In this document: in pieces, positions 1-49,748 of the stretch
How positions within the stretch are numbered: the stretch's first letter is position 1
How the letters are laid out: each line of letters opens with the position of its first letter
NCBI GenBank assembly: GCA_031422295.1
Contig: JANOQM010000079.1
Span: forward strand, 1 to 49,748
Direction: 5' to 3'
Length of the DNA stretch: 49,748 bases
Source of the DNA: Rhodobacterales bacterium
GTDB lineage: Bacteria; Pseudomonadota; Alphaproteobacteria; Rhodobacterales; Rhodobacteraceae
The notes under the pieces: generated by a model
Databases searched by the model: none
Told to the model about the DNA's origin: nothing
The model's input: the letters and a program-made list of their open reading frames with translations, nothing else
Made by a program: the position numbers and the translations under genes

Positions 1-245
1 CCGGGCACGGATGAAGGCGGTCAATTCGGGGTCAGTGTCGATCCGCGACGGACTGCCAACGCGGTGCGCCGCGCGGTGCGGGTCAATCGGGGGTAAGGTG
101 TCTTGAACAGGGTCTTCAACAGGGCTTTGAAGGGGCTGTTCAAGACACCTTACCCCCGATTGACCCGCACCGCGCGGCGCACCGCGTTGGCAGTCCGTCG
201 CGGATCGACACTGACCCCGAATTGACCGCCTTCATCCGTGCCCGG
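1..245. repeat. Long inverted repeat (hairpin/cruciform). Arms 1-110 and 136-245 are perfect reverse complements. The central 111-135 contains a further 6-bp stem (114-119/127-132) around a 7-nt loop.
   Basis: Direct reading. The reverse complement of 1-110 equals 136-245 base for base. The palindrome begins exactly at window position 1. Confidence 0.9.
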
Positions 246-374
246 ATCGACCGGCTGACCTTCAAGGAAATCGCCGCCGATATCGCCGCGCAATTCCCGC
301 CCGAACGCCGCGCATCGGTGTCCGGTCTGCATCGCTGGTTTCACCGGCAAAAGCGGCACGGGGCGGGCCAATGA
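15..374 (+). CDS. Open frame without a start codon, running through both palindrome arms and ending in an ATGA overlap with the next gene. It is probably the 3' part of a gene whose true 5' end is masked or replaced by the left palindrome arm.
   Basis: There are no stops from 15 to 372-374 (TGA). No ATG or GTG start is visible. The stop overlaps the ATG at 371, which suggests translational coupling. The C-terminal part (246-374) looks like a real protein, ending ...FKEIAADIAAQF...SGLHRWF. Confidence 0.2.
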   Translation, partial: RRSIRGQCRSATDCQRGAPRGAGQSGVRCLEQGLQQGFEGAVQDTLPPIDPHRAAHRVGSPSRIDTDPELTAFIRARIDRLTFKEIAADIAAQFPPERRASVSGLHRWFHRQKRHGAGQ

Positions 375-718
375 CGCATCAACTCCCCGTCCTGCCTTAC
401 CCTAAACCCACGGCGCAAGTCGCACCCTATGTCGAGGCCCTTGGGTTCGACATGGCAATCACCTTCCTGTTGCAATTCGGCGGCGCTGAACTTTACATCG
501 CCAAAGACCCGAAAAGCCGGGGCCAGCTCGAAGCGCTTGTTGGCGCAGATCGGGCCAAAGCGCTTGGCGCAATCGACCACCGCCTGCAACGCCGCGTCCC
601 GCTGGCCAAACCGTGGCTGGCCGTCTGCTTTGCAACCCGTGGCATGGGCACAGCCGAAATCGCCAGAATGCTACGAACTTCCGACACAAGCGTCAGAAAG
701 TGGTTGAAAACATGCTAA
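371..718 (+). CDS. Mor-family (phage Mu middle-operon regulator-like) transcriptional activator, 115 aa
   Basis: It carries a GG-x-ELYI-x-K motif (QFGGAELYIAKD) and a C-terminal HTH (GMGTAEIARMLRTSDTSVRKWL). Both are as in the Mu Mor/C family (PF08765-like). Confidence 0.5.
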   Translation: MTHQLPVLPYPKPTAQVAPYVEALGFDMAITFLLQFGGAELYIAKDPKSRGQLEALVGADRAKALGAIDHRLQRRVPLAKPWLAVCFATRGMGTAEIARMLRTSDTSVRKWLKTC

Positions 719-954
719 AAGTCGAATGGCACGAAGACGAGATCGAAGCGGCAATGCGGTAGGATAAAGTGCGGGTTCCGCCCCAGTCCCGAAAACCCCA
801 ATCGCAGGATGTTGGCAAACATCATCTGAACCCGCAAATGAGGCCCCGTTACCGGCTCAAATTGGCTGAACAGGGGGTATCAGAACAGTTGAACACTAAC
901 ACTTACTTTTGCGGATGGGGCAGGGTAGGGTGCGTGATTTCACGCACCTTTCAC

Positions 955-2562
955 TTAAAACCCGATCAATGCGTAGCCAATCATCACAAGGGCCGAAACA
1001 GTCGTGATTATTTTTGCGCCCTTGTAAACTGCACTTTTATCAATCTCATGGATAAGAGATGGGGTCGCTTTTATCATCAATAGGATGCGCGCTGCGCGAC
1101 CAAACACCCGAACCTTCTCATCCCGCATTGAAAGTGCCAGAGTCCGATCTGCGGGGCCCAACGTGCGGTAGTTGGCCGAGAACCCCTTGGTATCATCAAC
1201 AATCGCCAGAATATCTTGCTGCCAGTCTGCCTGCCCTTGGCCCTCTGTGATATCCACAAGGACAGGCATTGCCTCTGTCATCAAATCCAACGCTGCCTCG
1301 GGCATTTCCGCGAAGGCCTGTGTTTCAATCAGCTTACGGTTCTGCGCCACATCCGGGTGCGTGGCCCTGATTCCCAATGCCCCTTCTTCTAGGGCGCGGA
1401 TCAGTCCCAAATTCTCTTCCGAAGCCGGCAATTCATCCGTCGCAATCTGGCGCACCAGCCCGGCATGAATGGCAGTAAAGTCCATTTCAATCCGCTGCGG
1501 ATCATTTCCGTAACGAGCAAAAGTCCGGTGAAGTACTCGCGCCTCTCGCGACGTCATTTGAAGGCCGTTCCTAGTATCTATTAGGACGTCCTCAAGTGCA
1601 TCCTGCGCCTGAGAAAGAGTAGCGCCAAGTAGGTCAGGTTTCGATATTGCTTGCGGCGAGAAAAAGAATTTCCCGGTATTCTGATTGAACTCGACTTTTT
1701 CGGCCAACAGGAGTTTTTCGGCGAGATGCTCCGTCCTAGCGTCCTCAATCTTGCTCGAGAGGTGGCCTGCGCCTTGCGTCCAACCGGAATCCGGAATAAC
1801 GGCAATTCTCCGATAGAAACTCCAGTCAATTACCTTTCCTTCGACAAAAGCCTCATACCAATTGGACCAAAAACGCCAATCTTGGCCCGATTTCCAAAAC
1901 GCTTCGGTTACAGAGGTGTATTCCAGTGGGTATATCAATATAGATCGGTTTTTGTTCGATTCGACAGTTTCATTATCCTCAGGATCTAGTAATTCGCCTT
2001 CATATATCGTGTCAGTTAGCCCATCTTTTGCATCGTGAGTTGAAACGAAAAGATCAAAATCATCAATCAAAGAGCTAGCGTCTGTTCCAGAGCACTGTGT
2101 TCGTCCGATTGATCGAATGACGCGATTAATCAATACGGCACGTTGGTCAGGTGGAGTCAAAAGGCTATTCAATAAAGAATCACACGATTCAACGACGCGT
2201 ATCTGGTTGATTCGCTTTGGTTTTGGCTTTATGTTCTTGAGTTGGACAATTGTTTCCTTGATCCTAATATCAATCTCTGGATTAGGTTGAACCATCCAAG
2301 AAGATGATACAACTAAGGCACGCAAAACAGGAATTACAATTTCAGCTACTTCTGAGGCCTTCCAGTCGTCACCTATGTAGCCCTTTCTGAAATGCGGGGA
2401 CAGCGCTTCAAGTCCACGAAAAGCTGCACGCCAGGCTAACTGCAAGCTAGCACTGCTGCCGAGTTCCCCGTTGATTAAGTCTTCGAGGTGTAAGCCATAT
2501 GAATCAACTGTTTCACTTCTCGCCAAATCTGCACCCCGTTTTTTTACTGGCACAATCTGCAC
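955..2562 (-). CDS. Hypothetical protein, 535 aa, with a C-terminal transmembrane anchor. It is transcribed divergently from lepA.
   Basis: Long ORF. The hydrophobic C-terminus reads [18 protein letters not shown]. Composition is mosaic: the N-terminal-coding part (about 1650-2562) and the extreme 3' end are visibly AT-richer than the central part. I recognise no family motif. Confidence 0.55.
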
Positions 2563-2656
2563 CGTCTTTCCTCACACGTCCACCCCCATCCCCCCTTGCA
2601 AAACCGCCCTTTTCCCCCCAATACCGGCCTCTGAAACCCCCATCAGGCCGCATCCC

Positions 2657-4456
2657 ATGCCCGACCTCGCCCATATCCGCAATTTCTCGATCGTGGCCCA
2701 TATCGACCACGGTAAATCCACCCTTGCCGACCGGCTGATCCAGGAAACCGGCACCGTCAAGGACCGGGATATGAAAGAGCAGATGCTTGATTCGATGGAT
2801 ATCGAGCGGGAGCGGGGGATTACCATCAAGGCCAACACGGTCCGCCTTGATTACACAGCGAAAAACGGCGAACACTATGTGTTGAACCTGATCGACACCC
2901 CCGGCCACGTCGACTTTGCCTACGAGGTGTCGCGGTCAATGCGCGCCGTCGAAGGCTCGCTTCTGGTGGTCGATGCATCGCAAGGGGTCGAGGCGCAGAC
3001 CCTTGCCAATGTCTATCAGGCGCTGGATGCCGGGCATGAAATCGTCCCCGTCCTGAACAAGATCGACCTGCCCGCCGCCGAACCCGACCGCATCCGCCAG
3101 CAGATCGAAGACGTCATCGGGCTCGACGCGTCCAACGCCGTCCTGATTTCCGCCAAATCCGGCATCGGCATCCCGGATGTGCTCGAGGCTATCGTCCACC
3201 GCCTCCCCGCCCCTAAAGGCGACCGCGACGCGCCGCTCAAGGCGATGTTGGTCGACTCGTGGTACGACAGCTACCTCGGCGTCGTCGTGATGATCCGGGT
3301 GATCGACGGGGTCGTCCGTAAAGGGGATCGCGTGCGGATGATGCAGACCGACGCGGTCTATGGCATCGACACGCTGGCCGTGTTGAAACCGCAAATGGTG
3401 CCGATTGCCGAACTGGGGCCGGGCGAAATCGGCGTCCTCACCGCCAGCATCAAACAGGTCCGCGACACCCGCGTTGGCGATACGATCACCAGCGAACGCA
3501 AGGGCTGCGAGGTCGCTTTGCCCGGCTTCAAACCCGCGCAGCCCGTCGTGTTCTGCGGCCTGTTCCCGGTCGATGCGGCGCAATTCGAGGATCTGCGCGA
3601 CTCCATCGAAAAACTCGCCCTGAACGATGCGTCTTTCTCCTATGAAATGGAAACCTCGGCGGCCTTGGGGTTTGGTTTTCGCTGCGGCTTCCTCGGGCTG
3701 TTGCATCTTGAGGTGATCCGCGACCGGATCGAGCGGGAGTATAATATCGACCTGATCACCACCGCCCCCTCGGTGGTGTATCACCTCTATATGAAAGACG
3801 GCACGGTGCGCGAATTGCACAACCCCGCCGACATGCCCGACCTCACACTCATCGACCACCTCGAAGAGCCGCGGATCAAGGCCACGATCCTGGTGCCCGA
3901 CGATTACCTCGGCGATATCCTCAAACTCTGTCAGGACCGGCGCGGCGTGCAGCTTGACCTGACCTATGCCGGGTCCCGCGCCATGGTTGTTTACGACCTC
4001 CCCCTCAACGAAGTGGTGTTCGATTTCTATGATAGGCTGAAAAGTGTTACCAAAGGGTATGCATCGTTCGACTACCAACTCTCCGCCTATCAGGAGGATA
4101 ATCTGGTCAAGATGTCGATCCTCGTGAACGACGAACCGGTCGACGCCCTGTCGATGATGGTCCACCGCGACCGGGCCGATATGCGGGGCAGGGCGATGGT
4201 GGAGAAACTGAAAGAGCTGATCCCGCGGCACATGTTCAAGATCCAGATCCAGGCGGCGATTGGCGGCAAGGTGATCGCGCGGGAGACTTTGTCGGCGCTG
4301 CGCAAGGACGTGACGGCGAAATGCTATGGCGGCGATGCGACGCGGAAACGCAAGCTGCTGGACAAGCAGAAGGCCGGGAAAAAGAAGATGCGGCAGTTCG
4401 GGAAGGTCGAGATTCCGCAGGAGGCGTTTATTTCGGCGTTGAAGATGGATGGGTGA
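2657..4456 (+). CDS. lepA: Elongation factor 4 (LepA), 599 aa
   Basis: The N-terminus reads [27 protein letters not shown], with G-domain motifs DTPGHVDF and NKID. The length matches LepA. The track ORF 2471.. is an upstream in-frame extension. Confidence 0.95.
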
Positions 4457-4461
4457 ATAAA

Positions 4462-5577
4462 ATGACACTGTTAGAAGAAGTTGAAATCGGTTCTCGCAGA
4501 GTTGCTACTGATGGAATCACGATGAGCATCGGAGAGCTGTCTACATACTATCGTGATGGTGATTTAAATATTAACCCCGAGTTTCAGCGTGCATTCCGAT
4601 GGACAATTGATAAGAAATCAAATCTAATTGAGTCCATTCTACTTTCAATTCCTATCCCATCAATTTTTGTATTCGAGAATGAAGATGGAACGTGGGAATT
4701 AGTAGACGGCCTTCAAAGACTTTCCACTATCTTTGAATTTATGGGGATTCTCCGAGAGCCCGACAAGAGTGCACGTCCACCATCATGCCTTATCGAAACG
4801 ATTTACCTCCCTAATTTGAGCAATGCCGTTTGGGAGAGGTCTAAGCGAGTAGTCGGAATTTCAGAAAAGACGCAAGTGCCAATTGAATCGGCTCTACAAC
4901 GTCGAATAAGAACTGCTAGAATACAAGTTGAAATTCTAAGGTTTACTAGCGACGTTGATACCAAATTTGATTTATTCCAAAGATTAAACAGAGGTGGAGA
5001 AACGGCTAATGCGCAAGAAGTCAGAAATAGTCTTTGCGTGATGGCTAGTGAATCTGGATTCAAAAAATTAAAGGCATATGCCTCAGACTCACTTTTTCAG
5101 GAACTATTTAAGATAACTGACACTGGGAAGGAGCAGCAGAAGCATATTGAGTATTTAATGCGTCTAGTTGTTCATACTTATTTTGACTTTGATACAAAAA
5201 AGGACTTGGAGTCATTCATCGACGATGGGATTAAGAAAGTCCTAACGGATGAAAAAAAATACCCTTGGAAAATCAAAATTAACAAAGCTCTTGAGCGCAT
5301 CAATAGTGCCTGCGGGGATGTGGCGCTTCTCCCTCGACTTGGAGAAACTAGAACAGCAAATCGGGTAAGCCTTCGGCAGCTGGAAGCAATCGCCGTTGGG
5401 GTTTCTCGAAACATTGATGCGATTGAAAAAGTGAAAAACCCCGATGCTTTTCTAAAGAAAAAGATTGAGAGTTTTTGGGATCAGCCAGAGGTGGAAAAGA
5501 TGTCAGCTGCGGGATTGAATAGTAGTGTTCGGCTTCAAAGAACCGTTCCATTTGGTCTGACTTGGTTTAGGCCATAG
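4462..5577 (+). CDS. DUF262 (ParB/Srx-like; GmrSD N-terminal-type) domain protein, 371 aa
   Basis: Signature INPEFQRAFRWT...LIESILLSIPIPSIFVFE...WELVDGLQRLSTI (DGLQR at nt 4705-4719). The start ATG at 4462 follows the lepA stop by 5 nt. The gene is visibly AT-rich relative to lepA. Confidence 0.85.
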   Translation: MTLLEEVEIGSRRVATDGITMSIGELSTYYRDGDLNINPEFQRAFRWTIDKKSNLIESILLSIPIPSIFVFENEDGTWELVDGLQRLSTIFEFMGILREPDKSARPPSCLIETIYLPNLSNAVWERSKRVVGISEKTQVPIESALQRRIRTARIQVEILRFTSDVDTKFDLFQRLNRGGETANAQEVRNSLCVMASESGFKKLKAYASDSLFQELFKITDTGKEQQKHIEYLMRLVVHTYFDFDTKKDLESFIDDGIKKVLTDEKKYPWKIKINKALERINSACGDVALLPRLGETRTANRVSLRQLEAIAVGVSRNIDAIEKVKNPDAFLKKKIESFWDQPEVEKMSAAGLNSSVRLQRTVPFGLTWFRP

Positions 5578-5584
5578 AACTGGT

Positions 5585-6289
5585 ATGCGGTCTCACCTAA
5601 CCAAGATGATGGAGTGGCGAACGCTAGAAATTGCGGAGATGAAGGCACTTCTGCCGCGGCAGTCTGATATGGGATTTGAATTATTTTGCCGAGGAGCTAT
5701 GGTCCTGTGTTATGCTCACTGGGAAGGAGCATTTAATGATTGCCTGAAGGTAGTCGTAGGCACATTGAAGTCAGGGGACATTGACTTAAGTCGAGCACAT
5801 CCCGGAATTTCCGCGCTATTTTTCTCCCGAGATATTGATTCTTTCCTGAATAGAAGGATCGAAGAAGATACTGTCGTTGAGCACTTAATTGCGTTTCACT
5901 TCCTGTGTCAGAAGTCGGTGAAGGGAGAGGTTGCAAATGCTCGTGCTGCCACGACGAGGTCAAATCTTAATTGGAATCGAATAGAAGTGGTATTTTCTAT
6001 ATTCGGATTCAGTTGGCCAAAGCTTCATTTGAAGAAGATATTCATTGAGCACAAGTTGTCGCGTCTACGTCATTCAATAGCACACGGCGAAGCTCCAAGA
6101 TTGACTAGAGTTGTCGCGTTGCAGCAGTTAGACGAAACAAGCATATTGTTAGATGAGATAGCTGAATATTTCCATGCAGTATATAGTTCGATTTTGCTAC
6201 CCCTCTCTGACCAGCCAAAGGTCAATAATTTGACCGTGCTACTTCCCGCCAAGTCTGCGACTGAAAGCACACCCTACACCAGCCCATAA
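5585..6289 (+). CDS. HEPN-like protein (MAE_28990/MAE_18760-like family), 234 aa
   Basis: It has an R-x4-H HEPN motif, RHSIAH (R162 at nt 6068-6070, H167 at 6083-6085). It is co-oriented 8 nt after the DUF262 gene and is AT-rich like it. Confidence 0.7.
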   Translation: MRSHLTKMMEWRTLEIAEMKALLPRQSDMGFELFCRGAMVLCYAHWEGAFNDCLKVVVGTLKSGDIDLSRAHPGISALFFSRDIDSFLNRRIEEDTVVEHLIAFHFLCQKSVKGEVANARAATTRSNLNWNRIEVVFSIFGFSWPKLHLKKIFIEHKLSRLRHSIAHGEAPRLTRVVALQQLDETSILLDEIAEYFHAVYSSILLPLSDQPKVNNLTVLLPAKSATESTPYTSP

Positions 6290-6397
6290 ACCCCGCCCCG
6301 CCCGCCGACCGCGACGATTACCACCACCAAACGGCCATCCTCGATCAGGTACACCACCCGCCAATCCCCCGCTTAATTGCGAGGGTTTCACCCACCC

Positions 6398-6532
6398 TCA
6401 CATCCCCGCCTGCACCTGTGCCCCCTCAGCCGTAATCGCCTGCCCAGCGGACTGGATATCCTGCCCGGCACCCTTGACCGTCTCGCATCCGGCCAAAGCT
6501 ACTATCACCAAAACCATCATCACACGTGTCAT
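6398..6532 (-). CDS. Entericidin EcnA/B-family small lipoprotein, 44 aa (below the ORF-track size cutoff)
   Basis: Translation: MTRVMMVLVIVALAGCETVKGAGQDIQSAGQAITAEGAQVQAGM. It has a lipobox (LAGC) and an entericidin-like GAGxDIQxxGQAI core. Confidence 0.6.
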   Translation of the reverse strand: MTRVMMVLVIVALAGCETVKGAGQDIQSAGQAITAEGAQVQAGM

Positions 6533-6722
6533 CGGTCACTCCTTTGGTTGATCCACAACCCCAACGCGCGGAACCCCGCCGACGTTCCACAGGCGATGCA
6601 ACGGAACCGTCACCCATCGGCGTTATACTGACACAACCGCAATGATGGAGCCTGCCATGACCTACCTGCCACATGCCTTTCTGGCCGCGACGACGCTGTT
6701 GATCTTGGCCAGCATCATGACC

Positions 6723-7469
6723 TCAACCATGATCTAAAAATAACTCAACCGCCGCCACAAACTCGCGGGGTTTTTCAGCGTGCAGCCAGTGGCCCGCGTC
6801 GGGGATTTTGGCAAAGCGGGCGTGGGGGAACAGGGTGCGGATTTGGGCGCGGTGTTCGGGCAGCACATAGTCGGACTGCGCCCCGGTCAGGAACAAGACT
6901 GGCCCGGTGAACACGCTCGACACCGTAGGAAACCCCATGATCGCGGGCATATTCGCGGCCAGCGCATCCAGATTAAGGCGCCAGCGTTTCCCTGCCAGAT
7001 CAAAGCTTTGCAGGAAAAACGCGGCGAGGACCGGATCATCCAGCCCCATCATCCCGGCGGCCTCGGCCCTGGTCGTCACCGCTGTCAAATCAACCCGGCG
7101 CATCGCCGCGATCTTGTCCAGCTGACTGTGGCCATAGGCGACCGGGGCGATGTCGGCCACGATCAGACGGCGCACCAGATCGGGCCGGGTCAGCGCCAGA
7201 ATCATCGCCGCCTTGCCACCCATGGAATGGCCCAGAACATCGCATTGGCCCTGAATCATCCCGGCCAGATCATCAGCCATATCCGGATAAGTTTGCGAGC
7301 GATTCCAATCACTTGCGCCATGATTGCGCATATCCACAGCGACTACTGGGCGCGCCTCAGACAGGCGTTTGGCAATCACCCCCCAGTTCCGCGCCGACCC
7401 AAATAATCCGTGCGCAATCAACAGCTTGGGCCGATCCGTCGGGCCGTCATGGACAATCGTGTTCAACAT
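6723..7469 (-). CDS. Alpha/beta-fold hydrolase (esterase-like), 248 aa
   Basis: HGLFGS oxyanion region, GHSMGG nucleophile elbow, and a downstream His. Confidence 0.85.
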   Translation of the reverse strand: MLNTIVHDGPTDRPKLLIAHGLFGSARNWGVIAKRLSEARPVVAVDMRNHGASDWNRSQTYPDMADDLAGMIQGQCDVLGHSMGGKAAMILALTRPDLVRRLIVADIAPVAYGHSQLDKIAAMRRVDLTAVTTRAEAAGMMGLDDPVLAAFFLQSFDLAGKRWRLNLDALAANMPAIMGFPTVSSVFTGPVLFLTGAQSDYVLPEHRAQIRTLFPHARFAKIPDAGHWLHAEKPREFVAAVELFLDHG

Positions 7470-7547
7470 GGCGCAACTCTACCTCTTGACAGGCCCAAAA
7501 GACCAGCCTCCCTTGCCGAAAACCCCCATCCATGGCATCCACCGCCG

Positions 7548-7919
7548 ATGACACCCCAAGACCTAGAGCCTCAGATCGCTGAAATTCGATCCCTGCTGGA
7601 ATCTCAGCTGCGGATCAAGGGGCGGAGTTTGGACCAGCAAATCGCACGTGCCGGTCGGCTTCTCCCGCGCAAAGTACGGGGCGAGGCGCTGTTTTTGGCG
7701 CAGGCTAACATGCTGATTCAAAATCCAAAATTGGCGCGGATGATCAATCAGGACCGGGTCGGTCAGGCGCATCGAACCGTCGCCGGATACTTGAATTCTA
7801 TCGATCCCAAAGATCGGCGCAAAGGTCGCCTTCTGAACGTCGCGGGCATCATCGCATTCAACGGCCTTCTCATCGCGGGATTGGTCATCGCAATCTTGGT
7901 CTGGCGCGGTTTTGTGTAA
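7548..7919 (+). CDS. Hypothetical protein with a C-terminal TM helix, 123 aa. The track ORF starts at 7410, but that start overlaps the divergent hydrolase gene.
   Basis: ORF. I chose the ATG at 7548 (MTPQDLEP...). The C-terminus reads IIAFNGLLIAGLVIAILVW. Confidence 0.45.
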   Translation: MTPQDLEPQIAEIRSLLESQLRIKGRSLDQQIARAGRLLPRKVRGEALFLAQANMLIQNPKLARMINQDRVGQAHRTVAGYLNSIDPKDRRKGRLLNVAGIIAFNGLLIAGLVIAILVWRGFV

Positions 7920-7980
7920 GGTGGGTTTTAACCCACTCTTCAAGCTAACCTGCTGAAAGTAAGGTGGGTTTTAACCCACC
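7917..7980. terminator. Two tandem copies of a hairpin (aaggtgggttttaacccacc) between convergent genes; probably a bidirectional terminator.
   Basis: Copies at 7917-7936 and 7959-7978. Each forms a gtgggtt/aacccac 7-bp stem. They lie between the end of the 7548-7919 gene and the end of glyA. Confidence 0.6.
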
Positions 7981-7984
7981 TCTG

Positions 7985-9280
7985 CTACATCCCCGGATAA
8001 ATCGGGAACCGCTCACACAGCGCAACAACCTCGGTCCGGACCTGCGCCTCGACCGCGTCATTGCCGTCCTCGCCGCTTGCGGCCAGCCCATCGACAACCT
8101 GCACGATCCAGCGGCCAATCTGGCGAAACTCCACTTCCGTAAAGCCGCGCGTGGTGCCGGCAGGGGTGCCCAAACGGACGCCACTGGTCACCGTCGGTTT
8201 CTCGGGATCGAACGGTATCCCATTCTTATTGCAGGTAATATAAGCGCGGCCCAATGCCTTTTCAGTCGCATTGCCCTTGACCCCTTTGGGGCGCAGATCG
8301 ACCAGCATCAGGTGGCTGTCGGTGCCGCCGGTGACAATATCGATGCCCCCCTTCATCAGTTCATCGGCCAAGGCCCGCGCGTTCTTGATGACGTGGCGCT
8401 GATAGGATTTGAACTCGGGGCGCAACGCCTCGCCAAAGGCCACGGCTTTGGCGGCGATCACATGCATCAGTGGTCCACCCTGAATGCCCGGAAAAATCGC
8501 GGAATTGACTTTCTTTGCAATGGCTTCGTCATTGGTCAGGATCATCCCGCCGCGCGGACCGCGCAGGGTTTTATGGGTCGTTGTGGTCGCCACATGCGCA
8601 TGCGGAAAGGGCGAAGGATACAGACCAGCGGCGACCAGCCCGGCAAAATGTGCCATATCTACCAATAAGATAGCACCCACGCTGTCAGCAATCGCCCGCA
8701 TCCGGGGAAAGTCGATGATCCGCGGAATGGCCGATCCGCCAGCAATGATCATCTTGGGCTGATGTTCGGTCGCCAGACGCTGGACCTCGTCATAATCCAA
8801 CAAGGAATCCTGCTGGCGGACCCCATATTGTTTAGCGTTAAACCATTTCCCGGATTGGTTCGGCTTGGCCCCATGGGTAAGGTGACCACCGGCATCCAAA
8901 GACATCCCAAGGATCGTGTCACCCGGGGTCAACAGCGCCTGAAACACGCCTTGATTGGCCTGCGATCCTGAATTTGGCTGCACATTGGCAAAGCCACATC
9001 CAAACAGCACACAGGCCCGCTCAATCGCCAAATTCTCTGCCACATCAACGAATTGGCAGCCGCCGTAATAGCGCTTACCGGGATATCCCTCGGCGTATTT
9101 ATTGGTCATCACACCGCCCTGCGCCTCCATCACGGCGGCCGAGACGATGTTTTCGGACGCGATCAATTCGATCTCGTGCCGTTGACGCCCCAGCTCGGAT
9201 GTCATGGCTGCAAACAGCGCAGGATCGCGGGTCACAAGACCTTCGGTGAAAAATCCATCGTCGCGGGTGGGAGCATTCAT
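7985..9280 (-). CDS. glyA: Serine hydroxymethyltransferase, 431 aa
   Basis: Reads ...[38 protein letters not shown]... The [14 protein letters not shown]-lysine motif is present. Confidence 0.95.
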
Positions 9281-9428
9281 CGGCTAAAATCCTTGTACGG
9301 GGAAGGGATGCAACTTCATACCGCAAGCGACCCCGCGTCAAAAGGGCCAAAACGACGCGCTTGGCCTTGCCCGCGACCGCTTGCTTTCACAGTGATTTAG
9401 GCCGCATGTTACCCGCAGCAAGAGGACC

Positions 9429-10196
9429 GTGATGACCCGCAGCCGCATTCACTTTACCGCAAGCGAGGCCCCTGTTGCCCAGGAAGGGCTGGTCGTTCTG
9501 GCCGCCCGCTATGGCAATCTTCCGCTGGGTCAGGCCGAGGTGGTTGTGGCCTTGGGTGGCGACGGGTTCATGCTGCACACGTTGCATGCCACTGAAATGA
9601 CGGGCATTCCGGTTTACGGCATGAACCGCGGCACAGTTGGTTTTTTGATGAATGCCTATGCTGCCGACGACCTGCCTGAGCGGCTGCAACAGGCCGAGGA
9701 AACCGTGATCAACCCCTTGGCGATGACCGCGACAACGGTTGGCGGGGATATTCATAAAGCGTTGGCAATCAACGAGGTGAGCCTGCTGCGCGCCGGGCCA
9801 CAGGCGGCGAAACTGCGCATTACGGTCGATGGTACATTGCGGATGAATGAACTGGTCTGCGATGGCGCCTTGGTCGCAACCCCTGCCGGATCAACAGCTT
9901 ACAACTATTCCGCGCATGGCCCGATCCTGCCCATCGGCACCGATGTGTTGGCCCTGACGGCCATGGCCGCCTTTCGCCCCCGGCGCTGGCGCGGCGCCTT
10001 GCTGCCCAAGAACGCTGTGGTCCGGTTTGATGTGATCGAGGCCGACAAGCGCCCGGTGATGGCCGATGCCGATTCCCGGTCCGTGCGCGATGTGCTCAGT
10101 GTCGAGATCAGAAGCGAGCCAAAGGTGCAGCACCGGCTTTTGTTTGATACCGGGCATGGCCTGGACGAGCGGTTGCAGCAAGAGCAGTTTTCTTAA
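9429..10196 (+). CDS. nadK: NAD kinase, 255 aa
   Basis: GGDGFML motif, NEVSL, and the GSTAYNYSAHGP motif. Confidence 0.9.
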   Translation: MMTRSRIHFTASEAPVAQEGLVVLAARYGNLPLGQAEVVVALGGDGFMLHTLHATEMTGIPVYGMNRGTVGFLMNAYAADDLPERLQQAEETVINPLAMTATTVGGDIHKALAINEVSLLRAGPQAAKLRITVDGTLRMNELVCDGALVATPAGSTAYNYSAHGPILPIGTDVLALTAMAAFRPRRWRGALLPKNAVVRFDVIEADKRPVMADADSRSVRDVLSVEIRSEPKVQHRLLFDTGHGLDERLQQEQFS

Positions 10197-11011
10197 TTCG
10201 CCAGGCGCGAAAACAGGATCATTTCGGGCCGGTATTCGAAGTGCATCCCGTCAAAATGGTTCCATTTCCCGCCCCAGATAAAGCCATATTGTTCAAACAC
10301 CCGCACTAAATTTTCTGGGATTTTATTATCATAATCAGTTACTTGCCCCTCGGCTGCGCCGGTCCAGCGCCAGTAGCCACCCAATTCGGTACTGATATCA
10401 AAAGCTGCGCCAAAGCTGTGGCTGGACAGCCGGTCCGTACCTGCGATGACCCGCCAGTTGAAACTGCCGCCGGCATTTTCAGAATACGGATCAAAATTCG
10501 GCGCCATCCCTTGGATCATCCTCAGGGCGACAGATAGTTGTGTCGCAACGCAGTGCTTTGTAGTCATCGCAAAACTGGTTTGCAGGTTTGGACCGGAGTA
10601 GGCCACAGTCACAAGGCTGGCCCGTGCGGCGGCTTCTGTGTCGCCATATAACGCCCGAAACAGCGCGTCGTTGCGAATGCGGCCGGGGTCGGTCCACGGG
10701 GTTAAGCGGCGGGTCAGGTCAAAATCCAGCGGGTAGACATAAGTGAACATATCCCCAATTGTGGCTGCATTCAGCCGCTCGGCGGGGCTGATCGTACGGG
10801 CCGGAACAAAGGGAATCACACGCCCCTCGGCTGTCCGAAATAGGCCCGCAACCCGGTCCAGATCGGACCCCGGATAGGCCGTCTCAAGCGCGGTTTCCAT
10901 TGGGTCGCCGCCGCTGGGCAGGGGTAGCGCGCTGAAATCCACCGCCACGCAATCTGCCAGCCCGGGCATTGCCAACAACCCGGCTAACAGCCCAAAAACC
11001 AGCGCGCGCAT
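10193..11011 (-). CDS. Secreted M15-family metallopeptidase (D-Ala-D-Ala carboxypeptidase / VanY-like), 272 aa
   Basis: I chose the start at 11011 (MRALVFGLLAGLLAMPG signal peptide; an aaggag RBS precedes it). The C-terminal motif is GGKWNHFDGMHFE. The track ORF extends upstream to 11368. Confidence 0.8.
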   Translation of the reverse strand: MRALVFGLLAGLLAMPGLADCVAVDFSALPLPSGGDPMETALETAYPGSDLDRVAGLFRTAEGRVIPFVPARTISPAERLNAATIGDMFTYVYPLDFDLTRRLTPWTDPGRIRNDALFRALYGDTEAAARASLVTVAYSGPNLQTSFAMTTKHCVATQLSVALRMIQGMAPNFDPYSENAGGSFNWRVIAGTDRLSSHSFGAAFDISTELGGYWRWTGAAEGQVTDYDNKIPENLVRVFEQYGFIWGGKWNHFDGMHFEYRPEMILFSRLAN

Positions 11012-11269
11012 CGGCAAACTCCTTTGGTTCAAATGGTTATGGGGCAGTCTTAACATGACTCCCGCCGTGCACCCAAGACGAAACACCCCGGCGCTATTGC
11101 ATAGCTGCGCCGCGCCATCCCCTAGCCGCCGCGCGATATTGGTTCCTGACCTGACCAATGGCCAGATCGGCCCATCGACCCCGCGCCCAAGCTGCCAAGG
11201 CCAAAGCGTCCGACGGGTCGGGTGGTTCATCCCGGCGGTCACCAATCGCCCAATACCGGAGCATAAGAC

Positions 11270-11704
11270 ATGACATTTAACCGAATTCTGACCAGCGCCA
11301 CACTCGCGCTTTTGATCGTTTGCGCCGCCCCGGTTCAGGCCGACGGCAACCGGGTCAATCTGCAACAATACGGCGTTGATAACGGCCTGGGTGCCGCGCA
11401 GCAGGGCTATTTAAACCGGTTGTCCGTCACGCAGGACGGCTGGGCCAATACTGCGATTTCCACCCAGGACGGGTCGCGCAACCGGACGGTTTTGGGCCAG
11501 ACCGGGTATAACAACAACATCGTCTCAACGCAGGCCGGGCGCTGCAATGTGACCGGGATTGCGCAGTTTGGCCGTAATAATTCTGTCGATGCAGCCCAGA
11601 ACGGGGCCTGTAATGCGCTGGGTGTGATCCAGACCGGAACGGGTAACCGGGCAATTGCCCGGCAAAACGGCAGCGGCAATATTGCCGTGATCGTGCAGGA
11701 CTGA
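11270..11704 (+). CDS. csgA: Curlin-repeat protein (CsgA-like major curli subunit), 144 aa
   Basis: Signal peptide, then repeated Q-x-G-x-x-N-x-A-x-x-x-Q units, for example NRLSVTQDGWANTAISTQDGSRN and VSTQAGRCNVTGIAQFGRNNS. Confidence 0.75.
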   Translation: MTFNRILTSATLALLIVCAAPVQADGNRVNLQQYGVDNGLGAAQQGYLNRLSVTQDGWANTAISTQDGSRNRTVLGQTGYNNNIVSTQAGRCNVTGIAQFGRNNSVDAAQNGACNALGVIQTGTGNRAIARQNGSGNIAVIVQD

Positions 11705-11713
11705 TCCGCCTAT

Positions 11714-11748
11714 GGGGCCAGTCCGACTGGCCCCATTATTCCCTTTTG
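11714..11748 (+). terminator. Rho-independent terminator after the csgA-like gene
   Basis: A ggggccagtc/gactggcccc stem followed by attattcccttttgg. Confidence 0.55.
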
Positions 11749-11764
11749 GACAAGGAGTTATAAG

Positions 11765-12160
11765 ATGCTTCCGCTTACAATATTGCCACTTGGCATATTC
11801 GTTCTGGCCCTGGCCGCCTGCGGCATCGCCGGGACATCCGGCCTGCCAAATGGGCGCAGCAGTGCCGAAATGCCTGCCCTGACCTGTTCCTTGGCCGTGA
11901 CCGAACGCGGCGGCCAGTTGCAGATGACAGGGCAGCTGCGGGCCGCCCGGCCGGTGTCTGGCCGTTATGCCCTCACTATTGCCCAAACCGGGCGAACCGG
12001 GCAAAACCTGATCGACCAATCGGGTGATTTTCAGGCCCGCGCTGGCGAAACCGTAACTTTGGGGTCCGCAAACATATCTGGGTCTATGGCCGGTTTCGCG
12101 GCCACTTTGACGGTTGAATATGCACAGGGCACCCTGGACTGCCCGATCACGCTGTCCTGA
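11765..12160 (+). CDS. csgH: CsgH/CsgC-like curli chaperone/inhibitor candidate, 131 aa
   Basis: Small secreted beta-rich protein (lipobox LAACG) located between two curlin-repeat genes. This is the placement seen for CsgH in alphaproteobacterial curli loci. Confidence 0.45.
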   Translation: MLPLTILPLGIFVLALAACGIAGTSGLPNGRSSAEMPALTCSLAVTERGGQLQMTGQLRAARPVSGRYALTIAQTGRTGQNLIDQSGDFQARAGETVTLGSANISGSMAGFAATLTVEYAQGTLDCPITLS

Positions 12161-12194
12161 CCACAAACCCATAGGATAAAAGGAGAATGCTGCC

Positions 12195-12584
12195 ATGCTT
12201 CGCCCCCTATTACGCGCGGCCGTTCTGGCCGTTCTGGCCGGAACAGCCGGTCCGGCAATTGCGGAGAATGTGATTTCGCTATCTTTGACCCCGCGCAACA
12301 CCCAAGAGGCTGATCTGTTGCGCCTTGGTCTGGCGCTATATGCGATCAATCGCCAGACTAGGGACGGGGCCATGATCGACCAGACCGGGCACAACAATTC
12401 CGCTGGCATCACCCAAGGCGACCCCGGCAGTTTTGCCCTGATCCAACAGCGTGGGCGTGACCATTTTGCGACGTTGGAGCAACCGGGCACTGCGGGGGCC
12501 TATGCCATATTTCAGTCCGGCAAAGGTGCAGTCGCACAGGTCGGGGACGGCAAGGCGGGTGTGCTGATCCAGTTCGGCTGGTAG
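12195..12584 (+). CDS. csgB: Curlin-repeat protein (CsgB-like nucleator candidate), 129 aa
   Basis: Signal peptide plus curlin repeats, for example IDQTGHNNSAGITQG, ALIQQRGRDHFATLEQ and AIFQSGKGAVAQVGDG. Confidence 0.7.
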   Translation: MLRPLLRAAVLAVLAGTAGPAIAENVISLSLTPRNTQEADLLRLGLALYAINRQTRDGAMIDQTGHNNSAGITQGDPGSFALIQQRGRDHFATLEQPGTAGAYAIFQSGKGAVAQVGDGKAGVLIQFGW

Positions 12585-12594
12585 CCGGGCTTGC

Positions 12595-13341
12595 GTGCCG
12601 CATTCCAACGCATTAAACGCCGACCCGATGACACCCCATCCGCCCAAGACCCACCCCAACGGCACGCCTTGGCGCAACTTTTATGGCCGGATCCGGGGCA
12701 AGACGATCCGCGCCTCGCAATTTACCTATCTGGATGAGGATCTGGGGCCATTGTCCCCCGGTCCAACCTCGTGGGAGGAGAACCCGGACCGCCTGCCGCT
12801 GGACCTGACCGCCCGTTTTGGCAGCCGCCCGGTCTGGCTTGAGATTGGTTTTGGCGGTGGTGAGCATATGGTCCATATGGCCGCCACCCATCCGGACATG
12901 GCGATTATCGGCTGCGAGCCGTTCATCAATGGCGTCGCGATGCTGCTGGGGCGCATCCGCACTGCGGGCGTGACCAATCTGGCCGTTTATCCCGATGATG
13001 TCCGGCATTTGTTTGATGTGCTGCCTGCAGGGTCGATCCAGAAGGCATTCCTGAATTATCCCGACCCATGGCCAAAAAACCGCCACCACCGCCGCCGTTT
13101 TGTGACGCAGGATCATTTGCTGGGGCTGGCGCAAGTGATGGCCAAGGGTGCCGAGTTTCGGGTGGCCACGGATATTGCGGACTATGTCCGCCAGACATTG
13201 GACGAAGTTCCCAAGGCCGGGTTTGCACGCGTCGATACGGATATTCATCGCGCATGGCCGGACTGGATTTCGACCCGGTACGAAGTGAAAGCCCTACGTG
13301 AAGGCCGGGTCCCGCATTACATGACGTTTCATCGGCGGTAA
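12595..13341 (+). CDS. trmB: tRNA (guanine46-N7)-methyltransferase, 248 aa
   Basis: [13 protein letters not shown] motif, and the [14 protein letters not shown] motif. Confidence 0.9.
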
Positions 13342-13448
13342 GGCAGCAGCCTCCGGCGGAGGTATTTGGGCAACTCCGAAAATCAAGCGTGTGGACCCTT
13401 TTGACCGGCTCGGTTAAGAGCCTTGCGAACGCCAAATGTGAGGTTGAT

Positions 13449-14801
13449 ATGTCCGGTCATGGCCCTTCAATTCCGATGACATCCCGCAAGGGATTGCCGC
13501 TGACGGGCGTGGCGCATGTCCCGGGAGACAAGTCGATTTCGCACCGGTCGTTGATCCTTGGCGCTCTGGCGGTGGGCGAAACCCGGATCGAAGGGCTGCT
13601 GCTGGGCGAGGATGTGCTGGATACCGCCCGCGCGATGCGCGCTTTTGGAGCCGAGGTTGTGGATCATGGCGCAGGCCGCTGGTCCGTGTTTGGTGTGGGT
13701 GTCGGCGGCTTTGCTGAACCCAAGGGCGTGATTGATTGCGGCAATTCCGGCACGGGTGTGCGTCTGATCATGGGCACGATGGCGACCAGTCCGATCACCG
13801 CCACCTTTACCGGCGATGCGTCGCTGAATGGCCGCCCTATGGGCCGCGTCACCGATCCGCTGGCGTTGTTCGGGGCGCGGGCTTATGGCCGTCAGGGCGG
13901 CCGATTGCCGATGACCATTGTCGGGGCGGCTGACCCTGTCCCGGTCCGCTATGTTGTGCCGGTTCCGTCGGCGCAGGTGAAATCGGCCGTGCTGTTTGCC
14001 GGACTGAATGCCCCCGGCCAGACCGTGGTCATCGAGAACGAAGCGACCCGCGACCATACCGAGCGGATGCTGGCGGGGTTTGGCGCCAAAGTGTCGGTCG
14101 AGATCACGCCCGAGGGCAAGGTTATCACCCTGACCGGACAGCCGGAGTTGAAGCCGCAGCAAATCGTGGTTCCACGCGATCCGTCATCCGCTGCCTTTCC
14201 GGTCTGTGCGGCGCTGATTGTCGAGGGGTCGGATGTGCTGGTCCCCAATATCGGTCTGAACCCGACCCGCGCTGGTCTGTTCACCACCCTGCGCGAGATG
14301 GGCGCAGACCTGACTTATGAGAATTTGCGCGAAGAAGGAGGCGAGCCTGTGGCCGATCTGCGCGCCAGGTTCTCGCCTGATATGACGGGCATAGAGGTCC
14401 CCCCCGAACGCGCTGCCAGCATGATCGACGAATATCCAGTGCTGTCAGTCGTGGCCGCTTTTGCCGCTGGCCAGACTGTGATGCGCGGCGTCAAAGAGTT
14501 GCGCGTCAAGGAAAGCGACCGGATTGATGCGATGGCCAAGGGGCTGCGCGCCGCCGGGGTCACCGTTGATGAGGGCGAGGATTGGTGGATTGTCACAGGC
14601 CGCGGTCATGGCGATGTGCCGGGCGGTGTGACCGTGGCCAGTGTGCTGGACCACCGCATTGCCATGTCGTTCATCATCATGGGTCTGGCCACGAACAAAC
14701 CGATGACCGTCGATGATGCCAGCCCGATTGCTACGTCGTTTCCGGTGTTCGAGCCGCTGATGGCCGCATTGGGCGCAACGATCACGCGGGATAACAGATG
14801 A
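13449..14801 (+). CDS. aroA: 3-phosphoshikimate 1-carboxyvinyltransferase (EPSP synthase), 450 aa
   Basis: N-terminus [41 protein letters not shown]. The track start at 13389 is an upstream in-frame extension. Confidence 0.93.
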
Positions 14802-15316
14802 GCCGGGCGACAGTGCTGTTCTGGGCGATCTTTGCCGTGACCATGGCGGTTTATCTGACGATGGTTTTGTGGTCGTTGCCGCATTTGCAGCAGTTGGCAG
14901 GGGGGCTGATGGTTTTTGACCTGCGCCCACTGGGCTATTCACTGCCCGAGGCCCGTGGGGTTGTGGCCGCTTTGGGCGCAGAGGGTGCCAATTTCTATCT
15001 GAATGTGCAGCTTTGGCTGGACCTCGCCTTTCCGGGACTTTTGGCGATTGTTCTGGTTTTGGCGTTTCGCAAACTGGCCAAAGGATGGCTGGCGTCGGTT
15101 TTGTCAGCGGGCGCGATACTGATGGCGGCGTTTGACTATCTGGAAAATCGCGGCGTCGCTGCGATGTTGCGCGCGGGTGCGGATGCGCTGACCGATGAAA
15201 TGGTGCGGAGTGCAAGCAGGTGGACTGTGATGAAAAGCGCAAGTTCCACAGTGGTTTTTGTGGCACTGCTGCTGCTGTTGTTGCTGGCTGGTTGGCGCAG
15301 GATCAAACGGCGCTAA
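14798..15316 (+). CDS. Hypothetical polytopic membrane protein, 172 aa
   Basis: The ATGA start overlaps the aroA stop. Several hydrophobic helices are present. Confidence 0.55.
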
Positions 15317-15346
15317 GCGGTTCAGGGCTGGGATCAAAGAATAATT

Positions 15347-16849
15347 CTATTCGGCGGCAATCCGTCTGGCGTTACTCAGCGCGTTCTCGGGCAATTGTTC
15401 GGCCCCGAGGTAATCGGCTACCGTTGGCCCCGGTTTGCGCCAATGGGTCAAGAACTCCCAGACTTCGCGCAGCACGACCCGCCGCCCCATGCGCGTGTAC
15501 CATTGCATGGCGTGCCGGATCGCCGGGTCGGGGTGCAGATAGCAGCGCCAGAGCGCCCGGGGTCGAAGTTGCAGGGTCATTTCGATCAGTTTCACCCACA
15601 GGAACACCCGCCAAGACGGCACGTTCCGTGTTTCCATCACCTGATGTTTGTAATCCCATTTGCGCAGGTCCGGTTCGATCACCCGCCGGTGTTTTACGGT
15701 GCCAAAGAACGGCGTCCAGCGGTGCGGCGTGGCATAGATCGACATGACCTGATCGGGGTCATAGCGCAAAAGATGCCGCAGCAGCCGGGCATAGTCGCGG
15801 TCGGTTTCCTCCTCGAACCCCACGGCAAAGGTGCATAGGCCGATCATGCCGTTTTGCCGTAGCAGTTGGATCGCCTTTTGGTCCTTGGGCCGGGTGCCGC
15901 CTTTTTTCAGGGTGCTTAACGTTGCCTCATCCGTCCCCTCCAGCCCCAGCAGAAAGCGCAGGCAACCCGCCCTTTTATACAGCGGCAGGATGTCCGCATC
16001 CCGTACGATATCGTCGGCGCGGGTTGATCCGATGATCGTCACCGGCACGTTTTCGGCAATCATCGCGTGCAGGAACGCCAGCCACGCCTTGGGCGAGGAG
16101 GTCGGGTTTTCATCGGCCAGATTGATCAGCGTGACCCCATGGGTGCGGTAAAGCCATGCGATTTCAGCGGCGAATTTCACCGGGTCGCGGTGCCGCCATT
16201 GGGTCCAGAACCCGCGCTGCCCGCAATAGGTGCAAAGATGGGGGCAGCCGCGCGAGAATTGCAGGATGACAGCCCGATGCCCGCCCCAATAGCCGTGACG
16301 CGCGAAATCCATCAGCTCCCAGCCGATCCGCTGCGCATCCAGATCGCGGATCATCGGGGCAGGGGGTGTGGCAAAGGGCGTGCCGTTTTGCCGAAAGGCG
16401 AGGCCGGGTATGCAGGTCAGTGATTGGCCAGTTTCCAGCGCTGCGATAGCCGCAGTTGTGGTTATTTCGCCTTCGCCCCGCACGATGATATCGATCTGCG
16501 GACAGGCAGTCAGGATATCGGCCCAGTGATAGCTGGGGTAAACGCCACCATAGATCAGGGTGGCGTTTGGCAGGACGGCTTTGATCAGCCGCGCCACGGT
16601 CACGACTGTCGGATGCGCCGAGGTCGAGCCGGAATGGCCGATCAGCACGGCTTCGGGCCGTGCGGCGACAACTTCGGTTATGATCTGCGACAGGCGCATC
16701 GGCCCCAGATCGGCGTTGATCAGGGTGACAGCATGCCCCGCGTCAATCAGTGGTCCGCCGATGCACAAAAGCCCGAATGGTGGCAGGTTTTCCTTTGGCA
16801 CCCGGCTGCCGATTGCGGTATGGGGCGGGTGAAGCAGGGTAATGCGCAT
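15347..16849 (-). CDS. B12-binding-domain radical SAM protein, 500 aa
   Basis: N-terminal cobalamin-binding-like region. The radical SAM cluster motif CPHLCTYC is present. Confidence 0.85.
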   Translation of the reverse strand: MRITLLHPPHTAIGSRVPKENLPPFGLLCIGGPLIDAGHAVTLINADLGPMRLSQIITEVVAARPEAVLIGHSGSTSAHPTVVTVARLIKAVLPNATLIYGGVYPSYHWADILTACPQIDIIVRGEGEITTTAAIAALETGQSLTCIPGLAFRQNGTPFATPPAPMIRDLDAQRIGWELMDFARHGYWGGHRAVILQFSRGCPHLCTYCGQRGFWTQWRHRDPVKFAAEIAWLYRTHGVTLINLADENPTSSPKAWLAFLHAMIAENVPVTIIGSTRADDIVRDADILPLYKRAGCLRFLLGLEGTDEATLSTLKKGGTRPKDQKAIQLLRQNGMIGLCTFAVGFEEETDRDYARLLRHLLRYDPDQVMSIYATPHRWTPFFGTVKHRRVIEPDLRKWDYKHQVMETRNVPSWRVFLWVKLIEMTLQLRPRALWRCYLHPDPAIRHAMQWYTRMGRRVVLREVWEFLTHWRKPGPTVADYLGAEQLPENALSNARRIAAE

Positions 16850-16911
16850 GGGGGACCTCTCTGGTTGGCCCCATGCTGGCAGGCCGATGTGCAGAAGATG
16901 TGGAGAATTGA

Positions 16912-17532
16912 GTGGCCTTTACCGTAGCGATTGATGGACCTGCAGCCGCAGGCAAAGGCACGATTGCCAGGGCAGTGGCCGCGCATTTCGGCTTTGCCTA
17001 TCTGGACACCGGGCTGCTGTATCGCGCTGCGGCCCGCAAAGCGATGGACGGGTTGGACCCGGTTGCCGCTGCCGCCGCATTGACTCCGCGCGACTTTACC
17101 CGGGCCGATCTGCGCACTGCCAAAGTCGGGCAGGCGGCGTCAAAGATTGCTGCCATGCCGCTGGTCCGCGCCGCGCTGATCGAGTTTCAGCACACATTCG
17201 CCCGTCAAGAGGGTGGGACCGTATTGGATGGCCGCGATATTGGCACGGTGATCTGCCCCGAGGCTGAGGTGAAGCTGTTCATCACCGCATCCGATGTGGT
17301 GCGCGCGCATCGCCGCTGGCTGGAACTATCGGAAAAAGACCGGGGCCTGAAAGAGGCCGATGTGCTGGCGGGCCAGCAAGAACGCGACAAGCGGGATAGT
17401 GAGCGTGCGGTGTCACCGCTGCGGATGGCCGGGGATGCCGTGCTGCTGGATACATCCGCGATGGATATTGCTGCGGCAGTACAGGCGGCTATTGCGGCGG
17501 TGCAGGTGGCGCGTGGCGCGAGCAGCCAATAA
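16912..17532 (+). CDS. cmk: Cytidylate kinase, 206 aa (GTG start)
   Basis: N-terminus (V)[23 protein letters not shown]-loop. Confidence 0.9.
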
Positions 17533-17568
17533 TTTCATCCTGAAGTTATTGGCTGCTCCGCCCAACGA

Positions 17569-18996
17569 CTAGCTTTTCAAAGCTGCAGCCTGAGCTTCCG
17601 GTTTTGAAGGCAGTGGATCAGCATTGACTTGGGCCGGTTGTGTATATGCGGGCATGGCGAAACTGGGCGTAGCGACAGTAGCCGGGCCGTTACTTGGCGT
17701 AATCACTTTGTCAAAGATCGCCTTGCCCATCGGACTTTGCGCAAACGCCTCGACCGACGCCGCCAGATGCGTGCCACCCTTGGAGGTGAACAGATCCATG
17801 ACCTGCGTCATCCCGTCGCCCGGATGGCCGGTATTGGCGATCACCTTGACCTCGGCCGCCTGCAGCGCCTTGGCCTGTTCGCCGCCGACGATGACATAGC
17901 CTTTGATCCCTTCGATCGTCATCAGATACTGCTGATAGCCGACATTCTCGCCAATCTCTTTGGCCAGAACGATCTGCGCTTCGACTGGGGCCAGCTGCAT
18001 GGCTTTTTCAGCGGCAGCGCGGGCCTCGCCGATGGCTTTGATCCCTTCGGCTTCGCGCTGTTGGGCGGTCATCAGACCCTCGGCGATCAGGACGGTGGTT
18101 TGTTTGTCCTGTTCGGCAGCCACAACCTGTTTATCGCGCTCAATCTCGGCCCGGCGGACTTCGTCTACGCGGGTCACGGCCATGTGGCGCTCGCGGGTTT
18201 CCTTTTCCTGCGTCAGCACTTCCTGTCGGGCCTGTTCATTGGCGATGCCGACTGCCTTGTCCTTTTCGGCGATCTTCTCGCCCACCGCCCTCTCGGCCTC
18301 TTGCTTGCGCATATCGACCTCGCGCTGCGCCTCGATCTCGGCGGTTTCAGCCGCGCGTTTGTTTTCGGCGACCTCGCGGCGGCTTTCCATTTCGATATGC
18401 GAGGTCTTTTTGGCCATGATGTTCGAGATGACCTTGCTGCCGGTGGCATCGCGGATGTCCATCAGCTCCATCGATTTCACCGGCTCAATGCCCCATTGTT
18501 TCAGCTGTTCAACCACTTCTGCCGTAAAAGCCGCCCCGAATTTTGAGCGTTCCAGCATGATCGCATCGACCTTGTCACTGGCCAGCACCTTGCGGACCGC
18601 ACCCTGGACGATCTGCATCAGTTGTTCCTTGAGCGCCGCAATACTATCCACCCGCTGGGCGGCCAGCGCGGTATCGGCGATGCGAAAGAACGACGTGACA
18701 TGCACCATAAAGGGCACCCGGTCCATGTCATAGGCTTCGTAATCCTCAAGAGTCAGGTCAAAGTTGCTGACCGGCAGCTGGATCACATTGATCCCGAACC
18801 GGGGGATCCAACTGGGCCAGGCGTAGTAGACGTTACCCGCACTTAGCCCGGTGCCATAAGGCATGGTGGTGCGCCCGCGCTGGACAATGTGAACGACATT
18901 GGTGCTGACCACCCGGCGGAACAGGATCGACAGGATCAGGAACAGGACGGCAAGGACCGCAAGACCAATCAAGACGGTTAAAATGGTGGATTGCAT
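17569..18996 (-). CDS. SPFH/band-7 flotillin-family protein, 475 aa
   Basis: N-terminal TM helix, an SPFH domain, and a long charged coiled coil rich in E, A, R and K repeats. Confidence 0.8.
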   Translation of the reverse strand: MQSTILTVLIGLAVLAVLFLILSILFRRVVSTNVVHIVQRGRTTMPYGTGLSAGNVYYAWPSWIPRFGINVIQLPVSNFDLTLEDYEAYDMDRVPFMVHVTSFFRIADTALAAQRVDSIAALKEQLMQIVQGAVRKVLASDKVDAIMLERSKFGAAFTAEVVEQLKQWGIEPVKSMELMDIRDATGSKVISNIMAKKTSHIEMESRREVAENKRAAETAEIEAQREVDMRKQEAERAVGEKIAEKDKAVGIANEQARQEVLTQEKETRERHMAVTRVDEVRRAEIERDKQVVAAEQDKQTTVLIAEGLMTAQQREAEGIKAIGEARAAAEKAMQLAPVEAQIVLAKEIGENVGYQQYLMTIEGIKGYVIVGGEQAKALQAAEVKVIANTGHPGDGMTQVMDLFTSKGGTHLAASVEAFAQSPMGKAIFDKVITPSNGPATVATPSFAMPAYTQPAQVNADPLPSKPEAQAAALKS

Positions 18997-19103
18997 GCTG
19001 AAAAGCTCCTAAAATAAGTTCGGGGCAAGCCCCACTAATGACCGCCAGTCTGGCGCGGCGTAGTCCTTGCTGCAATTCAATTGTGATTTGACGCCGTAAG
19101 CCC

Positions 19104-19493
19104 CTACAGCCGCCGGAACGGGAATAGCGCCCGCAATTTGGGATCGCGCAGCCACAGCCCGCCCCACATCACCAGCCCCAGATAGATGCTGAACAACTGA
19201 TGGCTGAACAACGGGCTGTCGGCGCGGATTTGAGTAACCATCGCCCCGCCAAGCAGGCCCATCATCAGGATCGCACCCAGCACGCTGGTCAAGGGCAGTG
19301 CATACAGCAGCGTGCAGACCAGTTCGATCATCCCGATTAGCAGGATCGGGCTATCGGCCCATCCCAGCGCGGTCATCGTGTCGGGCGCAATCGCCATGCC
19401 CGATAGTTTGGGATAGACTGAGGCCCCCAGCATGAACAGGATGAACAGCGCCGACAGGACCCAACCCAGCCAGACTTTGGATTTTTCAGACAC
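19104..19493 (-). CDS. DoxX-family membrane protein, 129 aa
   Basis: Four hydrophobic helices; DoxX-like size and pattern. Confidence 0.65.
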   Translation of the reverse strand: MSEKSKVWLGWVLSALFILFMLGASVYPKLSGMAIAPDTMTALGWADSPILLIGMIELVCTLLYALPLTSVLGAILMMGLLGGAMVTQIRADSPLFSHQLFSIYLGLVMWGGLWLRDPKLRALFPFRRL

Positions 19494-19720
19494 TTGGACA
19501 CTCCATTTTTATGGACCACGTGAAACGGTATCGGCACATTCGCCAGTTTGACAACTGATTTCGATTGATAGCGCGGGGAGAGGGCCGATTACCGGCAGCC
19601 AGACGAATTCACTGCTTTCTCACGCAACGGTGCGGATTTGGCAGGACACTATCACAGTTCACTCACGGCAGCCTTGGTAGTCAGGACCTGACACAGTCAG
19701 GACAGCGTGAGGGTATCCGG

Positions 19721-20386
19721 ATGACCCAATTTACATTTGCAGCACTGCTTGTTTCCAGCCTGCTCAATAGCCTCGCGCCGGGGCCGTGCATGCTTTTGGT
19801 GGTGGCGCGGGCCACCGTCGCCGGGTTGAATGCCGGGTTTGCGGTAATCGCAGGGGTTCTTACGGCGATCACAGCCTATATGATTTTGGCATGGTTGATG
19901 TTGGCCTTTGCGGTCCGGCTGCCTGACGCAGGCTACCTTGGCATCCGCGCGGTTGGCGTGGGCCTGCTGGTTTATCTGTCTTGGCAGATGGTGGCGGCAA
20001 GCACCGAGCGTCCCGCCGGTCACAGCCCGACGGGTGCCAACATTGGGCGCGATTACTTGGGCGGTTTGCTTGTCGGTTTTTCCAGCCCTTTCAACCTGAT
20101 TTATATGTTTGGCATCCTGCCACAAATCATACCGCCCACGGGCGTGCAATTGCACGAGGGTGCGTTGATCTTTCTAACCGTGCTGCTGGGAACCGCCTTG
20201 CCAAAAAGCATTGCGACGATTGCAGCCGCCCGGTTGGGACATATCCGCGATGTTGACCGGGCCAGAGTGACTGGTCGTTGGGTCAACAGAATGTCGGCAT
20301 TGGTCATGATCACTTTCGCCGGGCTTGGTGCGATTCAAATCATGTCGGACGATGTGGTATGGTCCAGACTGTTGGCTTTAAACTGA
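19721..20386 (+). CDS. LysE/RhtB-family amino-acid exporter, 222 aa
   Basis: I chose the start at 19721 (MTQFTFAALLVSSLLNSLAPGP). The LysE N-terminal signature is present. The track ORF is extended upstream to 19565. Confidence 0.75.
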   Translation: MTQFTFAALLVSSLLNSLAPGPCMLLVVARATVAGLNAGFAVIAGVLTAITAYMILAWLMLAFAVRLPDAGYLGIRAVGVGLLVYLSWQMVAASTERPAGHSPTGANIGRDYLGGLLVGFSSPFNLIYMFGILPQIIPPTGVQLHEGALIFLTVLLGTALPKSIATIAAARLGHIRDVDRARVTGRWVNRMSALVMITFAGLGAIQIMSDDVVWSRLLALN

Positions 20387-20623
20387 TCTGGGGCACGGTT
20401 CGGTGGCTGGCCGGACCTCAGCAAGAATGATCCGGCCTTGCCTTGACCCGGCAGATCGACTAGGGGGAACTTAGTCAAAGCGGGGGTACACCCGTGGGCG
20501 TGAGAGGGATGCAGGGTCGGGTTACTACCGACCCTCTTTGTTTTGCGCCCAAACCGTTTTGATAGACCGGCGGAGACAACCGCAAGGCCAGACATAGACG
20601 ACCGAAAAGGAAACCAACTACGC

Positions 20624-22303
20624 ATGTGCGCTAAAAACACGATGGAGGATTTCGAAGCCCTCCTGAACGAAAGCTTCGAAATGGACACTCCTGCTGAAGG
20701 AAGTGTCGTCAAAGGTAAGGTTATCGCGATTGAAGCGGGCCAGGCCATCATCGATGTCGGCTACAAGATGGAAGGCCGCATCGACCTGAAAGAATTCGCC
20801 AACCCCGGAGAGAACCCCAATATCGCTGTCGGCGATACTGTGGAAGTGTTCCTGCGGCAGGTTGAAAACTCGCGCGGCGAAGCGGTCATTTCCCGTGAAA
20901 TGGCCCGCCGGGAAGAGGCGTGGGATCGGCTTGAAAAAGCCTATGCCGACGAACTGCGCGTCGATGGCGCGATCTTTGGCCGGGTCAAAGGCGGCTTTAC
21001 CGTCGATCTGGGCGGCGCGGTGGCGTTCCTGCCCGGCTCTCAGGTTGATGTGCGCCCGGTGCGTGATGCCGGCCCGTTGATGGGGCTGAAGCAGCCGTTC
21101 CAGATTCTGAAAATGGACCGTCGCCGGGGTAACATTGTTGTCTCGCGTCGTGCGATCCTTGAGGAATCCCGTGCCGAACAGCGGGCTGAAGTTATCGGCA
21201 ACCTGACCGAAGGTCAGACCGTGGACGGCGTGGTCAAGAACATCACCGAATATGGGGCGTTTGTTGATCTGGGCGGCGTTGACGGCCTGCTGCACGTCAC
21301 CGACATGGCCTGGCGCCGCGTCAACCACCCGTCTGAGATTCTGTCGATCGGCGAGACCCTGAAGGTGCAGGTGATCAAGATCAACAAGGAAACCCACCGG
21401 ATTTCGCTTGGCATGAAGCAGTTGCAGTCCGATCCCTGGGATGCGGTCGAGGGGAAATTCCCGCTCGAATCCATCCACATGGGCCGCGTCACCAACATCA
21501 CCGACTACGGCGCCTTTGTTGAGCTGGAGCCGGGCGTCGAAGGTCTGGTGCACGTGTCCGAAATGTCCTGGACCAAGAAGAACGTCCATCCGGGCAAGAT
21601 CGTGTCGACCAGCCAAGAAGTCGAAGTCATGGTGCTGGAAATCGACTCATCCAAGCGGCGCGTGTCTCTGGGCCTCAAGCAGACCCAGCGCAATCCGTGG
21701 GAAGTGTTCGCCGAAACCCATCCCGAGGGGTCCGAGGTCGAGGGTGAAGTCTAGAATATCACCGAGTTCGGCCTGTTCGTCGGCTTGCCCGGCGATATCG
21801 ACGGCATGGTCCATTTGTCCGACCTGACATGGGACGGCAAGGGCGAGGATGTCATTGGTGACTTCCGCAAGGGCGACTCGGTCAAGGCCAAAGTCACCGA
21901 AGTGGATGTCGAAAAAGAGCGGATTTCGCTCTCGATCAAAGCCATGGACTCTGACCCGTTCGCCGAAGCCGTTGGCGGCGTCAAGCGTGGGTCGGTGATT
22001 ACGGTTGCCGTGACCAAGATCGAAGACGGCGGGATCGAAGTGGAATACGAGGGCATGAAGTCCTTTATCCGCCGCTCTGACCTGAGCCGCGACCGGGCCG
22101 AACAGCGCCCCGAGCGGTTTGGGGTGGGCGACAAGGTTGACGTGCGCGTCACCAATATTGAGCCGAAGACCCGCAAGCTGGGTCTGTCGATCAAGGCGCG
22201 TGAGATTGCCGAAGAGAAAGAAGCCGTGGAGCAATACGGGTCTTCGGATTCAGGTGCATCCTTGGGCGACATCCTGGGTGCGGCGCTGAAGGGCGACAAG
22301 TAA
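20624..22303 (+). CDS. rpsA: 30S ribosomal protein S1, interrupted by an in-frame TAG at 21752-21754. The track splits it into 20543-21754 and 21785-22303, in the same frame.
   Basis: [18 protein letters not shown]... followed by six S1-domain repeats. At the break the protein reads ...[30 protein letters not shown], where homologues have K (AAG). Confidence 0.85.
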
Positions 22304-22328
22304 GCCTTTGTCGTTGTGAGAAAATTGG

Positions 22329-22366
22329 CCCCGCCATCTGCAAAGGTGGCGGGGTTATGCATTTTT
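22329..22366 (+). terminator. Rho-independent terminator after rpsA
   Basis: A ccccgcca/tggcgggg stem followed by ttatgcattttt. Confidence 0.6.
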
Positions 22367-22632
22367 GGTGGCGTGCGGCCCCGGCGCGGACCTCGAATCG
22401 CGCGAATCGGGGGGGCCGAATTTGCGGCCTGCGACCCGCCCCAAAACAGGATCAAACAATACGGTTTGATGTATACCGTCGGATTCCGGGCACGGAAGGC
22501 AAAGTTAAGCCGATTTCACACCCTTACGTCGCAACCGCGCACTTTCTTGCGCGGCAAGTTGCCCCTATAGTTAGCGCTGACGGACGGCTTAAACCGTGCA
22601 ATTCAGTGACTGTCCTTGGGGGGCCCAAACCG

Positions 22633-22914
22633 ATGATCCGCTCTGAACTGATCCAGAAAATCTCAGACGACAATCCGCATTTGTATCAGCGCGATGTTGA
22701 AAAGATTGTGAACACAATCTTTGACGAGATCACACGGGCGATGGCCGAAGGTGACCGGGTCGAGTTGCGCGGCTTTGGCGCGTTTTCGGTGAAAAAGCGG
22801 GATGGCCGCACTGGACGGAACCCGCGTACCGGTGAAGCCGTTGATGTAGATGAAAAGCATGTGCCGTTCTTTAAAACCGGCAAATTGCTGCGCGACCGAC
22901 TTAACGCTAGGTAA
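22633..22914 (+). CDS. ihfB: Integration host factor subunit beta, 93 aa
   Basis: N-terminus [33 protein letters not shown], and ...[12 protein letters not shown]. Confidence 0.9.
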
Positions 22915-22923
22915 AGATACCAG

Positions 22924-23283
22924 ATGAAAGCCTTTCGAACAGCCTTTTGGGCCGTTATCGGCGTTTGCCTGATCATCGTTGGTCTGGCGAACCGTGGTCT
23001 TGTCACCGTGCGGGCGATGCCCGAGGCTTTGGGTAATCTGCTGGGCATATCCCCTGACATTGATCTGCCGCTGTTCGTGGTGATCTTTCTGGGCGTCGCC
23101 GCGGGCCTGCTGATCGGGTTTTTCTGGGAATGGCTGCGCGAACACAGGTTCCGGTCCGAGGCCCGCCTCAAGGGCCGCGAAGTGGTGCAATTGCGCCGCG
23201 AGATGGACAAGATGCGTGACAGCGATAGCGACGGCAAAGATGACGTGCTGGCCCTGCTGGAAACCAGCGGGTCGCGTCGCTAA
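22924..23283 (+). CDS. lapA: LapA-family (DUF1049) inner-membrane protein, 119 aa
   Basis: It lies downstream of ihfB and has two TM helices and a charged C-terminal tail. Confidence 0.7.
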   Translation: MKAFRTAFWAVIGVCLIIVGLANRGLVTVRAMPEALGNLLGISPDIDLPLFVVIFLGVAAGLLIGFFWEWLREHRFRSEARLKGREVVQLRREMDKMRDSDSDGKDDVLALLETSGSRR

Positions 23284-23925
23284 GTGACTGATGTTCGGGT
23301 AAAAATATGCGGCCTGCGTGATGCAGCCGGGGTCGATGCTGCGGTATTGGCCGGGGCGACCTACGTTGGTTTTGTGTTCTTTCCCAAATCGCCGCGCCAT
23401 CTGACCCTGACGCAAGCCGCAGCTTTGGCGGTTGGTGTGCCGATGGGCGTGGCCAAGGTGGCGTTGGTAGTAAATGCGGATGATGCGGCGCTGGATGCGC
23501 TGCTGGCCGCTGTGCCAATCGATATGCTGCAACTGCATGGCCATGAAACCGCCGAAAGGGTGCAGCTGGTCAAGGCCCGCTATGGCTTGCCGGTGATGAA
23601 GGCTGTGGGGGTGGCGGATGCGTCTGATCTGACGGAATTAACCATCTATGCCAAAGTTGCAGACCAGATTCTGGTGGATGCCAAACCGTCCAAAGACGCG
23701 CAGTTGCCGGGCGGCAACGGTCTGGCCTTTGACTGGCGGCTGATTGCGGGCCACCGTTGGACTTGCCCATGGATGCTTGCCGGTGGCCTGACGCCCGATA
23801 ATGTGACGCAGGCGATCCGGCTGACCGGGGCGCGGCAGGTAGATGTATCCTCGGGCGTGGAAACCGCACCGGGGGTCAAGGATGCCGGGCTAATCAGCCG
23901 GTTCATTGCCGCCACACGGGCCTAG
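23284..23925 (+). CDS. trpF: Phosphoribosylanthranilate isomerase, 213 aa (GTG start)
   Basis: N-terminus VRVKICGL...[12 protein letters not shown]. Confidence 0.9.
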
Positions 23926-24971
23926 GCCAGTATCTTTTTCGCCGGCATGTATTTGAACCGGGCCCGGACAATGCCGTGGTCACCGGTGCCGTTTTCCTTG
24001 TGCGCATCGTCGTTCAGATGGTCATTGCTGATAGTCAGCCCGTCGAACGCCCATATACGTTTGCGGCTGTTGTCATAAAACTCCTGACTGACCAGAATAT
24101 GGTCCAGCGACTCGCGGGTGTCGTTGTAGATATGGGTGTAATAGACATCGGTCTGGCTGCGGTATTGTTGCAGGGTCTGCGCCGTATATAGATCGGTATC
24201 GCCGCCGCCTTCGGCCAATGCGGTCAGGAAACGCGGCTGGCCAGTCATGATGTTCAGCGTGTTGGAATGTTGGCCGTCATTGCAATCACCAATCACCACC
24301 ACCGGCGTGTCGGTGGCCCGCATCTCTTGCGTCAGGATCATCCGCAGCGCCGCTGCTTCGGCTGTGCGGCGGATCGTCGAAAGGGCCCCGCCCAGCGCCT
24401 CACTATGCGGCGCATGGATCGTCTTGTCATACCAGTTTTCCGCGAATATCTTCGTCGGGCCCTTGGATTTGAAATGGCAGATGTAAACGGAAATAGTGGG
24501 TCCATTGGCGCGCGGCCTGATCTTGAAATGCAAAACGGGCCGGGAAAAGCTGTTGATACTGACCGAAATCTGTTCAGTTTGTGGATCCCCCCCTTGGCTT
24601 TTCAGGATGAAATCGGCGGGAAAATTGGTGATCCAGACGGGTTCCCCCACAAGCAAGCTGGTTTCCACCGCCGCACCACAAACGATTTTCTGCCCGGCAT
24701 GTCCCGGTGGTGTCAATAAACTATACGTTCCATCCAACCCGGCCGCCGTCAGGGCGTTTGCGACGCTTTGGGTATGCCAGACTTCTTGAAACCCGAACAC
24801 ATCAGCCTGCATTTCGCGCAGCATTCGGCCCGTCCAGCTGATTTTTCTGTCGTATTCGGCTTGGGTCCAGCCATCCTTGTCGGTGTAAACCTTCTTGCCG
24901 GGTTCGTTCAGATTATACAGGTTAAAGCTGGTGAAACTGACGGTTTGGGTGGCCATTGTGGTGCCTTTCAA
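23922..24971 (-). CDS. Endonuclease/exonuclease/phosphatase (EEP) family protein, 349 aa. An alternative start is at 24956.
   Basis: EEP-like motifs: FNLYNL, FGFQEV, GDCND and SDHILVS. Confidence 0.75.
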
Positions 24972-25115
24972 ATCGCTTTAGGGAAATGCAGACAGCCTAA
25001 CACGAAAATCCGCAACTCCAGCGTGAATTACGACTGCGACAGGGCCGTGACATCCGCGCTACTTTACCTTGGCGCGGGCTGGCAGTAGATTTTGAATGAA
25101 ACACTGGAGGACGAG

Positions 25116-26342
25116 ATGCCCGACGACCTGATCAACAGCTTTATGACTGGCCCTGACGAACAGGGCCGCTTTGGTCAGTTTGGCGGGCGTTTCGTGTCGG
25201 AAACGCTGATGCCGCTGATCCTGCGGCTTGAGGCTGAATATGAAAAGGCCAAGACCGATCCGACATTCTGGGCCGAAATGCAGGATCTCTGGACCCATTA
25301 TGTTGGCCGCCCCAGCCCACTGTATTATGCCGACCGGCTGACCCAGCATCTGGGCGGGGCCAAGGTTTACATGAAACGTGACGAGCTGAACCATACCGGC
25401 GCGCATAAGATCAATAATGTCCTGGGCCAGATCATTCTGGCCCGCCGGATGGGCAAGGAACGGATCATTGCCGAAACCGGGGCCGGGCAGCATGGCGTGG
25501 CCACGGCCACGGTCTGCGCCAAATTCGGGCTGAAATGCGTGGTTTATATGGGCGCGCATGACGTCGAACGGCAGGCACCGAACGTGTTCCGGATGCGTTT
25601 GCTGGGGGCCGAGGTGATCCCGGTGACCAGCGGGCGCGGCACCCTCAAGGATGCGATGAACGACGCCTTGCGCGATTGGGTGACAAATGTGCGCGACACA
25701 TTTTATTGCATCGGCACCGTGGCTGGTCCGCATCCATACCCGGCGATGGTACGCGATTTCCAGTCGATCATCGGCAAAGAGGCCAAAGAGCAGATGCAGC
25801 TGGCCGAAGGCCGTTTGCCCGACACGCTGATTGCGGCCATTGGAGGTGGGTCGAATGCGATGGGCCTGTTCTTTCCGTTTCTGGACGACAAGACCGTCAA
25901 TATCATCGGGGTCGAGGCTGGCGGTAAGGGCGTGGACGACCGGATGCAGCATTGCGCATCCCTGACCGGCGGCAGGCCCGGCGTGCTACATGGCAACCGG
26001 ACCTATCTGCTGCAGGATGATGACGGGCAGATTCTGGAAGGGTTTTCAATCAGCGCTGGCCTTGATTACCCCGGCATCGGCCCCGAACATTCCTGGCTGC
26101 ATGACGTGGGCCGGGCCAAATACGTCTCGATCACCGATGCTGAGGCGTTGGAGGCATTCCAGCTATGCTGTCAGCTGGAAGGGATCATTCCGGCTTTGGA
26201 GCCGTCCCACGCACTGGCCCATGTGATGAAAATCGCGCCGGACCTGCCCAAAGACCACCTGATCATCATGAACATGTGCGGGCGCGGTGACAAAGACATC
26301 TTTACCGTGGCCAAACACCTTGGCTTTGATATGAAAATCTAG
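25116..26342 (+). CDS. trpB: Tryptophan synthase beta chain, 408 aa
   Basis: N-terminus [33 protein letters not shown], with a ggagga RBS at 25106-25111. The [12 protein letters not shown] motif is present. Confidence 0.95.
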
Positions 26343-26534
26343 ACCGCTATCAGACCTTTACCGCGGCAGGCTGGCGGTTCTGTCAGACTTAGGTCCGTTA
26401 TGTTCAGCCCACTGGCTATGCAACCTTAAGGCATGGCGCTGACTTTGTGTTCCTTCAAAAGGCCCCGATTTTGCCTTTGTCCAAGGATACTTTTTCAGCG
26501 TTCGCTTTAAATTGGCCAGTGAAAGGGCACATGA

Positions 26535-27137
26535 ATGAAAAAGTTTCTTTTGACGACGACAGCCATTGTAGGCTTGTCAGCCGGCGTTGCGTGGGCCTCG
26601 CCAATAACCGATCAGATCGTTGCCGGTTTGCAAAGCCAAGGTTTTGACCGGTTTGAAATCAGCGAAGGCATCACGCAGGTCAAGGTCGAGGCGATCCGGG
26701 GCACGACCAAGATCGAGTTGATCTACGATCTGGCGACTGGGGCTGTTCTGAAACAGGAAACCAGCACAGTTGACGCCGATGACGACATGGCCCCCGGGGT
26801 CAGCATTGATACCGAGGATGGCGATTTTATCGAGGTCGGTGAAGATGATGATGATCTGGAGACCGATGATGACGAGATCGATGAAGACGAGATCGATGAA
26901 GACGAAGAAGTCGAGGACGAAGACGGGTCCGAAGATGACGACGACATGACTGACGAAGATAGTGATGAGGCGACCGAGGACGACGATGACGGCGAAACTG
27001 GTGGTGAAGACGACGCATCGGAAGGTGATGATGACGACGCCGCTGACGAGGATGACGAAGACGAAGATGAAGATGAAGTCGAGAGCGAGAACGAAGAAGA
27101 CGAAGACCAGCCAGAGGACGATTCAGACGAGGCTTAG
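26535..27137 (+). CDS. Secreted PepSY-like domain protein with an extreme poly-Asp/Glu C-terminal tail, 200 aa
   Basis: Signal peptide, then a PepSY-like region (~aa 25-75), then about 120 residues that are almost entirely D or E. The tail includes tandem DEIDEDEIDEDE units coded by repeated gatgaagacgag(atc) units. Confidence 0.65.
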   Translation: MKKFLLTTTAIVGLSAGVAWASPITDQIVAGLQSQGFDRFEISEGITQVKVEAIRGTTKIELIYDLATGAVLKQETSTVDADDDMAPGVSIDTEDGDFIEVGEDDDDLETDDDEIDEDEIDEDEEVEDEDGSEDDDDMTDEDSDEATEDDDDGETGGEDDASEGDDDDAADEDDEDEDEDEVESENEEDEDQPEDDSDEA

Positions 27138-27396
27138 TCCGAATCGACATGATTGACCGGATGCGGGTGGCCTAGGGGCCGCCCGTTTTGCTGTTCAGCC
27201 CAAAGTATCCGCCGATGATTTCCGCATAAACCATAGTTTATCCGCCTATTCGCCCGGTTTAGCGACAGCTGCCCAAACTTTTGAACAATGGTCGGATGCA
27301 GGCGAATCGACGGGGTGTTGCGAGCGCGCAGGTCAATGCGGGGCAGATGTTCCCGACCCCGGCGAGCAAGAGGCAGACAAATCAAGGAGTTAATGA

Positions 27397-27921
27397 ATGT
27401 TTAAGAATAACGCAGCGGGCGCTCCGGCACTTCGGGCGGGACTGACCATTGCCTGTTTTGCGCTGATGGCCGGTATGGCCCACGCCCAGGACGTGGTCAT
27501 TGATGACGGCGCGTTGCTGGTCGATCCGGCCGAAGTGATTGATCCCGAATGGATCGCTCCGGAGCCGATCTATAACGAAGATGGCGAAGAAATCATCTGG
27601 CTGAACGATGGGATCGGCGATGGTGTCCCGTTGGATGACGGCGTGCCGGTTGATACTGGCGACGGAATTGGCGACGGACTGCCATTGGAGGGCGAGGTGA
27701 CGCCGACCGGCGAATATCCGCAAAGCACCTGTGACGGCTGTGAATACGAGTTCGAGGTCGGTGGCCCCGAAGTGCAGCGCAGCCTGACGACCGGCACGGA
27801 TGATGCCTTGTCGACCGGCGACGTGGTGCGTAACGACACCAACATCTGCTTTGATGCCGCCCTGTATGTCCCGCTGCTGTGCGATTGGCAGCGTCCTTTC
27901 GTCGGTGATCGCATGCCGTAA
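27397..27921 (+). CDS. Secreted acidic protein with DG-rich calcium-binding-like repeats, 174 aa
   Basis: Signal peptide, then repeats LNDGIGDGVPLDDGVPVDTGDGIGDGLPLEGE, then a Cys-containing C-terminal region. Confidence 0.55.
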   Translation: MFKNNAAGAPALRAGLTIACFALMAGMAHAQDVVIDDGALLVDPAEVIDPEWIAPEPIYNEDGEEIIWLNDGIGDGVPLDDGVPVDTGDGIGDGLPLEGEVTPTGEYPQSTCDGCEYEFEVGGPEVQRSLTTGTDDALSTGDVVRNDTNICFDAALYVPLLCDWQRPFVGDRMP

Positions 27922-27932
27922 GGCACGCCCAG

Positions 27933-27973
27933 CTGCGTCCCCCAACAGCCCCTAGTCTGTTGGGGGACGCAGC
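27933..27973 (+). terminator. Perfect 17-bp-stem hairpin (gctgcgtcccccaacag / ctgttgggggacgcagc) immediately after the stop at 27921
   Basis: Direct reading. No strong U-tract follows, so it may be a terminator or a REP-like element. Confidence 0.45.
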
Positions 27974-28048
27974 CCCCCTTGCAAGCCAACGGCGCTGGGC
28001 CGATGATGGTTTGCAATACCGCACTGCCACTGCGGAAAGGAAATCTAC

Positions 28049-28444
28049 ATGCGTCTCGGCTTTGTAGGCTTGGTATTTCTGATCTGGTCCACCGGGGCCG
28101 CCCTTGCGACCCCCGGCCAGGACCTGGTCACTGCGTCGTTGCGTGAACAAGGGTTCGAGGTGCAACTGGTCCACTGGACCCTGCTGGGTCGTATCCGGAT
28201 CATTGCGGAATCGGAATTTGTGCGCCGCGAAATCGTGATCAATCCGAACACGGGCGAAATTTTGCGCGACTATTCGCAAATTCTGTTGGCGGTTCAATCA
28301 GCCGACGGTCGGACGCCCGACAACAATTCCGCGCCATCGACAACGCGTACCGTGTCCGATCTGGATGCGTCGGCGATGTCGGCCCTGCAGGAAATGGGCA
28401 CGGGCGTACCGGCACGGCTGCTGACCGAACCAGTGCAGGAGTAA
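28049..28444 (+). CDS. Secreted PepSY-domain protein, 131 aa
   Basis: Signal peptide plus a PepSY-like core (LREQGFEVQLVHWTLLGRIRIIAE...INPNTGEIL). Confidence 0.65.
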   Translation: MRLGFVGLVFLIWSTGAALATPGQDLVTASLREQGFEVQLVHWTLLGRIRIIAESEFVRREIVINPNTGEILRDYSQILLAVQSADGRTPDNNSAPSTTRTVSDLDASAMSALQEMGTGVPARLLTEPVQE

Positions 28445-28497
28445 GCTTTGCGATCTAAAACCGTAAGAACCGTGCAGACGTCGGGCGGGGCCAAACC

Positions 28498-29034
28498 TTG
28501 AAGTGGACGGTTGCGCTGATCGCGCTTTTCATGGTGCAGGCGCTATGTGCGCTGTTCTTTGTGTCCGATATCGCAATGTCTGTCTTTGGCATCTATCCCG
28601 CCCCGCTGAGCTGGACATCGCGTGAGGTGCTTGAAATTGGCGCTGCCGTCGGGCTTGTCTTGGGTCTGGTGTTTGGTGCGTTGGCACTGCGCCGGTCATT
28701 GCGTGAACTGGGTACCGCCCGCGCCCGGCTACGCCGCGCATCAAGTGCATTCATGGACATTTTGACGGAACATTTTGACACATGGGGTCTGACACCGGCG
28801 GAACGGGACGTAGCGCTGTTTTCGATCAAGGGTCTGTCAACACAAGAAATTGCCACATTGCGCAATACGTCCGAAGGCACGGTCAAAGCCCAGACAAATG
28901 CGATCTACCGCAAAGCAGGGGTCAGCGGCAGGCCGCAACTGCTCAGCTTGTTCATCGATGATTTGATGGGCGAACCTTTGACACAGCGTTGGGTCGTTGA
29001 TCCAGTCGGGACACAAATGAAGGCCGCCGAATAG
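28498..29034 (+). CDS. Membrane-anchored LuxR/GerE-family transcriptional regulator, 178 aa (TTG start; alternative ATG at 28531)
   Basis: Two N-terminal TM helices and a C-terminal LuxR HTH (LTPAERDVALFSIKGLSTQEIATLRNTSEGTVKAQTNAIYRKAGV). Confidence 0.7.
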   Translation: MKWTVALIALFMVQALCALFFVSDIAMSVFGIYPAPLSWTSREVLEIGAAVGLVLGLVFGALALRRSLRELGTARARLRRASSAFMDILTEHFDTWGLTPAERDVALFSIKGLSTQEIATLRNTSEGTVKAQTNAIYRKAGVSGRPQLLSLFIDDLMGEPLTQRWVVDPVGTQMKAAE

Positions 29035-29037
29035 AAT

Positions 29038-29409
29038 TCAGGCCACGGCGTAAATCTGCAAAACGTCCAGCGGCACGATATCCAGGGCGCGCTGATGTGT
29101 GGCGGCCAGATTTATCTGCGGCGCGCAGCCTTCCTCATGCGCCTGCATGAACCTGCTTGCACACAGGCACCAGCTTTGCCCCGGTTTCAGCCCCGCAAAG
29201 CCAAATTCGGGGCGCGGCGTGGACAGGTCATTGCCGACATATTTTGAATAGGCCAGAAATTCGGCGGTCAGCACCGCGCAGACCGTGTGGCTGCCATTAT
29301 CCTGGGCGCAGGTATCACAAGCGCCATTGCGAAAATACCCAGTGACCGGATTGACCGAGCAGACAGCCAATGCCGCGCCCAGCACATTAAGAGAGGCATC
29401 TTTTTCCAT
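29038..29409 (-). CDS. DUF2237-family protein, 123 aa
   Basis: I chose the start at 29409 (MEKDASLNVLGAALAVCSVNPVTGYFRNGACDT...). Conserved Cys residues and a GNDLSTP...GLKPGQSWCLCA core are present. The track ORF is extended upstream to 29496. Confidence 0.7.
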   Translation of the reverse strand: MEKDASLNVLGAALAVCSVNPVTGYFRNGACDTCAQDNGSHTVCAVLTAEFLAYSKYVGNDLSTPRPEFGFAGLKPGQSWCLCASRFMQAHEEGCAPQINLAATHQRALDIVPLDVLQIYAVA

Positions 29410-29492
29410 CGCTCTGACCTTTTTGTCTTTGGCACGGTGTCCGGTTGGTAACTTAGCTGTTTCTTCCGTCCTGCCAAGAGCCGCCAGATGGG

Positions 29493-30656
29493 TCACAAGC
29501 TGCGCGCGATGCGTTGTATCATGTCGAAATTTCCGCGCTCAACACCCGGTTCTTCAAATCCGGGATCAGCCGAGTTCACTGCGATCACGACATTCAGCAG
29601 CCGGTTGATGTAGATGTATTGTCCGTAAATTCCGATCCCGGTAAATTCAGCAGGATCAAATCCGGGCGGAATCCACCATTGATAGCCATAGCCATATTGG
29701 TCGGGCGTCGTTTTGGCGCTGCGCTGCGTGGCCGTATCAATCCAGTCAGCAGGCACTATCTGCTGCCCCTGCCATTGGCCGCCTTGCGCGATCATTTGCC
29801 CAAAGCGGGCATAGTCCCGGGTGCGCAGGTTCAGACCACCCATCACGAAATCAACCCCGGCCCCGTCTGTCAGGTAATAAGGGGCGGCCTCCAGCCCAAG
29901 CGGGATCATGATTTTCTCGGCCATCAGATCGCGCACTGGTCGCCCGGCGGCACCAGCGATGACCATGCCCAGCACATGCGTGTCAAACGAGTTGTAATGC
30001 CACGCAGCACCCGGGGCGGCGAATTGCTGGTCAAGTCCGGACGCAAAGGTATTCAACGTGCCCCCCAGCGCCAGCACCCGACCCATCCGATTGATATCGG
30101 ACCAGAAATCAAGGTAATCTTCGTCGAATTCCACGCCCGAGGACATTTGCAGCACGTTGCGCAACGTCGCCCCATCATAGGCCGAACCAATCAGTTCGGG
30201 CGCATATTGCGTCACGGGCGCATCGATATTCTCGATAGTGCCGTCGGCCAACAGGATGCCAGTCAGGGCAGACAGAAAGCTTTTTGACAAAGACCAGCTG
30301 ATCCGCAGGTCATCAGGGCCAGTGCCGAGGTAATAGCTTTCATGCACCATCTGCCCGTTTTTCAGGATCACGAGGCCCGTCACCGACCGCGCGGCAATCC
30401 AATCCTGCACGTCAGCGGGCAGGTCATAGGCCGGCCCCTGGGTCAGGGGGCTGACCGGGCCGTCGCCGCGCGACATGGGCGCATTGAAAAACAGGTCATT
30501 CATATGGCTGAAATTCTGGACGATATTGGGCGGGTCAAACAATGTGACAACCCCATATAGCCGGGCAATTTCTGCCCGTTTCCAGACACCGGTCACGGCA
30601 GCCGCAAGCAACAGCGCCAACACGATCCGACCCAGCCATTTCAACGCATTACGCAT
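29493..30656 (-). CDS. Beta-lactamase/transpeptidase-fold serine hydrolase, 387 aa
   Basis: Signal/TM N-terminus. The SLSKSF (S-x-x-K) active-site motif is present. Confidence 0.85.
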   Translation of the reverse strand: MRNALKWLGRIVLALLLAAAVTGVWKRAEIARLYGVVTLFDPPNIVQNFSHMNDLFFNAPMSRGDGPVSPLTQGPAYDLPADVQDWIAARSVTGLVILKNGQMVHESYYLGTGPDDLRISWSLSKSFLSALTGILLADGTIENIDAPVTQYAPELIGSAYDGATLRNVLQMSSGVEFDEDYLDFWSDINRMGRVLALGGTLNTFASGLDQQFAAPGAAWHYNSFDTHVLGMVIAGAAGRPVRDLMAEKIMIPLGLEAAPYYLTDGAGVDFVMGGLNLRTRDYARFGQMIAQGGQWQGQQIVPADWIDTATQRSAKTTPDQYGYGYQWWIPPGFDPAEFTGIGIYGQYIYINRLLNVVIAVNSADPGFEEPGVERGNFDMIQRIARSL

Positions 30657-30716
30657 GATCGCCCCCTTGTCCCGTCACCAGATGAACAGTGCGGCGGTCA
30701 GTCAGGCAAGTCTTAC

Positions 30717-31403
30717 CTAGCGGAATTTGGCAGTCAGTTTTTGCAGCAAGGTACGCGTGTCGGCTGTGGGTTCAGCCGGGGTGGGTTTTACCGCCGGAAT
30801 GGGCACCGGGGCGATTTTGGTGGTGGAAGACCGGGGTGGGGTCAGCCGCAGGGCCACGGCATTCAGGAACTTTGCCCCGTCACCGATGGCAAGTGCCGGC
30901 ACCCCGTCGCTGATCCCGCGCATCAGGTCATCCAGCCAATTGCCATCAGCCTTGGCAAAATCCTTCAGCACATAACCCGGCACTGCATCCTTGTGCCCTG
31001 GATGCCCGACGCCAAGCCGAACCCGGCCATAGCTGTCGCCCAGATGCCCGCTGATCGACCGCAGCCCGTTATGGCCCGCGTGGCCGCCGCCCAGTTTGAC
31101 TTTGATCCGGGCAGGGGCAAGGTCGATCTCGTCATGAAAAACCGTAATGTCGGACAGATCGATTTTGTGAAACCGCGCCGCCTCGGCCACCGATTGGCCC
31201 GACAGGTTCATGAAGGTGCCGGGTTTCAGCAGCAGGACCTTTTCGCCGGCCACCGCCCCTTCGCTCATTTGCCCCTGAAATTTGGACCGCCACGGCCCAA
31301 ACCCATGGTCCACGGCAATCCGATCAACGGCCATAAAGCCGATGTTATGCCGGTTGTGGGCGTATTGCCCGCCCGGATTGCCAAGACCTACCCAAAGTTT
31401 CAT
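30717..31403 (-). CDS. pth: Peptidyl-tRNA hydrolase with a ~40-aa Pro/Ala/Thr-rich C-terminal extension, 228 aa
   Basis: N-terminus MKLWVGLGNPGGQYAHNRHNIGFMAVDRI. The tail reads LRLTPPRSSTTKIAPVPIPAVKPTPAEPTADT... Confidence 0.9.
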   Translation of the reverse strand: MKLWVGLGNPGGQYAHNRHNIGFMAVDRIAVDHGFGPWRSKFQGQMSEGAVAGEKVLLLKPGTFMNLSGQSVAEAARFHKIDLSDITVFHDEIDLAPARIKVKLGGGHAGHNGLRSISGHLGDSYGRVRLGVGHPGHKDAVPGYVLKDFAKADGNWLDDLMRGISDGVPALAIGDGAKFLNAVALRLTPPRSSTTKIAPVPIPAVKPTPAEPTADTRTLLQKLTAKFR

Positions 31404-31412
31404 GGCGCCCTT

Positions 31413-32417
31413 TTAGACGGCGTTTTGCTGGGGCGCCAGATCAGTGACGGGCATGGTCACAACAACGCTGCCCCGCTTGCGCCCGGTATCGACGCGGGCA
31501 TGGGCGGCCACGATCCGGTCCAGCGGGTAGGTGCAGTCGATCAGTGGGGTATAGGTCCCGGCGCGGGCCCAATCGGCCAGAAGCATGAGGTCAGACAGCC
31601 GTTCCGGCCCGGTTCCTGCCATGACCTTGTGCCCGTTTTTGCGCGGCCAAAGTGAGCCGAGCAATTCCGGAAGCCCGCCCGCAATGGGCAGATACCGTCC
31701 GTTCCGGGCCAGCGCGGATTTGGTCGCCGCATAGGTTGTGGCCCCGATGCAATCCATGATGACATCATAGGTCGCGCCGGATGACGTGAAATCCTGCGCG
31801 GTGTAGTCGATCACTGCATCCGCCCCCAATCCGCGAACAAGGTCAAGATTGGCGGTGGAACAGACCCCGGTGACATCCGCCCCCAGCTGTTTAGCAATCT
31901 GCACCGCCGCACTGCCGACCGTGCCAGAGGCCCCCACGATCAGTACCCGCTCGCCCGTTTTGACCTTTGCCTGATCGCGCAGGAAAAACAGTGCGGTGGT
32001 GCCACCGAATGACAAAGCGGCGGCCTGTTCAAAGGACAGATTGTCGGGTTTGATTAGAATATTGCCCGTCTCAATCATGGTTCGATATTCGGCATGGCAG
32101 CGCATCTTAGCGCCCGGAAAGGCAAAGACGGCATCGCCGGATCGGAACCGGGTGACCTTTGCTCCGGTAGCCTCGACCACTCCAGAAAGCTCGGTGCCCA
32201 AAATGGGTTGGCGCGGCCCGGTTATCCCGAAGACCAGCCGGATGATCAAACCAAAGCCCCGTGGAACCTTGGCCGACCGCAGCCGCCAGTCGGCTGAGTT
32301 GACGGTGGTGGCGTGGATGCGGACCAGCACTTCGTTTTCAGTCGGTGACGGCGTTGGCACTTTGGCAATATGAACAACCTCGGGCGGGCCGTAGTGAGTA
32401 TAGACGGCGGCTTTCAT
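31413..32417 (-). CDS. Zinc-type/MDR NAD(P)H-dependent oxidoreductase (quinone oxidoreductase-like), 334 aa
   Basis: I chose the start at 32417 (MKAAVYTHYGPPEVVHIAKVPTPSPTENEVLVRIHATTVN). A GASGTVGSAAVQIAK Rossmann motif is present. Confidence 0.85.
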   Translation of the reverse strand: MKAAVYTHYGPPEVVHIAKVPTPSPTENEVLVRIHATTVNSADWRLRSAKVPRGFGLIIRLVFGITGPRQPILGTELSGVVEATGAKVTRFRSGDAVFAFPGAKMRCHAEYRTMIETGNILIKPDNLSFEQAAALSFGGTTALFFLRDQAKVKTGERVLIVGASGTVGSAAVQIAKQLGADVTGVCSTANLDLVRGLGADAVIDYTAQDFTSSGATYDVIMDCIGATTYAATKSALARNGRYLPIAGGLPELLGSLWPRKNGHKVMAGTGPERLSDLMLLADWARAGTYTPLIDCTYPLDRIVAAHARVDTGRKRGSVVVTMPVTDLAPQQNAV

Positions 32418-33073
32418 ATCATTTCCCTTGTCAATTGCAGCGGGCGTTTGCGAGTCTGGCGCTGGATCAGTGCCTCGGCTACCGCCAGATTGAGAACCCA
32501 TGCAGCAAAGATGGCAAGGGCATTGACCGCGGGCGTGTCAGTCCCGCCGATCAGAATCCAAAATCCAAAGGTCAGCACGGTTGTCCCTGCCCCCAGCCCG
32601 ATGGCATAGCCGCGCATCATCCAGGCCCGGTGGGTCGGGATATCGCGGCGCACTGCGGCAAGTAGGCCCAAGATCAGGCAAAGGATCCAGCCCAGCCCAA
32701 AGGTGACCCGAAAGCCATAGAGCATGTCGGGATTGCCCGGATCGGCCGGAAACGTTTGCGTCATCCAAAGCCCCGCGACGGCGGCAAGGGTGCCCGCGGC
32801 GACAAGAACCCGTCCGATAACCCGGTGCCAACGCGGCCAGCGCTGTCGCAGCGGCGGGTAAAACTGGAACGCCCCCAACAGCAGATATACGGCGCCCCCG
32901 CCCGCATGCAGGTAAATCGCTAGCGGAGCAGCAAGATACCGGGCATTCTCGGCCGTTGGCGCGGGGCCCGATGCGATTTCGGTGACGCGTAATACGCCTG
33001 CGACAATGGGGATGAGGCTAAGCAGGATCAGGGCCGCTGGCGTGGGCCAGTAGCGAGATGTCGAATGGGACAT
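32414..33073 (-). CDS. DUF2306-like polytopic membrane protein, 219 aa
   Basis: I chose the start at 33073 (MSHSTSRYWPTPAALILLSLIPIVAG). It has 5-6 TM helices. Its stop overlaps the downstream gene's start by 4 nt (ATGA). Confidence 0.6.
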   Translation of the reverse strand: MSHSTSRYWPTPAALILLSLIPIVAGVLRVTEIASGPAPTAENARYLAAPLAIYLHAGGGAVYLLLGAFQFYPPLRQRWPRWHRVIGRVLVAAGTLAAVAGLWMTQTFPADPGNPDMLYGFRVTFGLGWILCLILGLLAAVRRDIPTHRAWMMRGYAIGLGAGTTVLTFGFWILIGGTDTPAVNALAIFAAWVLNLAVAEALIQRQTRKRPLQLTREMI

Positions 33074-33108
33074 GGAGTTTTCCTTTAATAACAGGAGTAT
33101 GATCAGAG

Positions 33109-33324
33109 TTAGGTTTGTTCCCAACTAAAGACTTCGGCCAGCGGCACGCCAAAAGCAGCCGCAATCTGGAACGCCAGCTCAAGCGAGGGCGAGTATTTCG
33201 CGGCCTCGATGGCCACGATGGTTTGCCGAGTAACGCCAACCTTTTCGGCAAGGTCTTTTTGCGTCATCTCGCCTGCATCAAACCGCAAGCGGCGGATATT
33301 GTTTGTAATTACGCCTTTGGGCAT
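33109..33324 (-). CDS. XRE-family (Cro/C1-type) HTH transcriptional regulator, 71 aa
   Basis: HTH region: [54 protein letters not shown]. Confidence 0.8.
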
Positions 33325-33327
33325 AAC

Positions 33328-33774
33328 TTAAGCCCCGCGCCAGTAGCTGCGGAACTTGAGCAGATTGACCAGAATGTCAGACGCCACAAATCCACCCAGC
33401 AACAGGTTGATCGCCCAGATTGCGCCCCAGCCTTGCCACAGCGCCAACGCCATGGCGAGGAAACCACAGCCGACCACGGTAAACCCCACCTCGATTGCGC
33501 GGCGTTCAATCGCCTTGTCGCGTTCATCCGTCAGGTCGGCCATTGCTTCCTCGCCATAGATCGCGGCAAGGATCATCGCCAGAATTTGCAAGATGATACC
33601 GATGATGATGGTGGCCCCGATCAGGATCAGGATCGCCAGCCCCAGATGGGACAGGCCCGCATCGCCGGTCAACCGCCCGTCAGCAGTCATACCCTGCATG
33701 TAGGCCAGAAATACCGCATAGATCACGGCAGCGCGAAGCGCTTGGGCAAGGGTGCTGCGTTCGAGCCAAGACAT
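33328..33774 (-). CDS. DUF2975-like membrane protein, 148 aa; the usual partner of small XRE regulators
   Basis: Four TM helices. It lies 3 nt upstream of the XRE gene and in the same orientation. Confidence 0.6.
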   Translation of the reverse strand: MSWLERSTLAQALRAAVIYAVFLAYMQGMTADGRLTGDAGLSHLGLAILILIGATIIIGIILQILAMILAAIYGEEAMADLTDERDKAIERRAIEVGFTVVGCGFLAMALALWQGWGAIWAINLLLGGFVASDILVNLLKFRSYWRGA

Positions 33775-33789
33775 GGCGCGGTCCTTTCG

Positions 33790-33850
33790 GGTGAGTCGGG
33801 TTTTGTTGACTTTATGTATGATAAAACAAACTATATGTAAAGTATTTCAT
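33790..33850 (-). promoter_or_regulatory. AT-rich promoter/operator candidate for the DUF2975-XRE operon, with an imperfect inverted repeat (atgtatgataaaac ... gtatttcatacat)
   Basis: Read directly in the intergenic region upstream of the 33774 start. Confidence 0.3.
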
Positions 33851-33906
33851 ACATGGAGTCATTTAAAACCGTCTTCGCACCTTCATGCGCGCAGTTCCCA
33901 AACGCA

Positions 33907-33935
33907 AACGGGGCCCGCAATGGGGCCCCGTCTGG
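33907..33935 (-). terminator. GC-rich hairpin downstream of rplY (terminator candidate)
   Basis: cggggccc / gggccccg stems around a gcaat loop, followed on the minus strand by tttgcgttt. Confidence 0.4.
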
Positions 33936-33952
33936 TCGTAAATCCAAAGGGA

Positions 33953-34555
33953 TCAGGCGGTTTCTTCGTTATCCGCGGACCGCAGGCCCGACGGGGCCGA
34001 GATGTTGGCGATCACAAAGTTCCGGTCGATGGTCGCGGTCGTGCCCTCGGGCAGGACAACGTCCTCGATGTGGATCACGTCGCCCACTTCTTTGCCGGTC
34101 AGGTCCACGGTGATGTGGTCCGGAATGTCGCCTGCCAAGCAGTTCAGCTCGACTTCGTTGCGCACCACGGTCAGCACACCGCCGCGCTTGATGCCGGGGG
34201 CCAGATCGGGATTGTCAAAGTTCACATGGATGAACAGGTTGATCCTTGTGGTGCGGCGCAGGCGCAGCAGGTCCACATGGGTCGGCAGGTCTTTGACCAC
34301 ATGGCGCTGAACGCCCCGGCAAATGACGCGCACATCTTCTTGGCCATCAACCTTGAGGTTGAACAGCGTCGACAGAAACCGCCCGGCTTTGAGCTTTTTC
34401 ATCAATGCATTATAGGGGATGTTGATAGGCTGCGGGTCAGCGCCGCCGCCATAAACAATGCCTGGTACGTCGCCACGAAGGCGAGCTTGACGGGCGGCCC
34501 CCTTGCCTGTCCCCGTCCGTACCACGGCGTGAAGATCAGGGATCTCACCAGCCAT
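33953..34555 (-). CDS. rplY: 50S ribosomal protein L25 / general stress protein Ctc, 200 aa
   Basis: L25/Ctc fold motifs, for example [26 protein letters not shown], plus the Ctc C-terminal extension. Confidence 0.9.
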
Positions 34556-34811
34556 AGTTTTTCCTTTGAGTAGAGGGGCCGTCCTCCAAGGGTGTACGGC
34601 CCGATGAAGCCGCGCGTATAGGCGGGAATCCTGCGGTTGGAAAGGGGTGAAATCGGGGCCGGGGGTGCGACTGGCCTGGGTTGGAACACTGTCGGACTAT
34701 CGCGCTGAACAGCCTGCAACTTAAGCGCTTTGCGATTGGCCGCTATTGTGCTAAAAATACGAATATTGGAGTCGTTATTTCAACTATTAATTTCAAAGCT
34801 GAGGTTCAATT

Positions 34812-35201
34812 ATGCATTTATTTTCAGCCACTTCGGTAGCTATGGTTATTGCATCCTGTGCGCAGGCTGGGTGGCAATGTCAAAATCCTATAGAAGTCGC
34901 GTGTGGTTATGGCGAATGCGCCGTGTCACAGGCATTCACGCCAATGTCGATGGCCATCGGGTCGGATGGGTCATTTGATGTGTGCGCCTACTCGTACTGC
35001 GCGAGCGATTCTAATCCTACAACGATCATCGCCAACGGATTCTTGTCGGTCTCCAGCAGCAATCTGCAACGCGAAACTGCCGATGGTCAAACCACGGGCG
35101 CAGATACGGCCCTGATCAGCATTGATCTGGCGACGGGCCGGGGCACCGCGATTGCCCATGCTTACCTGCTCCCTATCCTGTGCCACCGCAGTGACAGCTG
35201 A
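34812..35201 (+). CDS. Hypothetical small Cys-rich secreted protein, 129 aa, in an AT-rich patch
   Basis: ORF with a signal-like N-terminus and about 9 Cys residues. The upstream region is AT-rich. Confidence 0.4.
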   Translation: MHLFSATSVAMVIASCAQAGWQCQNPIEVACGYGECAVSQAFTPMSMAIGSDGSFDVCAYSYCASDSNPTTIIANGFLSVSSSNLQRETADGQTTGADTALISIDLATGRGTAIAHAYLLPILCHRSDS

Positions 35202-35228
35202 AAAAAGCTACAATCCGGAGGGATCATT

Positions 35229-35837
35229 ATGTCTGTAATCAATCGACAGTTTTTTTTCGACACAGTCCGCGTCACTTTGTTCGGCGGCAGTCTGAAGCAG
35301 TCGCAAGTTACTGGAATGACGGGTTTTCTGGATCTTTGGGAAGGATCATTTGCTGCAAATGATGACCGCTGGCTGGCGTATATTCTGGGTACCGCACATC
35401 ACGAGGTTGATATGCGGATGCAGCCCATTCACGAATTTGGCGGCAATGCGTATTTTTTCCGGATGTATGATATCAATGGTGACCGGCCGCAGGTCGCCCG
35501 CCGACTGGGCAATCTGACGCCTGGTGACGGCGTTGCCTTTCATGGCCGCGGGTTTGTGCAATTGACCGGGCGCAGCAACTATCAGGATTGGAAAAACCGA
35601 TTGGGTCAGGACCTTATTGGCAACCCTGATCTGGCGTTGCAACTGAACATCGCCACCGAGATCATTTTCAGGGGCATGATGTTAGGAACATTTACGGGCA
35701 AGAAATTGGGCGACTATTTTAACGCCACCACTGATGATTGGATCAATGCCCGCCGCATCGTCAACGGGCTGGACAAAGCCAATCTGATCGCCGGTTATGC
35801 CAAGAAATATTACGCGGCAATTTCCTATACTGTATAG
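35229..35837 (+). CDS. Glycoside hydrolase family 19 (phage-endolysin-type muramidase/chitinase-like), 202 aa
   Basis: HHE...GRGFVQLTGRSNY motif, typical of GH19 lysozyme-like enzymes. Confidence 0.75.
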   Translation: MSVINRQFFFDTVRVTLFGGSLKQSQVTGMTGFLDLWEGSFAANDDRWLAYILGTAHHEVDMRMQPIHEFGGNAYFFRMYDINGDRPQVARRLGNLTPGDGVAFHGRGFVQLTGRSNYQDWKNRLGQDLIGNPDLALQLNIATEIIFRGMMLGTFTGKKLGDYFNATTDDWINARRIVNGLDKANLIAGYAKKYYAAISYTV

Positions 35838-37729
35838 GCTGACCGCAACCAAAGCCGGCCATATGGCGGCACTGTGATCATCCCTTCGGTCAGCTTCAGC
35901 GGCTGGCCCGACAATATGTCAGTGTAGGATTTGCCCGGATCCAGCTTGATCGCCCAAGGTGTGACATGCTGATTGGATTTGGTAAAGTTGAACAGGCAAA
36001 ATACCGCCCCATCGTCGGCCATACGTTCGAAAATGAACAGGCCGGGGTGGCCGATGTCGATAATCCGGGTCGGCACGTCTGACGCCAGCTGCGGGGCGGA
36101 TTTGCGGCAAGCCAGTATCGCCTTGGTCCCAGCATGAATGCGGGCCGCCGGTGTGGTGCCGTTTTTCAGTTCTGCGACGGCGCTCCAATCCATCGCTGGT
36201 CGGTGCATCCAGCGCCCGTCAACTGCGCGCTCGGGGTCGTCCAGATAGCTGTGATCGTTGGTCAGGCCGATCTCATCCCCCATATAAATCAAGGGGATAC
36301 CACCGAAAGAGGCAATCAGCGCATGACCCAGCAGAATCCGTTCTACGGCCAGATCGGTAGAGTTTTGATCGGTGGCTCGTTCCAACCCGGCCAGTGATGC
36401 AAAAGACCCATTTGTCCGCCGGTCGCCAGTTTCTGCATTGGACTGGAAATCAGCCCCTTGGGCAAAACTGTTCGGAAAGCTGCCATTATAAAAATCGGCC
36501 AGAAAATTGCGATGTCCGGGCCCTGACATCGGCGGGACATGGGCTGTGTCCTCTTCAGTAATGGCCCAGCCGATATCGTCGTGGCAGCGGATATACGTGG
36601 CAAAGCAGGCCCGGGTAAACCCTTGGGGAAAGTGGGTTTTCAGCACATGCGTCATTAGCCGTGTATCGCCGGATGCCAGCGAAGACCAAAACTGCACCAT
36701 CAGATTGTTATGATAGGCCAGATGCGCCACTTTGCCGGTATGCGACCCGGTACCCAGATAGGGCACCAGATCGGCCGGCCCGACAATCGCTTCGGCCTTG
36801 TGAATGATCCCGGGGGCAGCGATGCGTGTCGCCTGAACCAAAGCTTGCAGGATATCATGCACTTCGGGCAGATTCTGGCAGCCTGTCCCCATTTTCTTCC
36901 ACATGAAGGCCACCGCATCGAGGCGGAAAATATCAACGCCCTTGTTGGCCAGATGCAGGATCGTATCAACAATGGCCAGAAACACTTCTGGGTTGTCCCA
37001 GTTCAGATCCCATTGGTATTCGTTGAACGTGGTCCAGACCCATTTGCCGATATCGGGATACCAGGTGAAGTTGCCCGGTGCCTGATCGGGAAACACCTCG
37101 ACCATGGTCTTTTCATATTGCAGAGGAATCGTATCCGTGTCGAACATCCGGTAAAATGCGCGGTAAAACGGATCGCCGACTTTGGCCCTTTCTGCCCATT
37201 CATGTTCCTTCGCGGTATGATTCAGGACCATGTCTATGCAAGTTGAAATACTAGATTTACGCAATTCGGTTGTCACGGAAACCAGATCGTCCATCGACCC
37301 AAGGTCCGGGTTGATTGCCCGGTAATCCATCACGGCATAGCCACCGTCACTTTGCCCCGGTCGCGGTTTCAGACAAGGCATCAGATGCACATAAGTTACC
37401 CCTAAGTCTTTGAGGTAATTGATGTGTTTTGGTACATCCGCCAACCTTCCAGCGAATTTATCGATGTAGAACACATAGGCGACCATGTTCTGCGACAGGA
37501 ACCAGTTGGGGTTCAGGTCGCGCTCCAGATCAAGCCTGCGCAGCGGGGCGGACCGGGCCTGCCAGTGGTCCGACAGCACGCTTTGCAATCGGTTCAGCAG
37601 GTCGGGCAGGTTATGGGTTTTGCCATACAGCCGCGACAATGGCCCAGTCAGGTCACGCACCCCGCGTCGCCAACGCAGGTCAAACAACTCTGCATCGTTC
37701 AGCGTGCTACTTGTCACTGATTTAACCAT
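35825..37729 (-). CDS. Amylosucrase-like GH13 alpha-glucan-synthesising sucrose hydrolase, 634 aa
   Basis: GH13 catalytic regions: DMVLNHT, GVDIFRLDAVAFMWK, and the downstream E/D regions. Its length matches amylosucrase. Confidence 0.8.
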   Translation of the reverse strand: MVKSVTSSTLNDAELFDLRWRRGVRDLTGPLSRLYGKTHNLPDLLNRLQSVLSDHWQARSAPLRRLDLERDLNPNWFLSQNMVAYVFYIDKFAGRLADVPKHINYLKDLGVTYVHLMPCLKPRPGQSDGGYAVMDYRAINPDLGSMDDLVSVTTELRKSSISTCIDMVLNHTAKEHEWAERAKVGDPFYRAFYRMFDTDTIPLQYEKTMVEVFPDQAPGNFTWYPDIGKWVWTTFNEYQWDLNWDNPEVFLAIVDTILHLANKGVDIFRLDAVAFMWKKMGTGCQNLPEVHDILQALVQATRIAAPGIIHKAEAIVGPADLVPYLGTGSHTGKVAHLAYHNNLMVQFWSSLASGDTRLMTHVLKTHFPQGFTRACFATYIRCHDDIGWAITEEDTAHVPPMSGPGHRNFLADFYNGSFPNSFAQGADFQSNAETGDRRTNGSFASLAGLERATDQNSTDLAVERILLGHALIASFGGIPLIYMGDEIGLTNDHSYLDDPERAVDGRWMHRPAMDWSAVAELKNGTTPAARIHAGTKAILACRKSAPQLASDVPTRIIDIGHPGLFIFERMADDGAVFCLFNFTKSNQHVTPWAIKLDPGKSYTDILSGQPLKLTEGMITVPPYGRLWLRSAYTV

Positions 37730-37783
37730 AGTTTCCCCGGTTTTCAGCCGACTATGACAAAAGCAGCGGTTCTCGCAAGGGTG

Positions 37784-38959
37784 CTACTGCCAGTCGCCTT
37801 CAAAATCCTTGGGGATCAGCAGGATATCCCGGTTCAGCGTGGTCACGTCGCGCCGCCCGCACAGGGCCATCGTGAAATCCAGTTCCTTGTGAATGACCTC
37901 AAGCGCTGTGGTCACGCCCTTTTCGCCCATCGCACCAAGGCCATAGATATAGGCCCGCCCGATCATCGTGCTTTTTGCCCCCAAAGCCAGCGCTTTCAAA
38001 ACGTCCTGCCCCGAACGGATGCCGCCGTCCATGATGATTTCAATCTGGTCACCAACGGCCGCCACTATGCCGGGCAGGGACCGGATGGATGACAGCGCGC
38101 CATCCAGCTGCCGCCCGCCATGGTTTGATACGATGATCGCATCCGCCCCGACCTTGACCGCCATTTTCGCATCTTCGGGGTCCAAAATCCCTTTGAGAAT
38201 AAAGGTCCCTCCCCATTTTTCTTTCAGTTTTGCAACCTTGCCCCAGTTCAGTTTGGGATCAAACCGCTCGTTTGCCCATTGGCTCAGAGAGCTGATATCG
38301 CCGACAGATTCAGCATGGCCCACGATATTGCGGAACGTCCGGCGGCTTGTGCCGAGCATTCCCAGCCCCCAAGCCCATTTGGTGGACAGGTTTAGAAGGG
38401 TCTTGGGGGTTAGTTTCGGGGGGGTGGACAGGCCGTTTTTCAGGTCTTTGTGTCGCTGCCCCAACAGTTGCAAATCCAGCGTCAGGACCAACGCAGAACA
38501 TCCAGCCTTTTTGGCCCGGGCGATGATGTTATCGGTAAATTCCTCGTCTTGCATGACATATAGCTGAAACCAAAACGGGGCCTTCGTGTTGGCGGCCACG
38601 TCTTCGATCGAACAGATTGACATGGTGGACAAGGTATAGGGCACGCCGAATTTTTCGGCGGCCCTTGCCGCCTTGATCTCGCCATCGGCCGATTGCATGC
38701 CTGCGGACCCGATGGGTGACAGACCGACCGGCATCGATACTGGTTGGCCGACCATGGTGCTGGCAGTTGTCCGGTTTGACATATCCACCGCAACCCGCTG
38801 ACGCAGGCGGATTTTTGCGAAATCATCGGTATTGTCGCGAAAGGTCTGTTCGGTCCAGCTGCCGGACTGGCAATAGTCGTAAAACATCTTTGGCGCGCGG
38901 CGTTTATAGATGACACGCAAGTCGTCGATGCAGGTGATGACGGGCATTTCGAACCTCAT
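37784..38959 (-). CDS. lldD: FMN-dependent alpha-hydroxy-acid dehydrogenase (L-lactate dehydrogenase LldD-like), 391 aa
   Basis: FMN-oxidase motifs: FWFQLY, SNHGGRQLDG and GGIRSGQDV. Confidence 0.85.
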   Translation of the reverse strand: MRFEMPVITCIDDLRVIYKRRAPKMFYDYCQSGSWTEQTFRDNTDDFAKIRLRQRVAVDMSNRTTASTMVGQPVSMPVGLSPIGSAGMQSADGEIKAARAAEKFGVPYTLSTMSICSIEDVAANTKAPFWFQLYVMQDEEFTDNIIARAKKAGCSALVLTLDLQLLGQRHKDLKNGLSTPPKLTPKTLLNLSTKWAWGLGMLGTSRRTFRNIVGHAESVGDISSLSQWANERFDPKLNWGKVAKLKEKWGGTFILKGILDPEDAKMAVKVGADAIIVSNHGGRQLDGALSSIRSLPGIVAAVGDQIEIIMDGGIRSGQDVLKALALGAKSTMIGRAYIYGLGAMGEKGVTTALEVIHKELDFTMALCGRRDVTTLNRDILLIPKDFEGDWQ

Positions 38960-39026
38960 TGACGCTGAACTGGTGAGGTTAGCTTACCAATTCAGGGTTC
39001 CAAGGGCAATGCTTTGCGCCCGTAAT

Positions 39027-39818
39027 TTACGCCCGGTGCGCCCCTGTGGCCAGACCTGCGACAAATGCCAGCACATCGGCTACCGGTTTACCCGCACCGA
39101 TCTGCGCGACAATCGCCGATCCCACCACGGCCCCATCCGCGACGGCGGCTATGGCCTCGGCGGCATCGGGCGTGTTAATACCGAACCCGACAATAACAGG
39201 CAAATCAGTGGCGGCCTTGATCCGGGCAACCTCGGGGCCGACATTGGTGGCCTGCGCCGCAGCAGCACCGGTGATGCCGGTGATCGAGACGTAATAAACA
39301 AAGCCGGACGTATTTGTCAGCACTTTGGGCAGGCGGGCGTCATCCGTTGTGGGCGTGGCCAGCCGGATGAAATTCAACCCGGCGGCCTGTGCCGGAATAC
39401 ACAATTCGCTGTCTTCTTCGGGTGGCAGATCAACCACGATCAGCCCATCCACCCCGGCGTCTTTGGCATCGGCCAGAAACGCTGTCACCCCGCGTGAAAA
39501 GATCGGATTGTAATAGCCCATCATCACAATCGGTGTCAGTTGATCAACGCGGCGCAATTCACGCACAATCTGCAGCGTCTTGGCCAGCGTCTGCCCGCCA
39601 TTCAGAGCGCGTTGCCCGGCCAGCTGGATCGTGGTCCCATCGGCCATCGGATCAGTAAAAGGCATACCCAGTTCGATAATATCAACACCTGCGCCGGGCA
39701 GACCCAGCACGATCTGCAGCGACGTGTCATAATCCGGATCGCCCGCCATGACATAGGCCACAAAGGCCTTGCGCCGCTGTGCCCGCAGCCGGGCAAATGT
39801 ATCGTCGATTCTGGTCAT
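39027..39818 (-). CDS. trpA: Tryptophan synthase alpha chain, 263 aa
   Basis: I chose the start at 39818 ([34 protein letters not shown]...[15 protein letters not shown]). Confidence 0.9.
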
Positions 39819-39988
39819 GTCCGGTTCCCTGCAAATCCCCATCTGGATTTGCACGGGTGGGCGGCGGAAATCAATGGCGCTTCATCCGATGGGCCGGGTC
39901 GAAGTAATCTGTTAGGGGCCAAGCCTGTCCTTGCGCCATCGCATCCGGCGGCCTAGAAGCCGTCGCAACACCGGACAAGAGGGATATC

Positions 39989-41086
39989 ATGGGTTTCAAA
40001 ATGGGAATTGTGGGGCTGCCCAATGTCGGCAAATCCACCTTGTTCAATGCATTGACCCGGACTGCGGCGGCGCAGGCCGCCAACTTTCCGTTCTGCACCA
40101 TTGAACCCAATGTTGGCGATGTGGCTGTGCCTGATGCGCGGCTGGACCTGCTGGCGTCGATTGCAGGATCCAAGCAGATTATCCCGACCCGGATGACCTT
40201 TGTTGATATTGCCGGACTGGTCAAAGGCGCCAGTAAGGGTGAGGGGTTGGGCAATCAGTTTCTGGCCAATATCCGTGAATGCGACGCCATTGCCCATGTG
40301 CTGCGTTGTTTCGAGGATGGAGATATCGTTCATGTCGAAGGCCGGGTTGACCCGGTCGGAGACGCCGCCACGATTGAAACTGAACTGATGCTGGCCGATC
40401 TGGAATCGGTCGAACGCCGGTTGCAGAACCTTGGCCGCAAAGTACGGGGCGGTGATAAAGAAGCGGTGGATCAGGTTCGCCTGCTAGAGGCCGCTCAGGT
40501 CGCGTTGGAGGCTGGGCGTCCCGCCCGCACTGTTAAAGTGGCAGACGAAGACCAAAAGCAGTGGAAAATGCTGCAACTACTCACCGCCAAGCCAGTGCTG
40601 TATGTCTGCAATGTCGAAGAAGCCGCCGCCGGGCAGGGCAATGATTTTTCCGCCAAAGTCGCCGCGATGGCCAAGGCCGAGGGCAATTCACATGTCGTGA
40701 TTTCCGCCCGGATCGAGGAAGAGATCAGCCAGCTGGATGCAGATGAGGCCCAGATGTTCCTGGGCGAAATGGGGCTGGAAGAGGCCGGGTTGGACCGCCT
40801 GATCCGCGCCGGATACCTGCTGCTTGGCTTGCAAACTTATTTCACCGTTGGCCCGAAAGAGGCCCGCGCCTGGACCATCCCCAAGGGCACATTGGCGCCG
40901 CAAGCCGCAGGTGTGATCCATGGCGATTTTGAACGTGGGTTCATCCGGTCCGAGACCATTGCCTATGACGACTATGTCACAGGCAAAGGCGAGACGGGTG
41001 CGAAAGAGGCAGGTAAGTTCCGGGTCGAAGGCAAGACATACGAAGTCAAAGATGGCGATGTCCTGCATTTCCTGTTCAACACGTAA
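39989..41086 (+). CDS. ychF: Ribosome-binding ATPase YchF, 365 aa
   Basis: N-terminus [25 protein letters not shown]-terminal TGS domain is present. Confidence 0.95.
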
Positions 41087-41167
41087 ATTAGCAGGCCCAA
41101 AAGGCATGAAAGCCATGTTCTGGTTTCCTTGCCCGCTTGGACCTGCGTCACGAGGCTGAGGTCAGAT

Positions 41168-42373
41168 CTAACCCGCCAGCCGCGCCTCGATCCCAGCTGC
41201 GGGTGTGGCCAGCCAATCGCGATAGTCGACCACAAACCGGTCAAGCAGCGCATCGGTGACATTTGGCATGACGATGGCATGCGCCTGACCTTTGTAGCAG
41301 GCCAACTGATAGGTTTTGACCAAGGTCAGGTCGGGTTCTGGGAAAACCACTGTCACGCCATGCGGATTGCACAGCACCTCGACCCCGGCAGCGCGGAGTC
41401 TGGCAGTCAGACCCTGTGCGCGCAGCGTGCACCGCAATGCGTCATGCGCAAAACCGCCATAGCCATGCCCCATCAGCCGGGCCCATATTGCCAGCACCGC
41501 ATGTCCGCTGCGTGAACCCATCAATGTGGTGTCGTTTGAGCGCAGGTAAGCCACGGCCCGCGCAATCCGGTCGCTATGCTCTTTGCGGCAGATGATTGCG
41601 CCGCAGGGCATCGGTGTGCCGATCATCTTGTGACCTGAGGTTGATATGCTATCGATGGCCTGTTCAAAGCTGGGCTGGATTGATGCCGGGGCGGTTGGCA
41701 AAAACGGCACAACCATCGCGTTCAGCGCCCCATCAACATGAATGTAACGTTGGTCACGACCGTAGCCCGCTGCATCCAGCGCCGCGACAGCGCCGGTTAT
41801 ATCATCATGTGCCCCCTTCATCGTGGTGCCGCAGGTCAGCGCCAGAATAACTGGCTGCCCGCGCAACTCGGCAATAACTTCGGCCAAATGGTTCAGGTCG
41901 ATCGCGCCATTGTCGCAGCTACGCACTTCGATCGCGGGGACCCGTTGAATGCGCGCGGCCTTTGGGATTGAATAATGCGCATCGGCGCTGTGCAGTAGAA
42001 CGGCATCTGGCAAGGCTTCGCGCCCCAGATAGATGCCCCATAGATTACCTTCGGTGCCGCTGGCCCCAATAGCGCCCCAGAACGCGTCCGGATCGTGACA
42101 CCCCCACAGATCCATCAGCCACCGGATCGCCGCGCGCTCCAGATCACAAACCTCGGCACCGTAATGCGACCCGGCATAAGGATCGCCCAGATTATTGATC
42201 AGATAGCCCCACAGGTTGTCGGGCACCCCAGGTGAAAACGAGAGGTTATATGGATATCCCAGATGATTTTCATGTGCGACCTGCATTTTCCGCGCGGTCA
42301 GCCGAAAGGTGTCATGCATCATTTCTGGTGTTGTCTTCGGCATATATCCGGTTTTGGCAAAGGAGTGGTTCAT
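41168..42373 (-). CDS. hdc: Pyridoxal-dependent histidine decarboxylase, 401 aa
   Basis: Close match to the bacterial HDC pattern: SGTEGNLWG, HYSIPKAARI, the DSISTSGHKMIGTPMPCG lysine motif, and GSRSGH. Confidence 0.8.
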   Translation of the reverse strand: MNHSFAKTGYMPKTTPEMMHDTFRLTARKMQVAHENHLGYPYNLSFSPGVPDNLWGYLINNLGDPYAGSHYGAEVCDLERAAIRWLMDLWGCHDPDAFWGAIGASGTEGNLWGIYLGREALPDAVLLHSADAHYSIPKAARIQRVPAIEVRSCDNGAIDLNHLAEVIAELRGQPVILALTCGTTMKGAHDDITGAVAALDAAGYGRDQRYIHVDGALNAMVVPFLPTAPASIQPSFEQAIDSISTSGHKMIGTPMPCGAIICRKEHSDRIARAVAYLRSNDTTLMGSRSGHAVLAIWARLMGHGYGGFAHDALRCTLRAQGLTARLRAAGVEVLCNPHGVTVVFPEPDLTLVKTYQLACYKGQAHAIVMPNVTDALLDRFVVDYRDWLATPAAGIEARLAG

Positions 42374-42536
42374 AGCAATATCTCCTGATTAACTGTGGCG
42401 ATCAAATGGATTGCTGATCGGGTAAATTTTTACGCAAATATCATGGTGCGGAAGTGGCTGATTATCTGGCCTCGCGGCAGAAAGCATTAGACTTTCTGGC
42501 CACCTGTGATCTGTCGTTAACGCGGCACGGCCTGCA

Positions 42537-42800
42537 CTATGGAAAAATATCCATCGCCGGCACGATCCTGTCGAACGGCAAGCGGGCATCGCGGTTCAAT
42601 TGAAGCACGATATCAACACTTTTGGCCTCAAACAGGCACATGCATCGCCCATCTTCGGGGACAAAGGTCGAGCGGATCAACCGTACCCGGTCACCTGCGT
42701 TGAACATCTTTTCAGTTTGCAGGATTGCCGCGGCTTTCATGGCGTGAAGATCTGCCAAAGACGTTCCGCTCAGATCACGTTCAACCAAGAAAACTTGCAT
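42537..42800 (-). CDS. DUF4242-like small protein, 87 aa
   Basis: Pattern MQVFLVERDL...LIRSTFVPEDGRCMCLFEAKSVDIV. Confidence 0.5.
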   Translation of the reverse strand: MQVFLVERDLSGTSLADLHAMKAAAILQTEKMFNAGDRVRLIRSTFVPEDGRCMCLFEAKSVDIVLQLNRDARLPFDRIVPAMDIFP

Positions 42801-43196
42801 TTTACTATTCCTTTTCCAAAATCAATTTGTTCGGGCCAACTGGGTTTTCCAACCCGCTGTTAATGAAGTTCAAGGTTACCACACTTTACCTTTAATCCTG
42901 TTTCTGGGCTTTCGGATGTGAAATCTGTGGGCGTAATCGTGAGAATTACGTGAAATACAGGTGGTTTTGCCGCCAGCCTTGGTCTTGTCGATTTTTGGAC
43001 ATTTGCAGGTGGTGCTATTTTCCGCACCTTGCGATCAACGCCAGCGCCACGCCGCGCCTTTGACATCGGCCGCGCAAGCCCGCCCCGGTTGCCCGTCGCG
43101 TCGCAATACACCACGCCGCACTTTAGGGCTAATTCGTCCAACCGTCCGGTTTTCCCCCTTGTCGCGCCGGACCGGTCCCGGTAAACGACCGCAGTC

Positions 43197-43286
43197 GGAG
43201 GCGTGGCTGAGAGGCCGAAAGCACTCGGTTGCTAACTGAGCGTGGGGGGAACTCCACCGTGGGTTCGAATCCCACCGCCTCCGCCA
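43197..43286 (+). tRNA. tRNA-Ser (anticodon GCU), long variable arm, encoded CCA
   Basis: Acceptor stem ggaggcg/cgcctcc. Anticodon stem ctcgg/ctgag with loop ttGCTaa. Long extra arm. T-arm ggttcgaatcc. Confidence 0.9.
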
Positions 43287-43501
43287 CTTGCATGTCCTTC
43301 ATTCATCACACATGTCGTTGATGTTTATCTGTAAATCAGAATTTTAACTCGCTGACTTCGGGCCTAGGGCGCTCCTTCATTGAATTTTGCTATACATAAT
43401 GCTTTATATTCTTCGCTACATGGTGCCTGAATGCCGGGAGCTGAGCGGATCGATCGACCGCTTAGCGCAAATGCTGATACCCAACACATCGAGCTCATCA
43501 G

Positions 43502-44770
43502 ATGAAGATCACCTTGCGGGGCAATCAACTCTATCTCTACAGGCGCGTCCCGAAGCGTTACGGGGCCGTGGAGTCGCGCCAGTTTGTCTGGGTCAGCCTC
43601 CACACGGACTCGCAAACAGTGGCCGCGCTCAAGGCGACCACCGCCTGGGAGTTAATGGTCGAAGGCTGGGAGGCCAAGCTAGCCGGCGATACCACCGACG
43701 CTGAGGCCCGCTTTCAGGCGGCACGGGACCTCGCTGCAGTGCGCGGCTTTCGTTATCTGGATGCAGCGTCGGTTGCCAAACTGCCGCGCAGCGATTTGCT
43801 GGAGCGGATCGAAGCCGTCAAACAATCGCCGAAAGGCCCCGACTTTCGAGAGGCTGGAGCCTTTCTCGGCGGTGCCGCGGAACCTGAGATTACGATCAGC
43901 CGTGCACTGGAGCTTTACTGGACCCTGGCTGCAGATCGGACAATCGGCAAAAGCGATGACCAGCTTCGGCGCTGGAAAAACCCGTTGATCAAATCAGTCA
44001 AGAATTTGGTTGCCCAGATCGGGGACAAGCCGTTGTCGCATATCTCCACAGATGACATGCTCGATTTCAGGCAATGGTGGGTCGAAAGGATCGCCGAAAA
44101 AGGCTTGACCGCGAATAGCGCCAACAAGGACCTGATTCACATTGGCAGCATTTTGAAAACTGTGAACAACATGAAGCGCCTCGGACTAATCCTGCCACTT
44201 TCAGGGCTGTCGCTGAAAGAGGTTGGGCAGCAGGTTAGGCCCCCATTTAGCGACATTTGGATTAGGGACAAGCTACTTGCGCTAGGCGCATTGAGGGGCC
44301 TCAATACCGAGGCTCGCTGCATCCTGCTGGGCATGATCAATACCGGATATCGACCCAGTGAAGGGGCGGCACTCTTGCCGGCGCACATCCGGCTCGATCA
44401 CAAAGTGCCGCACATTTCCATCGAGGCAGATGTTCGGCAGTTGAAATCGGCCAACGCCAAGCGGATTATCCCTTTGACCGGGATCAGTCTTGCCGCACTG
44501 CGCGAATGCAGCAACGGCTTTCCGCGATACCGCGACAACCCGGGCCTGTCCGACACGATCAACAAGTTTCTGTCCGAGAACGAGCTGAAGGAGTCGCCCC
44601 GCCACTCTGTGTATTCGCTGCGCCACGCCTTTGAAGACAGAATGCTGGAAGCTAGTTTCGACGAGCGTATCAGACGGGATCTCTTGGGGCACAGCTTGGA
44701 TCGCGAGCGCTACGGCAAGGGGGGATCACTGGAACATACCCACGACCTCCTTCAGGCCATCGCCCTCTGA
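43502..44770 (+). CDS. int: Tyrosine-type site-specific integrase (phage-integrase family), 422 aa
   Basis: C-terminal catalytic region: ...RPSEGAAL..., HSVYSLRHAFEDRMLEA, and RRDLLGHSLDRERYGKG (the R..H-x-x-R..Y pattern). Confidence 0.8.
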   Translation: MKITLRGNQLYLYRRVPKRYGAVESRQFVWVSLHTDSQTVAALKATTAWELMVEGWEAKLAGDTTDAEARFQAARDLAAVRGFRYLDAASVAKLPRSDLLERIEAVKQSPKGPDFREAGAFLGGAAEPEITISRALELYWTLAADRTIGKSDDQLRRWKNPLIKSVKNLVAQIGDKPLSHISTDDMLDFRQWWVERIAEKGLTANSANKDLIHIGSILKTVNNMKRLGLILPLSGLSLKEVGQQVRPPFSDIWIRDKLLALGALRGLNTEARCILLGMINTGYRPSEGAALLPAHIRLDHKVPHISIEADVRQLKSANAKRIIPLTGISLAALRECSNGFPRYRDNPGLSDTINKFLSENELKESPRHSVYSLRHAFEDRMLEASFDERIRRDLLGHSLDRERYGKGGSLEHTHDLLQAIAL

Positions 44771-44937
44771 CGGGCTGTGATCGCTTTCGCACGGCGAACA
44801 ACATCGCCGCTGATCTCAATTGCGGCTAGTTCGACTTCAAGCCGCTCAAAAATTGGAACATAGACAGGATCGTGGGTCACCAAAGCTGCAACCGTCAAAT
44901 AGGCGGACTGCAATCGTTCGAGGACTGATTTCGCCAT
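44752..44937 (-). CDS. Small hypothetical ORF, 61 aa, convergent with the integrase and overlapping its 3' end by 19 nt
   Basis: ORF only. Confidence 0.2.
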   Translation of the reverse strand: MAKSVLERLQSAYLTVAALVTHDPVYVPIFERLEVELAAIEISGDVVRRAKAITARQRAMA

Positions 44938-45145
44938 TGGTCGTTCCGATCCTGAGTTCGATAATTGCCTTATAGCGGGGCGAGTTTGGACTGCGCGAGA
45001 TTCATGTGCCTTTTCGGCAACAGGCGGCTACTTAAGGCCGTGACTGCGTGAGTGACCGGACCCTCTGCATTTTGGGCGTCATCAGGCAGCTAAATCGGAC
45101 CACTATTGATGCTGGCCCAGAAGTCTCACGTGCGGCTGGACGCTG

Positions 45146-45496
45146 ATGCGACATTCCCAACAACGCGCTCGCTATAACTGTATCAAGCAACACGTTGATG
45201 TTGTAAGATTTTCAGTCGAAAGCGACCATACAACGACCATCAAGAAACCCCATATCGACACGCGGCTAGCAAAGTTCGTGGAAAAGCGGGTGCTCGAGTT
45301 GCGCCCTAGCAAAAGCCAGATCGAGATCGCGTCCGAGGCCGGCTTCGTAAACCCAAACATGCTGGCGATGATCAAGAGAGGCGCCGCGAAGCTGGCACTT
45401 GGCGTGGCTTCATTGAACCGGCGATCTTTTTGTCGGGTTTCGCCTCCGATGATCTTGGGTAAGGCCAACTCCTCTCATTGTGACATCGGGCGATAA
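45146..45496 (+). CDS. Hypothetical protein with a possible HTH, 116 aa (island cargo)
   Basis: ORF. A weak HTH-like stretch is present (SKSQIEIASEAGFVNPNMLAMIKRGAAKL). Confidence 0.3.
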   Translation: MRHSQQRARYNCIKQHVDVVRFSVESDHTTTIKKPHIDTRLAKFVEKRVLELRPSKSQIEIASEAGFVNPNMLAMIKRGAAKLALGVASLNRRSFCRVSPPMILGKANSSHCDIGR

Positions 45497-46900
45497 AGCA
45501 TTGGTCAGACTCAACCGGAGCCGTCCTGACAGCAAGGTGGAGGGATTCGTGACGAGGTAGCGAAGCTGTGCCCCGTTAGGCGACAAGCCGGCAGCACTGC
45601 GCCCCTTGCTCGGCAATGCGTCACCTGCCAGTTTGCGTGACCAGTTTGGGGCAAAGTGTTTATGAAAGGCCCACGACGCAGTCGAACACAGAAACGACTG
45701 GTTTGGAATCTCTGTGCAAGCGCCAGACGTTCGACCACGTGTCCACTTCGAGCGCGACCAGTATTTCGCTGATCACCGATCAGTGACTACGTGCGGTACG
45801 CATGGCATGAACATAGCGTGGATCGAAGGGATTTGCACCGAGTGGCGACGGGTCATACCAGTCAATATTGCCCTCTGCACTCCTGCGCTACGGTTGTTGG
45901 TCGCTCTTCATGCTCCTGAAAGGGTGCCTCTACGTCTGGGACTCAGCTGGAGCGTCGCTGACGGCAAGGTCAGTCCTGCCTGCCACCCCATTGTGAGTCA
46001 AAACCAAGACGGCCCCAGGTGACTCGCGTTGGGGCTTCTAGCGCGATGCCCTGTGTTCATCCGTCTCCATGGCAGCACCTCCTTGGTGCCGCAAGTGAAT
46101 CAGTGAGTTGGCCCGCACACAAGCGATTTAATGGGTCCTGAGCCTAGGTATGCTTCGAACTATTTCAAAGGGCAGAGTAAGACCATCCTGAGCCACAGCA
46201 TTTTGCTTGGTATACAGGCAATAGTAGAAATGCAAACTTCATAAAAGCTAAGAAACATTGCCACCACACCGTATTAATTCATTTAGATCGTCCTGCAGCC
46301 CACGACTCAGCATTTGCGAGCTGGTAACGATTTGCTCCTCTGATCGCACCGTCCAGCTGAATTTGATAAGGACCAACTCGATAAATTAGCGTATGGGCGG
46401 CGTCAATTCGCACATGGAGCATGAAGTCTGAAATTCTTTCGCTGGGCAGAATGATGATGTGAATTGTCTTGCGACTTATTTTGGGGCGATATTTCAGCTT
46501 CGAGAGTTTGTCGCGTATGTTTATTTTTGTTGGTGAGATAGTTTGTCCAAATAGGAAGTCACGCCACAGGCAATATAAAGTAATTATTGCGAGGGTTTTG
46601 CTTTATATATTGCAATGCAGTTGAAGATATGGCGCGTCATCCGCGCCCATTTCAGTATCAGAATGATTCAACGAGTTGACATAACTTCAATCTTCTGATC
46701 CCATTATTCTAGGACGGAATAGATGAAAATTTTTGTGAATTCGAAAGTTCTAATTTCTATGTGATTTTAATAGCTAGAGTTGTTGATGAGAGTGAAAAGC
46801 ACGTGGCACACTTGAGAAGATATCTGATCGTTGATAGGATCAATTTTCATTCCCAACGTCGTTGACGTCGGTTGCTGTTCCCAAAGGCAAGGAAGCTAGG

Positions 46901-49144
46901 GTGACTATTTTCTTCGCTCATTCAGCGAGTTCTTCAGACTCTCTCGACTGGCAAACGCTTCCCGAGCATCTGACGCAGGTCGCCAAAGCTGCGTCAGAGA
47001 GAGCCTTTCCTTTCGGGCTATCCCAGTTGACCCATCTTGCGGGCCTGTTTCACGATCTTGGAAAGTATGATCGAGCGTTTCAGCGCAAATTGTCTGGCGA
47101 GGTCAATCGGGTCGATCATTCGTCCGCCGGAGCTGTGGTTCTGTTGGATCAGGCGCAACCAAAAGATCGCATTCCAGTCGAGATGGTTGCCTATGCGATC
47201 TTGGGCCACCACGCCGGTTTGCCAGACTATGATACATCCGACGGGGCCAGCTTTCAGCGGCGTGTCGAAAACTACAATGACCAACTTGATCCGATCTGGA
47301 GACAACAAATCCAAGTGCCGCAACCAGATTTATCTGGCGAGCTTATGGCCCTGTTGCAAGGGCGTAGCAGTAAATTGACAGGCCCATTTGATATCTCGGT
47401 CGCCACGCGTATGCTGTTCTCCAGCCTTGTCGACGCCGATTTCCGCGATACCGAAGCGTTTTATGGCGAACTCGAAGGAACGACGAAGGACCGCGACTGG
47501 ACCGCACTGCAAATGGCTTTGCCGCAGTTTATAGCAGCCTTTAACGACCATATGGCAAAACTGCCCAACACTGCCATAGCCGTCAACACATTGCGACACG
47601 AGGTTTTGGCGCATGTGCGGGGCAGGGCAGGGATGTCGCCGGGTCTGTTCACCCTGACTGTGCCGACCGGGGGTGGCAAGACGCTGGCTTCATTGGGGTT
47701 TGCGCTGGATCATGCGCAGTTGCACGGGCATTCACGAATTATCTATGCCATCCCTTTCACCTCGATCATCGATCAGACCGCCGCGATTTTTCGGGGCATT
47801 CTTGGCGACATGAACGTTCTCGAGCACCACTCGGCCATCGAAGATGATGCGAGAAACGATAAGGACCGCAAAAGCCGTGACAAGGTGCAGCTGGCGATGG
47901 AGGATTGGGCGGCCCCGGTGGTCGTGACCACCAATGTGCAACTCTTCGAAAGCCTGTTTGCCGCCCGCCCCGGTCGTGCCCGCAAGCTGCACAACATCGC
48001 AGGGTCTGTTATCATTCTGGACGAGGCGCAGACCATACCGCGCCCGTTGCTTCTCCCCTGCCTGCGCATGCTGGATAGCATGGCGCGGCTGTTTCACTGC
48101 TCGATCGTGCTGTGCACGGCGACGCAACCTGCGGTGGACGAGGCTGTTTTGAAGGGTGGGCTGGCGCTGGCCGGGCGCGAACTGGCACCTGACCCGGCAG
48201 CGCTGGCCAGGCGGTTGCGACGGGTGCAAATTGGCCATGCTGGTGTCATGGATAACTTGGCTTTGGTGGCCGCGTTAAGTGGTGTGCAGCAGGGTCTGGT
48301 TGTGGTCAACAGTCGGGTTCATGCGCTGGATTTGTGGAACGATGCTAAAGGGTTGGACGGACTTTATCATTTGTCAACACGCCAATATGCAGCGCACCGG
48401 CGGCGTTTGCTGGCAATAATTCGCCAAAGGCTTGCCGATGGGCTGCCATGCCGCGTGATCTCGACCAGTTTGATCGAGGCGGGGGTGGATATTTCATTTC
48501 CTTGCGCATGGCGGGCCGAGGCGGGTTTGGATCAAATTGTGCAGGTTGCCGGACGGGTGCACCGCAATGGCGAGATGTCGCCAGAATTGGGGCGGGTGAC
48601 AGTCTTTACTCCCGATGGCTATGCCCCGCCGCCTGAAATCAAGGGGCTGATTGGCGATATGGCCCGGATGCGGGAAAAGTTTGACGACTTGCAATCGCCG
48701 GAAGCGATTCAGAGTTACTTTGGCGAGGTGTATTGGCGGCTGGATGCTGACTTGGACCGCGAAGGAATTGTGGGAAGTTTCAAGATCATCGGCAATCACA
48801 CCAATTTCAACTTCCGCACCGTGGCCGAAAAGTTTCGGATGATCGAAAGCGGCATGGTGCCGGTGATTATTCCATGGGATGCGGAGAGTAGCGCGGCTAT
48901 TTCAGACCTTGAAAAACCATGGATCAAATCCGGCCAGATTGCCCGCGCCCTGCAAACCCACCTCGTGACCGTTCCACCCAAAGCCCGCGACCGGATGCAG
49001 GCCTGCGGCAAGGGCTATTTCGCCCAGCCGAAAGTGCGGGGCGATCAGTTCTTTGTGCTGGAGGCTATGAGCCTTTATCACGAGGAAACCGGCCTGCATT
49101 GGGAAGATGCGGAATATCTGGGGATAGAAGCAGGGATAATTTAA
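46901..49144 (+). CDS. cas3: CRISPR-associated helicase/nuclease Cas3 (HD nuclease + SF2 helicase), type I; 747 aa from a GTG start. The frame stays open upstream to the TTG at 46862.
   Basis: HD motif FFAHSA...HLAGLFHDLGKYDRAFQ. Walker A VPTGGGKT. Motif II IILDEAQ. The GTG at 46901 is preceded by an aaggaag RBS. Confidence 0.88.
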   Translation: MTIFFAHSASSSDSLDWQTLPEHLTQVAKAASERAFPFGLSQLTHLAGLFHDLGKYDRAFQRKLSGEVNRVDHSSAGAVVLLDQAQPKDRIPVEMVAYAILGHHAGLPDYDTSDGASFQRRVENYNDQLDPIWRQQIQVPQPDLSGELMALLQGRSSKLTGPFDISVATRMLFSSLVDADFRDTEAFYGELEGTTKDRDWTALQMALPQFIAAFNDHMAKLPNTAIAVNTLRHEVLAHVRGRAGMSPGLFTLTVPTGGGKTLASLGFALDHAQLHGHSRIIYAIPFTSIIDQTAAIFRGILGDMNVLEHHSAIEDDARNDKDRKSRDKVQLAMEDWAAPVVVTTNVQLFESLFAARPGRARKLHNIAGSVIILDEAQTIPRPLLLPCLRMLDSMARLFHCSIVLCTATQPAVDEAVLKGGLALAGRELAPDPAALARRLRRVQIGHAGVMDNLALVAALSGVQQGLVVVNSRVHALDLWNDAKGLDGLYHLSTRQYAAHRRRLLAIIRQRLADGLPCRVISTSLIEAGVDISFPCAWRAEAGLDQIVQVAGRVHRNGEMSPELGRVTVFTPDGYAPPPEIKGLIGDMARMREKFDDLQSPEAIQSYFGEVYWRLDADLDREGIVGSFKIIGNHTNFNFRTVAEKFRMIESGMVPVIIPWDAESSAAISDLEKPWIKSGQIARALQTHLVTVPPKARDRMQACGKGYFAQPKVRGDQFFVLEAMSLYHEETGLHWEDAEYLGIEAGII

Positions 49145-49211
49145 TTTTAGTCAGATAATGCTTGCCTGACCGACGTAAGCACCCAAGGTGGTGCTGGTAG
49201 GTGGAGGCATT

Positions 49212-49609
49212 ATGTCATACGGAATTCGACTTAAAGTCTGGGGCGACTATGCTCTTTTTACCCGGCCCGAATTGAAAGTCGAACGCCTGACCTATGATGT
49301 CATCACCCCCTCTGCCGCGCGGGGTATCCTTGAGGCGATCCATTGGAAACCGTCGATCCGCTGGGTGATTGACCGCATCCATGTGCTGACACCGATCCGT
49401 CACCAGTCAATCCGCAGGAACGAAGTGGGGCACAAGGCCCCGGCGGGCAGCATCAAACGAGCGATGAACCGGGGCGACCTGGAGGGCTTGGGGATTTTGG
49501 TTGATGACCAGAAGGTGCGCCAGCAGCGGGCGTCCACGGTGCTGGTCAAACCCACCTATCTGATCGAGGCGCATTTTGTTTTGACTGACAAGGCGGAGGC
49601 AGAGGATAA
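49212..49609 (+). pseudogene. cas5: cas5c (type I-C Cas5), truncated after about 132 codons by an IS insertion
   Basis: Reads MSYGIRLKVWGDYALFTRPELKVERLTYDVITPSAARGILEAIHWKPSIRWVIDRIHVL... up to ...IEAHFVLTDKAEAEDN. The sequence then switches to an IS3-type inverted repeat at 49610. A ggtggagg RBS precedes the ATG at 49212. Confidence 0.75.
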
Positions 49610-49748
49610 TGAACCGCCCCGGGTTTACCGGAGGGCAAAACTCTCGGAGAATTGCCCATTATGGAACATGCACAAAAGAAGAAGACCGCGAAGCCGTATT
49701 CACCTGAGTTCCGCGAACGAGCGGTGCGGCTTGCGATGGAACACCGCG
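49610..49748 (+). mobile_element. IS3-family (IS3 group) insertion sequence, left end. The left inverted repeat starts TGAACCGCCCCGGG... The element continues beyond the window.
   Basis: The inverted repeat tgaaccgccccgggtttaccggagggcaaaactc closely resembles the E. coli IS3 terminal repeat. It is followed 51 nt later by an OrfA start. Confidence 0.7.
49661..49748 (+). CDS. IS3-family transposase OrfA (HTH part), 5' fragment
   Basis: Reads MEHAQKKKTAKPYSPEFRERAVRLAMEHR. The K-rich stretch plus YSPEFRxxAV is the canonical IS3 OrfA N-terminus. Confidence 0.65.
   Translation, partial: MEHAQKKKTAKPYSPEFRERAVRLAMEHR

What the first reader, a model, noticed from the sequence alone, without database searches (positions are those of the whole stretch)
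1..245. Perfect ~110-bp-arm palindrome beginning exactly at window position 1
Positions 1-110 are the exact reverse complement of 136-245. The 25-nt centre has a further 6-bp stem. A perfect inverted duplication of this length is very unusual in bacterial chromosomes. An ORF (15-374) runs without a start codon through both arms and is closed by a TGA at 12-14 inside the left arm. That is what one expects if the left arm is an artificial fold-back copy of genuine sequence, such as a long-read chimera or a contig-end inverted duplication. The alternatives are a genuine hairpin end, such as a telomere-like or cruciform structure of a phage-related element, or a recombination hotspot.
Basis: seen in the sequence. 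Interest (0 to 1): 0.6.

Follow-up and report, generated by a model that had tools for sequence, protein, structure and literature searches.

The report
Fold-back assembly artefact at contig end
The 245-base palindrome at the start of the window is real in the sequence, but it is almost certainly a sequencing and assembly fold-back at a contig end, inside a small Mu-like mobile element, and not a structure of the organism's genome.

Summary
Positions 1-110 are the exact reverse complement of 136-245, and only 13 central bases break the symmetry.

- Window 1-140 is the reverse complement (139/140) of the natural sequence seen in a related metagenome contig. Homology on that strand stops abruptly at 141.
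- The junction is therefore at 136-140 (shared CTGTT), not at the centre (123).
- The natural lower strand 106-140 is a small quasi-palindrome. Its 3'-terminal CTGTT pairs with AACAG (106-110), so a snapped-back 3' end extended on its own strand gives exactly this sequence.
- A k-mer model shows that the first fold-back-specific 141-mer starts at window position 1. The other end of the window stops 139 nt into an IS3-like element. Both fit a k=141 de Bruijn contig.
- All 26 close homologues of the interrupted ORF have about 48 further N-terminal residues, which the window lacks.

The genuine sequence (136-901) is the right end of a compact Mu-like transposable element.

Reads could not be checked, so a real in-vivo inverted duplication keeps about 10%. 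Interest is low.

The parts
1..110 (.). Left arm. It is a reverse-complement copy of 136-245 and is not in its genomic place.
   Evidence: It is 110/110 complementary to 136-245. It carries the same strain-specific base as the right arm (34 mirrors 212) relative to L004. On the + strand it is only 41/135 identical to the natural upstream sequence of L004, which is random level.
111..135 (.). Centre. This is the natural 25 nt (CCCCTTCAAAGCCCTGTTGAAGACC in gene orientation), present here in inverted orientation.
   Evidence: It is 25/25 identical to the reverse complement of L004 and 12/25 identical to L004 in gene orientation.
136..140 (.). Fold-back junction. CTGTT is shared by the natural lower-strand continuation (CTGTT[T/G]AACGG in relatives) and by the start of the right arm (CTGTTCAAGAC).
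   Evidence: Minus-strand homology to L004 runs 1-140 (139/140) and is lost from 141 onward. Plus-strand homology starts at 136.
106..140 (+). Natural quasi-palindrome, read here on the lower strand of the gene. AACAG(106-110) pairs with CTGTT(136-140), and 113-119 pairs with 127-133. This is the proposed snap-back primer-template.
   Evidence: The DNA fold gives -5.7 kcal/mol with the 3' CTGTT paired. The sequence and fold are identical in the natural L004 sequence.
136..374 (+). Genuine 3' part (78 codons plus stop) of a conserved ORF of 127-131 aa from the Mu-like element. Its first ~48 codons and its start codon are missing from the contig.
   Evidence: There are 26 homologues at 58-92% identity, most of them 123-136 aa. 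The alignment shows that the window matches only from ...VQDTLPPIDPH onward.
371..718 (+). Mor-like late transcriptional activator gene of the element. It is intact.
   Evidence: It matches PHROG 836 'late transcriptional activator' at 9e-18. It also gives a blastn hit to that gene in Rhodobacter phage RC1 and Rhodovulum phage RS1.
136..901 (+). Genuine right-terminal segment of a compact Mu-like transposable element. The right end is ...TGAACACTAACA at 901.
   Evidence: Homology with L002 and L004 continues to 901 and then stops. In L002 the next gene is host priA; in the window it is an unrelated 535-aa ORF followed by lepA.
49610..49748 (+). The other contig end: the first 139 nt of an IS3-family element that interrupts cas5. 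It is included only as evidence that the window is a whole k~141 de Bruijn contig.
   Evidence: The cas5 reading frame is broken at 49610 and a transposase ORF starts at 49662. This IS end occurs once in the window. It has distant matches to IS3-family transposase ends on plasmids.

Best explanation
The palindrome is an inverted (fold-back) chimera that a short-read de Bruijn-graph assembler fixed at the end of a contig.

What the real genome holds. The ORF continues upstream of position 136 as ...GCCGTT[A/C]AACAG-CCCCTTCAAAGCCCTGTTGAAGACC-CTGTTCAAGACACC..., inside a compact Mu-like element.

How the fold-back formed (inferred).
- A single-stranded lower-strand molecule, or a nascent strand, ended at ...GAAGGGGCTGTT-3'.
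- It folded on the natural quasi-palindrome at 106-140, so that its 3' CTGTT paired with AACAG (106-110).
- A polymerase then extended it on its own strand. The enzyme could be an end-repair or amplification polymerase; a replication polymerase is less likely.
- This yields a perfect copy of 1-105 in reverse complement, which is window 141-245 and beyond.

How the assembler fixed it (inferred).
- In a graph with k=141, only the 141-mers that start at window positions 1-135 are specific to this junction. Everything further left is identical to natural k-mers on the other strand.
- A contig that follows the chimeric path therefore starts exactly at position 1.
- The natural continuation was probably lost because it lies in a mobile element that is repeated or variable in the sample.

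What is shown and what is inferred.
- Shown: the orientation of each segment, the junction and its microhomology, the natural hairpin, the k-mer arithmetic, and the absence of the junction from relatives.
- Inferred: which enzyme step made the fold-back, which assembler was used, and why the natural path was dropped.
For: 1. Window 1-140 matches the reverse complement of the natural L004 sequence at 139/140. The break comes at 141. The + strand of 1-135 matches natural upstream sequence at only 41/135.

2. The centre 111-135 is 25/25 identical to the reverse complement of L004 and 12/25 in gene orientation.

3. The natural 35-nt quasi-palindrome folds with its 3' end paired, and it is identical in L004.

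4. In the k-mer model, fold-back-specific 141-mers span window 1-275, so the first starts at position 1. For k=127 the start would be 15, and for k=119 it would be 23.

5. The other end of the window stops 139 nt into an IS3-like element.

6. 26 close homologues carry a conserved N-terminus that the window lacks. Five independent related contigs (L002/L003, L004, L012, L013/L014, L005) read through the site without a fold-back.

7. Both arms carry the same strain-specific base (34/212), so the left arm was copied from this locus itself.

8. The literature describes this mechanism. ssDNA with short reverse-complementary regions of about 6 nt, including same-strand hairpins, is filled in at end repair and gives artefactual inverted chimeras (PMC8458033). 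More than 85% of MDA chimeras are inverted, and more than 70% show 2-21 nt of priming complementarity (PMC1855051). Unitigs can spell sequence that is absent from the genome, and this carries over into MEGAHIT and SPAdes contigs (PMC9528984).
Against: No reads, coverage, assembly graph or contig header were available, so the artefact is inferred and not observed.

The assembler kept the chimeric path and not the natural one. This requires the natural 142-mers across C'|R (the natural 25-nt centre abutting the right arm at 136) to have been missing or pruned, which is unexpected if the fold-back was a rare molecule. It would follow naturally if the fold-back were the main form in the sample.

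The upstream sequence used to define the microhomology comes from relatives that are 82-99% identical over the region, not from the source organism.

The right end gives 139 nt of IS, not the 140 expected from the simplest model.
Confidence: 0.82

Rival explanations
1. A real inverted duplication in the organism, or in a sub-population. Replication-fork template switching at the same quasi-palindrome (106-140) produced a fold-back that truncates the Mu-like element. The assembler then reports as much of it as k allows.
For: The junction signature, a natural imperfect inverted repeat plus 5-nt microhomology, is the same whether the template switch happened in vivo or in vitro. The assembler followed the fold-back path and not the natural one, which is easier to explain if the fold-back is abundant. 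This follows from the graph logic behind.
Against: It would remove the start and 48 codons of a conserved ORF and separate an otherwise intact right end (both ORFs open) from the rest of the element. No relative shows it. A palindrome with long arms and a 25-nt spacer is expected to be unstable in bacteria; this rests on established knowledge and was not tested here. The coincidence of the contig start with 142-k says nothing either way about arm length.
Confidence: 0.1
2. A long-read chimera. Either a nanopore read ran through template and complement strands, or a PacBio read lacked its adapter, and a long-read assembler carried the result into the contig end.
For: Inverted-repeat chimeras are the commonest false chimeras in ligation-based nanopore libraries, at 0.18-7.33% of reads (PMC13141652).
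Against: Such chimeras join at a molecule end and give kilobase-long arms. Here the visible arm is cut at exactly the length set by k=141. The other contig end is a 139-nt stub of an IS element, which is typical of short-read graphs, whereas long reads would span an IS. The arms are error-free, 110/110.
Confidence: 0.05
3. A genuine covalently closed hairpin end (telomere) of a linear replicon or phage, read around the tip.
For: The palindrome sits at the very start of the sequence, and the locus is phage-related (Mu-like).
Against: Of the 25 axial positions, 13 are not self-complementary. Relatives continue through the site inside a conserved ORF and do not end there. The window is ordinary chromosome (lepA, glyA, aroA, rpsA). 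Mu-type elements are integrated transposons, and the right end of this one lies at 901, not here. No telomere resolvase appeared among the proteins tested, but that scan was not exhaustive.
Confidence: 0.02
4. A functional palindrome, such as an operator, a cruciform or a recombination site of the element.
For: None beyond the symmetry itself. TTGAACAG-like motifs also occur near the element's right end (858-895).
Against: The long arms are coding sequence of one ORF copied in reverse. Homologous elements have only the 35-nt quasi-palindrome, and it is not even conserved in L002.
Confidence: 0.01

Closest known systems
Artefactual inverted (fold-back) chimeras from snapped-back single-stranded DNA filled in during library preparation or amplification (PMC8458033; MDA chimeras, PMC1855051)
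   Same: Two segments of one locus are joined in opposite orientation. The junction has a short reverse-complementary microhomology of 5 nt, within the reported ranges of about 6 nt and 2-21 nt. The junction sits next to a natural hairpin on the same strand.
   Different: Here the chimera is seen in an assembled contig and not in reads. The library method is unknown, and the chimera replaced the natural path.
Unsafe unitigs and inverted-loop or palindrome artefacts of de Bruijn-graph assemblers (Rahman and Medvedev 2022, PMC9528984)
   Same: A contig end spells sequence that is not in the genome. The length of the spurious part is fixed by k, and the structure is an inverted loop on a bidirected graph.
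   Different: That paper treats error-free data and exact palindromes. Here the inverted loop needs chimeric reads, because the natural microhomology is only 5 nt, far below any k used.
Quasipalindrome-templated template switching in vivo, including tandem-inversion-duplication-type rearrangements (from general knowledge; no paper was read here)
   Same: The same geometry: an imperfect inverted repeat that guides a strand switch.
   Different: In-vivo events usually only correct the quasi-palindrome to perfection, or they give duplications with two junctions. Only one junction is visible here, at a contig end, and its presence in the organism is unproven.
Hairpin telomeres of N15-type phages, Borrelia and the Agrobacterium linear chromosome
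   Same: A terminal palindrome in an assembly.
   Different: The axis is imperfect, there is no resolvase context, relatives are continuous across the site, and the setting is chromosomal.

Membership tests
Fold-back chimeric artefact at a de Bruijn contig end | The two joined segments are the same locus in opposite orientations, each collinear with natural sequence up to the junction. | tested here: met
   Window 1-140 matches the reverse complement of L004 at 139/140. From 136 onward the window is collinear with the L004 + strand.
Fold-back chimeric artefact at a de Bruijn contig end | There is a short reverse-complementary microhomology at the junction, able to prime. | tested here: met
   CTGTT (136-140) pairs with AACAG (106-110). 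The natural 35-nt hairpin folds with its 3' end paired.
Fold-back chimeric artefact at a de Bruijn contig end | The junction is absent from independent related sequences. | tested here: met
   L002/L003, L004, L012, L013/L014 and L005 all lack it, and 26 homologous proteins keep the N-terminus. The same species was not available.
Fold-back chimeric artefact at a de Bruijn contig end | The spurious part lies at a contig terminus, and its length is set by the assembler's k. | tested here: met
   The first fold-back-specific 141-mer starts at window position 1. The other end is a 139-nt IS stub. The assembler and its k are inferred, not known.
Fold-back chimeric artefact at a de Bruijn contig end | Read-level signature: few, duplicated or strand-biased junction reads, with the natural junction present at normal coverage. 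| not testable with these tools
   No reads or assembly graph were available.
Hairpin telomere (protelomerase type) | Perfect self-complementarity through the axis. | tested here: not met
   13 of the 25 central positions are not complementary.
Hairpin telomere (protelomerase type) | The site is the physical end of the replicon in related elements. | tested here: not met
   Relatives continue upstream for kilobases through gpI, gpT, GemA, MuB and MuA.
Hairpin telomere (protelomerase type) | A telomere resolvase is encoded by the replicon. | tested here: inconclusive
   None appeared among 17 window proteins scanned against Pfam. The window was not scanned exhaustively, and the rest of the genome is unknown.
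Mu-type transposon end (attR/attL) | The feature coincides with the element terminus, where homology between copies at different insertion sites stops (...CA end). | tested here: not met
   The element terminus is at 901 (...TGAACACTAACA), 760 nt to the right of the junction.
In-vivo quasipalindrome template-switch rearrangement | The junction lies at a natural imperfect inverted repeat. | tested here: met
In-vivo quasipalindrome template-switch rearrangement | The rearranged molecule is present in the cells' DNA at genomic abundance. | not testable with these tools
   This needs reads, PCR or an independent assembly.

The most novel reading that the evidence does not exclude
The fold-back could be a real DNA structure in the sampled population. 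In that reading, an in-vivo template switch at the 35-nt quasi-palindrome inside a compact Mu-like element produced a large inverted duplication, or a hairpin-capped broken end, next to lepA. The assembler shows only the k-limited tip of it.
Probability: 0.08. Interest if true: 0.35.

Novelty: not a real feature. Interest (0 to 1): 0.08.

Why it matters
The value is mainly for quality control.
- Positions 1-135 should be trimmed. Equivalently, 111-135 could be inverted and 1-110 removed.
- The ORF at 15-374 should be annotated as a 5'-truncated gene at a contig edge, not as an odd start-less ORF or a hairpin element.

The case also gives a simple, checkable rule for such artefacts in short-read assemblies. 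A terminal palindrome is suspect when its junction lies beside a natural mini-hairpin and its distance from the contig end equals k minus the microhomology. Here 141 is the first non-shared base, with k=141.

If the structure were real, it would be an example of quasi-palindrome-driven inverted duplication in a marine alphaproteobacterium. That would be of moderate interest only.

Tried and rejected
1. Retrieving the source contig or a same-species genome failed by every route.
- Exact-protein look-ups of the Mor-like protein and GlyA found nothing on record.
- The genome-contig scan returned only distant relatives, Rhodobacter capsulatus SP108 and Paracoccus aminovorans at 56-60%.
- Exact degenerate 38-mer scans of JGI metagenomes and IMG/VR gave 0 hits, and the IMG/VR protein scan gave 0.
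- Homologues of the neighbouring 535-aa ORF are at most 67% identical, with Roseobacter-group names.
- So the test 'what lies upstream of 136 in the same genomic context' could not be done. Only homologous elements at other insertion sites were available.

2. Plasmid and phage DNA searches with 111-2600 gave no plasmid match. The only phage match was a weak hit to the Mor gene of RC1 and RS1.

3. I considered a purely graph-made fold-back without chimeric reads and rejected it. The natural reverse-complementary overlap is only 5 nt (7 of 8), far below any k.

4. I considered that the left arm comes from a second, inverted copy of the element and rejected it. The arms are 110/110 identical, including a strain-specific base, and the join is inside an ORF and not at an element end.

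5. I checked whether other MEGAHIT contigs that break near this site (L012, L013) carry terminal palindromes. They do not.

6. A literature search for a description of terminal hairpin artefacts in metagenome contigs found nothing specific.

Full report
**Observation.** The first 245 bases are a near-perfect palindrome.
- A self reverse-complement comparison finds mismatches only at 111-113, 120-126 and 133-135. So 1-110 is exactly complementary to 136-245, and the centre contains the 6-bp stem CTTCAA/TTGAAG.
- As single-stranded DNA it folds at -176 kcal/mol, against -52 +/- 4 for shuffles.
- It is the only long inverted repeat in the window.
- The frame 15-374 is open behind a TGA at 12-14, and its first in-frame start codon is at 222.

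**Context.** The window is ordinary chromosome of a Roseobacter-group alphaproteobacterium.
- It carries lepA, glyA, a NAD-kinase-like gene, aroA and rpsA. The names of homologues of a neighbouring ORF point to Roseovarius, Aliiroseovarius and Ruegeria.
- The right end of the window stops 139 nt inside an IS3-family element that interrupts cas5.
- Together with the non-round length, this indicates that the window is a complete short-read contig.

**What the interrupted gene is.**
- The part of the ORF right of the palindrome centre has 26 close homologues (58-92% identity), nearly all 123-136 aa long.
- They share a conserved N-terminus of about 48 residues (M..TPDE.EQLAIDLAVA...RVIQWAVKQ...). 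The window lacks it, and similarity begins at ...VQDTLPPIDPH.
- The contigs that encode these homologues show the gene as the penultimate or last gene of a compact Mu-like element: HTH repressor, MuA-type DDE transposase, MuB, small ORFs, GemA, major head protein gpT, head protease gpI, this ORF, and a Mor-like late activator. Host genes follow directly.
- In the window, homology to these elements runs from 136 to 901 and ends at ...TGAACACTAACA. After that the sequences diverge: priA in L002, and an unrelated 535-aa ORF followed by lepA here.
- So the contig starts inside a mobile element, about 770 bp from its right end. That is a typical place for an assembly to break.

**The decisive comparison.** I aligned the window with the closest natural sequence, L004, an ENA metagenome contig.
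- Window 1-140 equals the reverse complement of L004 at 139 of 140 positions. The single difference (34) mirrors the same difference at 212 in the right arm. Homology on that strand collapses from 141 onward.
- On the gene strand, window 1-135 matches the natural upstream sequence at only 41/135.
- The 25-nt centre is 25/25 identical to the reverse complement of L004, and 12/25 identical in gene orientation.
- The window is therefore two natural segments of the same locus joined head to head: the reverse complement of [natural 25 nt + first 110 nt of the right arm], then the right arm itself.
- The join is at 136-140. There CTGTT is common to the natural lower-strand continuation (CTGTT[T/G]AACGG in all relatives) and to the right arm (CTGTTCAAGAC).
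- The breakpoint is not at the symmetry centre.

**Mechanism.**
- The natural lower strand 106-140, AACAG-GG-TCTTCAA-CAGGGCT-TTGAAGG-GG-CTGTT, is a quasi-palindrome. It folds (-5.7 kcal/mol) with the 3'-terminal CTGTT paired to AACAG, and the same sequence and fold exist in natural L004.
- A strand ending at 140 is thus a self-primed template. Extending it copies 105 down to 1, producing exactly 141-245.
- This matches the documented origin of artefactual inverted chimeras. ssDNA with short reverse-complementary regions of about 6 nt, including same-strand hairpins, is filled in by T4 polymerase at end repair (PMC8458033). In MDA, more than 85% of chimeras are inverted, and more than 70% show 2-21 nt of priming complementarity (PMC1855051).
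- Which enzymatic step acted here is inferred.

**Why the contig starts exactly at the end of the arm.** I modelled the natural locus plus a fold-back molecule with long arms and listed the k-mers that occur only in the fold-back.
- For k=141 they start at window positions 1-135, giving a span of 1-275.
- For k=127, 119, 99 and 77 the first would start at 15, 23, 43 and 65.
- Everything left of position 1 is indistinguishable from natural k-mers on the other strand, so a contig that follows the chimeric path must begin at 1.
- k=141 is, from my own knowledge, the default largest k of MEGAHIT. The related ENA contigs are named k141_..., which shows how common such assemblies are, but the assembler of this window is not known.
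- The 139-nt IS stub at the other end fits the same k to within one base.
- It is documented that unitigs, and the MEGAHIT and SPAdes contigs built from them, can spell sequence that is absent from the genome (PMC9528984).

**What remains open.**
- I had no reads, and the source organism was not found in any collection.
- The contig follows the chimeric path and not the natural one. So the natural 142-mers across the junction must have been missing or pruned.
- That is plausible for a low-coverage, multi-variant mobile element. At least three variants of this region exist in public metagenomes, including one that lacks gpT-gpI and the ORF's N-terminus.
- A fold-back that is genuinely abundant in the sample would give the same result. 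I therefore keep about 10% for a real in-vivo template-switch rearrangement.
- A hairpin telomere or a functional palindrome is effectively excluded. The axis is imperfect, relatives read through the site inside an ORF, the element's true end is at 901, and the setting is chromosomal.

**Verdict.**
- This is not a biological feature. Positions 1-135 should be trimmed, and the ORF should be treated as 5'-truncated at a contig edge.
- Interest is low. The compact Mu-like element, noticed in passing, is the more interesting object in this corner of the window.

Noticed in passing
window 136-901; L005:~1850-10490; L002:1-5133; L008:~1900-10300 (Rhodobacter capsulatus SP108); L013, L014: A compact Mu-like transposable element of about 8.4-8.6 kb. 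It carries only an HTH repressor, a MuA-type transposase, MuB, small ORFs, GemA, the major head protein gpT (~50% identical to phages RC1 and RS1), the head protease gpI, a Mor-like activator and a 124-131-aa ORF. It has no portal, terminase or tail genes. Host genes flank it directly at different insertion sites in several genomes, including a cultured isolate. The gene order T then I is the reverse of phage Mu, as far as I know. One variant (L013/L014) lacks gpT-gpI. It could be a transposable, capsid-encoding phage satellite or a conserved defective prophage. I found no description of it.
   Followed up: partly
window 49213-49748: A type I-C cas5 gene is interrupted at 49610 by an IS3-family element (end sequence TGAACCGCCCCGGG..., transposase ORF from 49662). 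The contig ends 139 nt into the IS. cas3 lies just upstream (46862-49144).
   Followed up: partly
window 43197-44770: A tRNA-Ser(GCT) gene at 43197-43286 is followed by a tyrosine-integrase gene (43502-44770). This is the likely left border of a genomic island that carries the cas3-cas5 genes.
   Followed up: no
window 4321-6289: A low-GC (44-48%) two-gene islet lies directly after lepA. It holds a GmrSD-N/DUF262 protein (4321-5577) and a HEPN protein of the MAE_28990/RiboL-PSP type (5585-6289). It is a likely anti-phage defence pair.
   Followed up: no
window 955-2562 (- strand): A 535-aa ORF of lower GC (51%) lies between the Mu-like element's end and lepA. It has no Pfam domain. Its homologues are hypothetical proteins across Roseobacter-group genera, and a few have leucine-rich-repeat domains attached.
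   Followed up: partly
window 11270-11704: A small secreted-looking ORF with curlin-associated repeats (Pfam Curlin_rpt, 6e-11). This suggests a curli-like amyloid subunit in a marine alphaproteobacterium.
   Followed up: no

Follow-up and report, generated by a model that had tools for sequence, protein, structure and literature searches.

A lepA-adjacent gene of marine Rhodobacteraceae joins a conserved helical core to an N-terminal head that behaves as an exchange cassette

Introduction

Cassette loci that recombine between conserved flanks are exemplified by hsdS- or pilin-type variation, and bacterial tail-anchored membrane proteins by the ElaB/YqjD type. LRR-bearing bacterial NLR-like proteins are defence proteins with swappable sensor domains. 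Swappable sensor domains are also found in Menshen, a defence system with polymorphic NsnA/NsnC (PMC12065111). Fusions of HEPN/RES-NTD1 to toxin domains, HEPN and RES among them, have been described (PMC3710099, the supplement of which holds no list of these fusions), and SsdAI is a T6SS immunity protein (PMC7901873).

Here we compare with these systems a 535-aa gene that adjoins lepA in the window, by which we mean the whole 49,748-nucleotide stretch of Rhodobacterales DNA analysed; X is its working name. A literature search on a lepA-adjacent hypervariable gene in Rhodobacteraceae, or on DUF416, returned nothing relevant.

Results

X is a single gene

The single 535-aa reading frame divergent from lepA that the first-pass annotation had listed is confirmed (Table 1). 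Read from the sequence, its start is a GTG at 2562, with a Shine-Dalgarno GAGGA (2569–2573) 6 nt upstream and an in-frame TGA at 2572–2574. lepA starts divergently with the ATG at 2654; a 661-aa lepA ORF listed from 2471 is over-extended. A promoter scan of the intergenic region found no sigma-70 consensus. At the other end of X, the inverted repeat is a possible terminator hairpin to judge from its sequence, although it has no T-tract and was left unscored by the terminator scan.

The first-pass annotation had also raised the question of two genes joined by a frameshift. Two observations fit such an artefact of annotation or assembly, in which either two genes are fused or the real gene is the 3′ 176 codons only: the public record of this contig calls X solely as a 176-aa product, from M360, and base composition shifts within the ORF. 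Against this, an independent Logan contig carries the identical 535-aa product with the lepA start also on board, and the homologs P0003 and P0004 align to X over 93–98% of its length, the N-domain being conserved with both (E 4e-25 and 8e-19). Moreover, the N-domain folds with pLDDT > 90 and the GTG is preceded by a ribosome-binding site. Structure prediction, which had been suggested as a check, gives a confident single-chain AF2 model (pLDDT 83.5, pTM 0.80). Because of the full-length homologs and this model we conclude that X is one gene, and an artefact is extremely improbable. X is mis-annotated in the public record, with 176 of its 535 codons called.

Table 1. Features of X and its immediate surroundings in the window.
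Feature	Coordinates	Strand	Description
Gene X	955..2562	-	535 aa plus TAA stop; ORF list, homologs, AF2 model
X/lepA divergent intergenic region	2563..2653	.	91 bp, between GTG 2562 and ATG 2654
Hypervariable N-domain	2038..2562	-	residues 1–175; seven-helix bundle; low-GC cassette
Acidic linker	1891..2037	-	residues 176–224; GC3 0.37; alignment A4
W-rich helical region	1726..1890	-	residues 225–279; W.FW..WY.G.L.G.P.DW; GC3 0.55
Conserved core	958..1725	-	residues 280–535; beta-hairpin 288–303, then about 10 helices
Top-conserved core motif	1480..1512	-	residues 351–361
C-terminal hydrophobic helix	958..1020	-	residues 515–535; near-invariant G529; possible tail anchor
Inverted repeat GGTGCGTGA / TCACGCACC	922..955	-	starts at the X stop codon; possible terminator hairpin

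X belongs to an undescribed family

X had been described as an orphan to which no family could be assigned. The lack of an assignable family stands: the Pfam, NCBIfam, PADLOC and PHROGs profile libraries gave no family match to the protein. No Pfam family and none of the known or candidate defence proteins of PADLOC-DB v2 was found at E ≤ 1, and the sole PHROG match (E 0.31) is meaningless. A PDB sequence search with the X family profile returned chance matches only (MAO-B, E 0.037), and Foldseek against viral structures (BFVD) gave no match at E ≤ 1e-3. X is, however, no orphan. An initial search found 78 homologs. An exhaustive profile search extended this to 3405 cluster representatives at E ≤ 1e-3, of which 323 reached E ≤ 1e-30. 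The clusters of relatives, more than 300, are almost exclusively from Rhodobacteraceae and every one is without annotation. X is a member of a protein family of marine Rhodobacteraceae that has so far gone undescribed.

X is an accessory islet beside lepA

The motif at residues 351–361 served as the search pattern that yielded 62 genome loci of the family. X is adjacent and divergent to lepA in about 40 of these motif-retrieved loci, representing about 40 species. Culturable roseobacters that carry X include Roseovarius atlanticus, Aliiroseovarius crassostreae and Shimia sediminis. It is absent, without remnants, from all 80 independent lepA loci taken from metagenomes, including 18 in which lepA is at least 81% identical and at least 1.7 kb of upstream sequence is present. 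In about 10 lepA loci (L064–66, L069, L071, L074, L075, L078, L080) the site is empty, and the far-side neighbours (small lipoprotein c2, LMW-PTP, UPF0262, hisD) abut lepA directly. Since related lepA loci have empty sites, X is a single-gene accessory islet between lepA and c2-lipoprotein/LMW-PTP/UPF0262/hisD, present in a subset of Rhodobacteraceae. The earlier suggestion of a variable accessory hotspot, together with the presence/absence in relatives that it invited, is thereby borne out for X; the DUF262/HEPN pair of the window is missing at all other lepA loci. A housekeeping family kept with lepA lineage-wide, set beforehand as the outcome contrary to this reading, was not found, synteny holding only where X is present.

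Split or frameshifted copies of X (L018, L036, L041, L023) suggest that the gene is dispensable. An hmmsearch of all locus ORFs for a conserved partner gene or hidden paralogs beside X returned known copies only, and those neighbours that lack a Pfam match are unrelated membrane proteins of normal GC3. No RNA gene or tRNA that could be an integration target was found beside X. In the window, 3 kb separate X from a HEPN gene of the MAE_28990 type.

Paralogs away from lepA have other surroundings. One follows a Type III Mod+Res (R-M) operon with stop and start overlapping (L037), another a WYL regulator and a helicase (L032), and others neighbour a resolvase (L033), a phage GPD hub (L044), a BrnA antitoxin (L034) or an XRE regulator (L049); some adjoin the housekeeping genes priA, uvrC and murC.

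X itself might be cargo, acquired horizontally as a unit, of a mobile element or prophage at which the Mor-like activator gene on its left would hint. The convergent neighbour at 371..718 indeed matches PHROG 836, a late transcriptional activator, at 9e-18, and the GC content of X is low. This is very improbable all the same, as the Mor-like gene is missing at all 62 other X loci and X holds its lepA-proximal position without it. Moreover, no X relative was found in 2.9 M viral contigs (IMG/VR), 50,697 phage records (INPHARED) or 72,556 plasmids (PLSDB), an absence that makes mobility by means of such elements less likely and is neutral on defence.

The head is exchanged as a cassette

X shares 73–75% identity in the core with P0001 and P0002, to whose N-domains its own is unrelated; its N-domain, linker and W-rich region match P0003 and P0004 only, whose core is 41.5% identical. 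Nucleotide comparison puts the break at about residues 200–225 (nt about 1890–1960), which is also the site of a sharp step in sliding GC. The N-domain and linker (nt 1891–2562) have a GC of 0.40–0.45 and a GC3 of 0.37–0.39, compared with 0.52 and 0.55 for the W-rich region and core (nt 958–1890) and a GC3 of 0.81 for lepA of the window. Across the contig, 2.2% of 750-nt windows have GC ≤ 0.44, and GC ≤ 0.47 is confined to three patches. Low GC3 extends throughout the family (mean 0.52 for the N-part, 0.61 for the C-terminal 310 residues and 0.80 for lepA), the N-part being lower than the C-part in 39 of 54 cases. Both the AT-richer 5′ half and the mosaic origin proposed in the first-pass annotation are thus upheld, the former as a step after residue 224.

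The same border is seen between species. In pairs whose lepA is 95–96% identical, the C-terminal 310 residues (W-rich region plus core) are 53–80% identical and the N-part 10–17%. In three species pairs, sliding nucleotide identity is 0.3–0.4 across the intergenic region and the first 550–650 nt of the gene, then 0.7–0.95, the drop beginning about 100–190 nt upstream of the X start. The X/lepA intergenic region is replaced along with the N-domain in related species pairs. Comparison of X with L144 and L145 gives the same pattern, identity to L144 leaving random level at about residues 200–215. N-domain and intergenic region together behave like one sharply bordered cassette, flanked by lepA and the conserved mid-gene, and replacement of the head as a cassette therefore accounts for the GC mosaic and the low-GC 5′ third of X. 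The W-rich region, where GC and similarity to relatives both climb, is the conserved arm of the cassette; 203 of 241 relatives retain it, and other sequence takes its place in the LRR and HEPN/RES-NTD1 forms.

Such cassettes would be swapped by homologous recombination, with lepA and the conserved mid-gene as arms. In Rhodobacteraceae, a plausible vehicle of the swap would be gene-transfer agents, whose cargo is fragments of a few kb. X shares with replacement-type islets sharp identity cliffs, conserved arms and unrelated alleles at one position in close relatives. It differs from replacement-type cassette loci in that neither a silent cassette store nor an invertase or recombinase lies nearby and X is present as a single copy in the 49.7-kb window; its variation is between species and strains, with no sign of within-cell switching.

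X could instead be a lineage-specific housekeeping or scaffold protein, acting for example at the envelope or with ribosome/EF4, whose N terminus evolves fast under relaxed constraint. It is chromosomal and never on plasmid or phage in the databases searched, it holds the same lepA-side position across many genera among core genes, and its central part is strongly conserved (91–95% nucleotide identity between L001 and L004). We nevertheless consider this improbable. Many relatives with equally similar lepA have a clean empty site, several X copies are split, and the C-terminal 310 residues track lepA identity weakly (Spearman 0.17). Moreover, the heads are different folds or families (LRR, HEPN/RES-NTD1, DUF416-like) with sharp nucleotide borders, and the GC3 of X is far under that of the genome.

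Heads of the family and of X

Clustering of 178 N-domains gave 56 sequence clusters. X's own type has three members, which share the linker motifs C.GTD... and PLE.TSVTEAF (alignment A4), the linker being at pLDDT < 50 over residues 176–209 in the AF2 model. The other head types are LRR, in at least 8 family members, HEPN/RES-NTD1 and at least 50 more. Matches to PF18870 (HEPN/RES-NTD1) are consistent in five relatives (P0240, 27.2 bits; P0172, 26.1; P0241, 23.4; P0200, 18.4; P0243, 17.1; profile positions 25–92), all just under the gathering score of 27.4 bits. They suggest that these five heads are related to HEPN/RES-NTD1 and have no bearing on the head of X itself, in which a Pfam search found no PF18870 match.

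The best structural matches of the X N-domain are DUF416 proteins (YjaG-like; PDB 2q9r, 3f7c) and SsdAI (PDB 7jtu_B), at 7–12% identity and between helical bundles, which match easily. At most, this is a likeness of fold, with no sequence similarity; the DUF416 HMM (PF04222) had no significant match in X, no Pfam family reaching E ≤ 1. DUF416 and SsdAI proteins stand alone at about 195 aa, whereas the X head is joined to a conserved module of 310 aa, and no toxin partner is present.

The fold nevertheless raises the alternative that X is a membrane-tethered immunity or decoy protein, its head neutralizing toxins of neighbouring cells as SsdAI does SsdA, with the conserved part positioning it at the membrane or oligomerizing. 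Immunity genes are usually hypervariable and AT-rich, and Hint-domain proteins, common in polymorphic toxins, are encoded directly downstream of X in four loci (L014, L040, L056, L058). Helical-bundle similarity is weak evidence, however, no cognate toxin gene adjoins X with any consistency, a toxin-like gene being missing at most loci including the window, and a 310-aa module in which about 20 polar residues are invariant far exceeds the needs of an anchor. An immunity role is unlikely.

Conserved core and C-terminal tail

The core is helical and spans 255 aa. Neither Pfam nor the PDB contains a relative of it, and it shows no recognized catalytic or pore-forming fold. Its invariant polar residues are D321, R346, N353, P355, Q356, E359, R399, R409, D450, R485 and R489, the columns of N353, P355, Q356 and E359 within the top-conserved motif being invariant in 79 sequences. 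A divergent HEPN domain was rejected as the identity of the core, no Rx4-6H motif being present and hhalign against the window's HEPN gene giving Probab=0.07 (0.07%).

X has no signal peptide and a lone hydrophobic helix at its extreme C terminus, as do bacterial tail-anchored proteins. The first-pass annotation had called X membrane-anchored through a single C-terminal transmembrane helix. Hydrophobicity of the segment holds up (KD17 2.07; Eisenberg <H> 0.77 with muH 0.18), but membrane insertion is borderline (Hessa dG about 0; dG17 0.04 kcal/mol), and among 188 family tails dG is ≤ 0 in 46, 65 are TM-like on the Eisenberg scale and 132 have at least one charged residue. By these measures the tail of X is a possible, borderline anchor, and anchoring would not be a constant of the family. 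X also differs from the ElaB/YqjD type in being much larger, in having mostly charged tails among its relatives and in sharing no sequence relation.

Discussion

An exchanged front third joined to a conserved remainder is the pattern typical of arms-race genes such as those of phage defence. We tentatively read X as a modular conflict/defence protein in which a swappable head for recognition is paired with a conserved module that may target the membrane, with a probability of roughly 0.4. X would act in biological conflict, for example in defence against phages or competitors. The variable head (DUF416/SsdAI-like here; LRR or HEPN/RES-NTD1 elsewhere) would recognize a fast-evolving foreign protein, and the conserved core would carry out the response or pass it on, a step that its C-terminal helix might place at the inner membrane. 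The core occupies the position that HEPN or RES effectors have behind HEPN/RES-NTD1.

The LRR and PF18870-like heads, the SsdAI-like fold of the X head and the paralogs beside R-M and prophage genes speak for a conflict role. On the other side, X is tied to defence by no annotation and by no PADLOC model, it stands alone at the lepA site with ordinary metabolic genes as its other neighbours, and some paralogs lie beside housekeeping genes. The core has no recognized catalytic or pore-forming fold, for half of the family the C-terminal helix makes an unconvincing TM segment, the PF18870 matches are sub-threshold, and the DUF416/SsdAI likeness is at fold level only.

Comparison with described systems places X near, and outside, several of them. 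In proteins headed by HEPN/RES-NTD1, a C-terminal module lies behind a helical adaptor or sensor at the N terminus (PMC3710099; PF18870), and the PF18870-like head of five X relatives is in exactly that N-terminal position; the C-terminal module of X, in contrast, is neither HEPN nor RES, and its own head lacks a PF18870 match. Like Menshen and NLR-like proteins, X combines a conserved part with many alternative recognition domains, LRR included, and shares their patchy distribution, low GC and location in hotspots or defence islands. Unlike them, it is a single gene with no NTPase, nuclease or other recognized effector and no PADLOC match. X is also unlike polymorphic toxins, its polarity being reversed (variable N terminus, conserved C terminus), and no conserved partner gene of a polymorphic toxin/immunity kind was found at X loci.

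A broader proposal, doubtful as it stands, is that X founds a new class of single-gene conflict/defence proteins in marine Rhodobacteraceae. These would combine an undescribed helical effector or transducer fold, made up of the W-rich region and the 255-aa core with its top-conserved motif, with a recognition head replaced wholesale as a DNA cassette, promoter included, through lepA/mid-gene recombination, possibly driven by gene-transfer agents, so that one chromosomal site would offer the population a library of specificities.

The Roseobacter group is among the most abundant marine heterotrophs, and its repertoire for phage defence and competition is poorly charted. The X family has hundreds of divergent, unannotated members with a conserved core that has no structural relative, and its evolution is unusually clean, with a fixed address by an essential-type gene, presence/absence polymorphism and sharp-bordered head exchange; natural allele series of X exist. 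If X is not a defence gene, it is still a large, conserved-yet-mosaic gene that is mis-annotated in the public record. Should X prove to be a defence or immunity gene, it would add a new effector fold and would show how specificity is diversified by recombination between conserved arms, plausibly via gene-transfer agents.

One gene with a stepped composition

The reverse-strand reading frame divergent from lepA (here X) lies exactly where the first-pass annotation had placed it. Because the same 535-aa protein is encoded next to the lepA start on an independent Logan contig, and because X has full-length homologs, a confident single-chain AlphaFold model and a ribosome-binding site, X is one gene; the same observations speak against the earlier suggestion that two genes had been joined by a frameshift. 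The public record of this contig calls X as its last 176 codons only (P0203, M360–F535), leaving two thirds of the coding sequence unannotated; a gene caller trained on a genome with GC3 of ~0.8 probably took the AT-rich 5′ part for non-coding DNA. That the 535-aa frame is an annotation artefact or frameshift fusion is extremely improbable. The spacer between X and lepA is 91 bp, measured to the lepA ATG; a 661-aa lepA frame from 2471 is over-extended.

Features of the window and parts of X
Feature	Position	Strand	Details
X	955–2562	-	535 aa
X start codon	2562	-	GTG; GAGGA at 2569–2573, six bases upstream
In-frame TGA ahead of X start	2572–2574	-	
lepA start	2654	divergent from X	ATG; lepA GC3 0.81
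Inverted repeat	922–955		9-bp stem; begins at X stop codon
X N-domain and linker	codons 1–224, nt 1891–2562	-	GC 0.40–0.45, GC3 0.37–0.39
X W region and core	codons 225–535	-	GC 0.52, GC3 0.55
N-domain	residues 1–175		seven helices
Acidic linker	residues 176–224		low model confidence; motifs kept in the three proteins sharing the window N-type
W-rich helical region	residues 225–279		W.FW..WY.G.L.G.P.DW, in 203/241 relatives
Core	residues 280–535		β-hairpin 288–303, then ~10 helices; in all relatives
Inverted repeat, 119 nt	1–119 and 127–245		97% complementary, 7-nt spacer; contig start
Mor-like HTH protein	371–718	+	115 aa; PHROG 836 'late transcriptional activator', 9e-18; convergent with X
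DUF262/GmrSD_N and HEPN gene pair	4321–6289	+	between lepA and an α/β-hydrolase gene
tRNA	43197–43283		
Tyrosine-integrase-like gene	43502–44770		
Low-GC stretch	~45.9–47.2 kb		
Cas3-like protein	46862–49144		760 aa; HD and DEAD-helicase motifs
Whole contig			GC 0.571

A GC scan of the window bore out the mosaic composition reported for X, with the step in GC3 falling after codon 224. AT-richness matching the 5′ part occurs in only 2.2% of 750-nt windows of the contig, and windows with GC ≤0.47 form three patches: X, the DUF262/HEPN pair and 45.9–47.2 kb. Low GC3 is family-wide, with means of 0.52 for the N-terminal part, 0.61 for the C-terminal 310 residues (W region plus core) and 0.80 for lepA; the N-terminal part is lower than the C-terminal part in 39/54 members.

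A new core carrying unrelated heads

No Pfam, NCBIfam, PADLOC or PHROG model matches X, in keeping with the earlier failure to assign a family. X is no orphan, as it had been called: a first search returned 78 relatives, every one named 'hypothetical', from Roseovarius, Aliiroseovarius, Ruegeria, Shimia, Sulfitobacter, Rhodovulum and other Rhodobacteraceae, and when 1.84 billion cluster representatives were searched with a profile, 323 matched at E ≤1e-30 and 3405 at E ≤1e-3. A Labrenzia member extends the family slightly outside Rhodobacteraceae. The family is undescribed and its conserved module is new.

Alignments and two AlphaFold models (full length, pLDDT 83.5, pTM 0.80; C-terminal module, pLDDT 86.6) define four parts. 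In most relatives the match is confined to the C-terminal ~57% of X; in P0003 and P0004 it spans 93–98%. Across 79 sequences the core keeps D321, R346, N353, P355, Q356, E359, R399, R409 and D450 invariant, together with an 11-residue signature motif, and leucine-rich-repeat and HEPN/RES-NTD1-like heads fuse directly at its onset near residue 280 ('RLPLAE..F...G.F'). The 178 complete N-terminal regions fall into 56 sequence clusters, the window type having three members. Some heads are leucine-rich repeats (P0066, P0067, P0071, P0076, P0161, P0167, P0170, P0191); five resemble HEPN/RES-NTD1 at near-threshold scores (P0240, P0241, P0243, P0172, P0200).

Searches of PDB by sequence and of the viral structures in BFVD with X were empty. 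The core was also considered as a divergent HEPN domain, and hhalign against the neighbouring HEPN protein was negative. As modelled, the window head has a fold like that of an immunity protein (PMC7901873).

X had been described as membrane-anchored. Its 18-residue tail is indeed a borderline transmembrane segment (KD17 2.07, Eisenberg <H> 0.77 with muH 0.18, Hessa dG ~0); the certainty of an anchor does not survive comparison with the family, in which only 46/188 tails have dG ≤0 and 132/188 carry at least one charged residue, although G529 is near-invariant. Judged from its sequence, the C-terminal helix possibly anchors X, and could equally well pack on the bundle or mediate oligomerization. 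That X is a tethered immunity or decoy protein seems unlikely.

Presence and absence at a fixed junction

Scanning one genome per GTDB species gave 62 X loci, all from Rhodobacteraceae/Paracoccaceae or unclassified MAGs. About 40 of them share the arrangement of the window, with a divergent lepA as the direct upstream neighbour. The far side often begins with c2, followed by LMW-PTP, UPF0262, hisD, Sir2 and PCuAC, and otherwise holds unrelated metabolic or membrane genes. Neither a conserved partner gene nor hidden paralogs were found among the locus neighbours. The c2 product is a secreted protein or lipoprotein of ~100–150 aa with no Pfam match and a four-Cys domain (GPI..AC...R.A....CGC.Q..AD..L...D....A.FF.DP...Q..RQSD....E.FW..Y..FG..A...C). 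It directly follows X in L007, L011, L015, L022, L026, L029, L041, L045 and L051, and adjoins lepA in metagenome loci between L064 and L080; as the conserved neighbour, it delimits the insertion site on the far side.

Sampling independently of X, we collected 80 loci from metagenome contigs, with the window lepA as the starting point; none carries X (0/80), and positive controls worked. Eighteen of the 80 combine lepA identity of ≥81% with ≥1.7 kb of upstream sequence; two of these (L079, L088) are probably not Rhodobacteraceae, given their GC3 of ~0.25 and rplT/pheS-type upstream genes. In nine loci (L064, L065, L066, L069, L071, L074, L075, L078, L080) c2, then LMW-PTP, UPF0262 and hisD, abuts lepA across a gap of 160–650 nt with no detectable X remnant: the junction is an empty site. 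The accessory hotspot proposed beside lepA is thus supported: the junction is fixed, and X is polymorphic there for presence or absence; it is therefore not a housekeeping family kept in synteny with lepA across the lineage. In several genomes X is split (L018, L036, L041, L023) or present twice (L056, L029).

Probable exchange of alleles as cassettes

The mosaic origin suggested from composition is also seen in relatedness. The window core is 73–75% identical to those of P0001 and P0002, two proteins that share no head homology with it; head, linker and W region match P0003 and P0004 only (31–48%), whose core is 41.5% identical. Among 32 lepA-linked loci, pairwise identity is 79–96% for lepA, 19–80% for the C-terminal 310 residues and ~16% (median, equivalent to random) for the N-terminal part, and C-terminal identity correlates weakly with that of lepA (Spearman 0.17).

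Nucleotide profiles of three related-species pairs (L001/L004, L010/L055, L003/L005) localize the breaks. With lepA 80–93% identical in all three, identity falls to 0.3–0.4 from 100–190 nt upstream of the X start through its first 550–650 nt, rebounds abruptly to 0.7–0.95 in mid-gene and drops again, more softly, across the last 150–300 nt. Between L001 and L004, both MAGs, X nucleotides ~595–1045 are 91–95% identical and so exceed lepA (85–92%), which suggests recent transfer or gene conversion of this segment. Window X against P0002 is random to about residue 200, 0.56–0.64 at 210–320 and 0.74–0.82 at 328–400; against the lepA-linked P0003 the pattern is reversed, head and W region being similar and the sequence random past residue 400. 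The identity break in window X coincides with the GC step.

We consider X a modular accessory islet with cassette exchange (probability about 0.85). In the simplest mechanism, lepA and the conserved mid-gene segment would serve as arms for homologous recombination that swaps the alleles. Fragments of the size packaged by Rhodobacteraceae gene transfer agents would be long enough for such an exchange.

Neighbouring elements in the window

The DUF262/GmrSD_N protein matches PADLOC NsnA (1.5e-53) and PD-T4-2_A (1.5e-32), and the HEPN gene, 8 nt behind it, matches MAE_28990 (2e-17)/RiboL-PSP; the listed DUF262 start, overlapping the lepA 3′ end, is probably too far upstream. With a GC of 0.37–0.47, the pair is missing from all ~40 other lepA loci, where lepA is followed by the hydrolase, orf7410 and glyA. 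DUF262 and HEPN genes are known to associate in conflict systems (PMC3710099; PMC12065111), and this pair resembles a ParB/DUF262 plus HEPN defence pair specific to the strain.

Neither this pair nor the Mor-like gene occurs in any of the 62 scanned X loci. A partial frame ending at ~370 (frame +3), before the Mor-like gene, reads by eye as a small HTH-type DNA-binding protein and is likewise absent from the other X loci. At the Mor-like region, a Mu-like prophage or some other element may begin, inserted at the usual c2 position. X relatives were absent from viral contigs, phage genomes and plasmids, and X as prophage cargo is very improbable.

The inverted repeat at the contig start looks like a fold-back assembly artefact, and the first ~120 nt are untrustworthy because the outer arm is a reverse-complement copy of 127–245. 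From its gene content, 43197–49144 is probably a tRNA-integrated island with type I CRISPR-Cas running off the contig.

A possible role in conflict

Head swapping, head types, the window-head fold, paralog contexts and the DUF262/HEPN flank point indirectly to conflict or defence, as do the uneven distribution of X, its low GC and its occasional decay. Leucine-rich repeats are protein-recognition modules, and HEPN/RES-NTD1 has been described only at the N-terminal side of partner domains, namely HEPN, RES and other toxins (PMC3710099). In Maritimibacter HTCC2654 (L037) an X paralog comes third in a Type III Mod+Res operon, in which stop and start overlap and PADLOC matches MTase_III (2e-157) and REase_III were obtained. 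Other paralogs away from lepA lie behind a WYL regulator and a 1121-aa helicase (L032), or by a resolvase (L033), a phage GPD hub (L044), a BrnA antitoxin (L034) or an XRE regulator (L049).

Against defence, X has no PADLOC match and no recognized effector fold, stands alone amid metabolic genes at the lepA site, and has some paralogs adjoining priA, uvrC or murC. A fast-evolving housekeeping scaffold, which such surroundings might suggest and the empty sites oppose, is nevertheless improbable.

In L014, L040, L056 and L058 the next gene downstream of X encodes a Hint_2-domain protein (PF13403, 2e-38), and in L056 two full X copies flank one Hint_2 gene. In Roseibaca sp. Y0-43 (L032), the block of WYL regulator, helicase and HEPN/RES-NTD1-headed paralog is adjoined by a 647-aa Hsp70-like ATPase and by a 352-aa protein that matches nothing in Pfam or PADLOC (11766–14761, reverse strand); together they may form an uncharacterized defence island.

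Tentatively, then, we regard X as a putative conflict or defence protein, a sensor head joined to a conserved effector. Its organization is like that of known modular conflict proteins; its conserved module differs from theirs in being new.

Follow-up and report, generated by a model that had tools for sequence, protein, structure and literature searches.

A divergent DUF262-HEPN gene pair behind lepA in a Rhodobacterales bacterium as a candidate anti-phage module

Gene content and composition of the lepA-downstream locus

In the window (the whole 49,748-nt stretch of DNA that was analysed), two co-oriented genes, A and B, follow lepA (Table 1). Gene A begins 5 nt beyond the lepA stop codon (4454-4456) and the A stop is separated from the B start by 7 nt, in agreement with an earlier note on this DNA that had described the genes as tightly linked, in the same orientation and placed directly after lepA. 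All positions given in that note for the pair, the DGLQR and RHSIAH motifs and residues R162 and H167 were exact on re-reading. The neighbours of the pair in the window are lepA, an entericidin gene and a hydrolase gene, with no adjoining defence genes.

Table 1. Coordinates of the gene pair, its conserved elements and the flanking genes in the window
Feature	Position	Strand	Remarks
lepA (EF4)	2657..4456	+	Core gene, left anchor of the slot, outside the module; Pfam GTP_EFTU 2.1e-54, LepA_C 2.1e-49
Gene A	4462..5577	+	371 aa; NTPase-type protein, DUF262/ParB-like, helical at the C-terminal end; sensor/regulator role predicted
DUF262 (ParB/sulfiredoxin-fold) domain of A, residues 32-191	4555..5034	+	Pfam envelope; mixed α/β in the AF2 model
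FQR motif of A (F41 Q42 R43), ParB-like nucleotide pocket	4582..4590	+	Invariant in 30 homologues (46-95% identity)
DGLQR motif of A (D82-R86), the DUF262 DGxQR phosphate-contacting motif	4705..4719	+	Invariant in the A homologue alignment
All-helical C-terminal domain of A, ~residues 197-371	5050..5574	+	Helices only in the AF2 model
Gene B	5585..6289	+	234 aa; stand-alone HEPN protein (MAE_28990/RiboL-PSP type), putative RNase effector
YAHWEG motif of B (Y43-G48), second conserved patch	5711..5728	+	65-member alignment
HEPN R-x4-H catalytic motif of B, RHSIAH (R162 HSIA H167)	6068..6085	+	R162 and H167 invariant throughout the 65-member alignment
Right edge of the block common to the window and L001	6290..6368	+	L001 homology stops near 6368
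Entericidin-family lipoprotein gene	6398..6532	-	Right-hand frame of the slot; PF08085 2.6e-08
α/β-hydrolase core gene	6723..7469	-	Right anchor of the slot; Abhydrolase_1 4.5e-22

The composition of the pair is foreign to its surroundings. The GC content of 4462-6289 is 0.429 compared with 0.575 ± 0.027 elsewhere (z = -5.3, 25 non-overlapping windows), making this the lowest-GC stretch of its size in the whole 49.7 kb, and A and B have GC at third codon positions (GC3) of 0.37 and 0.46, respectively, where lepA reaches 0.81 and the hydrolase gene 0.71, bearing out the earlier remark that the pair is AT-richer than the flanking genes. A scan of 2300-6900 for promoters and terminators returned no more candidate signals than shuffled sequence does, none of them between lepA and A or after B, so that the transcription model for the pair is a purely positional one, in which lepA is probably the transcriptional driver of A and B. 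No NCBIfam model matched A, B or an upstream 535-residue ORF at E≤1, and the latter also matched no PADLOC model. Elsewhere the window holds a Cas3-like gene; a search for a CRISPR array in 43000-47000 found none.

Domain organization of the two proteins

Protein A has a single Pfam family, GmrSD_N/DUF262 (PF03235), matched with an E-value of 7.7e-24 over residues 32-191, and the DUF262 assignment made from the letters alone thus stands, as does the statement that the protein lacks a DUF1524 or HNH domain (no Pfam match to either at E≤1). The DGxQR motif of this domain is required for defence in BrxU and HEC-06 (10.1101/2024.01.29.577857) and in NsnA has been modelled on the β/γ phosphates (PMC12065111). 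Behind the DUF262 domain, the helical C-terminal domain is the probable counterpart, by analogy, of the 'ParBDB' DNA-binding domain of NsnA, DndB, GmrSD and SspE (described in PMC12065111). The AF2 model of A (pLDDT 88) gave weak Foldseek matches against the PDB (best E 4e-3), which were consistently ParB-N domains or BrxU, and a sequence-profile search of the PDB with A gave no match. The family is large, with more than 6600 A homologues as cluster representatives (90% identity clusters) and a match of A to phrog_2598 at 2e-61, and A is under purifying selection (dN/dS of 0.024 against the closest relative, L001, where lepA gives 0.042).

Protein B aligns almost end to end with Pfam HEPN_MAE_28990 (PF18737; 2.2e-17, residues 1-201 on positions 1-207 of the 211-position profile) and also matches HEPN_RiboL-PSP (PF18735; 1.5e-15), confirming the MAE_28990-like HEPN assignment; B has the α-helical HEPN fold. 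Across 65 family members at 16-48% identity, the conserved residues fall into two patches, the R-x4-H motif and the YAHWEG motif, in which E47 never varies and conservation reaches 90% or more at Y43, H45, W46 and G48. B homologues comprise 691 cluster representatives (50% identity clusters). Against L001 the dN/dS of B is 0.070 (lepA 0.042), again indicating purifying selection, and the invariant Rx4H together with this strong constraint argues that B is catalytic rather than accessory. A sequence-profile search of the PDB with B returned marginal Csx1-type HEPN matches only (E ~4e-3), and the PDB profile searches found no solved structure for either the A or the B family. B has no NTP_transf match and no MNT partner. 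Its partner is instead the ParB-fold DUF262 protein rather than the minimal nucleotidyltransferase of the HEPN-MNT toxin-antitoxin type (SO_3166/SO_3165, 7ae2), and B is ~100 residues longer than toxins of that type.

A comparison with PADLOC, proposed in the earlier note, succeeded for one protein of the two. A matches NsnA at 3.7e-53 (residues 14-359 on profile positions 44-369 of 385) and PD-T4-2_A at 9.5e-33 (residues 24-353 on positions 41-345 of 363), and on the SspE and HEC-05/06 profiles, 560-750 residues long, it scores weakly (best 2.6e-06) and aligns over less than the full length. B, by contrast, matches no model at E≤1, PD-T4-2_B included. The PD-T4-2_B model is touched by only 1 of the 65 B-family members (at 6.5e-4) and by none of seven other partner HEPNs, nor by the short HEPN of locus L083, and thus looks narrow. 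Membership of A in the DndB/Dnd/Ssp group finds no support in a PF14072 match (none at E≤1) or in adjoining dnd or ssp genes.

Linkage, horizontal transfer and the slot behind lepA

The linkage of A to B is obligate. Wherever a metagenome locus extends 500 nt or more beyond an A homologue, a B-family HEPN ORF follows (62 of 62 loci, median E 4e-53). It begins -15 to +156 nt relative to the A end (ORF starts being taken from the HMM alignment start), and the Rx4H motif is present in 60 of these 62 partner ORFs. The pair also occurs in 7 further chromosomal contexts (among the chromosomal copies are those of Sphingopyxis, Herbaspirillum, Loktanella, L095, L001-L008 and L009), on 4 plasmids and in at least one prophage. 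Three of the four plasmid copies (Bacillus, Corynebacterium, Psychrobacter and Enterobacter) adjoin type II restriction-modification (R-M) genes, and the Enterobacter copy lies on a 5.7-kb Col plasmid that also carries RelE/ParE. In the Terrisporobacter prophage the pair is located between metalloprotease and DNA methyltransferase genes, ~1.2 kb from repressor/anti-repressor genes.

At the lepA locus the pair is a horizontally acquired, variable insertion. It is absent after lepA from all 80 of the closest lepA loci retrieved, and in Rhodobacterales relatives the same slot is occupied by different AT-rich genes of conflict type (Fic, RelA_SpoT, Schlafen-like, another HEPN and DUF2971), which upholds the earlier suggestion of a variable, defence-type insertion. 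Hydrolase orthologues are found downstream of lepA in L009, L027, L028, L029 and L030 across gaps of ~1 kb to ~5.7 kb, and in L095, too, the pair is followed downstream by an entericidin gene. With L001, the closest relative (lepA 98% identical), window positions 2592-6368 align to 4131-7892 at 85% identity in blastn, with unrelated flanks on both sides. The lepA genes of L009 and L095 are each 84% identical to that of the window. Similarities of the module do not follow those of lepA (L009 to L095: lepA 90% versus A 59%; window to L009: lepA 84% versus A 70%), module GC3 is 0.41-0.47 in four single-genome loci regardless of host GC, and in 48 metagenome loci module GC is on average ~10 points under that of the flanks. 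Vertical inheritance of an ancient insertion was considered and is disfavoured, because the A/B similarities are incongruent with lepA and the AT-richness persists (three lineages, under a rough clock assumption).

The position of the pair raises the question of a housekeeping or translation-linked role with lepA (EF4), in which an RNase/NTPase pair would act on ribosomes or mRNA. The pair does abut lepA, starting 0-5 nt past its stop codon or overlapping it by 1 nt, in the window, L001-L008, L009, L095 and L101, and in L083 a distant DUF262 and short HEPN-like pair is also found behind lepA. However, most family members do not lie near lepA (of 80 metagenome loci a single one has the pair close to it, and copies on plasmids and in prophages are elsewhere), and the absence from the closest lepA loci, the unrelated cargo in the same slot and the foreign composition likewise oppose such a role, which we regard as very improbable.

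Relation to known systems and a proposed mechanism

The earlier note could name no characterised system with a DUF262 protein and a separate HEPN, and this claim does not hold. PD-T4-2 of E. coli ECOR65, annotated 'DUF262, HEPN', has this make-up and is an anti-phage system (Vassallo 2022, PMC9519451), conferring protection against T4 when cloned and sensitising the native ECOR65 strain to phage when deleted, and an operon of ParB and a MAE_28990/RiboL-PSP HEPN was recognised computationally, its function not being assayed, in 2013 (Anantharaman et al., PMC3710099). PD-T4-2 is the sole experimentally validated representative of the DUF262 plus MAE_28990/RiboL-PSP-HEPN class. The window pair was compared with it by way of PADLOC's HMMs and the HHpred results published for PD-T4-2. 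Both are two-gene operons in which a DUF262/ParB-like protein without DUF1524 is followed by a small stand-alone HEPN, and both HEPNs fall in the same two Pfam families (for PD-T4-2B, entered as 'No ID' in the supplement of Vassallo 2022, HHpred gives HEPN_RiboL-PSP at 97.8% and HEPN_MAE_28990 at 96.9%; PMC9519451). Sharing this make-up, the window pair is an already recognised kind of defence module.

The two pairs also differ. Window B is longer (234 residues, Rx4H at 162-167), unlike PD-T4-2B, whose HHpred alignments run out at about residue 163, with the motif region at ~residues 111-130. Window B misses the PD-T4-2_B model while window A scores better on NsnA of Menshen than on PD-T4-2_A, so that membership of PD-T4-2 proper is not established by sequence, and the host (a Rhodobacterales alphaproteobacterium) and site (the lepA 3' end) also differ. 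The window pair is thus a new, divergent member of a known system type. The Enterobacter Col plasmid pair was considered as a bridge to PD-T4-2 and rejected, its A being no closer to PD-T4-2_A (1.4e-27) and its B missing PD-T4-2_B. Compared with the 2013 dyad the gene pair is the same, with window B covering PF18737 over nearly its full length, but the DNA methylase genes associated there are missing at the window pair (Anantharaman 2013, PMC3710099). The closest relative of A among the profiled systems, by a full-length match, is NsnA of Menshen NsnABC (Millman 2022; Bell et al. 2025, PMC12065111), which has the same ParB-DUF262 and helical C-terminal organization and the DGxQR motif and belongs to a system that likewise pairs a sensor with a predicted RNase effector. 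In the window, however, NsnB (ABC-ATPase/DUF3696) and NsnC (inPIN-BECR effector) are absent and a HEPN gene lies directly behind A instead.

Taken together, these data favour the reading, to which we give a probability of about 0.7, that horizontal transfer brought in the pair as a two-gene anti-phage module of the abortive-infection type, belonging to the DUF262 plus MAE_28990/RiboL-PSP-HEPN class. The same linkage data could also describe a selfish toxin-antitoxin or addiction cassette that stabilises its DNA segment, B being the HEPN RNase toxin and A the protein antitoxin in the place taken by MNT or ParA/Soj in other HEPN pairs. Consistent with this, the linkage is obligate, the genes overlap or nearly do so with the putative neutraliser upstream, analogous HEPN and ATPase dyads have been proposed as toxin-antitoxin systems (Anantharaman 2013, PMC3710099), and the pair resides on small plasmids such as the Enterobacter Col plasmid. 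We consider a purely selfish cassette unlikely, as the single tested representative, PD-T4-2, protects its native strain against phage, as A (371 residues, with an NTPase-type motif that is invariant and a domain that may bind DNA) exceeds the needs of a simple antitoxin, and as the pair often adjoins R-M genes or sits in prophage accessory-gene positions. The toxin-antitoxin and abortive-infection roles are in any case compatible with each other.

Comparison with GmrSD, BrxU and SspE raises a further alternative, a DNA-targeting, restriction-like system in which A would be the effector nuclease or nickase acting on foreign or modified DNA (type IV, GmrSD-like) and B an accessory or back-up RNase. 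These proteins share with A an N-terminal DUF262 NTPase-type domain with DGxQR and recognise modified DNA, BrxU is among the top structural matches of A, the partner of the HEPN was termed a 'ParB nuclease' and its methylase association noted (Anantharaman 2013, PMC3710099), and methyltransferase or R-M genes adjoin the pair at the Bacillus, Corynebacterium, Psychrobacter and Terrisporobacter phage loci. However, GmrSD, BrxU and SspE are single polypeptides whose cutting or nicking of DNA is performed by a C-terminal DUF1524 HNH nuclease, which A lacks and which in the window pair is replaced in trans by a predicted HEPN RNase. No methylase or R-M gene adjoins the pair in the window or in the other lepA-linked copies, and the constraint on B described above points to a catalytic rather than a back-up function, making DNA cutting by A quite unlikely.

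Since no publication on the mechanism of PD-T4-2 was found in the literature searched, the steps proposed here for the anti-phage module are drawn by analogy from GmrSD, BrxU, SspE, NsnA and other HEPN RNases. A and B would be expressed by read-through from lepA and translationally coupled. The DUF262 domain of A (FQR, DGLQR) may act as an NTP-binding or NTP-hydrolysing switch and its helical C-terminal domain may bind nucleic acid, so that the two domains jointly would recognise a sign of infection, foreign or modified DNA being the likeliest. A nucleotide-dependent state of A could then release or activate B, the predicted HEPN RNase, which would dimerise to build the R-x4-H active site. Once activated, B would cleave cellular and/or phage RNA, stopping translation and phage production. 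By this analogy a sensor and RNase logic of the abortive-infection kind is reasonable for the pair. The invariant FQR/DGxQR and E/Rx4H residues, combined with the obligate pairing, provide a clean mutant set for examining control of an RNase by a ParB-fold NTPase.

DUF262 and HEPN pairs are numerous on plasmids, prophages and chromosomes, and PD-T4-2 is the single member assayed. With B lacking a model match and A pulled towards Menshen NsnA, PADLOC-DB 2.0 does not call the family as a system, and counts of defence systems in Alphaproteobacteria are therefore probably too low. A bolder combined proposal, possible but on balance doubtful, is that the large DUF262 and MAE_28990-HEPN family forms a distinct clade with a new sensor-to-effector coupling and that the Rhodobacterales lepA 3' end is a previously undescribed cargo slot. 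The clade may consist of a DUF262 protein of ~370 residues and a HEPN of ~200-230 residues, a combination that PADLOC-DB 2.0 does not recognise as a whole system. In this clade a ParB-type nucleotide switch, of the sort that forms a CTP-gated clamp in ParB, Noc and KorB, may directly gate a HEPN RNase, and the family would then be more than another PD-T4-2. The slot, in turn, may accept diverse conflict genes, lying 0-5 nt from the lepA stop, that would be expressed via read-through or translational coupling, and this lepA-downstream hotspot offers a handle for mining more small defence or toxin genes in Rhodobacterales.

The gene pair behind lepA

The gene pair described in the earlier note is real and was correctly characterized. 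The pair, which lies in a cargo hotspot adjacent to lepA, adds a new and divergent member to the PD-T4-2-like DUF262 + HEPN class, a known class that has been validated once. The 1.83-kb stretch formed by the DUF262/ParB-like gene (A) and the HEPN gene that follows it (B) is the GC minimum of the entire 49.7-kb window (0.429 versus 0.575 ± 0.027 for 25 other same-size windows from it, z = -5.3). GC3 is 0.37 for A and 0.46 for B compared to 0.81 for lepA and 0.71 for the hydrolase, bearing out the AT-richness relative to lepA that had been noted previously. The flanks reported there (lepA upstream, entericidin and hydrolase downstream) agree with the domain matches, and the positions given for the DGLQR and RHSIAH motifs are exact. 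Between lepA and A no promoter or terminator signals were found above chance, and the positions of the genes are consistent with co-transcription of lepA, A and B. Both A and B are under purifying selection (dN/dS of 0.024 and 0.070, respectively, with 0.042 for lepA, all relative to L001, a homologous locus from another genome).

Features of the window and of homologous loci (L-numbers) from other genomes
Feature	Sequence	Position	Strand	Remarks
115-aa ORF	window	371-718	+	
535-aa ORF	window	955-2562	-	directly upstream of lepA, divergent
lepA-A-B block homologous to L001	window	2592-6368		
lepA	window			left flank of pair; GTP_EFTU, LepA_C
lepA stop codon	window	4454-4456		
Gene A	window	4462-5577	+	371 aa; start 5 nt past lepA stop codon
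DGLQR motif	window	4705-4719		A residues 82-86
Gene B	window	5585-6289	+	234 aa; start 7 nt past A stop
RHSIAH motif	window	6068-6085		R162 and H167 of B
Entericidin-family gene	window		-	right flank of pair; 44 aa; PF08085
Alpha/beta hydrolase gene	window		-	right flank of pair
tRNA-Ser(gct)	window	43197-43286		
AT-rich stretch	window	46001-47000		GC 0.45
760-aa ORF	window	46862-49144	+	
Post-lepA cargo	L018	9002-9691		
Post-lepA cargo	L022	8823-10205		
Post-lepA cargo	L030	9235-10296		
Post-lepA cargo	L032	8803-9471		
DUF262 + HEPN-like pair	L083	2923-4490		175 nt past lepA
DUF262-like gene + 355-aa protein gene	L182	2396-4667		

As the earlier note had called them, A is a DUF262 protein (Pfam GmrSD_N/DUF262, 7.7e-24, residues 32-191) with no Pfam match to DUF1524 or HNH, and B is a HEPN protein of the MAE_28990 type (HEPN_MAE_28990, 2.2e-17, profile positions 1-207 of 211; HEPN_RiboL-PSP, 1.5e-15). 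In the AlphaFold model of A (pLDDT 88) the N-terminal domain is alpha/beta and the C-terminal half all helical; the best PDB matches are weak (E ~4e-3) yet consistent, comprising ParB N-domains, CTP-bound ParB, Noc, KorB and BrxU. The motifs FQR (41-43) and DGLQR are invariant in 30 homologues at 46-95% identity, and the clustered database contains more than 6600 relatives of A. The AlphaFold model of B is helical (pLDDT 91) and gave no meaningful Foldseek match. Across 65 family members at 16-48% identity E47, R162 and H167 are invariant, with R12, E15, Y43, H45, W46, G48 and N127 nearly so. A word-indexed search returned 3 relatives of B while a full profile search returned 691 cluster representatives (nearly all stand-alone proteins of 200-230 aa), thus B diverges much faster than A; for example, where A is 47-49% identical, its B partner shows only 24-26% identity.

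Relation to PD-T4-2 and other described systems

The earlier claim that this architecture belongs to no named system was wrong. PD-T4-2, an anti-phage system of E. coli ECOR65, is described as 'DUF262, HEPN' (Vassallo et al., 2022; PMC9519451), and the dyad was recorded in 2013 as operons of ParB with MAE_28990 or RiboL-PSP HEPN genes (Anantharaman et al., 2013; PMC3710099). Validation of PD-T4-2 came from a plasmid-borne copy in E. coli MG1655 (K-12) and from its deletion in the native strain, with HHpred matches to DUF262, DndB and ParBc for PD-T4-2A and to HEPN_RiboL-PSP (97.8%) and HEPN_MAE_28990 (96.9%) for PD-T4-2B (Vassallo et al., 2022; PMC9519451). A 2023 review assigns PF03235 and PF18735 to PD-T4-2, and no mechanistic paper on the system was found in the literature searched. 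The architecture itself is unsurprising to a specialist; the useful points are the size of the family, the lepA hotspot, and that PADLOC-DB 2.0 fails to recognise the family as a system.

Judged by sequence, membership of the pair in PD-T4-2 is incomplete. A matches the PADLOC model PD-T4-2_A (9.5e-33), yet the Menshen NsnA model fits better (3.7e-53, nearly full length), and B matches neither PD-T4-2_B nor any other PADLOC model at E<=1. The PD-T4-2_B model (PADLOC-DB 2.0) matched only 1 of the 65 B-family alignment members and missed 9/9 individually tested HEPN partners of DUF262 proteins, and for this reason appears narrow; PADLOC probably under-calls PD-T4-2-like systems.

Several other identities were rejected: Menshen because NsnB and NsnC are absent, HEPN-MNT because the MNT partner is absent, DndB because there is neither a DndB match nor any dnd gene, and the type IV restriction enzymes GmrSD, BrxU and SspE because DUF1524 is absent. 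It is also quite unlikely that the pair is a DNA-targeting system in which A serves as the nuclease.

lepA as an insertion site

The window organism belongs to the Rhodobacterales (family Paracoccaceae or Rhodobacteraceae), with best lepA matches to a Rhodobacterales MAG (94%) and to Rhodobacter, Cypionkella and Pseudorhodobacter (87-88%). Neither A nor B lies behind lepA in any of the best 80 lepA loci listed from one-genome-per-species data; the pair is variable at this position, as the earlier note's view of an insertion had it, and a housekeeping role linked to lepA is hardly credible. The pair does follow lepA in L001-L008 (identity to the window: lepA 98%, A 95%, B 80%), L009 (84%, 70%, 49%) and L095 (84%, 58%, 39%), as does A in L101 (lepA 82%, A 55%; contig ending 85 nt past A), with 0-5 nt between the lepA stop and the pair or a 1-nt overlap. 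The similarities of lepA and A are incongruent (lepA 90% and A only 59% identical between L009 and L095, compared to 84% and 70% between the window and L009), suggesting that at least one replacement took place and that inheritance was not simply vertical. Homology between the window and L001 is limited to the lepA-A-B block, and the flanks differ on both sides.

AT-rich DNA of 0.5-1.5 kb lies behind lepA in ~18 of 25 Rhodobacterales relatives. Within 0-3.5 kb past lepA in loci L010-L034 and L083, the cargo includes, depending on the genome, DUF5677, DUF2971 (twice), an M48-like peptidase, HEPN pEK499_p136, Schlafen AlbA_2 with HATPase_c_4, RelA_SpoT, Fic, DUF6932 and a weak HNH-like match, and none was found in L013, L029 and L031. 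Because the cargo differs between genomes, the interval from lepA to the entericidin/hydrolase genes is a hotspot of small conflict-type genes, of which the A-B pair is one alternative. L083, from an alphaproteobacterial MAG (lepA 77% identical), has a DUF262-HEPN pair of a second type behind this anchor gene, in which the DUF262 protein is distant (28% identical to A; PADLOC PD-T4-2_A, 4.6e-54) and the 154-aa HEPN-like ORF contains the motif RNSVAH.

In L012, L016, L018, L021, L024, L026, L028 and L030 the stop codon of lepA lies within a conserved hairpin (atggacagcTAAggctgtccat-like) that is probably the gene's native terminator, and a second conserved GC-rich hairpin follows ~60 nt past the stop in the same eight loci. 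Loci with cargo right against the stop codon, such as the window, L001, L009, L095, L022 and L023, lack the hairpin at the stop. On the other side of lepA, the 535-aa ORF is AT-richer (GC 0.49) and has no match in Pfam, PADLOC, NCBIfam or PHROG. Aliiroseovarius marinus (L024) has a homologue (44% identical over 319 aa) upstream of its lepA, and L001 carries an unrelated 534-aa gene in its place, so that the upstream side of lepA looks variable too.

Spread of the pair and proposed mode of action

The pair is an obligate, widespread and mobile module. In every context examined a MAE_28990/RiboL-PSP HEPN gene comes next after the A homologue, mostly overlapping it by a few bases. These contexts include L001-L008, L009, L095, Sphingopyxis, Herbaspirillum (adjoining an integrase fragment and BrnA), Loktanella (adjoining an OLD-like ATPase and Mob_Pre), plasmids of Bacillus cereus, Corynebacterium atrinae and Psychrobacter (in all three cases next to type II R-M genes), a 5.7-kb Enterobacter Col plasmid, and a Terrisporobacter temperate phage in which the pair sits between metalloprotease and DNA methyltransferase genes, ~1.2 kb from repressor and anti-repressor genes. 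Among 80 metagenome loci with an A homologue, all 62 having at least 500 nt downstream contain a B-family ORF (E-value median 4e-53, worst 1.9e-6) that starts at -15 to +156 nt relative to where A ends, with the Rx4H motif present in 60. Module GC3 is 0.41-0.47 irrespective of host GC (four single-genome loci), and modules average ~10 GC points below their flanks (48 metagenome loci).

By analogy with the DUF262 of GmrSD, BrxU, SspE and NsnA and with HEPN RNases, A would most likely act as an NTP-dependent switch or sensor whose helical domain binds nucleic acid, and B as a dimeric HEPN RNase effector. Infection would alter the state of A, B would be released or activated, and RNA cleavage by B would abort the infection. 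That this mobile pair is instead purely a toxin-antitoxin addiction cassette is unlikely.

In the P2-like prophage L182 (Vibrio phage 10N.286.55.C7_PE004), a 340-aa DUF262-like gene is followed by a 355-aa protein annotated as RiboL-PSP-HEPN, adjoining the CI/apl region; this is a longer-effector variant on the DUF262-HEPN theme. Towards the right end of the window, the 760-aa ORF, preceded by an AT-rich stretch, carries HD and DEAD-box helicase motifs and is Cas3-like by eye only, with no CRISPR-like repeats in 43000-47000. At the left end, the 115-aa ORF shows similarity to phrog_836 ('late transcriptional activator', 9e-18), a hint that this end borders a prophage or phage-derived element.

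What the first reader, a model, noticed from the sequence alone, without database searches (positions are those of the whole stretch)
43197..49748. tRNA-Ser(GCU)-associated integrase island carrying a type I-C CRISPR-Cas start; cas5c is disrupted by an IS3-group element
A tyrosine integrase follows the tRNA 215 bp downstream, after an AT-rich stretch. This is classic island architecture. Further in, after 1.3 kb with no convincing ORF, cas3 (HD + helicase) is followed by cas5c with a strong RBS. This order, cas3 then cas5c, marks subtype I-C. The cas5c frame stops at 49609, where a near-consensus IS3 left inverted repeat (TGAACCGCCCCGGG...) and an IS3 OrfA begin. If cas8c, cas7, cas4, cas1, cas2 and the array lie beyond the IS, the interference complex is probably inactivated, because Cas5c is the pre-crRNA endonuclease in I-C. 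This makes a mobile CRISPR-Cas system recently knocked out by an IS.
Basis: partly seen in the sequence, partly recalled or inferred. Interest (0 to 1): 0.7.

Follow-up and report, generated by a model that had tools for sequence, protein, structure and literature searches.

The report
IS-disrupted type I-C CRISPR locus
Next to a serine tRNA gene and an integrase, an uncultured Paracoccaceae-like bacterium carries the start of an ordinary type I-C CRISPR-Cas operon whose second gene (cas5c) is cut by a 1.3-kb jumping gene. Both features are real but already well known, and the contig ends inside the jumping gene, so the rest of the operon cannot be seen.

Summary
These are tRNA-Ser(GCU) at 43197-43286, a tyrosine integrase at 43502-44770, an intact cas3 at 46901-49144, and cas5c from 49212. 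Cas5c homology ends after residue ~134 of 222-224, exactly where an IS3-family left end (TGAACCGCCCC..., 49610) and its orfA (ATG 49661) begin.

Two corrections are needed. There is no stop codon at 49609, so the cas5c frame reads on into the IS. The integrase-cas3 gap is 2.1 kb, not 1.3 kb, and holds a conserved 61-aa ORF.

The window is a whole 49,748-bp NCBI contig that breaks 139 nt into the IS, so nothing downstream is visible. Metagenome relatives that are 97% identical and syntenic carry intact cas5c, then cas8c-cas7-cas4-cas1-cas2 and a 32-nt repeat array. No cas8c, cas7, cas4 or cas1 from this strain turned up in the protein collection, so simple insertion and IS-mediated deletion both remain possible.

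The island reading is partly supported. A more distant genome with a different upstream flank has the same tRNA-Ser, integrase, 61-aa ORF and I-C arrangement. No far border or empty site was found.

Both phenomena are published, so this is a new member of known kinds, of low interest.

The parts
43197..43286 (+). tRNA-Ser(GCU) gene, candidate integration target (attL side)
   Evidence: ARAGORN and Rfam RF00005 at 56.3 bits. It is identical in relative L001.
43287..43501 (.). AT-richer spacer between the tRNA and the integrase, with a conserved motif GCTATACAT...TACATGG at about 43396-43432
   Evidence: GC is 0.456. The motif is conserved in window, L001 and L010, and partly in two IMG/VR loci. 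Its function (integrase promoter, operator or arm site) is only inferred.
43502..44770 (+). Tyrosine integrase, 422 aa, apparently intact
   Evidence: PF00589 at 32.3 bits and a weak DUF6538. It is 71% aa identical over its full length to the L010 integrase. Relatives at 60-66% identity lie directly 3' of tRNA-Ser or tRNA-Asn genes.
44752..44937 (-). Conserved 61-aa ORF partnered with the integrase; function unknown, candidate directionality or regulatory factor
   Evidence: It is 95% identical to the L001 copy and 61% to the L010 copy. It is found next to the integrase in 10 IMG/VR loci. It has no Pfam hit.
45146..45496 (+). XRE-like small ORF, possibly a remnant
   Evidence: Window 45242-45399 is 73% identical at the DNA level to XRE/HTH regulator genes on Cereibacter plasmids. 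The ORF has no Pfam hit. L001 diverges from the window inside it, at 45352.
45352..46067 (.). Variable 716-bp segment with no recognisable gene, replaced in the 97% relative L001 by a 278-bp IS5-like (DUF4096) remnant
   Evidence: blastn breakpoints, L001 gene calls, no Pfam hits, and no repeats or translated similarity elsewhere.
46200..46900 (+). AT-rich cas3 upstream region with a promoter-like site at 46812-46840
   Evidence: GC is 0.38-0.43. The sigma-70-like match TTGAGA-17-TAGGAT with an upstream TG is a consensus match only.
46901..49144 (+). cas3 (HD nuclease plus SF2 helicase), intact, 747 aa from GTG 46901 (an alternative TTG lies at 46862)
   Evidence: Pfam and NCBIfam hits. It is collinear with homologues and keeps the HDLGKYD, PTGGGKT and DEAQ motifs. 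It is 97% identical to P0001, and the exact 747-aa product is on Logan contig L003.
49212..49609 (+). 5' 60% of cas5c (codons 1 to ~133); the frame continues without a stop into the IS
   Evidence: TIGR01876 at 102.9 bits, profile positions 1-98 of 203. Alignment with full-length Cas5c. Full-length relatives match solved Cas5c structures end to end.
49607..49609 (.). Predicted 3-bp target site (TAA) that would be duplicated at the unseen right end
   Evidence: This is an inference. Four complete copies of the same IS in metagenomes show 3-bp duplications, and the intact target in L002 reads GAGGATAA|TGAGGGC.
49610..49748 (+). Left 139 nt of an IS3-family element: IRL about 49610-49636 and orfA start at 49661 (29 codons). 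The contig ends here.
   Evidence: The IS is in the same orientation as the cas genes. Similarity to annotated IS3 elements starts exactly at 49610. There are at least 120 exact IRL matches in metagenomes, and complete copies are 1335-1336 bp. The closest complete copy (134/139 identical) has orfA HTH_Tnp_1 and orfB rve, with NF033516 at 306.8 bits.

Best explanation
The window is a complete contig from an uncultured Paracoccaceae-like alphaproteobacterium.

Immediately 3' of tRNA-Ser(GCU) lies an integrase module: a tyrosine integrase plus a conserved 61-aa partner ORF. After about 2 kb of unstable sequence littered with IS remnants comes a standard type I-C CRISPR-Cas operon.

A roughly 1.34-kb IS3-family element has transposed into cas5c after codon ~133, in the same orientation as the operon.

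Shown:
- The junction itself.
- The identity of both partners.
- An intact cas3.

Inferred:
- The truncated Cas5c (N-terminal 60% plus an IS-encoded tail of about 55 aa) cannot cleave pre-crRNA or nucleate Cascade. In subtype I-C, Cas5c replaces Cas6 and is also a Cascade subunit.
- The IS separates the downstream genes from the cas3-proximal promoter, so interference is lost.
- The operon remainder (cas5c 3' end, cas8c, cas7, cas4, cas1, cas2, array) most likely lies on the other side of the IS, as in the 97%-identical relatives. It was not assembled onto this contig because the IS is a repeat.
For: - All features and coordinates are confirmed.
- Cas5c homology ends at residue ~134 of 222-224. 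Intact homologues align end to end with solved Cas5c structures 3VZI, 7KHA and 8DEX.
- The IS boundary is defined by alignment with annotated IS3 elements whose transposase starts 50-51 nt from the end, as here. It is also defined by at least 120 metagenome copies.
- The closest complete copy is a typical two-ORF IS3 element.
- The same junction is present in Logan contig L003, assembled separately from run SRR20217188, which is identical to window 46117-49637 and also breaks in the IS.
- The window is a whole contig.
- Syntenic relatives L001 and L002 (97% nt) have intact cas5c, cas8c-cas7-cas4-cas1-cas2 and the repeat GTCGCCCCCCTCGTGGGGGCGTGGATCGAAAC.
- L010/L011 show the same tRNA-Ser, integrase, 61-aa ORF and I-C arrangement in another flank.
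- Natural IS insertions in cas genes are documented (PMC10359306).
Against: - The right end of the IS, its target duplication and the 3' part of cas5c were not seen.
- No Cas8c, Cas7, Cas4 or Cas1 at 90% identity or more to the close relative comes from an NCBI or Logan source, whereas most other proteins of this contig are on record from NCBI. The rest of the operon may therefore be missing from the assembly or from the genome.
- The source is probably a metagenome bin, so the insertion may be present in only part of the population.
- Loss of function is inferred, not measured.
Confidence: 0.8

Rival explanations
1. The junction is the scar of an IS-mediated deletion or rearrangement, not a simple insertion. 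In this reading the genome has lost the 3' part of cas5c, and possibly cas8c through cas2 and the array. Only cas3 and a cas5c stump remain next to an IS copy.
For: - In the 90% clusters of the relative's Cas8c, Cas7, Cas4, Cas1 and Cas5c there is no member from NCBI or Logan. The best Cas8c hits from those sources are at most 89% identical and belong to other genomes.
- By contrast, 8 of 10 other proteins of this contig are on record with an NCBI source.
- The exact Cas3 is in a Logan assembly.
- IS copies are numerous in such communities.
Against: - The 5-6 kb stretch between an IS and a CRISPR array is flanked by repeats on both sides. Such a stretch is easily left unassembled or unbinned.
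- The integrase and two other window proteins are also missing from the collection, so absence is weak evidence.
- Clustering is not exhaustive.
Confidence: 0.2
2. The integrase module is a relic of a small phage-like element that once integrated at tRNA-Ser. In this reading the type I-C locus is not its cargo. It arrived separately, for example by IS-mediated insertion or recombination at the same hotspot, so there is no mobile CRISPR-Cas island.
For: - The nearest integrase relatives outside this group (60-66% aa) sit in IMG/VR contigs next to tRNAs. The two loci scanned (L144, L149) carry capsid-protease, terminase gpA and a DUF5906 protein, and none of the 15 loci has cas genes.
- The 2-kb spacer between the integrase module and cas3 is not conserved between lineages. 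It holds different IS remnants in each: DUF4096 in L001 and HTH_Tnp_1 in L010.
- Related I-C modules sit in quite different contexts, often beside IS elements.
- No attR repeat was found and GC does not deviate.
Against: - The same integrase, 61-aa ORF and I-C linkage at tRNA-Ser(GCU) occurs in two lineages with unrelated upstream flanks and clearly different tRNA-Ser sequences. Co-transfer explains this most simply.
- No phage-gene remnants are detectable in the spacer.
Confidence: 0.3
3. The cas5c-IS junction is an assembly chimera and cas5c is intact in the organism.
For: - The source is probably a metagenome bin.
- The contig ends in a repeat.
- A related scaffold (L001) has an assembly gap at almost the same place.
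Against: - Two assemblies share the identical junction.
- The sequence shared by target and IS at the junction is only 3 nt (TGA), far too short to cause a k-mer misjoin.
- The break falls exactly at the canonical first base of the IS.
Confidence: 0.03

Closest known systems
Type I-C (Dvulg/Csd) CRISPR-Cas systems, e.g. Desulfovibrio (Nitratidesulfovibrio) vulgaris and Xanthomonas oryzae
   Same: - cas3 with a fused HD nuclease and helicase is followed directly by cas5c.
- The Cas5c equivalog model scores above its cut-off.
- Full-length relatives match solved Cas5c chains 3VZI, 7KHA and 8DEX end to end.
- Near-identical relatives have cas8c/Csd1, cas7, cas4, cas1, cas2 and a 32-nt repeat.
- Annotated plasmid records call the matching genes Cas3 and type I-C Cas5c.
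   Different: Here cas5c is cut after about 60% of its length, and everything 3' of it is unseen.
Natural IS insertions that inactivate cas genes (Sheng et al. 2023, Nat Commun, PMC10359306)
   Same: An insertion sequence sits inside a cas effector gene of an otherwise intact locus. That paper reports multiple natural cases, and IS3 was among the elements trapped in cas genes experimentally.
   Different: This case is in an uncultured Paracoccaceae-like genome, in subtype I-C cas5c, with a different IS3-family element. No selection context such as self-targeting or plasmid uptake is known.
CRISPR-Cas systems on genomic islands and other mobile elements (e.g. Vibrionaceae survey, PMC6360697)
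   Same: The cas locus lies next to an integrase at a tRNA gene. That survey describes CRISPR-Cas types, including I-C, in regions with integrases and transposases, and islands at tRNA loci.
   Different: Island borders and an empty site are shown there for several cases. Here neither could be shown.
IS3 family insertion sequences (two-ORF, about 1.3 kb, TG...CA ends, 3-bp duplication)
   Same: - The IRL starts with TGAACCG, and orfA starts 51 nt from the end.
- The closest complete copies are 1336 bp. They have orfA (HTH_Tnp_1), an orfB (rve, NF033516 at 306.8 bits) that lies one base back (frame -1) and overlaps the end of orfA, and 3-bp duplications.
   Different: Only 139 nt of this copy are visible. 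Assignment to a named IS or subgroup was not possible, because no ISfinder was available. From memory the ends resemble the IS51/IS407-type groups, which was not tested.

Membership tests
Type I-C CRISPR-Cas | Cas5c (Cas5d) of the I-C type | tested here: met
   TIGR01876 scores 102.9 bits against a cut-off of 85, and PF09704 gives 2.9e-28. Only the N-terminal ~134 residues are present.
Type I-C CRISPR-Cas | Cas3 with HD nuclease and helicase in one protein, encoded directly upstream of cas5c | tested here: met
   TIGR01596, PF18019, PF00270 and PF22590 all hit. cas3 ends at 49144 and cas5c starts at 49212.
Type I-C CRISPR-Cas | Signature large subunit Cas8c/Csd1, plus cas7, cas4, cas1 and cas2, with no cas6 | not testable with these tools
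   These lie beyond the contig end. They are present in the 97% relatives L001 and L002. No copy from this strain is in the protein collection.
Type I-C CRISPR-Cas | CRISPR array with a 32-nt I-C type repeat | tested here: not met
   The window has no copy of the relative's repeat and no array. An array is present after cas2 in L001. One would be expected beyond the contig end.
IS3 family insertion sequence | Terminal inverted repeats beginning with TG | tested here: inconclusive
   The IRL TGAACCGCCCCGGGTTTACCGGAGGGC is present. The IRR of this copy is not visible. Complete relatives have a matching IRR.
IS3 family insertion sequence | orfA (HTH) and orfB (DDE/rve) in the 0 and -1 frames | tested here: inconclusive
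   Only 29 codons of orfA are visible. The closest complete copy, 134/139 identical, has both ORFs, with NF033516 at 306.8 bits.
IS3 family insertion sequence | 3-bp target-site duplication | not testable with these tools
   The right junction is absent. Four other copies show 3-bp duplications. TAA is predicted here.
tRNA-integrated genomic island | Tyrosine integrase gene adjacent to the 3' end of a tRNA gene, in the same orientation | tested here: met
   The integrase family is repeatedly found directly 3' of tRNA-Ser or tRNA-Asn.
tRNA-integrated genomic island | Direct repeat of the tRNA 3' end at the far border (attR) | tested here: not met
   No repeat was found in window 43287-49748, in L001 up to its array, or in related loci. 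The far border may lie beyond the available sequence.
tRNA-integrated genomic island | Presence/absence polymorphism: an empty site in a related genome | tested here: inconclusive
   The closest genomes with long contigs (histidine decarboxylase 70-74% identical) are not syntenic at this point and lack the tRNA-Ser. Closer relatives have contigs that are too short.
tRNA-integrated genomic island | Composition deviating from the host chromosome | tested here: not met
   Integrase, cas3 and cas5c have GC 0.57, against 0.575 for the rest of the contig. GC3 lies within the range of the core genes.

The most novel reading that the evidence does not exclude
The integrase plus 61-aa ORF module belongs to a family of small tRNA-integrating, phage-like elements (capsid-protease, terminase gpA, DUF5906 primase). 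In one sublineage the module may have exchanged its phage cargo for a complete type I-C CRISPR-Cas locus. That would create a satellite- or prophage-derived vehicle that moves adaptive immunity between Paracoccaceae genomes via tRNA-Ser(GCU). In the sampled population the IS in cas5c would be a polymorphic on/off lesion.
Probability: 0.12. Interest if true: 0.45.

Novelty: new member of a known kind. Interest (0 to 1): 0.2.

Why it matters
This adds one more natural example of an insertion sequence silencing a CRISPR-Cas effector gene, here cas5c of subtype I-C in an environmental alphaproteobacterium. It also adds one more example of a cas locus sitting in an integrase-marked tRNA hotspot. 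Both fit the current view that CRISPR-Cas loci are gained, moved and lost quickly. Neither changes that view. The practical lesson concerns annotation: the contig ends inside the IS, so this genome should not be scored as either having or lacking a complete I-C system without read-level checks.

Tried and rejected
- **Exact-protein look-ups.** The 760-aa Cas3 and the integrase were not on record. The 747-aa Cas3 gave only a 3.5-kb Logan contig that also ends in the IS.
- **Genome scan.** The genome-contig scan with Cas3 did not find the source genome. The best hit was 76% identical.
- **Metagenome scan.** The exact cas5c-IS junction was not found. The second scan was therefore spent on the IS end.
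- **Downstream genes of this strain.** Cluster listings and a Cas8c homology search found none. A promising 5.7-kb Logan contig turned out to be another organism with intact cas5c.
- **Source record.** A look-up meant to retrieve the NCBI record returned only the ENA relatives.
- **Empty site.** Histidine-decarboxylase neighbours at 70-74% identity are not syntenic.
- **attR search.** Matching the tRNA 3' end gave only chance-level matches.
- **CRISPR array elsewhere in the window.** None was found.
- **Integrase-cas3 spacer.** Pfam scans and a translated comparison with related loci found nothing. A DNA search against plasmids found only a 158-nt XRE-like match.
- **Composition.** GC and GC3 give no island signal.
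- **Assembly-chimera explanation.** Rejected, because target and IS share only 3 nt at the junction.
Full report
**What is in the sequence**

ARAGORN finds a single tRNA in the window, tRNA-Ser(GCU), at 43197-43286. Rfam confirms it.

A 422-aa ORF begins 215 nt downstream (43502-44770). It matches the phage-integrase family above the Pfam cut-off and has a weak DUF6538 N-terminus. The gap between the two has GC 0.456, against 0.575 for the rest of the contig.

A 760-aa ORF (46862-49144) carries the Cas3 HD domain, a DEAD/ResIII helicase core and the Cas3 C-terminal domain. Relatives are called from the equivalent of GTG 46901, giving 747 aa. That exact product is on record, so 46901 is the likelier start. 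The protein is collinear with homologues and keeps the HD and helicase motifs.

An ORF with a GGAGG ribosome-binding site opens at 49212. It scores 102.9 bits against the NCBIfam model 'type I-C Cas5c', whose cut-off is 85. It covers only profile positions 1-98 of 203.

**The break in cas5c**

I aligned the ORF with five full-length Cas5c proteins of relatives (222-224 aa). It is near-identical up to ...EDNE (residue ~134) and unrelated afterwards. Intact relatives align end to end with solved Cas5c structures (3VZI, 7KHA, 8DEX). About 40% of the fold is therefore missing here.

At the DNA level, the intact target in relative L002 reads GAGGATAATGAGGGCAAGC. The window reads GAGGATAA-TGAACCGCCCCGGG.

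There is no stop codon, and the frame runs on through the IS to the window end. In the closest complete IS copy, that frame would stop after 55 IS-derived codons.

**The IS**

The 139 nt from 49610 match annotated IS3-family elements on alphaproteobacterial plasmids. In two complete examples (1327 and 1331 bp) the similarity starts exactly at TGAACCG, and the flanks are unrelated. Their transposase CDS starts 50-51 nt from the end, as here (ATG 49661). They have 26-27-nt terminal inverted repeats.

The 27-nt left end has at least 120 exact matches in JGI metagenomes, mostly at contig ends, as expected for a repeat.

Complete copies are 1335-1336 bp and have an IRR reading ...CACCCTCCGGTAAACCCGGGGCGGTTCA. 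Four of them show clean 3-bp target duplications.

The closest complete copy is 134/139 identical over the visible part. It has an orfA with HTH_Tnp_1. Its orfB (rve domain) overlaps the end of orfA and lies one base back, in the -1 frame. orfB scores 306.8 bits on the NCBIfam IS3 model.

The element is thus a bona fide IS3-family IS, oriented like the cas operon. The predicted duplication here is TAA (49607-49609).

**Why nothing downstream can be seen**

Exact look-ups of window proteins return NCBI-sourced entries whose longest contig is 49,748 bp, which is the window length. The window is therefore a whole contig that ends 139 nt into the IS.

A Logan contig assembled separately from run SRR20217188 is identical to window 46117-49637. 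It also stops inside the IS. The junction is real, since target and IS share only 3 nt. The assemblies break at the repeat.

**What close relatives show**

Two ENA metagenome contigs, L001 and L002, are 97-98% identical to the window and syntenic with it. L001 matches from YchF, histidine decarboxylase and the SCO4226-like gene through the tRNA, the integrase and cas3.

L002 has an intact 222-aa cas5c. L001 continues with cas8c/Csd1, cas7, cas4, cas1 and cas2. It then shows the first two copies of a 32-nt repeat, GTCGCCCCCCTCGTGGGGGCGTGGATCGAAAC, spaced 67 nt apart.

This settles the subtype as I-C. It also shows what should lie beyond the IS if the event was a simple insertion.

**Is the rest of the operon still there?**

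I could not show it. The 90% clusters of the relative's Cas5c, Cas8c, Cas7, Cas4 and Cas1 contain only ENA or JGI members. A Cas8c homology search found nothing above 89% identity from NCBI or Logan. A candidate 5.7-kb Logan contig belonged to another organism.

Eight of ten other proteins of this contig are on record from NCBI, so the absence is noticeable. It is still weak evidence. The segment between an IS and a CRISPR array is bounded by repeats and is easily lost from bins. The integrase itself is also missing from the collection.

I therefore keep IS-mediated deletion as a live rival at about 0.2.

**The island question**

*For an island:*
- A Paracoccaceae MAG contig and an ENA contig (L010/L011) show the same arrangement. 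Their Cas3 is 76% aa identical to the window's, and their integrase 71%. They have tRNA-Ser(GCU), integrase, the 61-aa ORF, an IS remnant, and then cas3-cas5c-cas8c-cas7 followed by a partly seen gene where cas4 is expected.
- They nevertheless have a completely different upstream flank and a clearly different tRNA-Ser sequence.
- The 61-aa ORF is conserved with the integrase in these loci and in 10 IMG/VR loci.
- Integrase relatives sit directly 3' of tRNA-Ser(GCU), tRNA-Ser(GGA) or tRNA-Asn.

*Against, or unresolved:*
- No repeat of the tRNA 3' end was found in the available sequence.
- No empty site was found.
- GC and GC3 do not deviate.
- The 2-kb stretch between the integrase module and cas3 is not conserved between lineages. 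It even differs between the 97% relatives, where 716 bp here are replaced by a DUF4096 remnant.
- The two IMG/VR loci scanned for cargo (L144, L149) carry capsid-protease, terminase and a DUF5906 protein, and none of the 15 loci has cas genes.
- Related I-C modules occur in quite different contexts, often beside IS elements.

The region is clearly an integrase-marked tRNA hotspot. Whether the cas locus is cargo of a currently mobile island remains open.

**Mechanism**

*Shown:*
- An IS3-family element interrupts cas5c after codon ~133.
- cas3 is intact.

*Inferred from established knowledge of subtype I-C:*
- Cas5c is both the pre-crRNA endonuclease and a Cascade subunit, and there is no Cas6.
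- The truncated protein should therefore be non-functional.
- crRNA maturation and Cascade assembly should fail.
- Transcription from the cas3-side promoter should be uncoupled from the downstream genes.

The event looks young. cas3 has no lesions, and a 97% relative has intact cas5c. It is not dated, and it may be polymorphic in the sampled population.

**Comparison with the literature**

Natural and experimentally trapped IS insertions into cas genes are described in PMC10359306. CRISPR-Cas loci, including I-C, on islands, transposons and plasmids, some at tRNA genes with integrases, are described in PMC6360697. Annotated plasmid records label the homologous genes as Cas3 and type I-C Cas5c.

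Nothing here departs from these patterns.

**Verdict**

The finding is a new member of known kinds, and its interest is low (0.2).

Noticed in passing
window 44752-44937 (-): A 61-aa ORF overlaps the integrase 3' end by 19 nt on the opposite strand. It is conserved wherever this integrase family occurs: L001, L010/L011 and 10 IMG/VR loci. It has no Pfam family. It may be a recombination directionality or regulatory factor.
   Followed up: partly
L141-L153 (IMG/VR contigs); e.g. L144 2297-11474, L149 8760-10532: Integrases 60-66% identical to the window's lie at the edge of IMG/VR contigs of 4-14 kb. In six of the 13 loci scanned a tRNA-Ser(GCU), tRNA-Ser(GGA) or tRNA-Asn gene lies directly 5' of the integrase. 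L144 encodes a capsid-protease fusion, terminase gpA and a DUF5906 protein, and L149 a terminase gpA. These look like small prophages or satellites. None carries cas genes.
   Followed up: partly
window about 43396-43432: A conserved motif, GCTATACAT...(N)...TACATGG, lies between the tRNA and the integrase start. It is shared by window, L001 and L010, and partly by two IMG/VR loci. It could be an integrase promoter, operator or arm-type site.
   Followed up: no
L001 9346-9445: The 97% relative scaffold has a 100-N assembly gap inside cas5c. The gap starts 10 nt upstream of the position where the window has the IS. This might reflect a polymorphic IS insertion in that population as well, or it may be coincidence.
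   Followed up: no
window 45352-46067 vs L001 5542-5819: A 716-bp segment of the window is replaced in the 97% relative by a 278-bp IS5-like (DUF4096) remnant. L010 has an IS3 orfA fragment at the equivalent place. The integrase-cas3 spacer therefore turns over quickly through IS activity.
   Followed up: partly
window 45146-45496 (+): This small ORF is 73% identical at the DNA level, over 45242-45399, to XRE/HTH regulator genes on Cereibacter plasmids. It has no Pfam hit, and it is truncated differently in L001.
   Followed up: partly
window 1-49748: The window is a complete NCBI contig of 49,748 bp. The nearest named relatives of its proteins are Paracoccaceae (Pseudorhodobacter, Tabrizicola, Falsihalocynthiibacter). 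The strain itself is otherwise seen only in metagenome assemblies.
   Followed up: partly
window 41168-42800 (-): A histidine-decarboxylase-like PLP enzyme (401 aa) and a small SCO4226-like nickel-responsive protein lie just upstream of the tRNA. In genomes whose decarboxylase is 70-74% identical, the enzyme sits in other contexts without the tRNA-Ser.
   Followed up: partly
L012 5744-5757: A 14-nt exact match to the last 9 nt of the window's tRNA-Ser plus 5 nt of its flank lies between core genes and an IS66/IS5 cluster that precedes a related I-C locus. E is about 0.08, so it may be chance or an att remnant.
   Followed up: no
L015-L134 (JGI metagenome loci): The exact 27-nt left end of this IS occurs in at least 120 metagenome contigs from varied aquatic, saline and Antarctic-lake-type samples, usually at contig ends. 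The IS lineage is widespread and active.
   Followed up: partly
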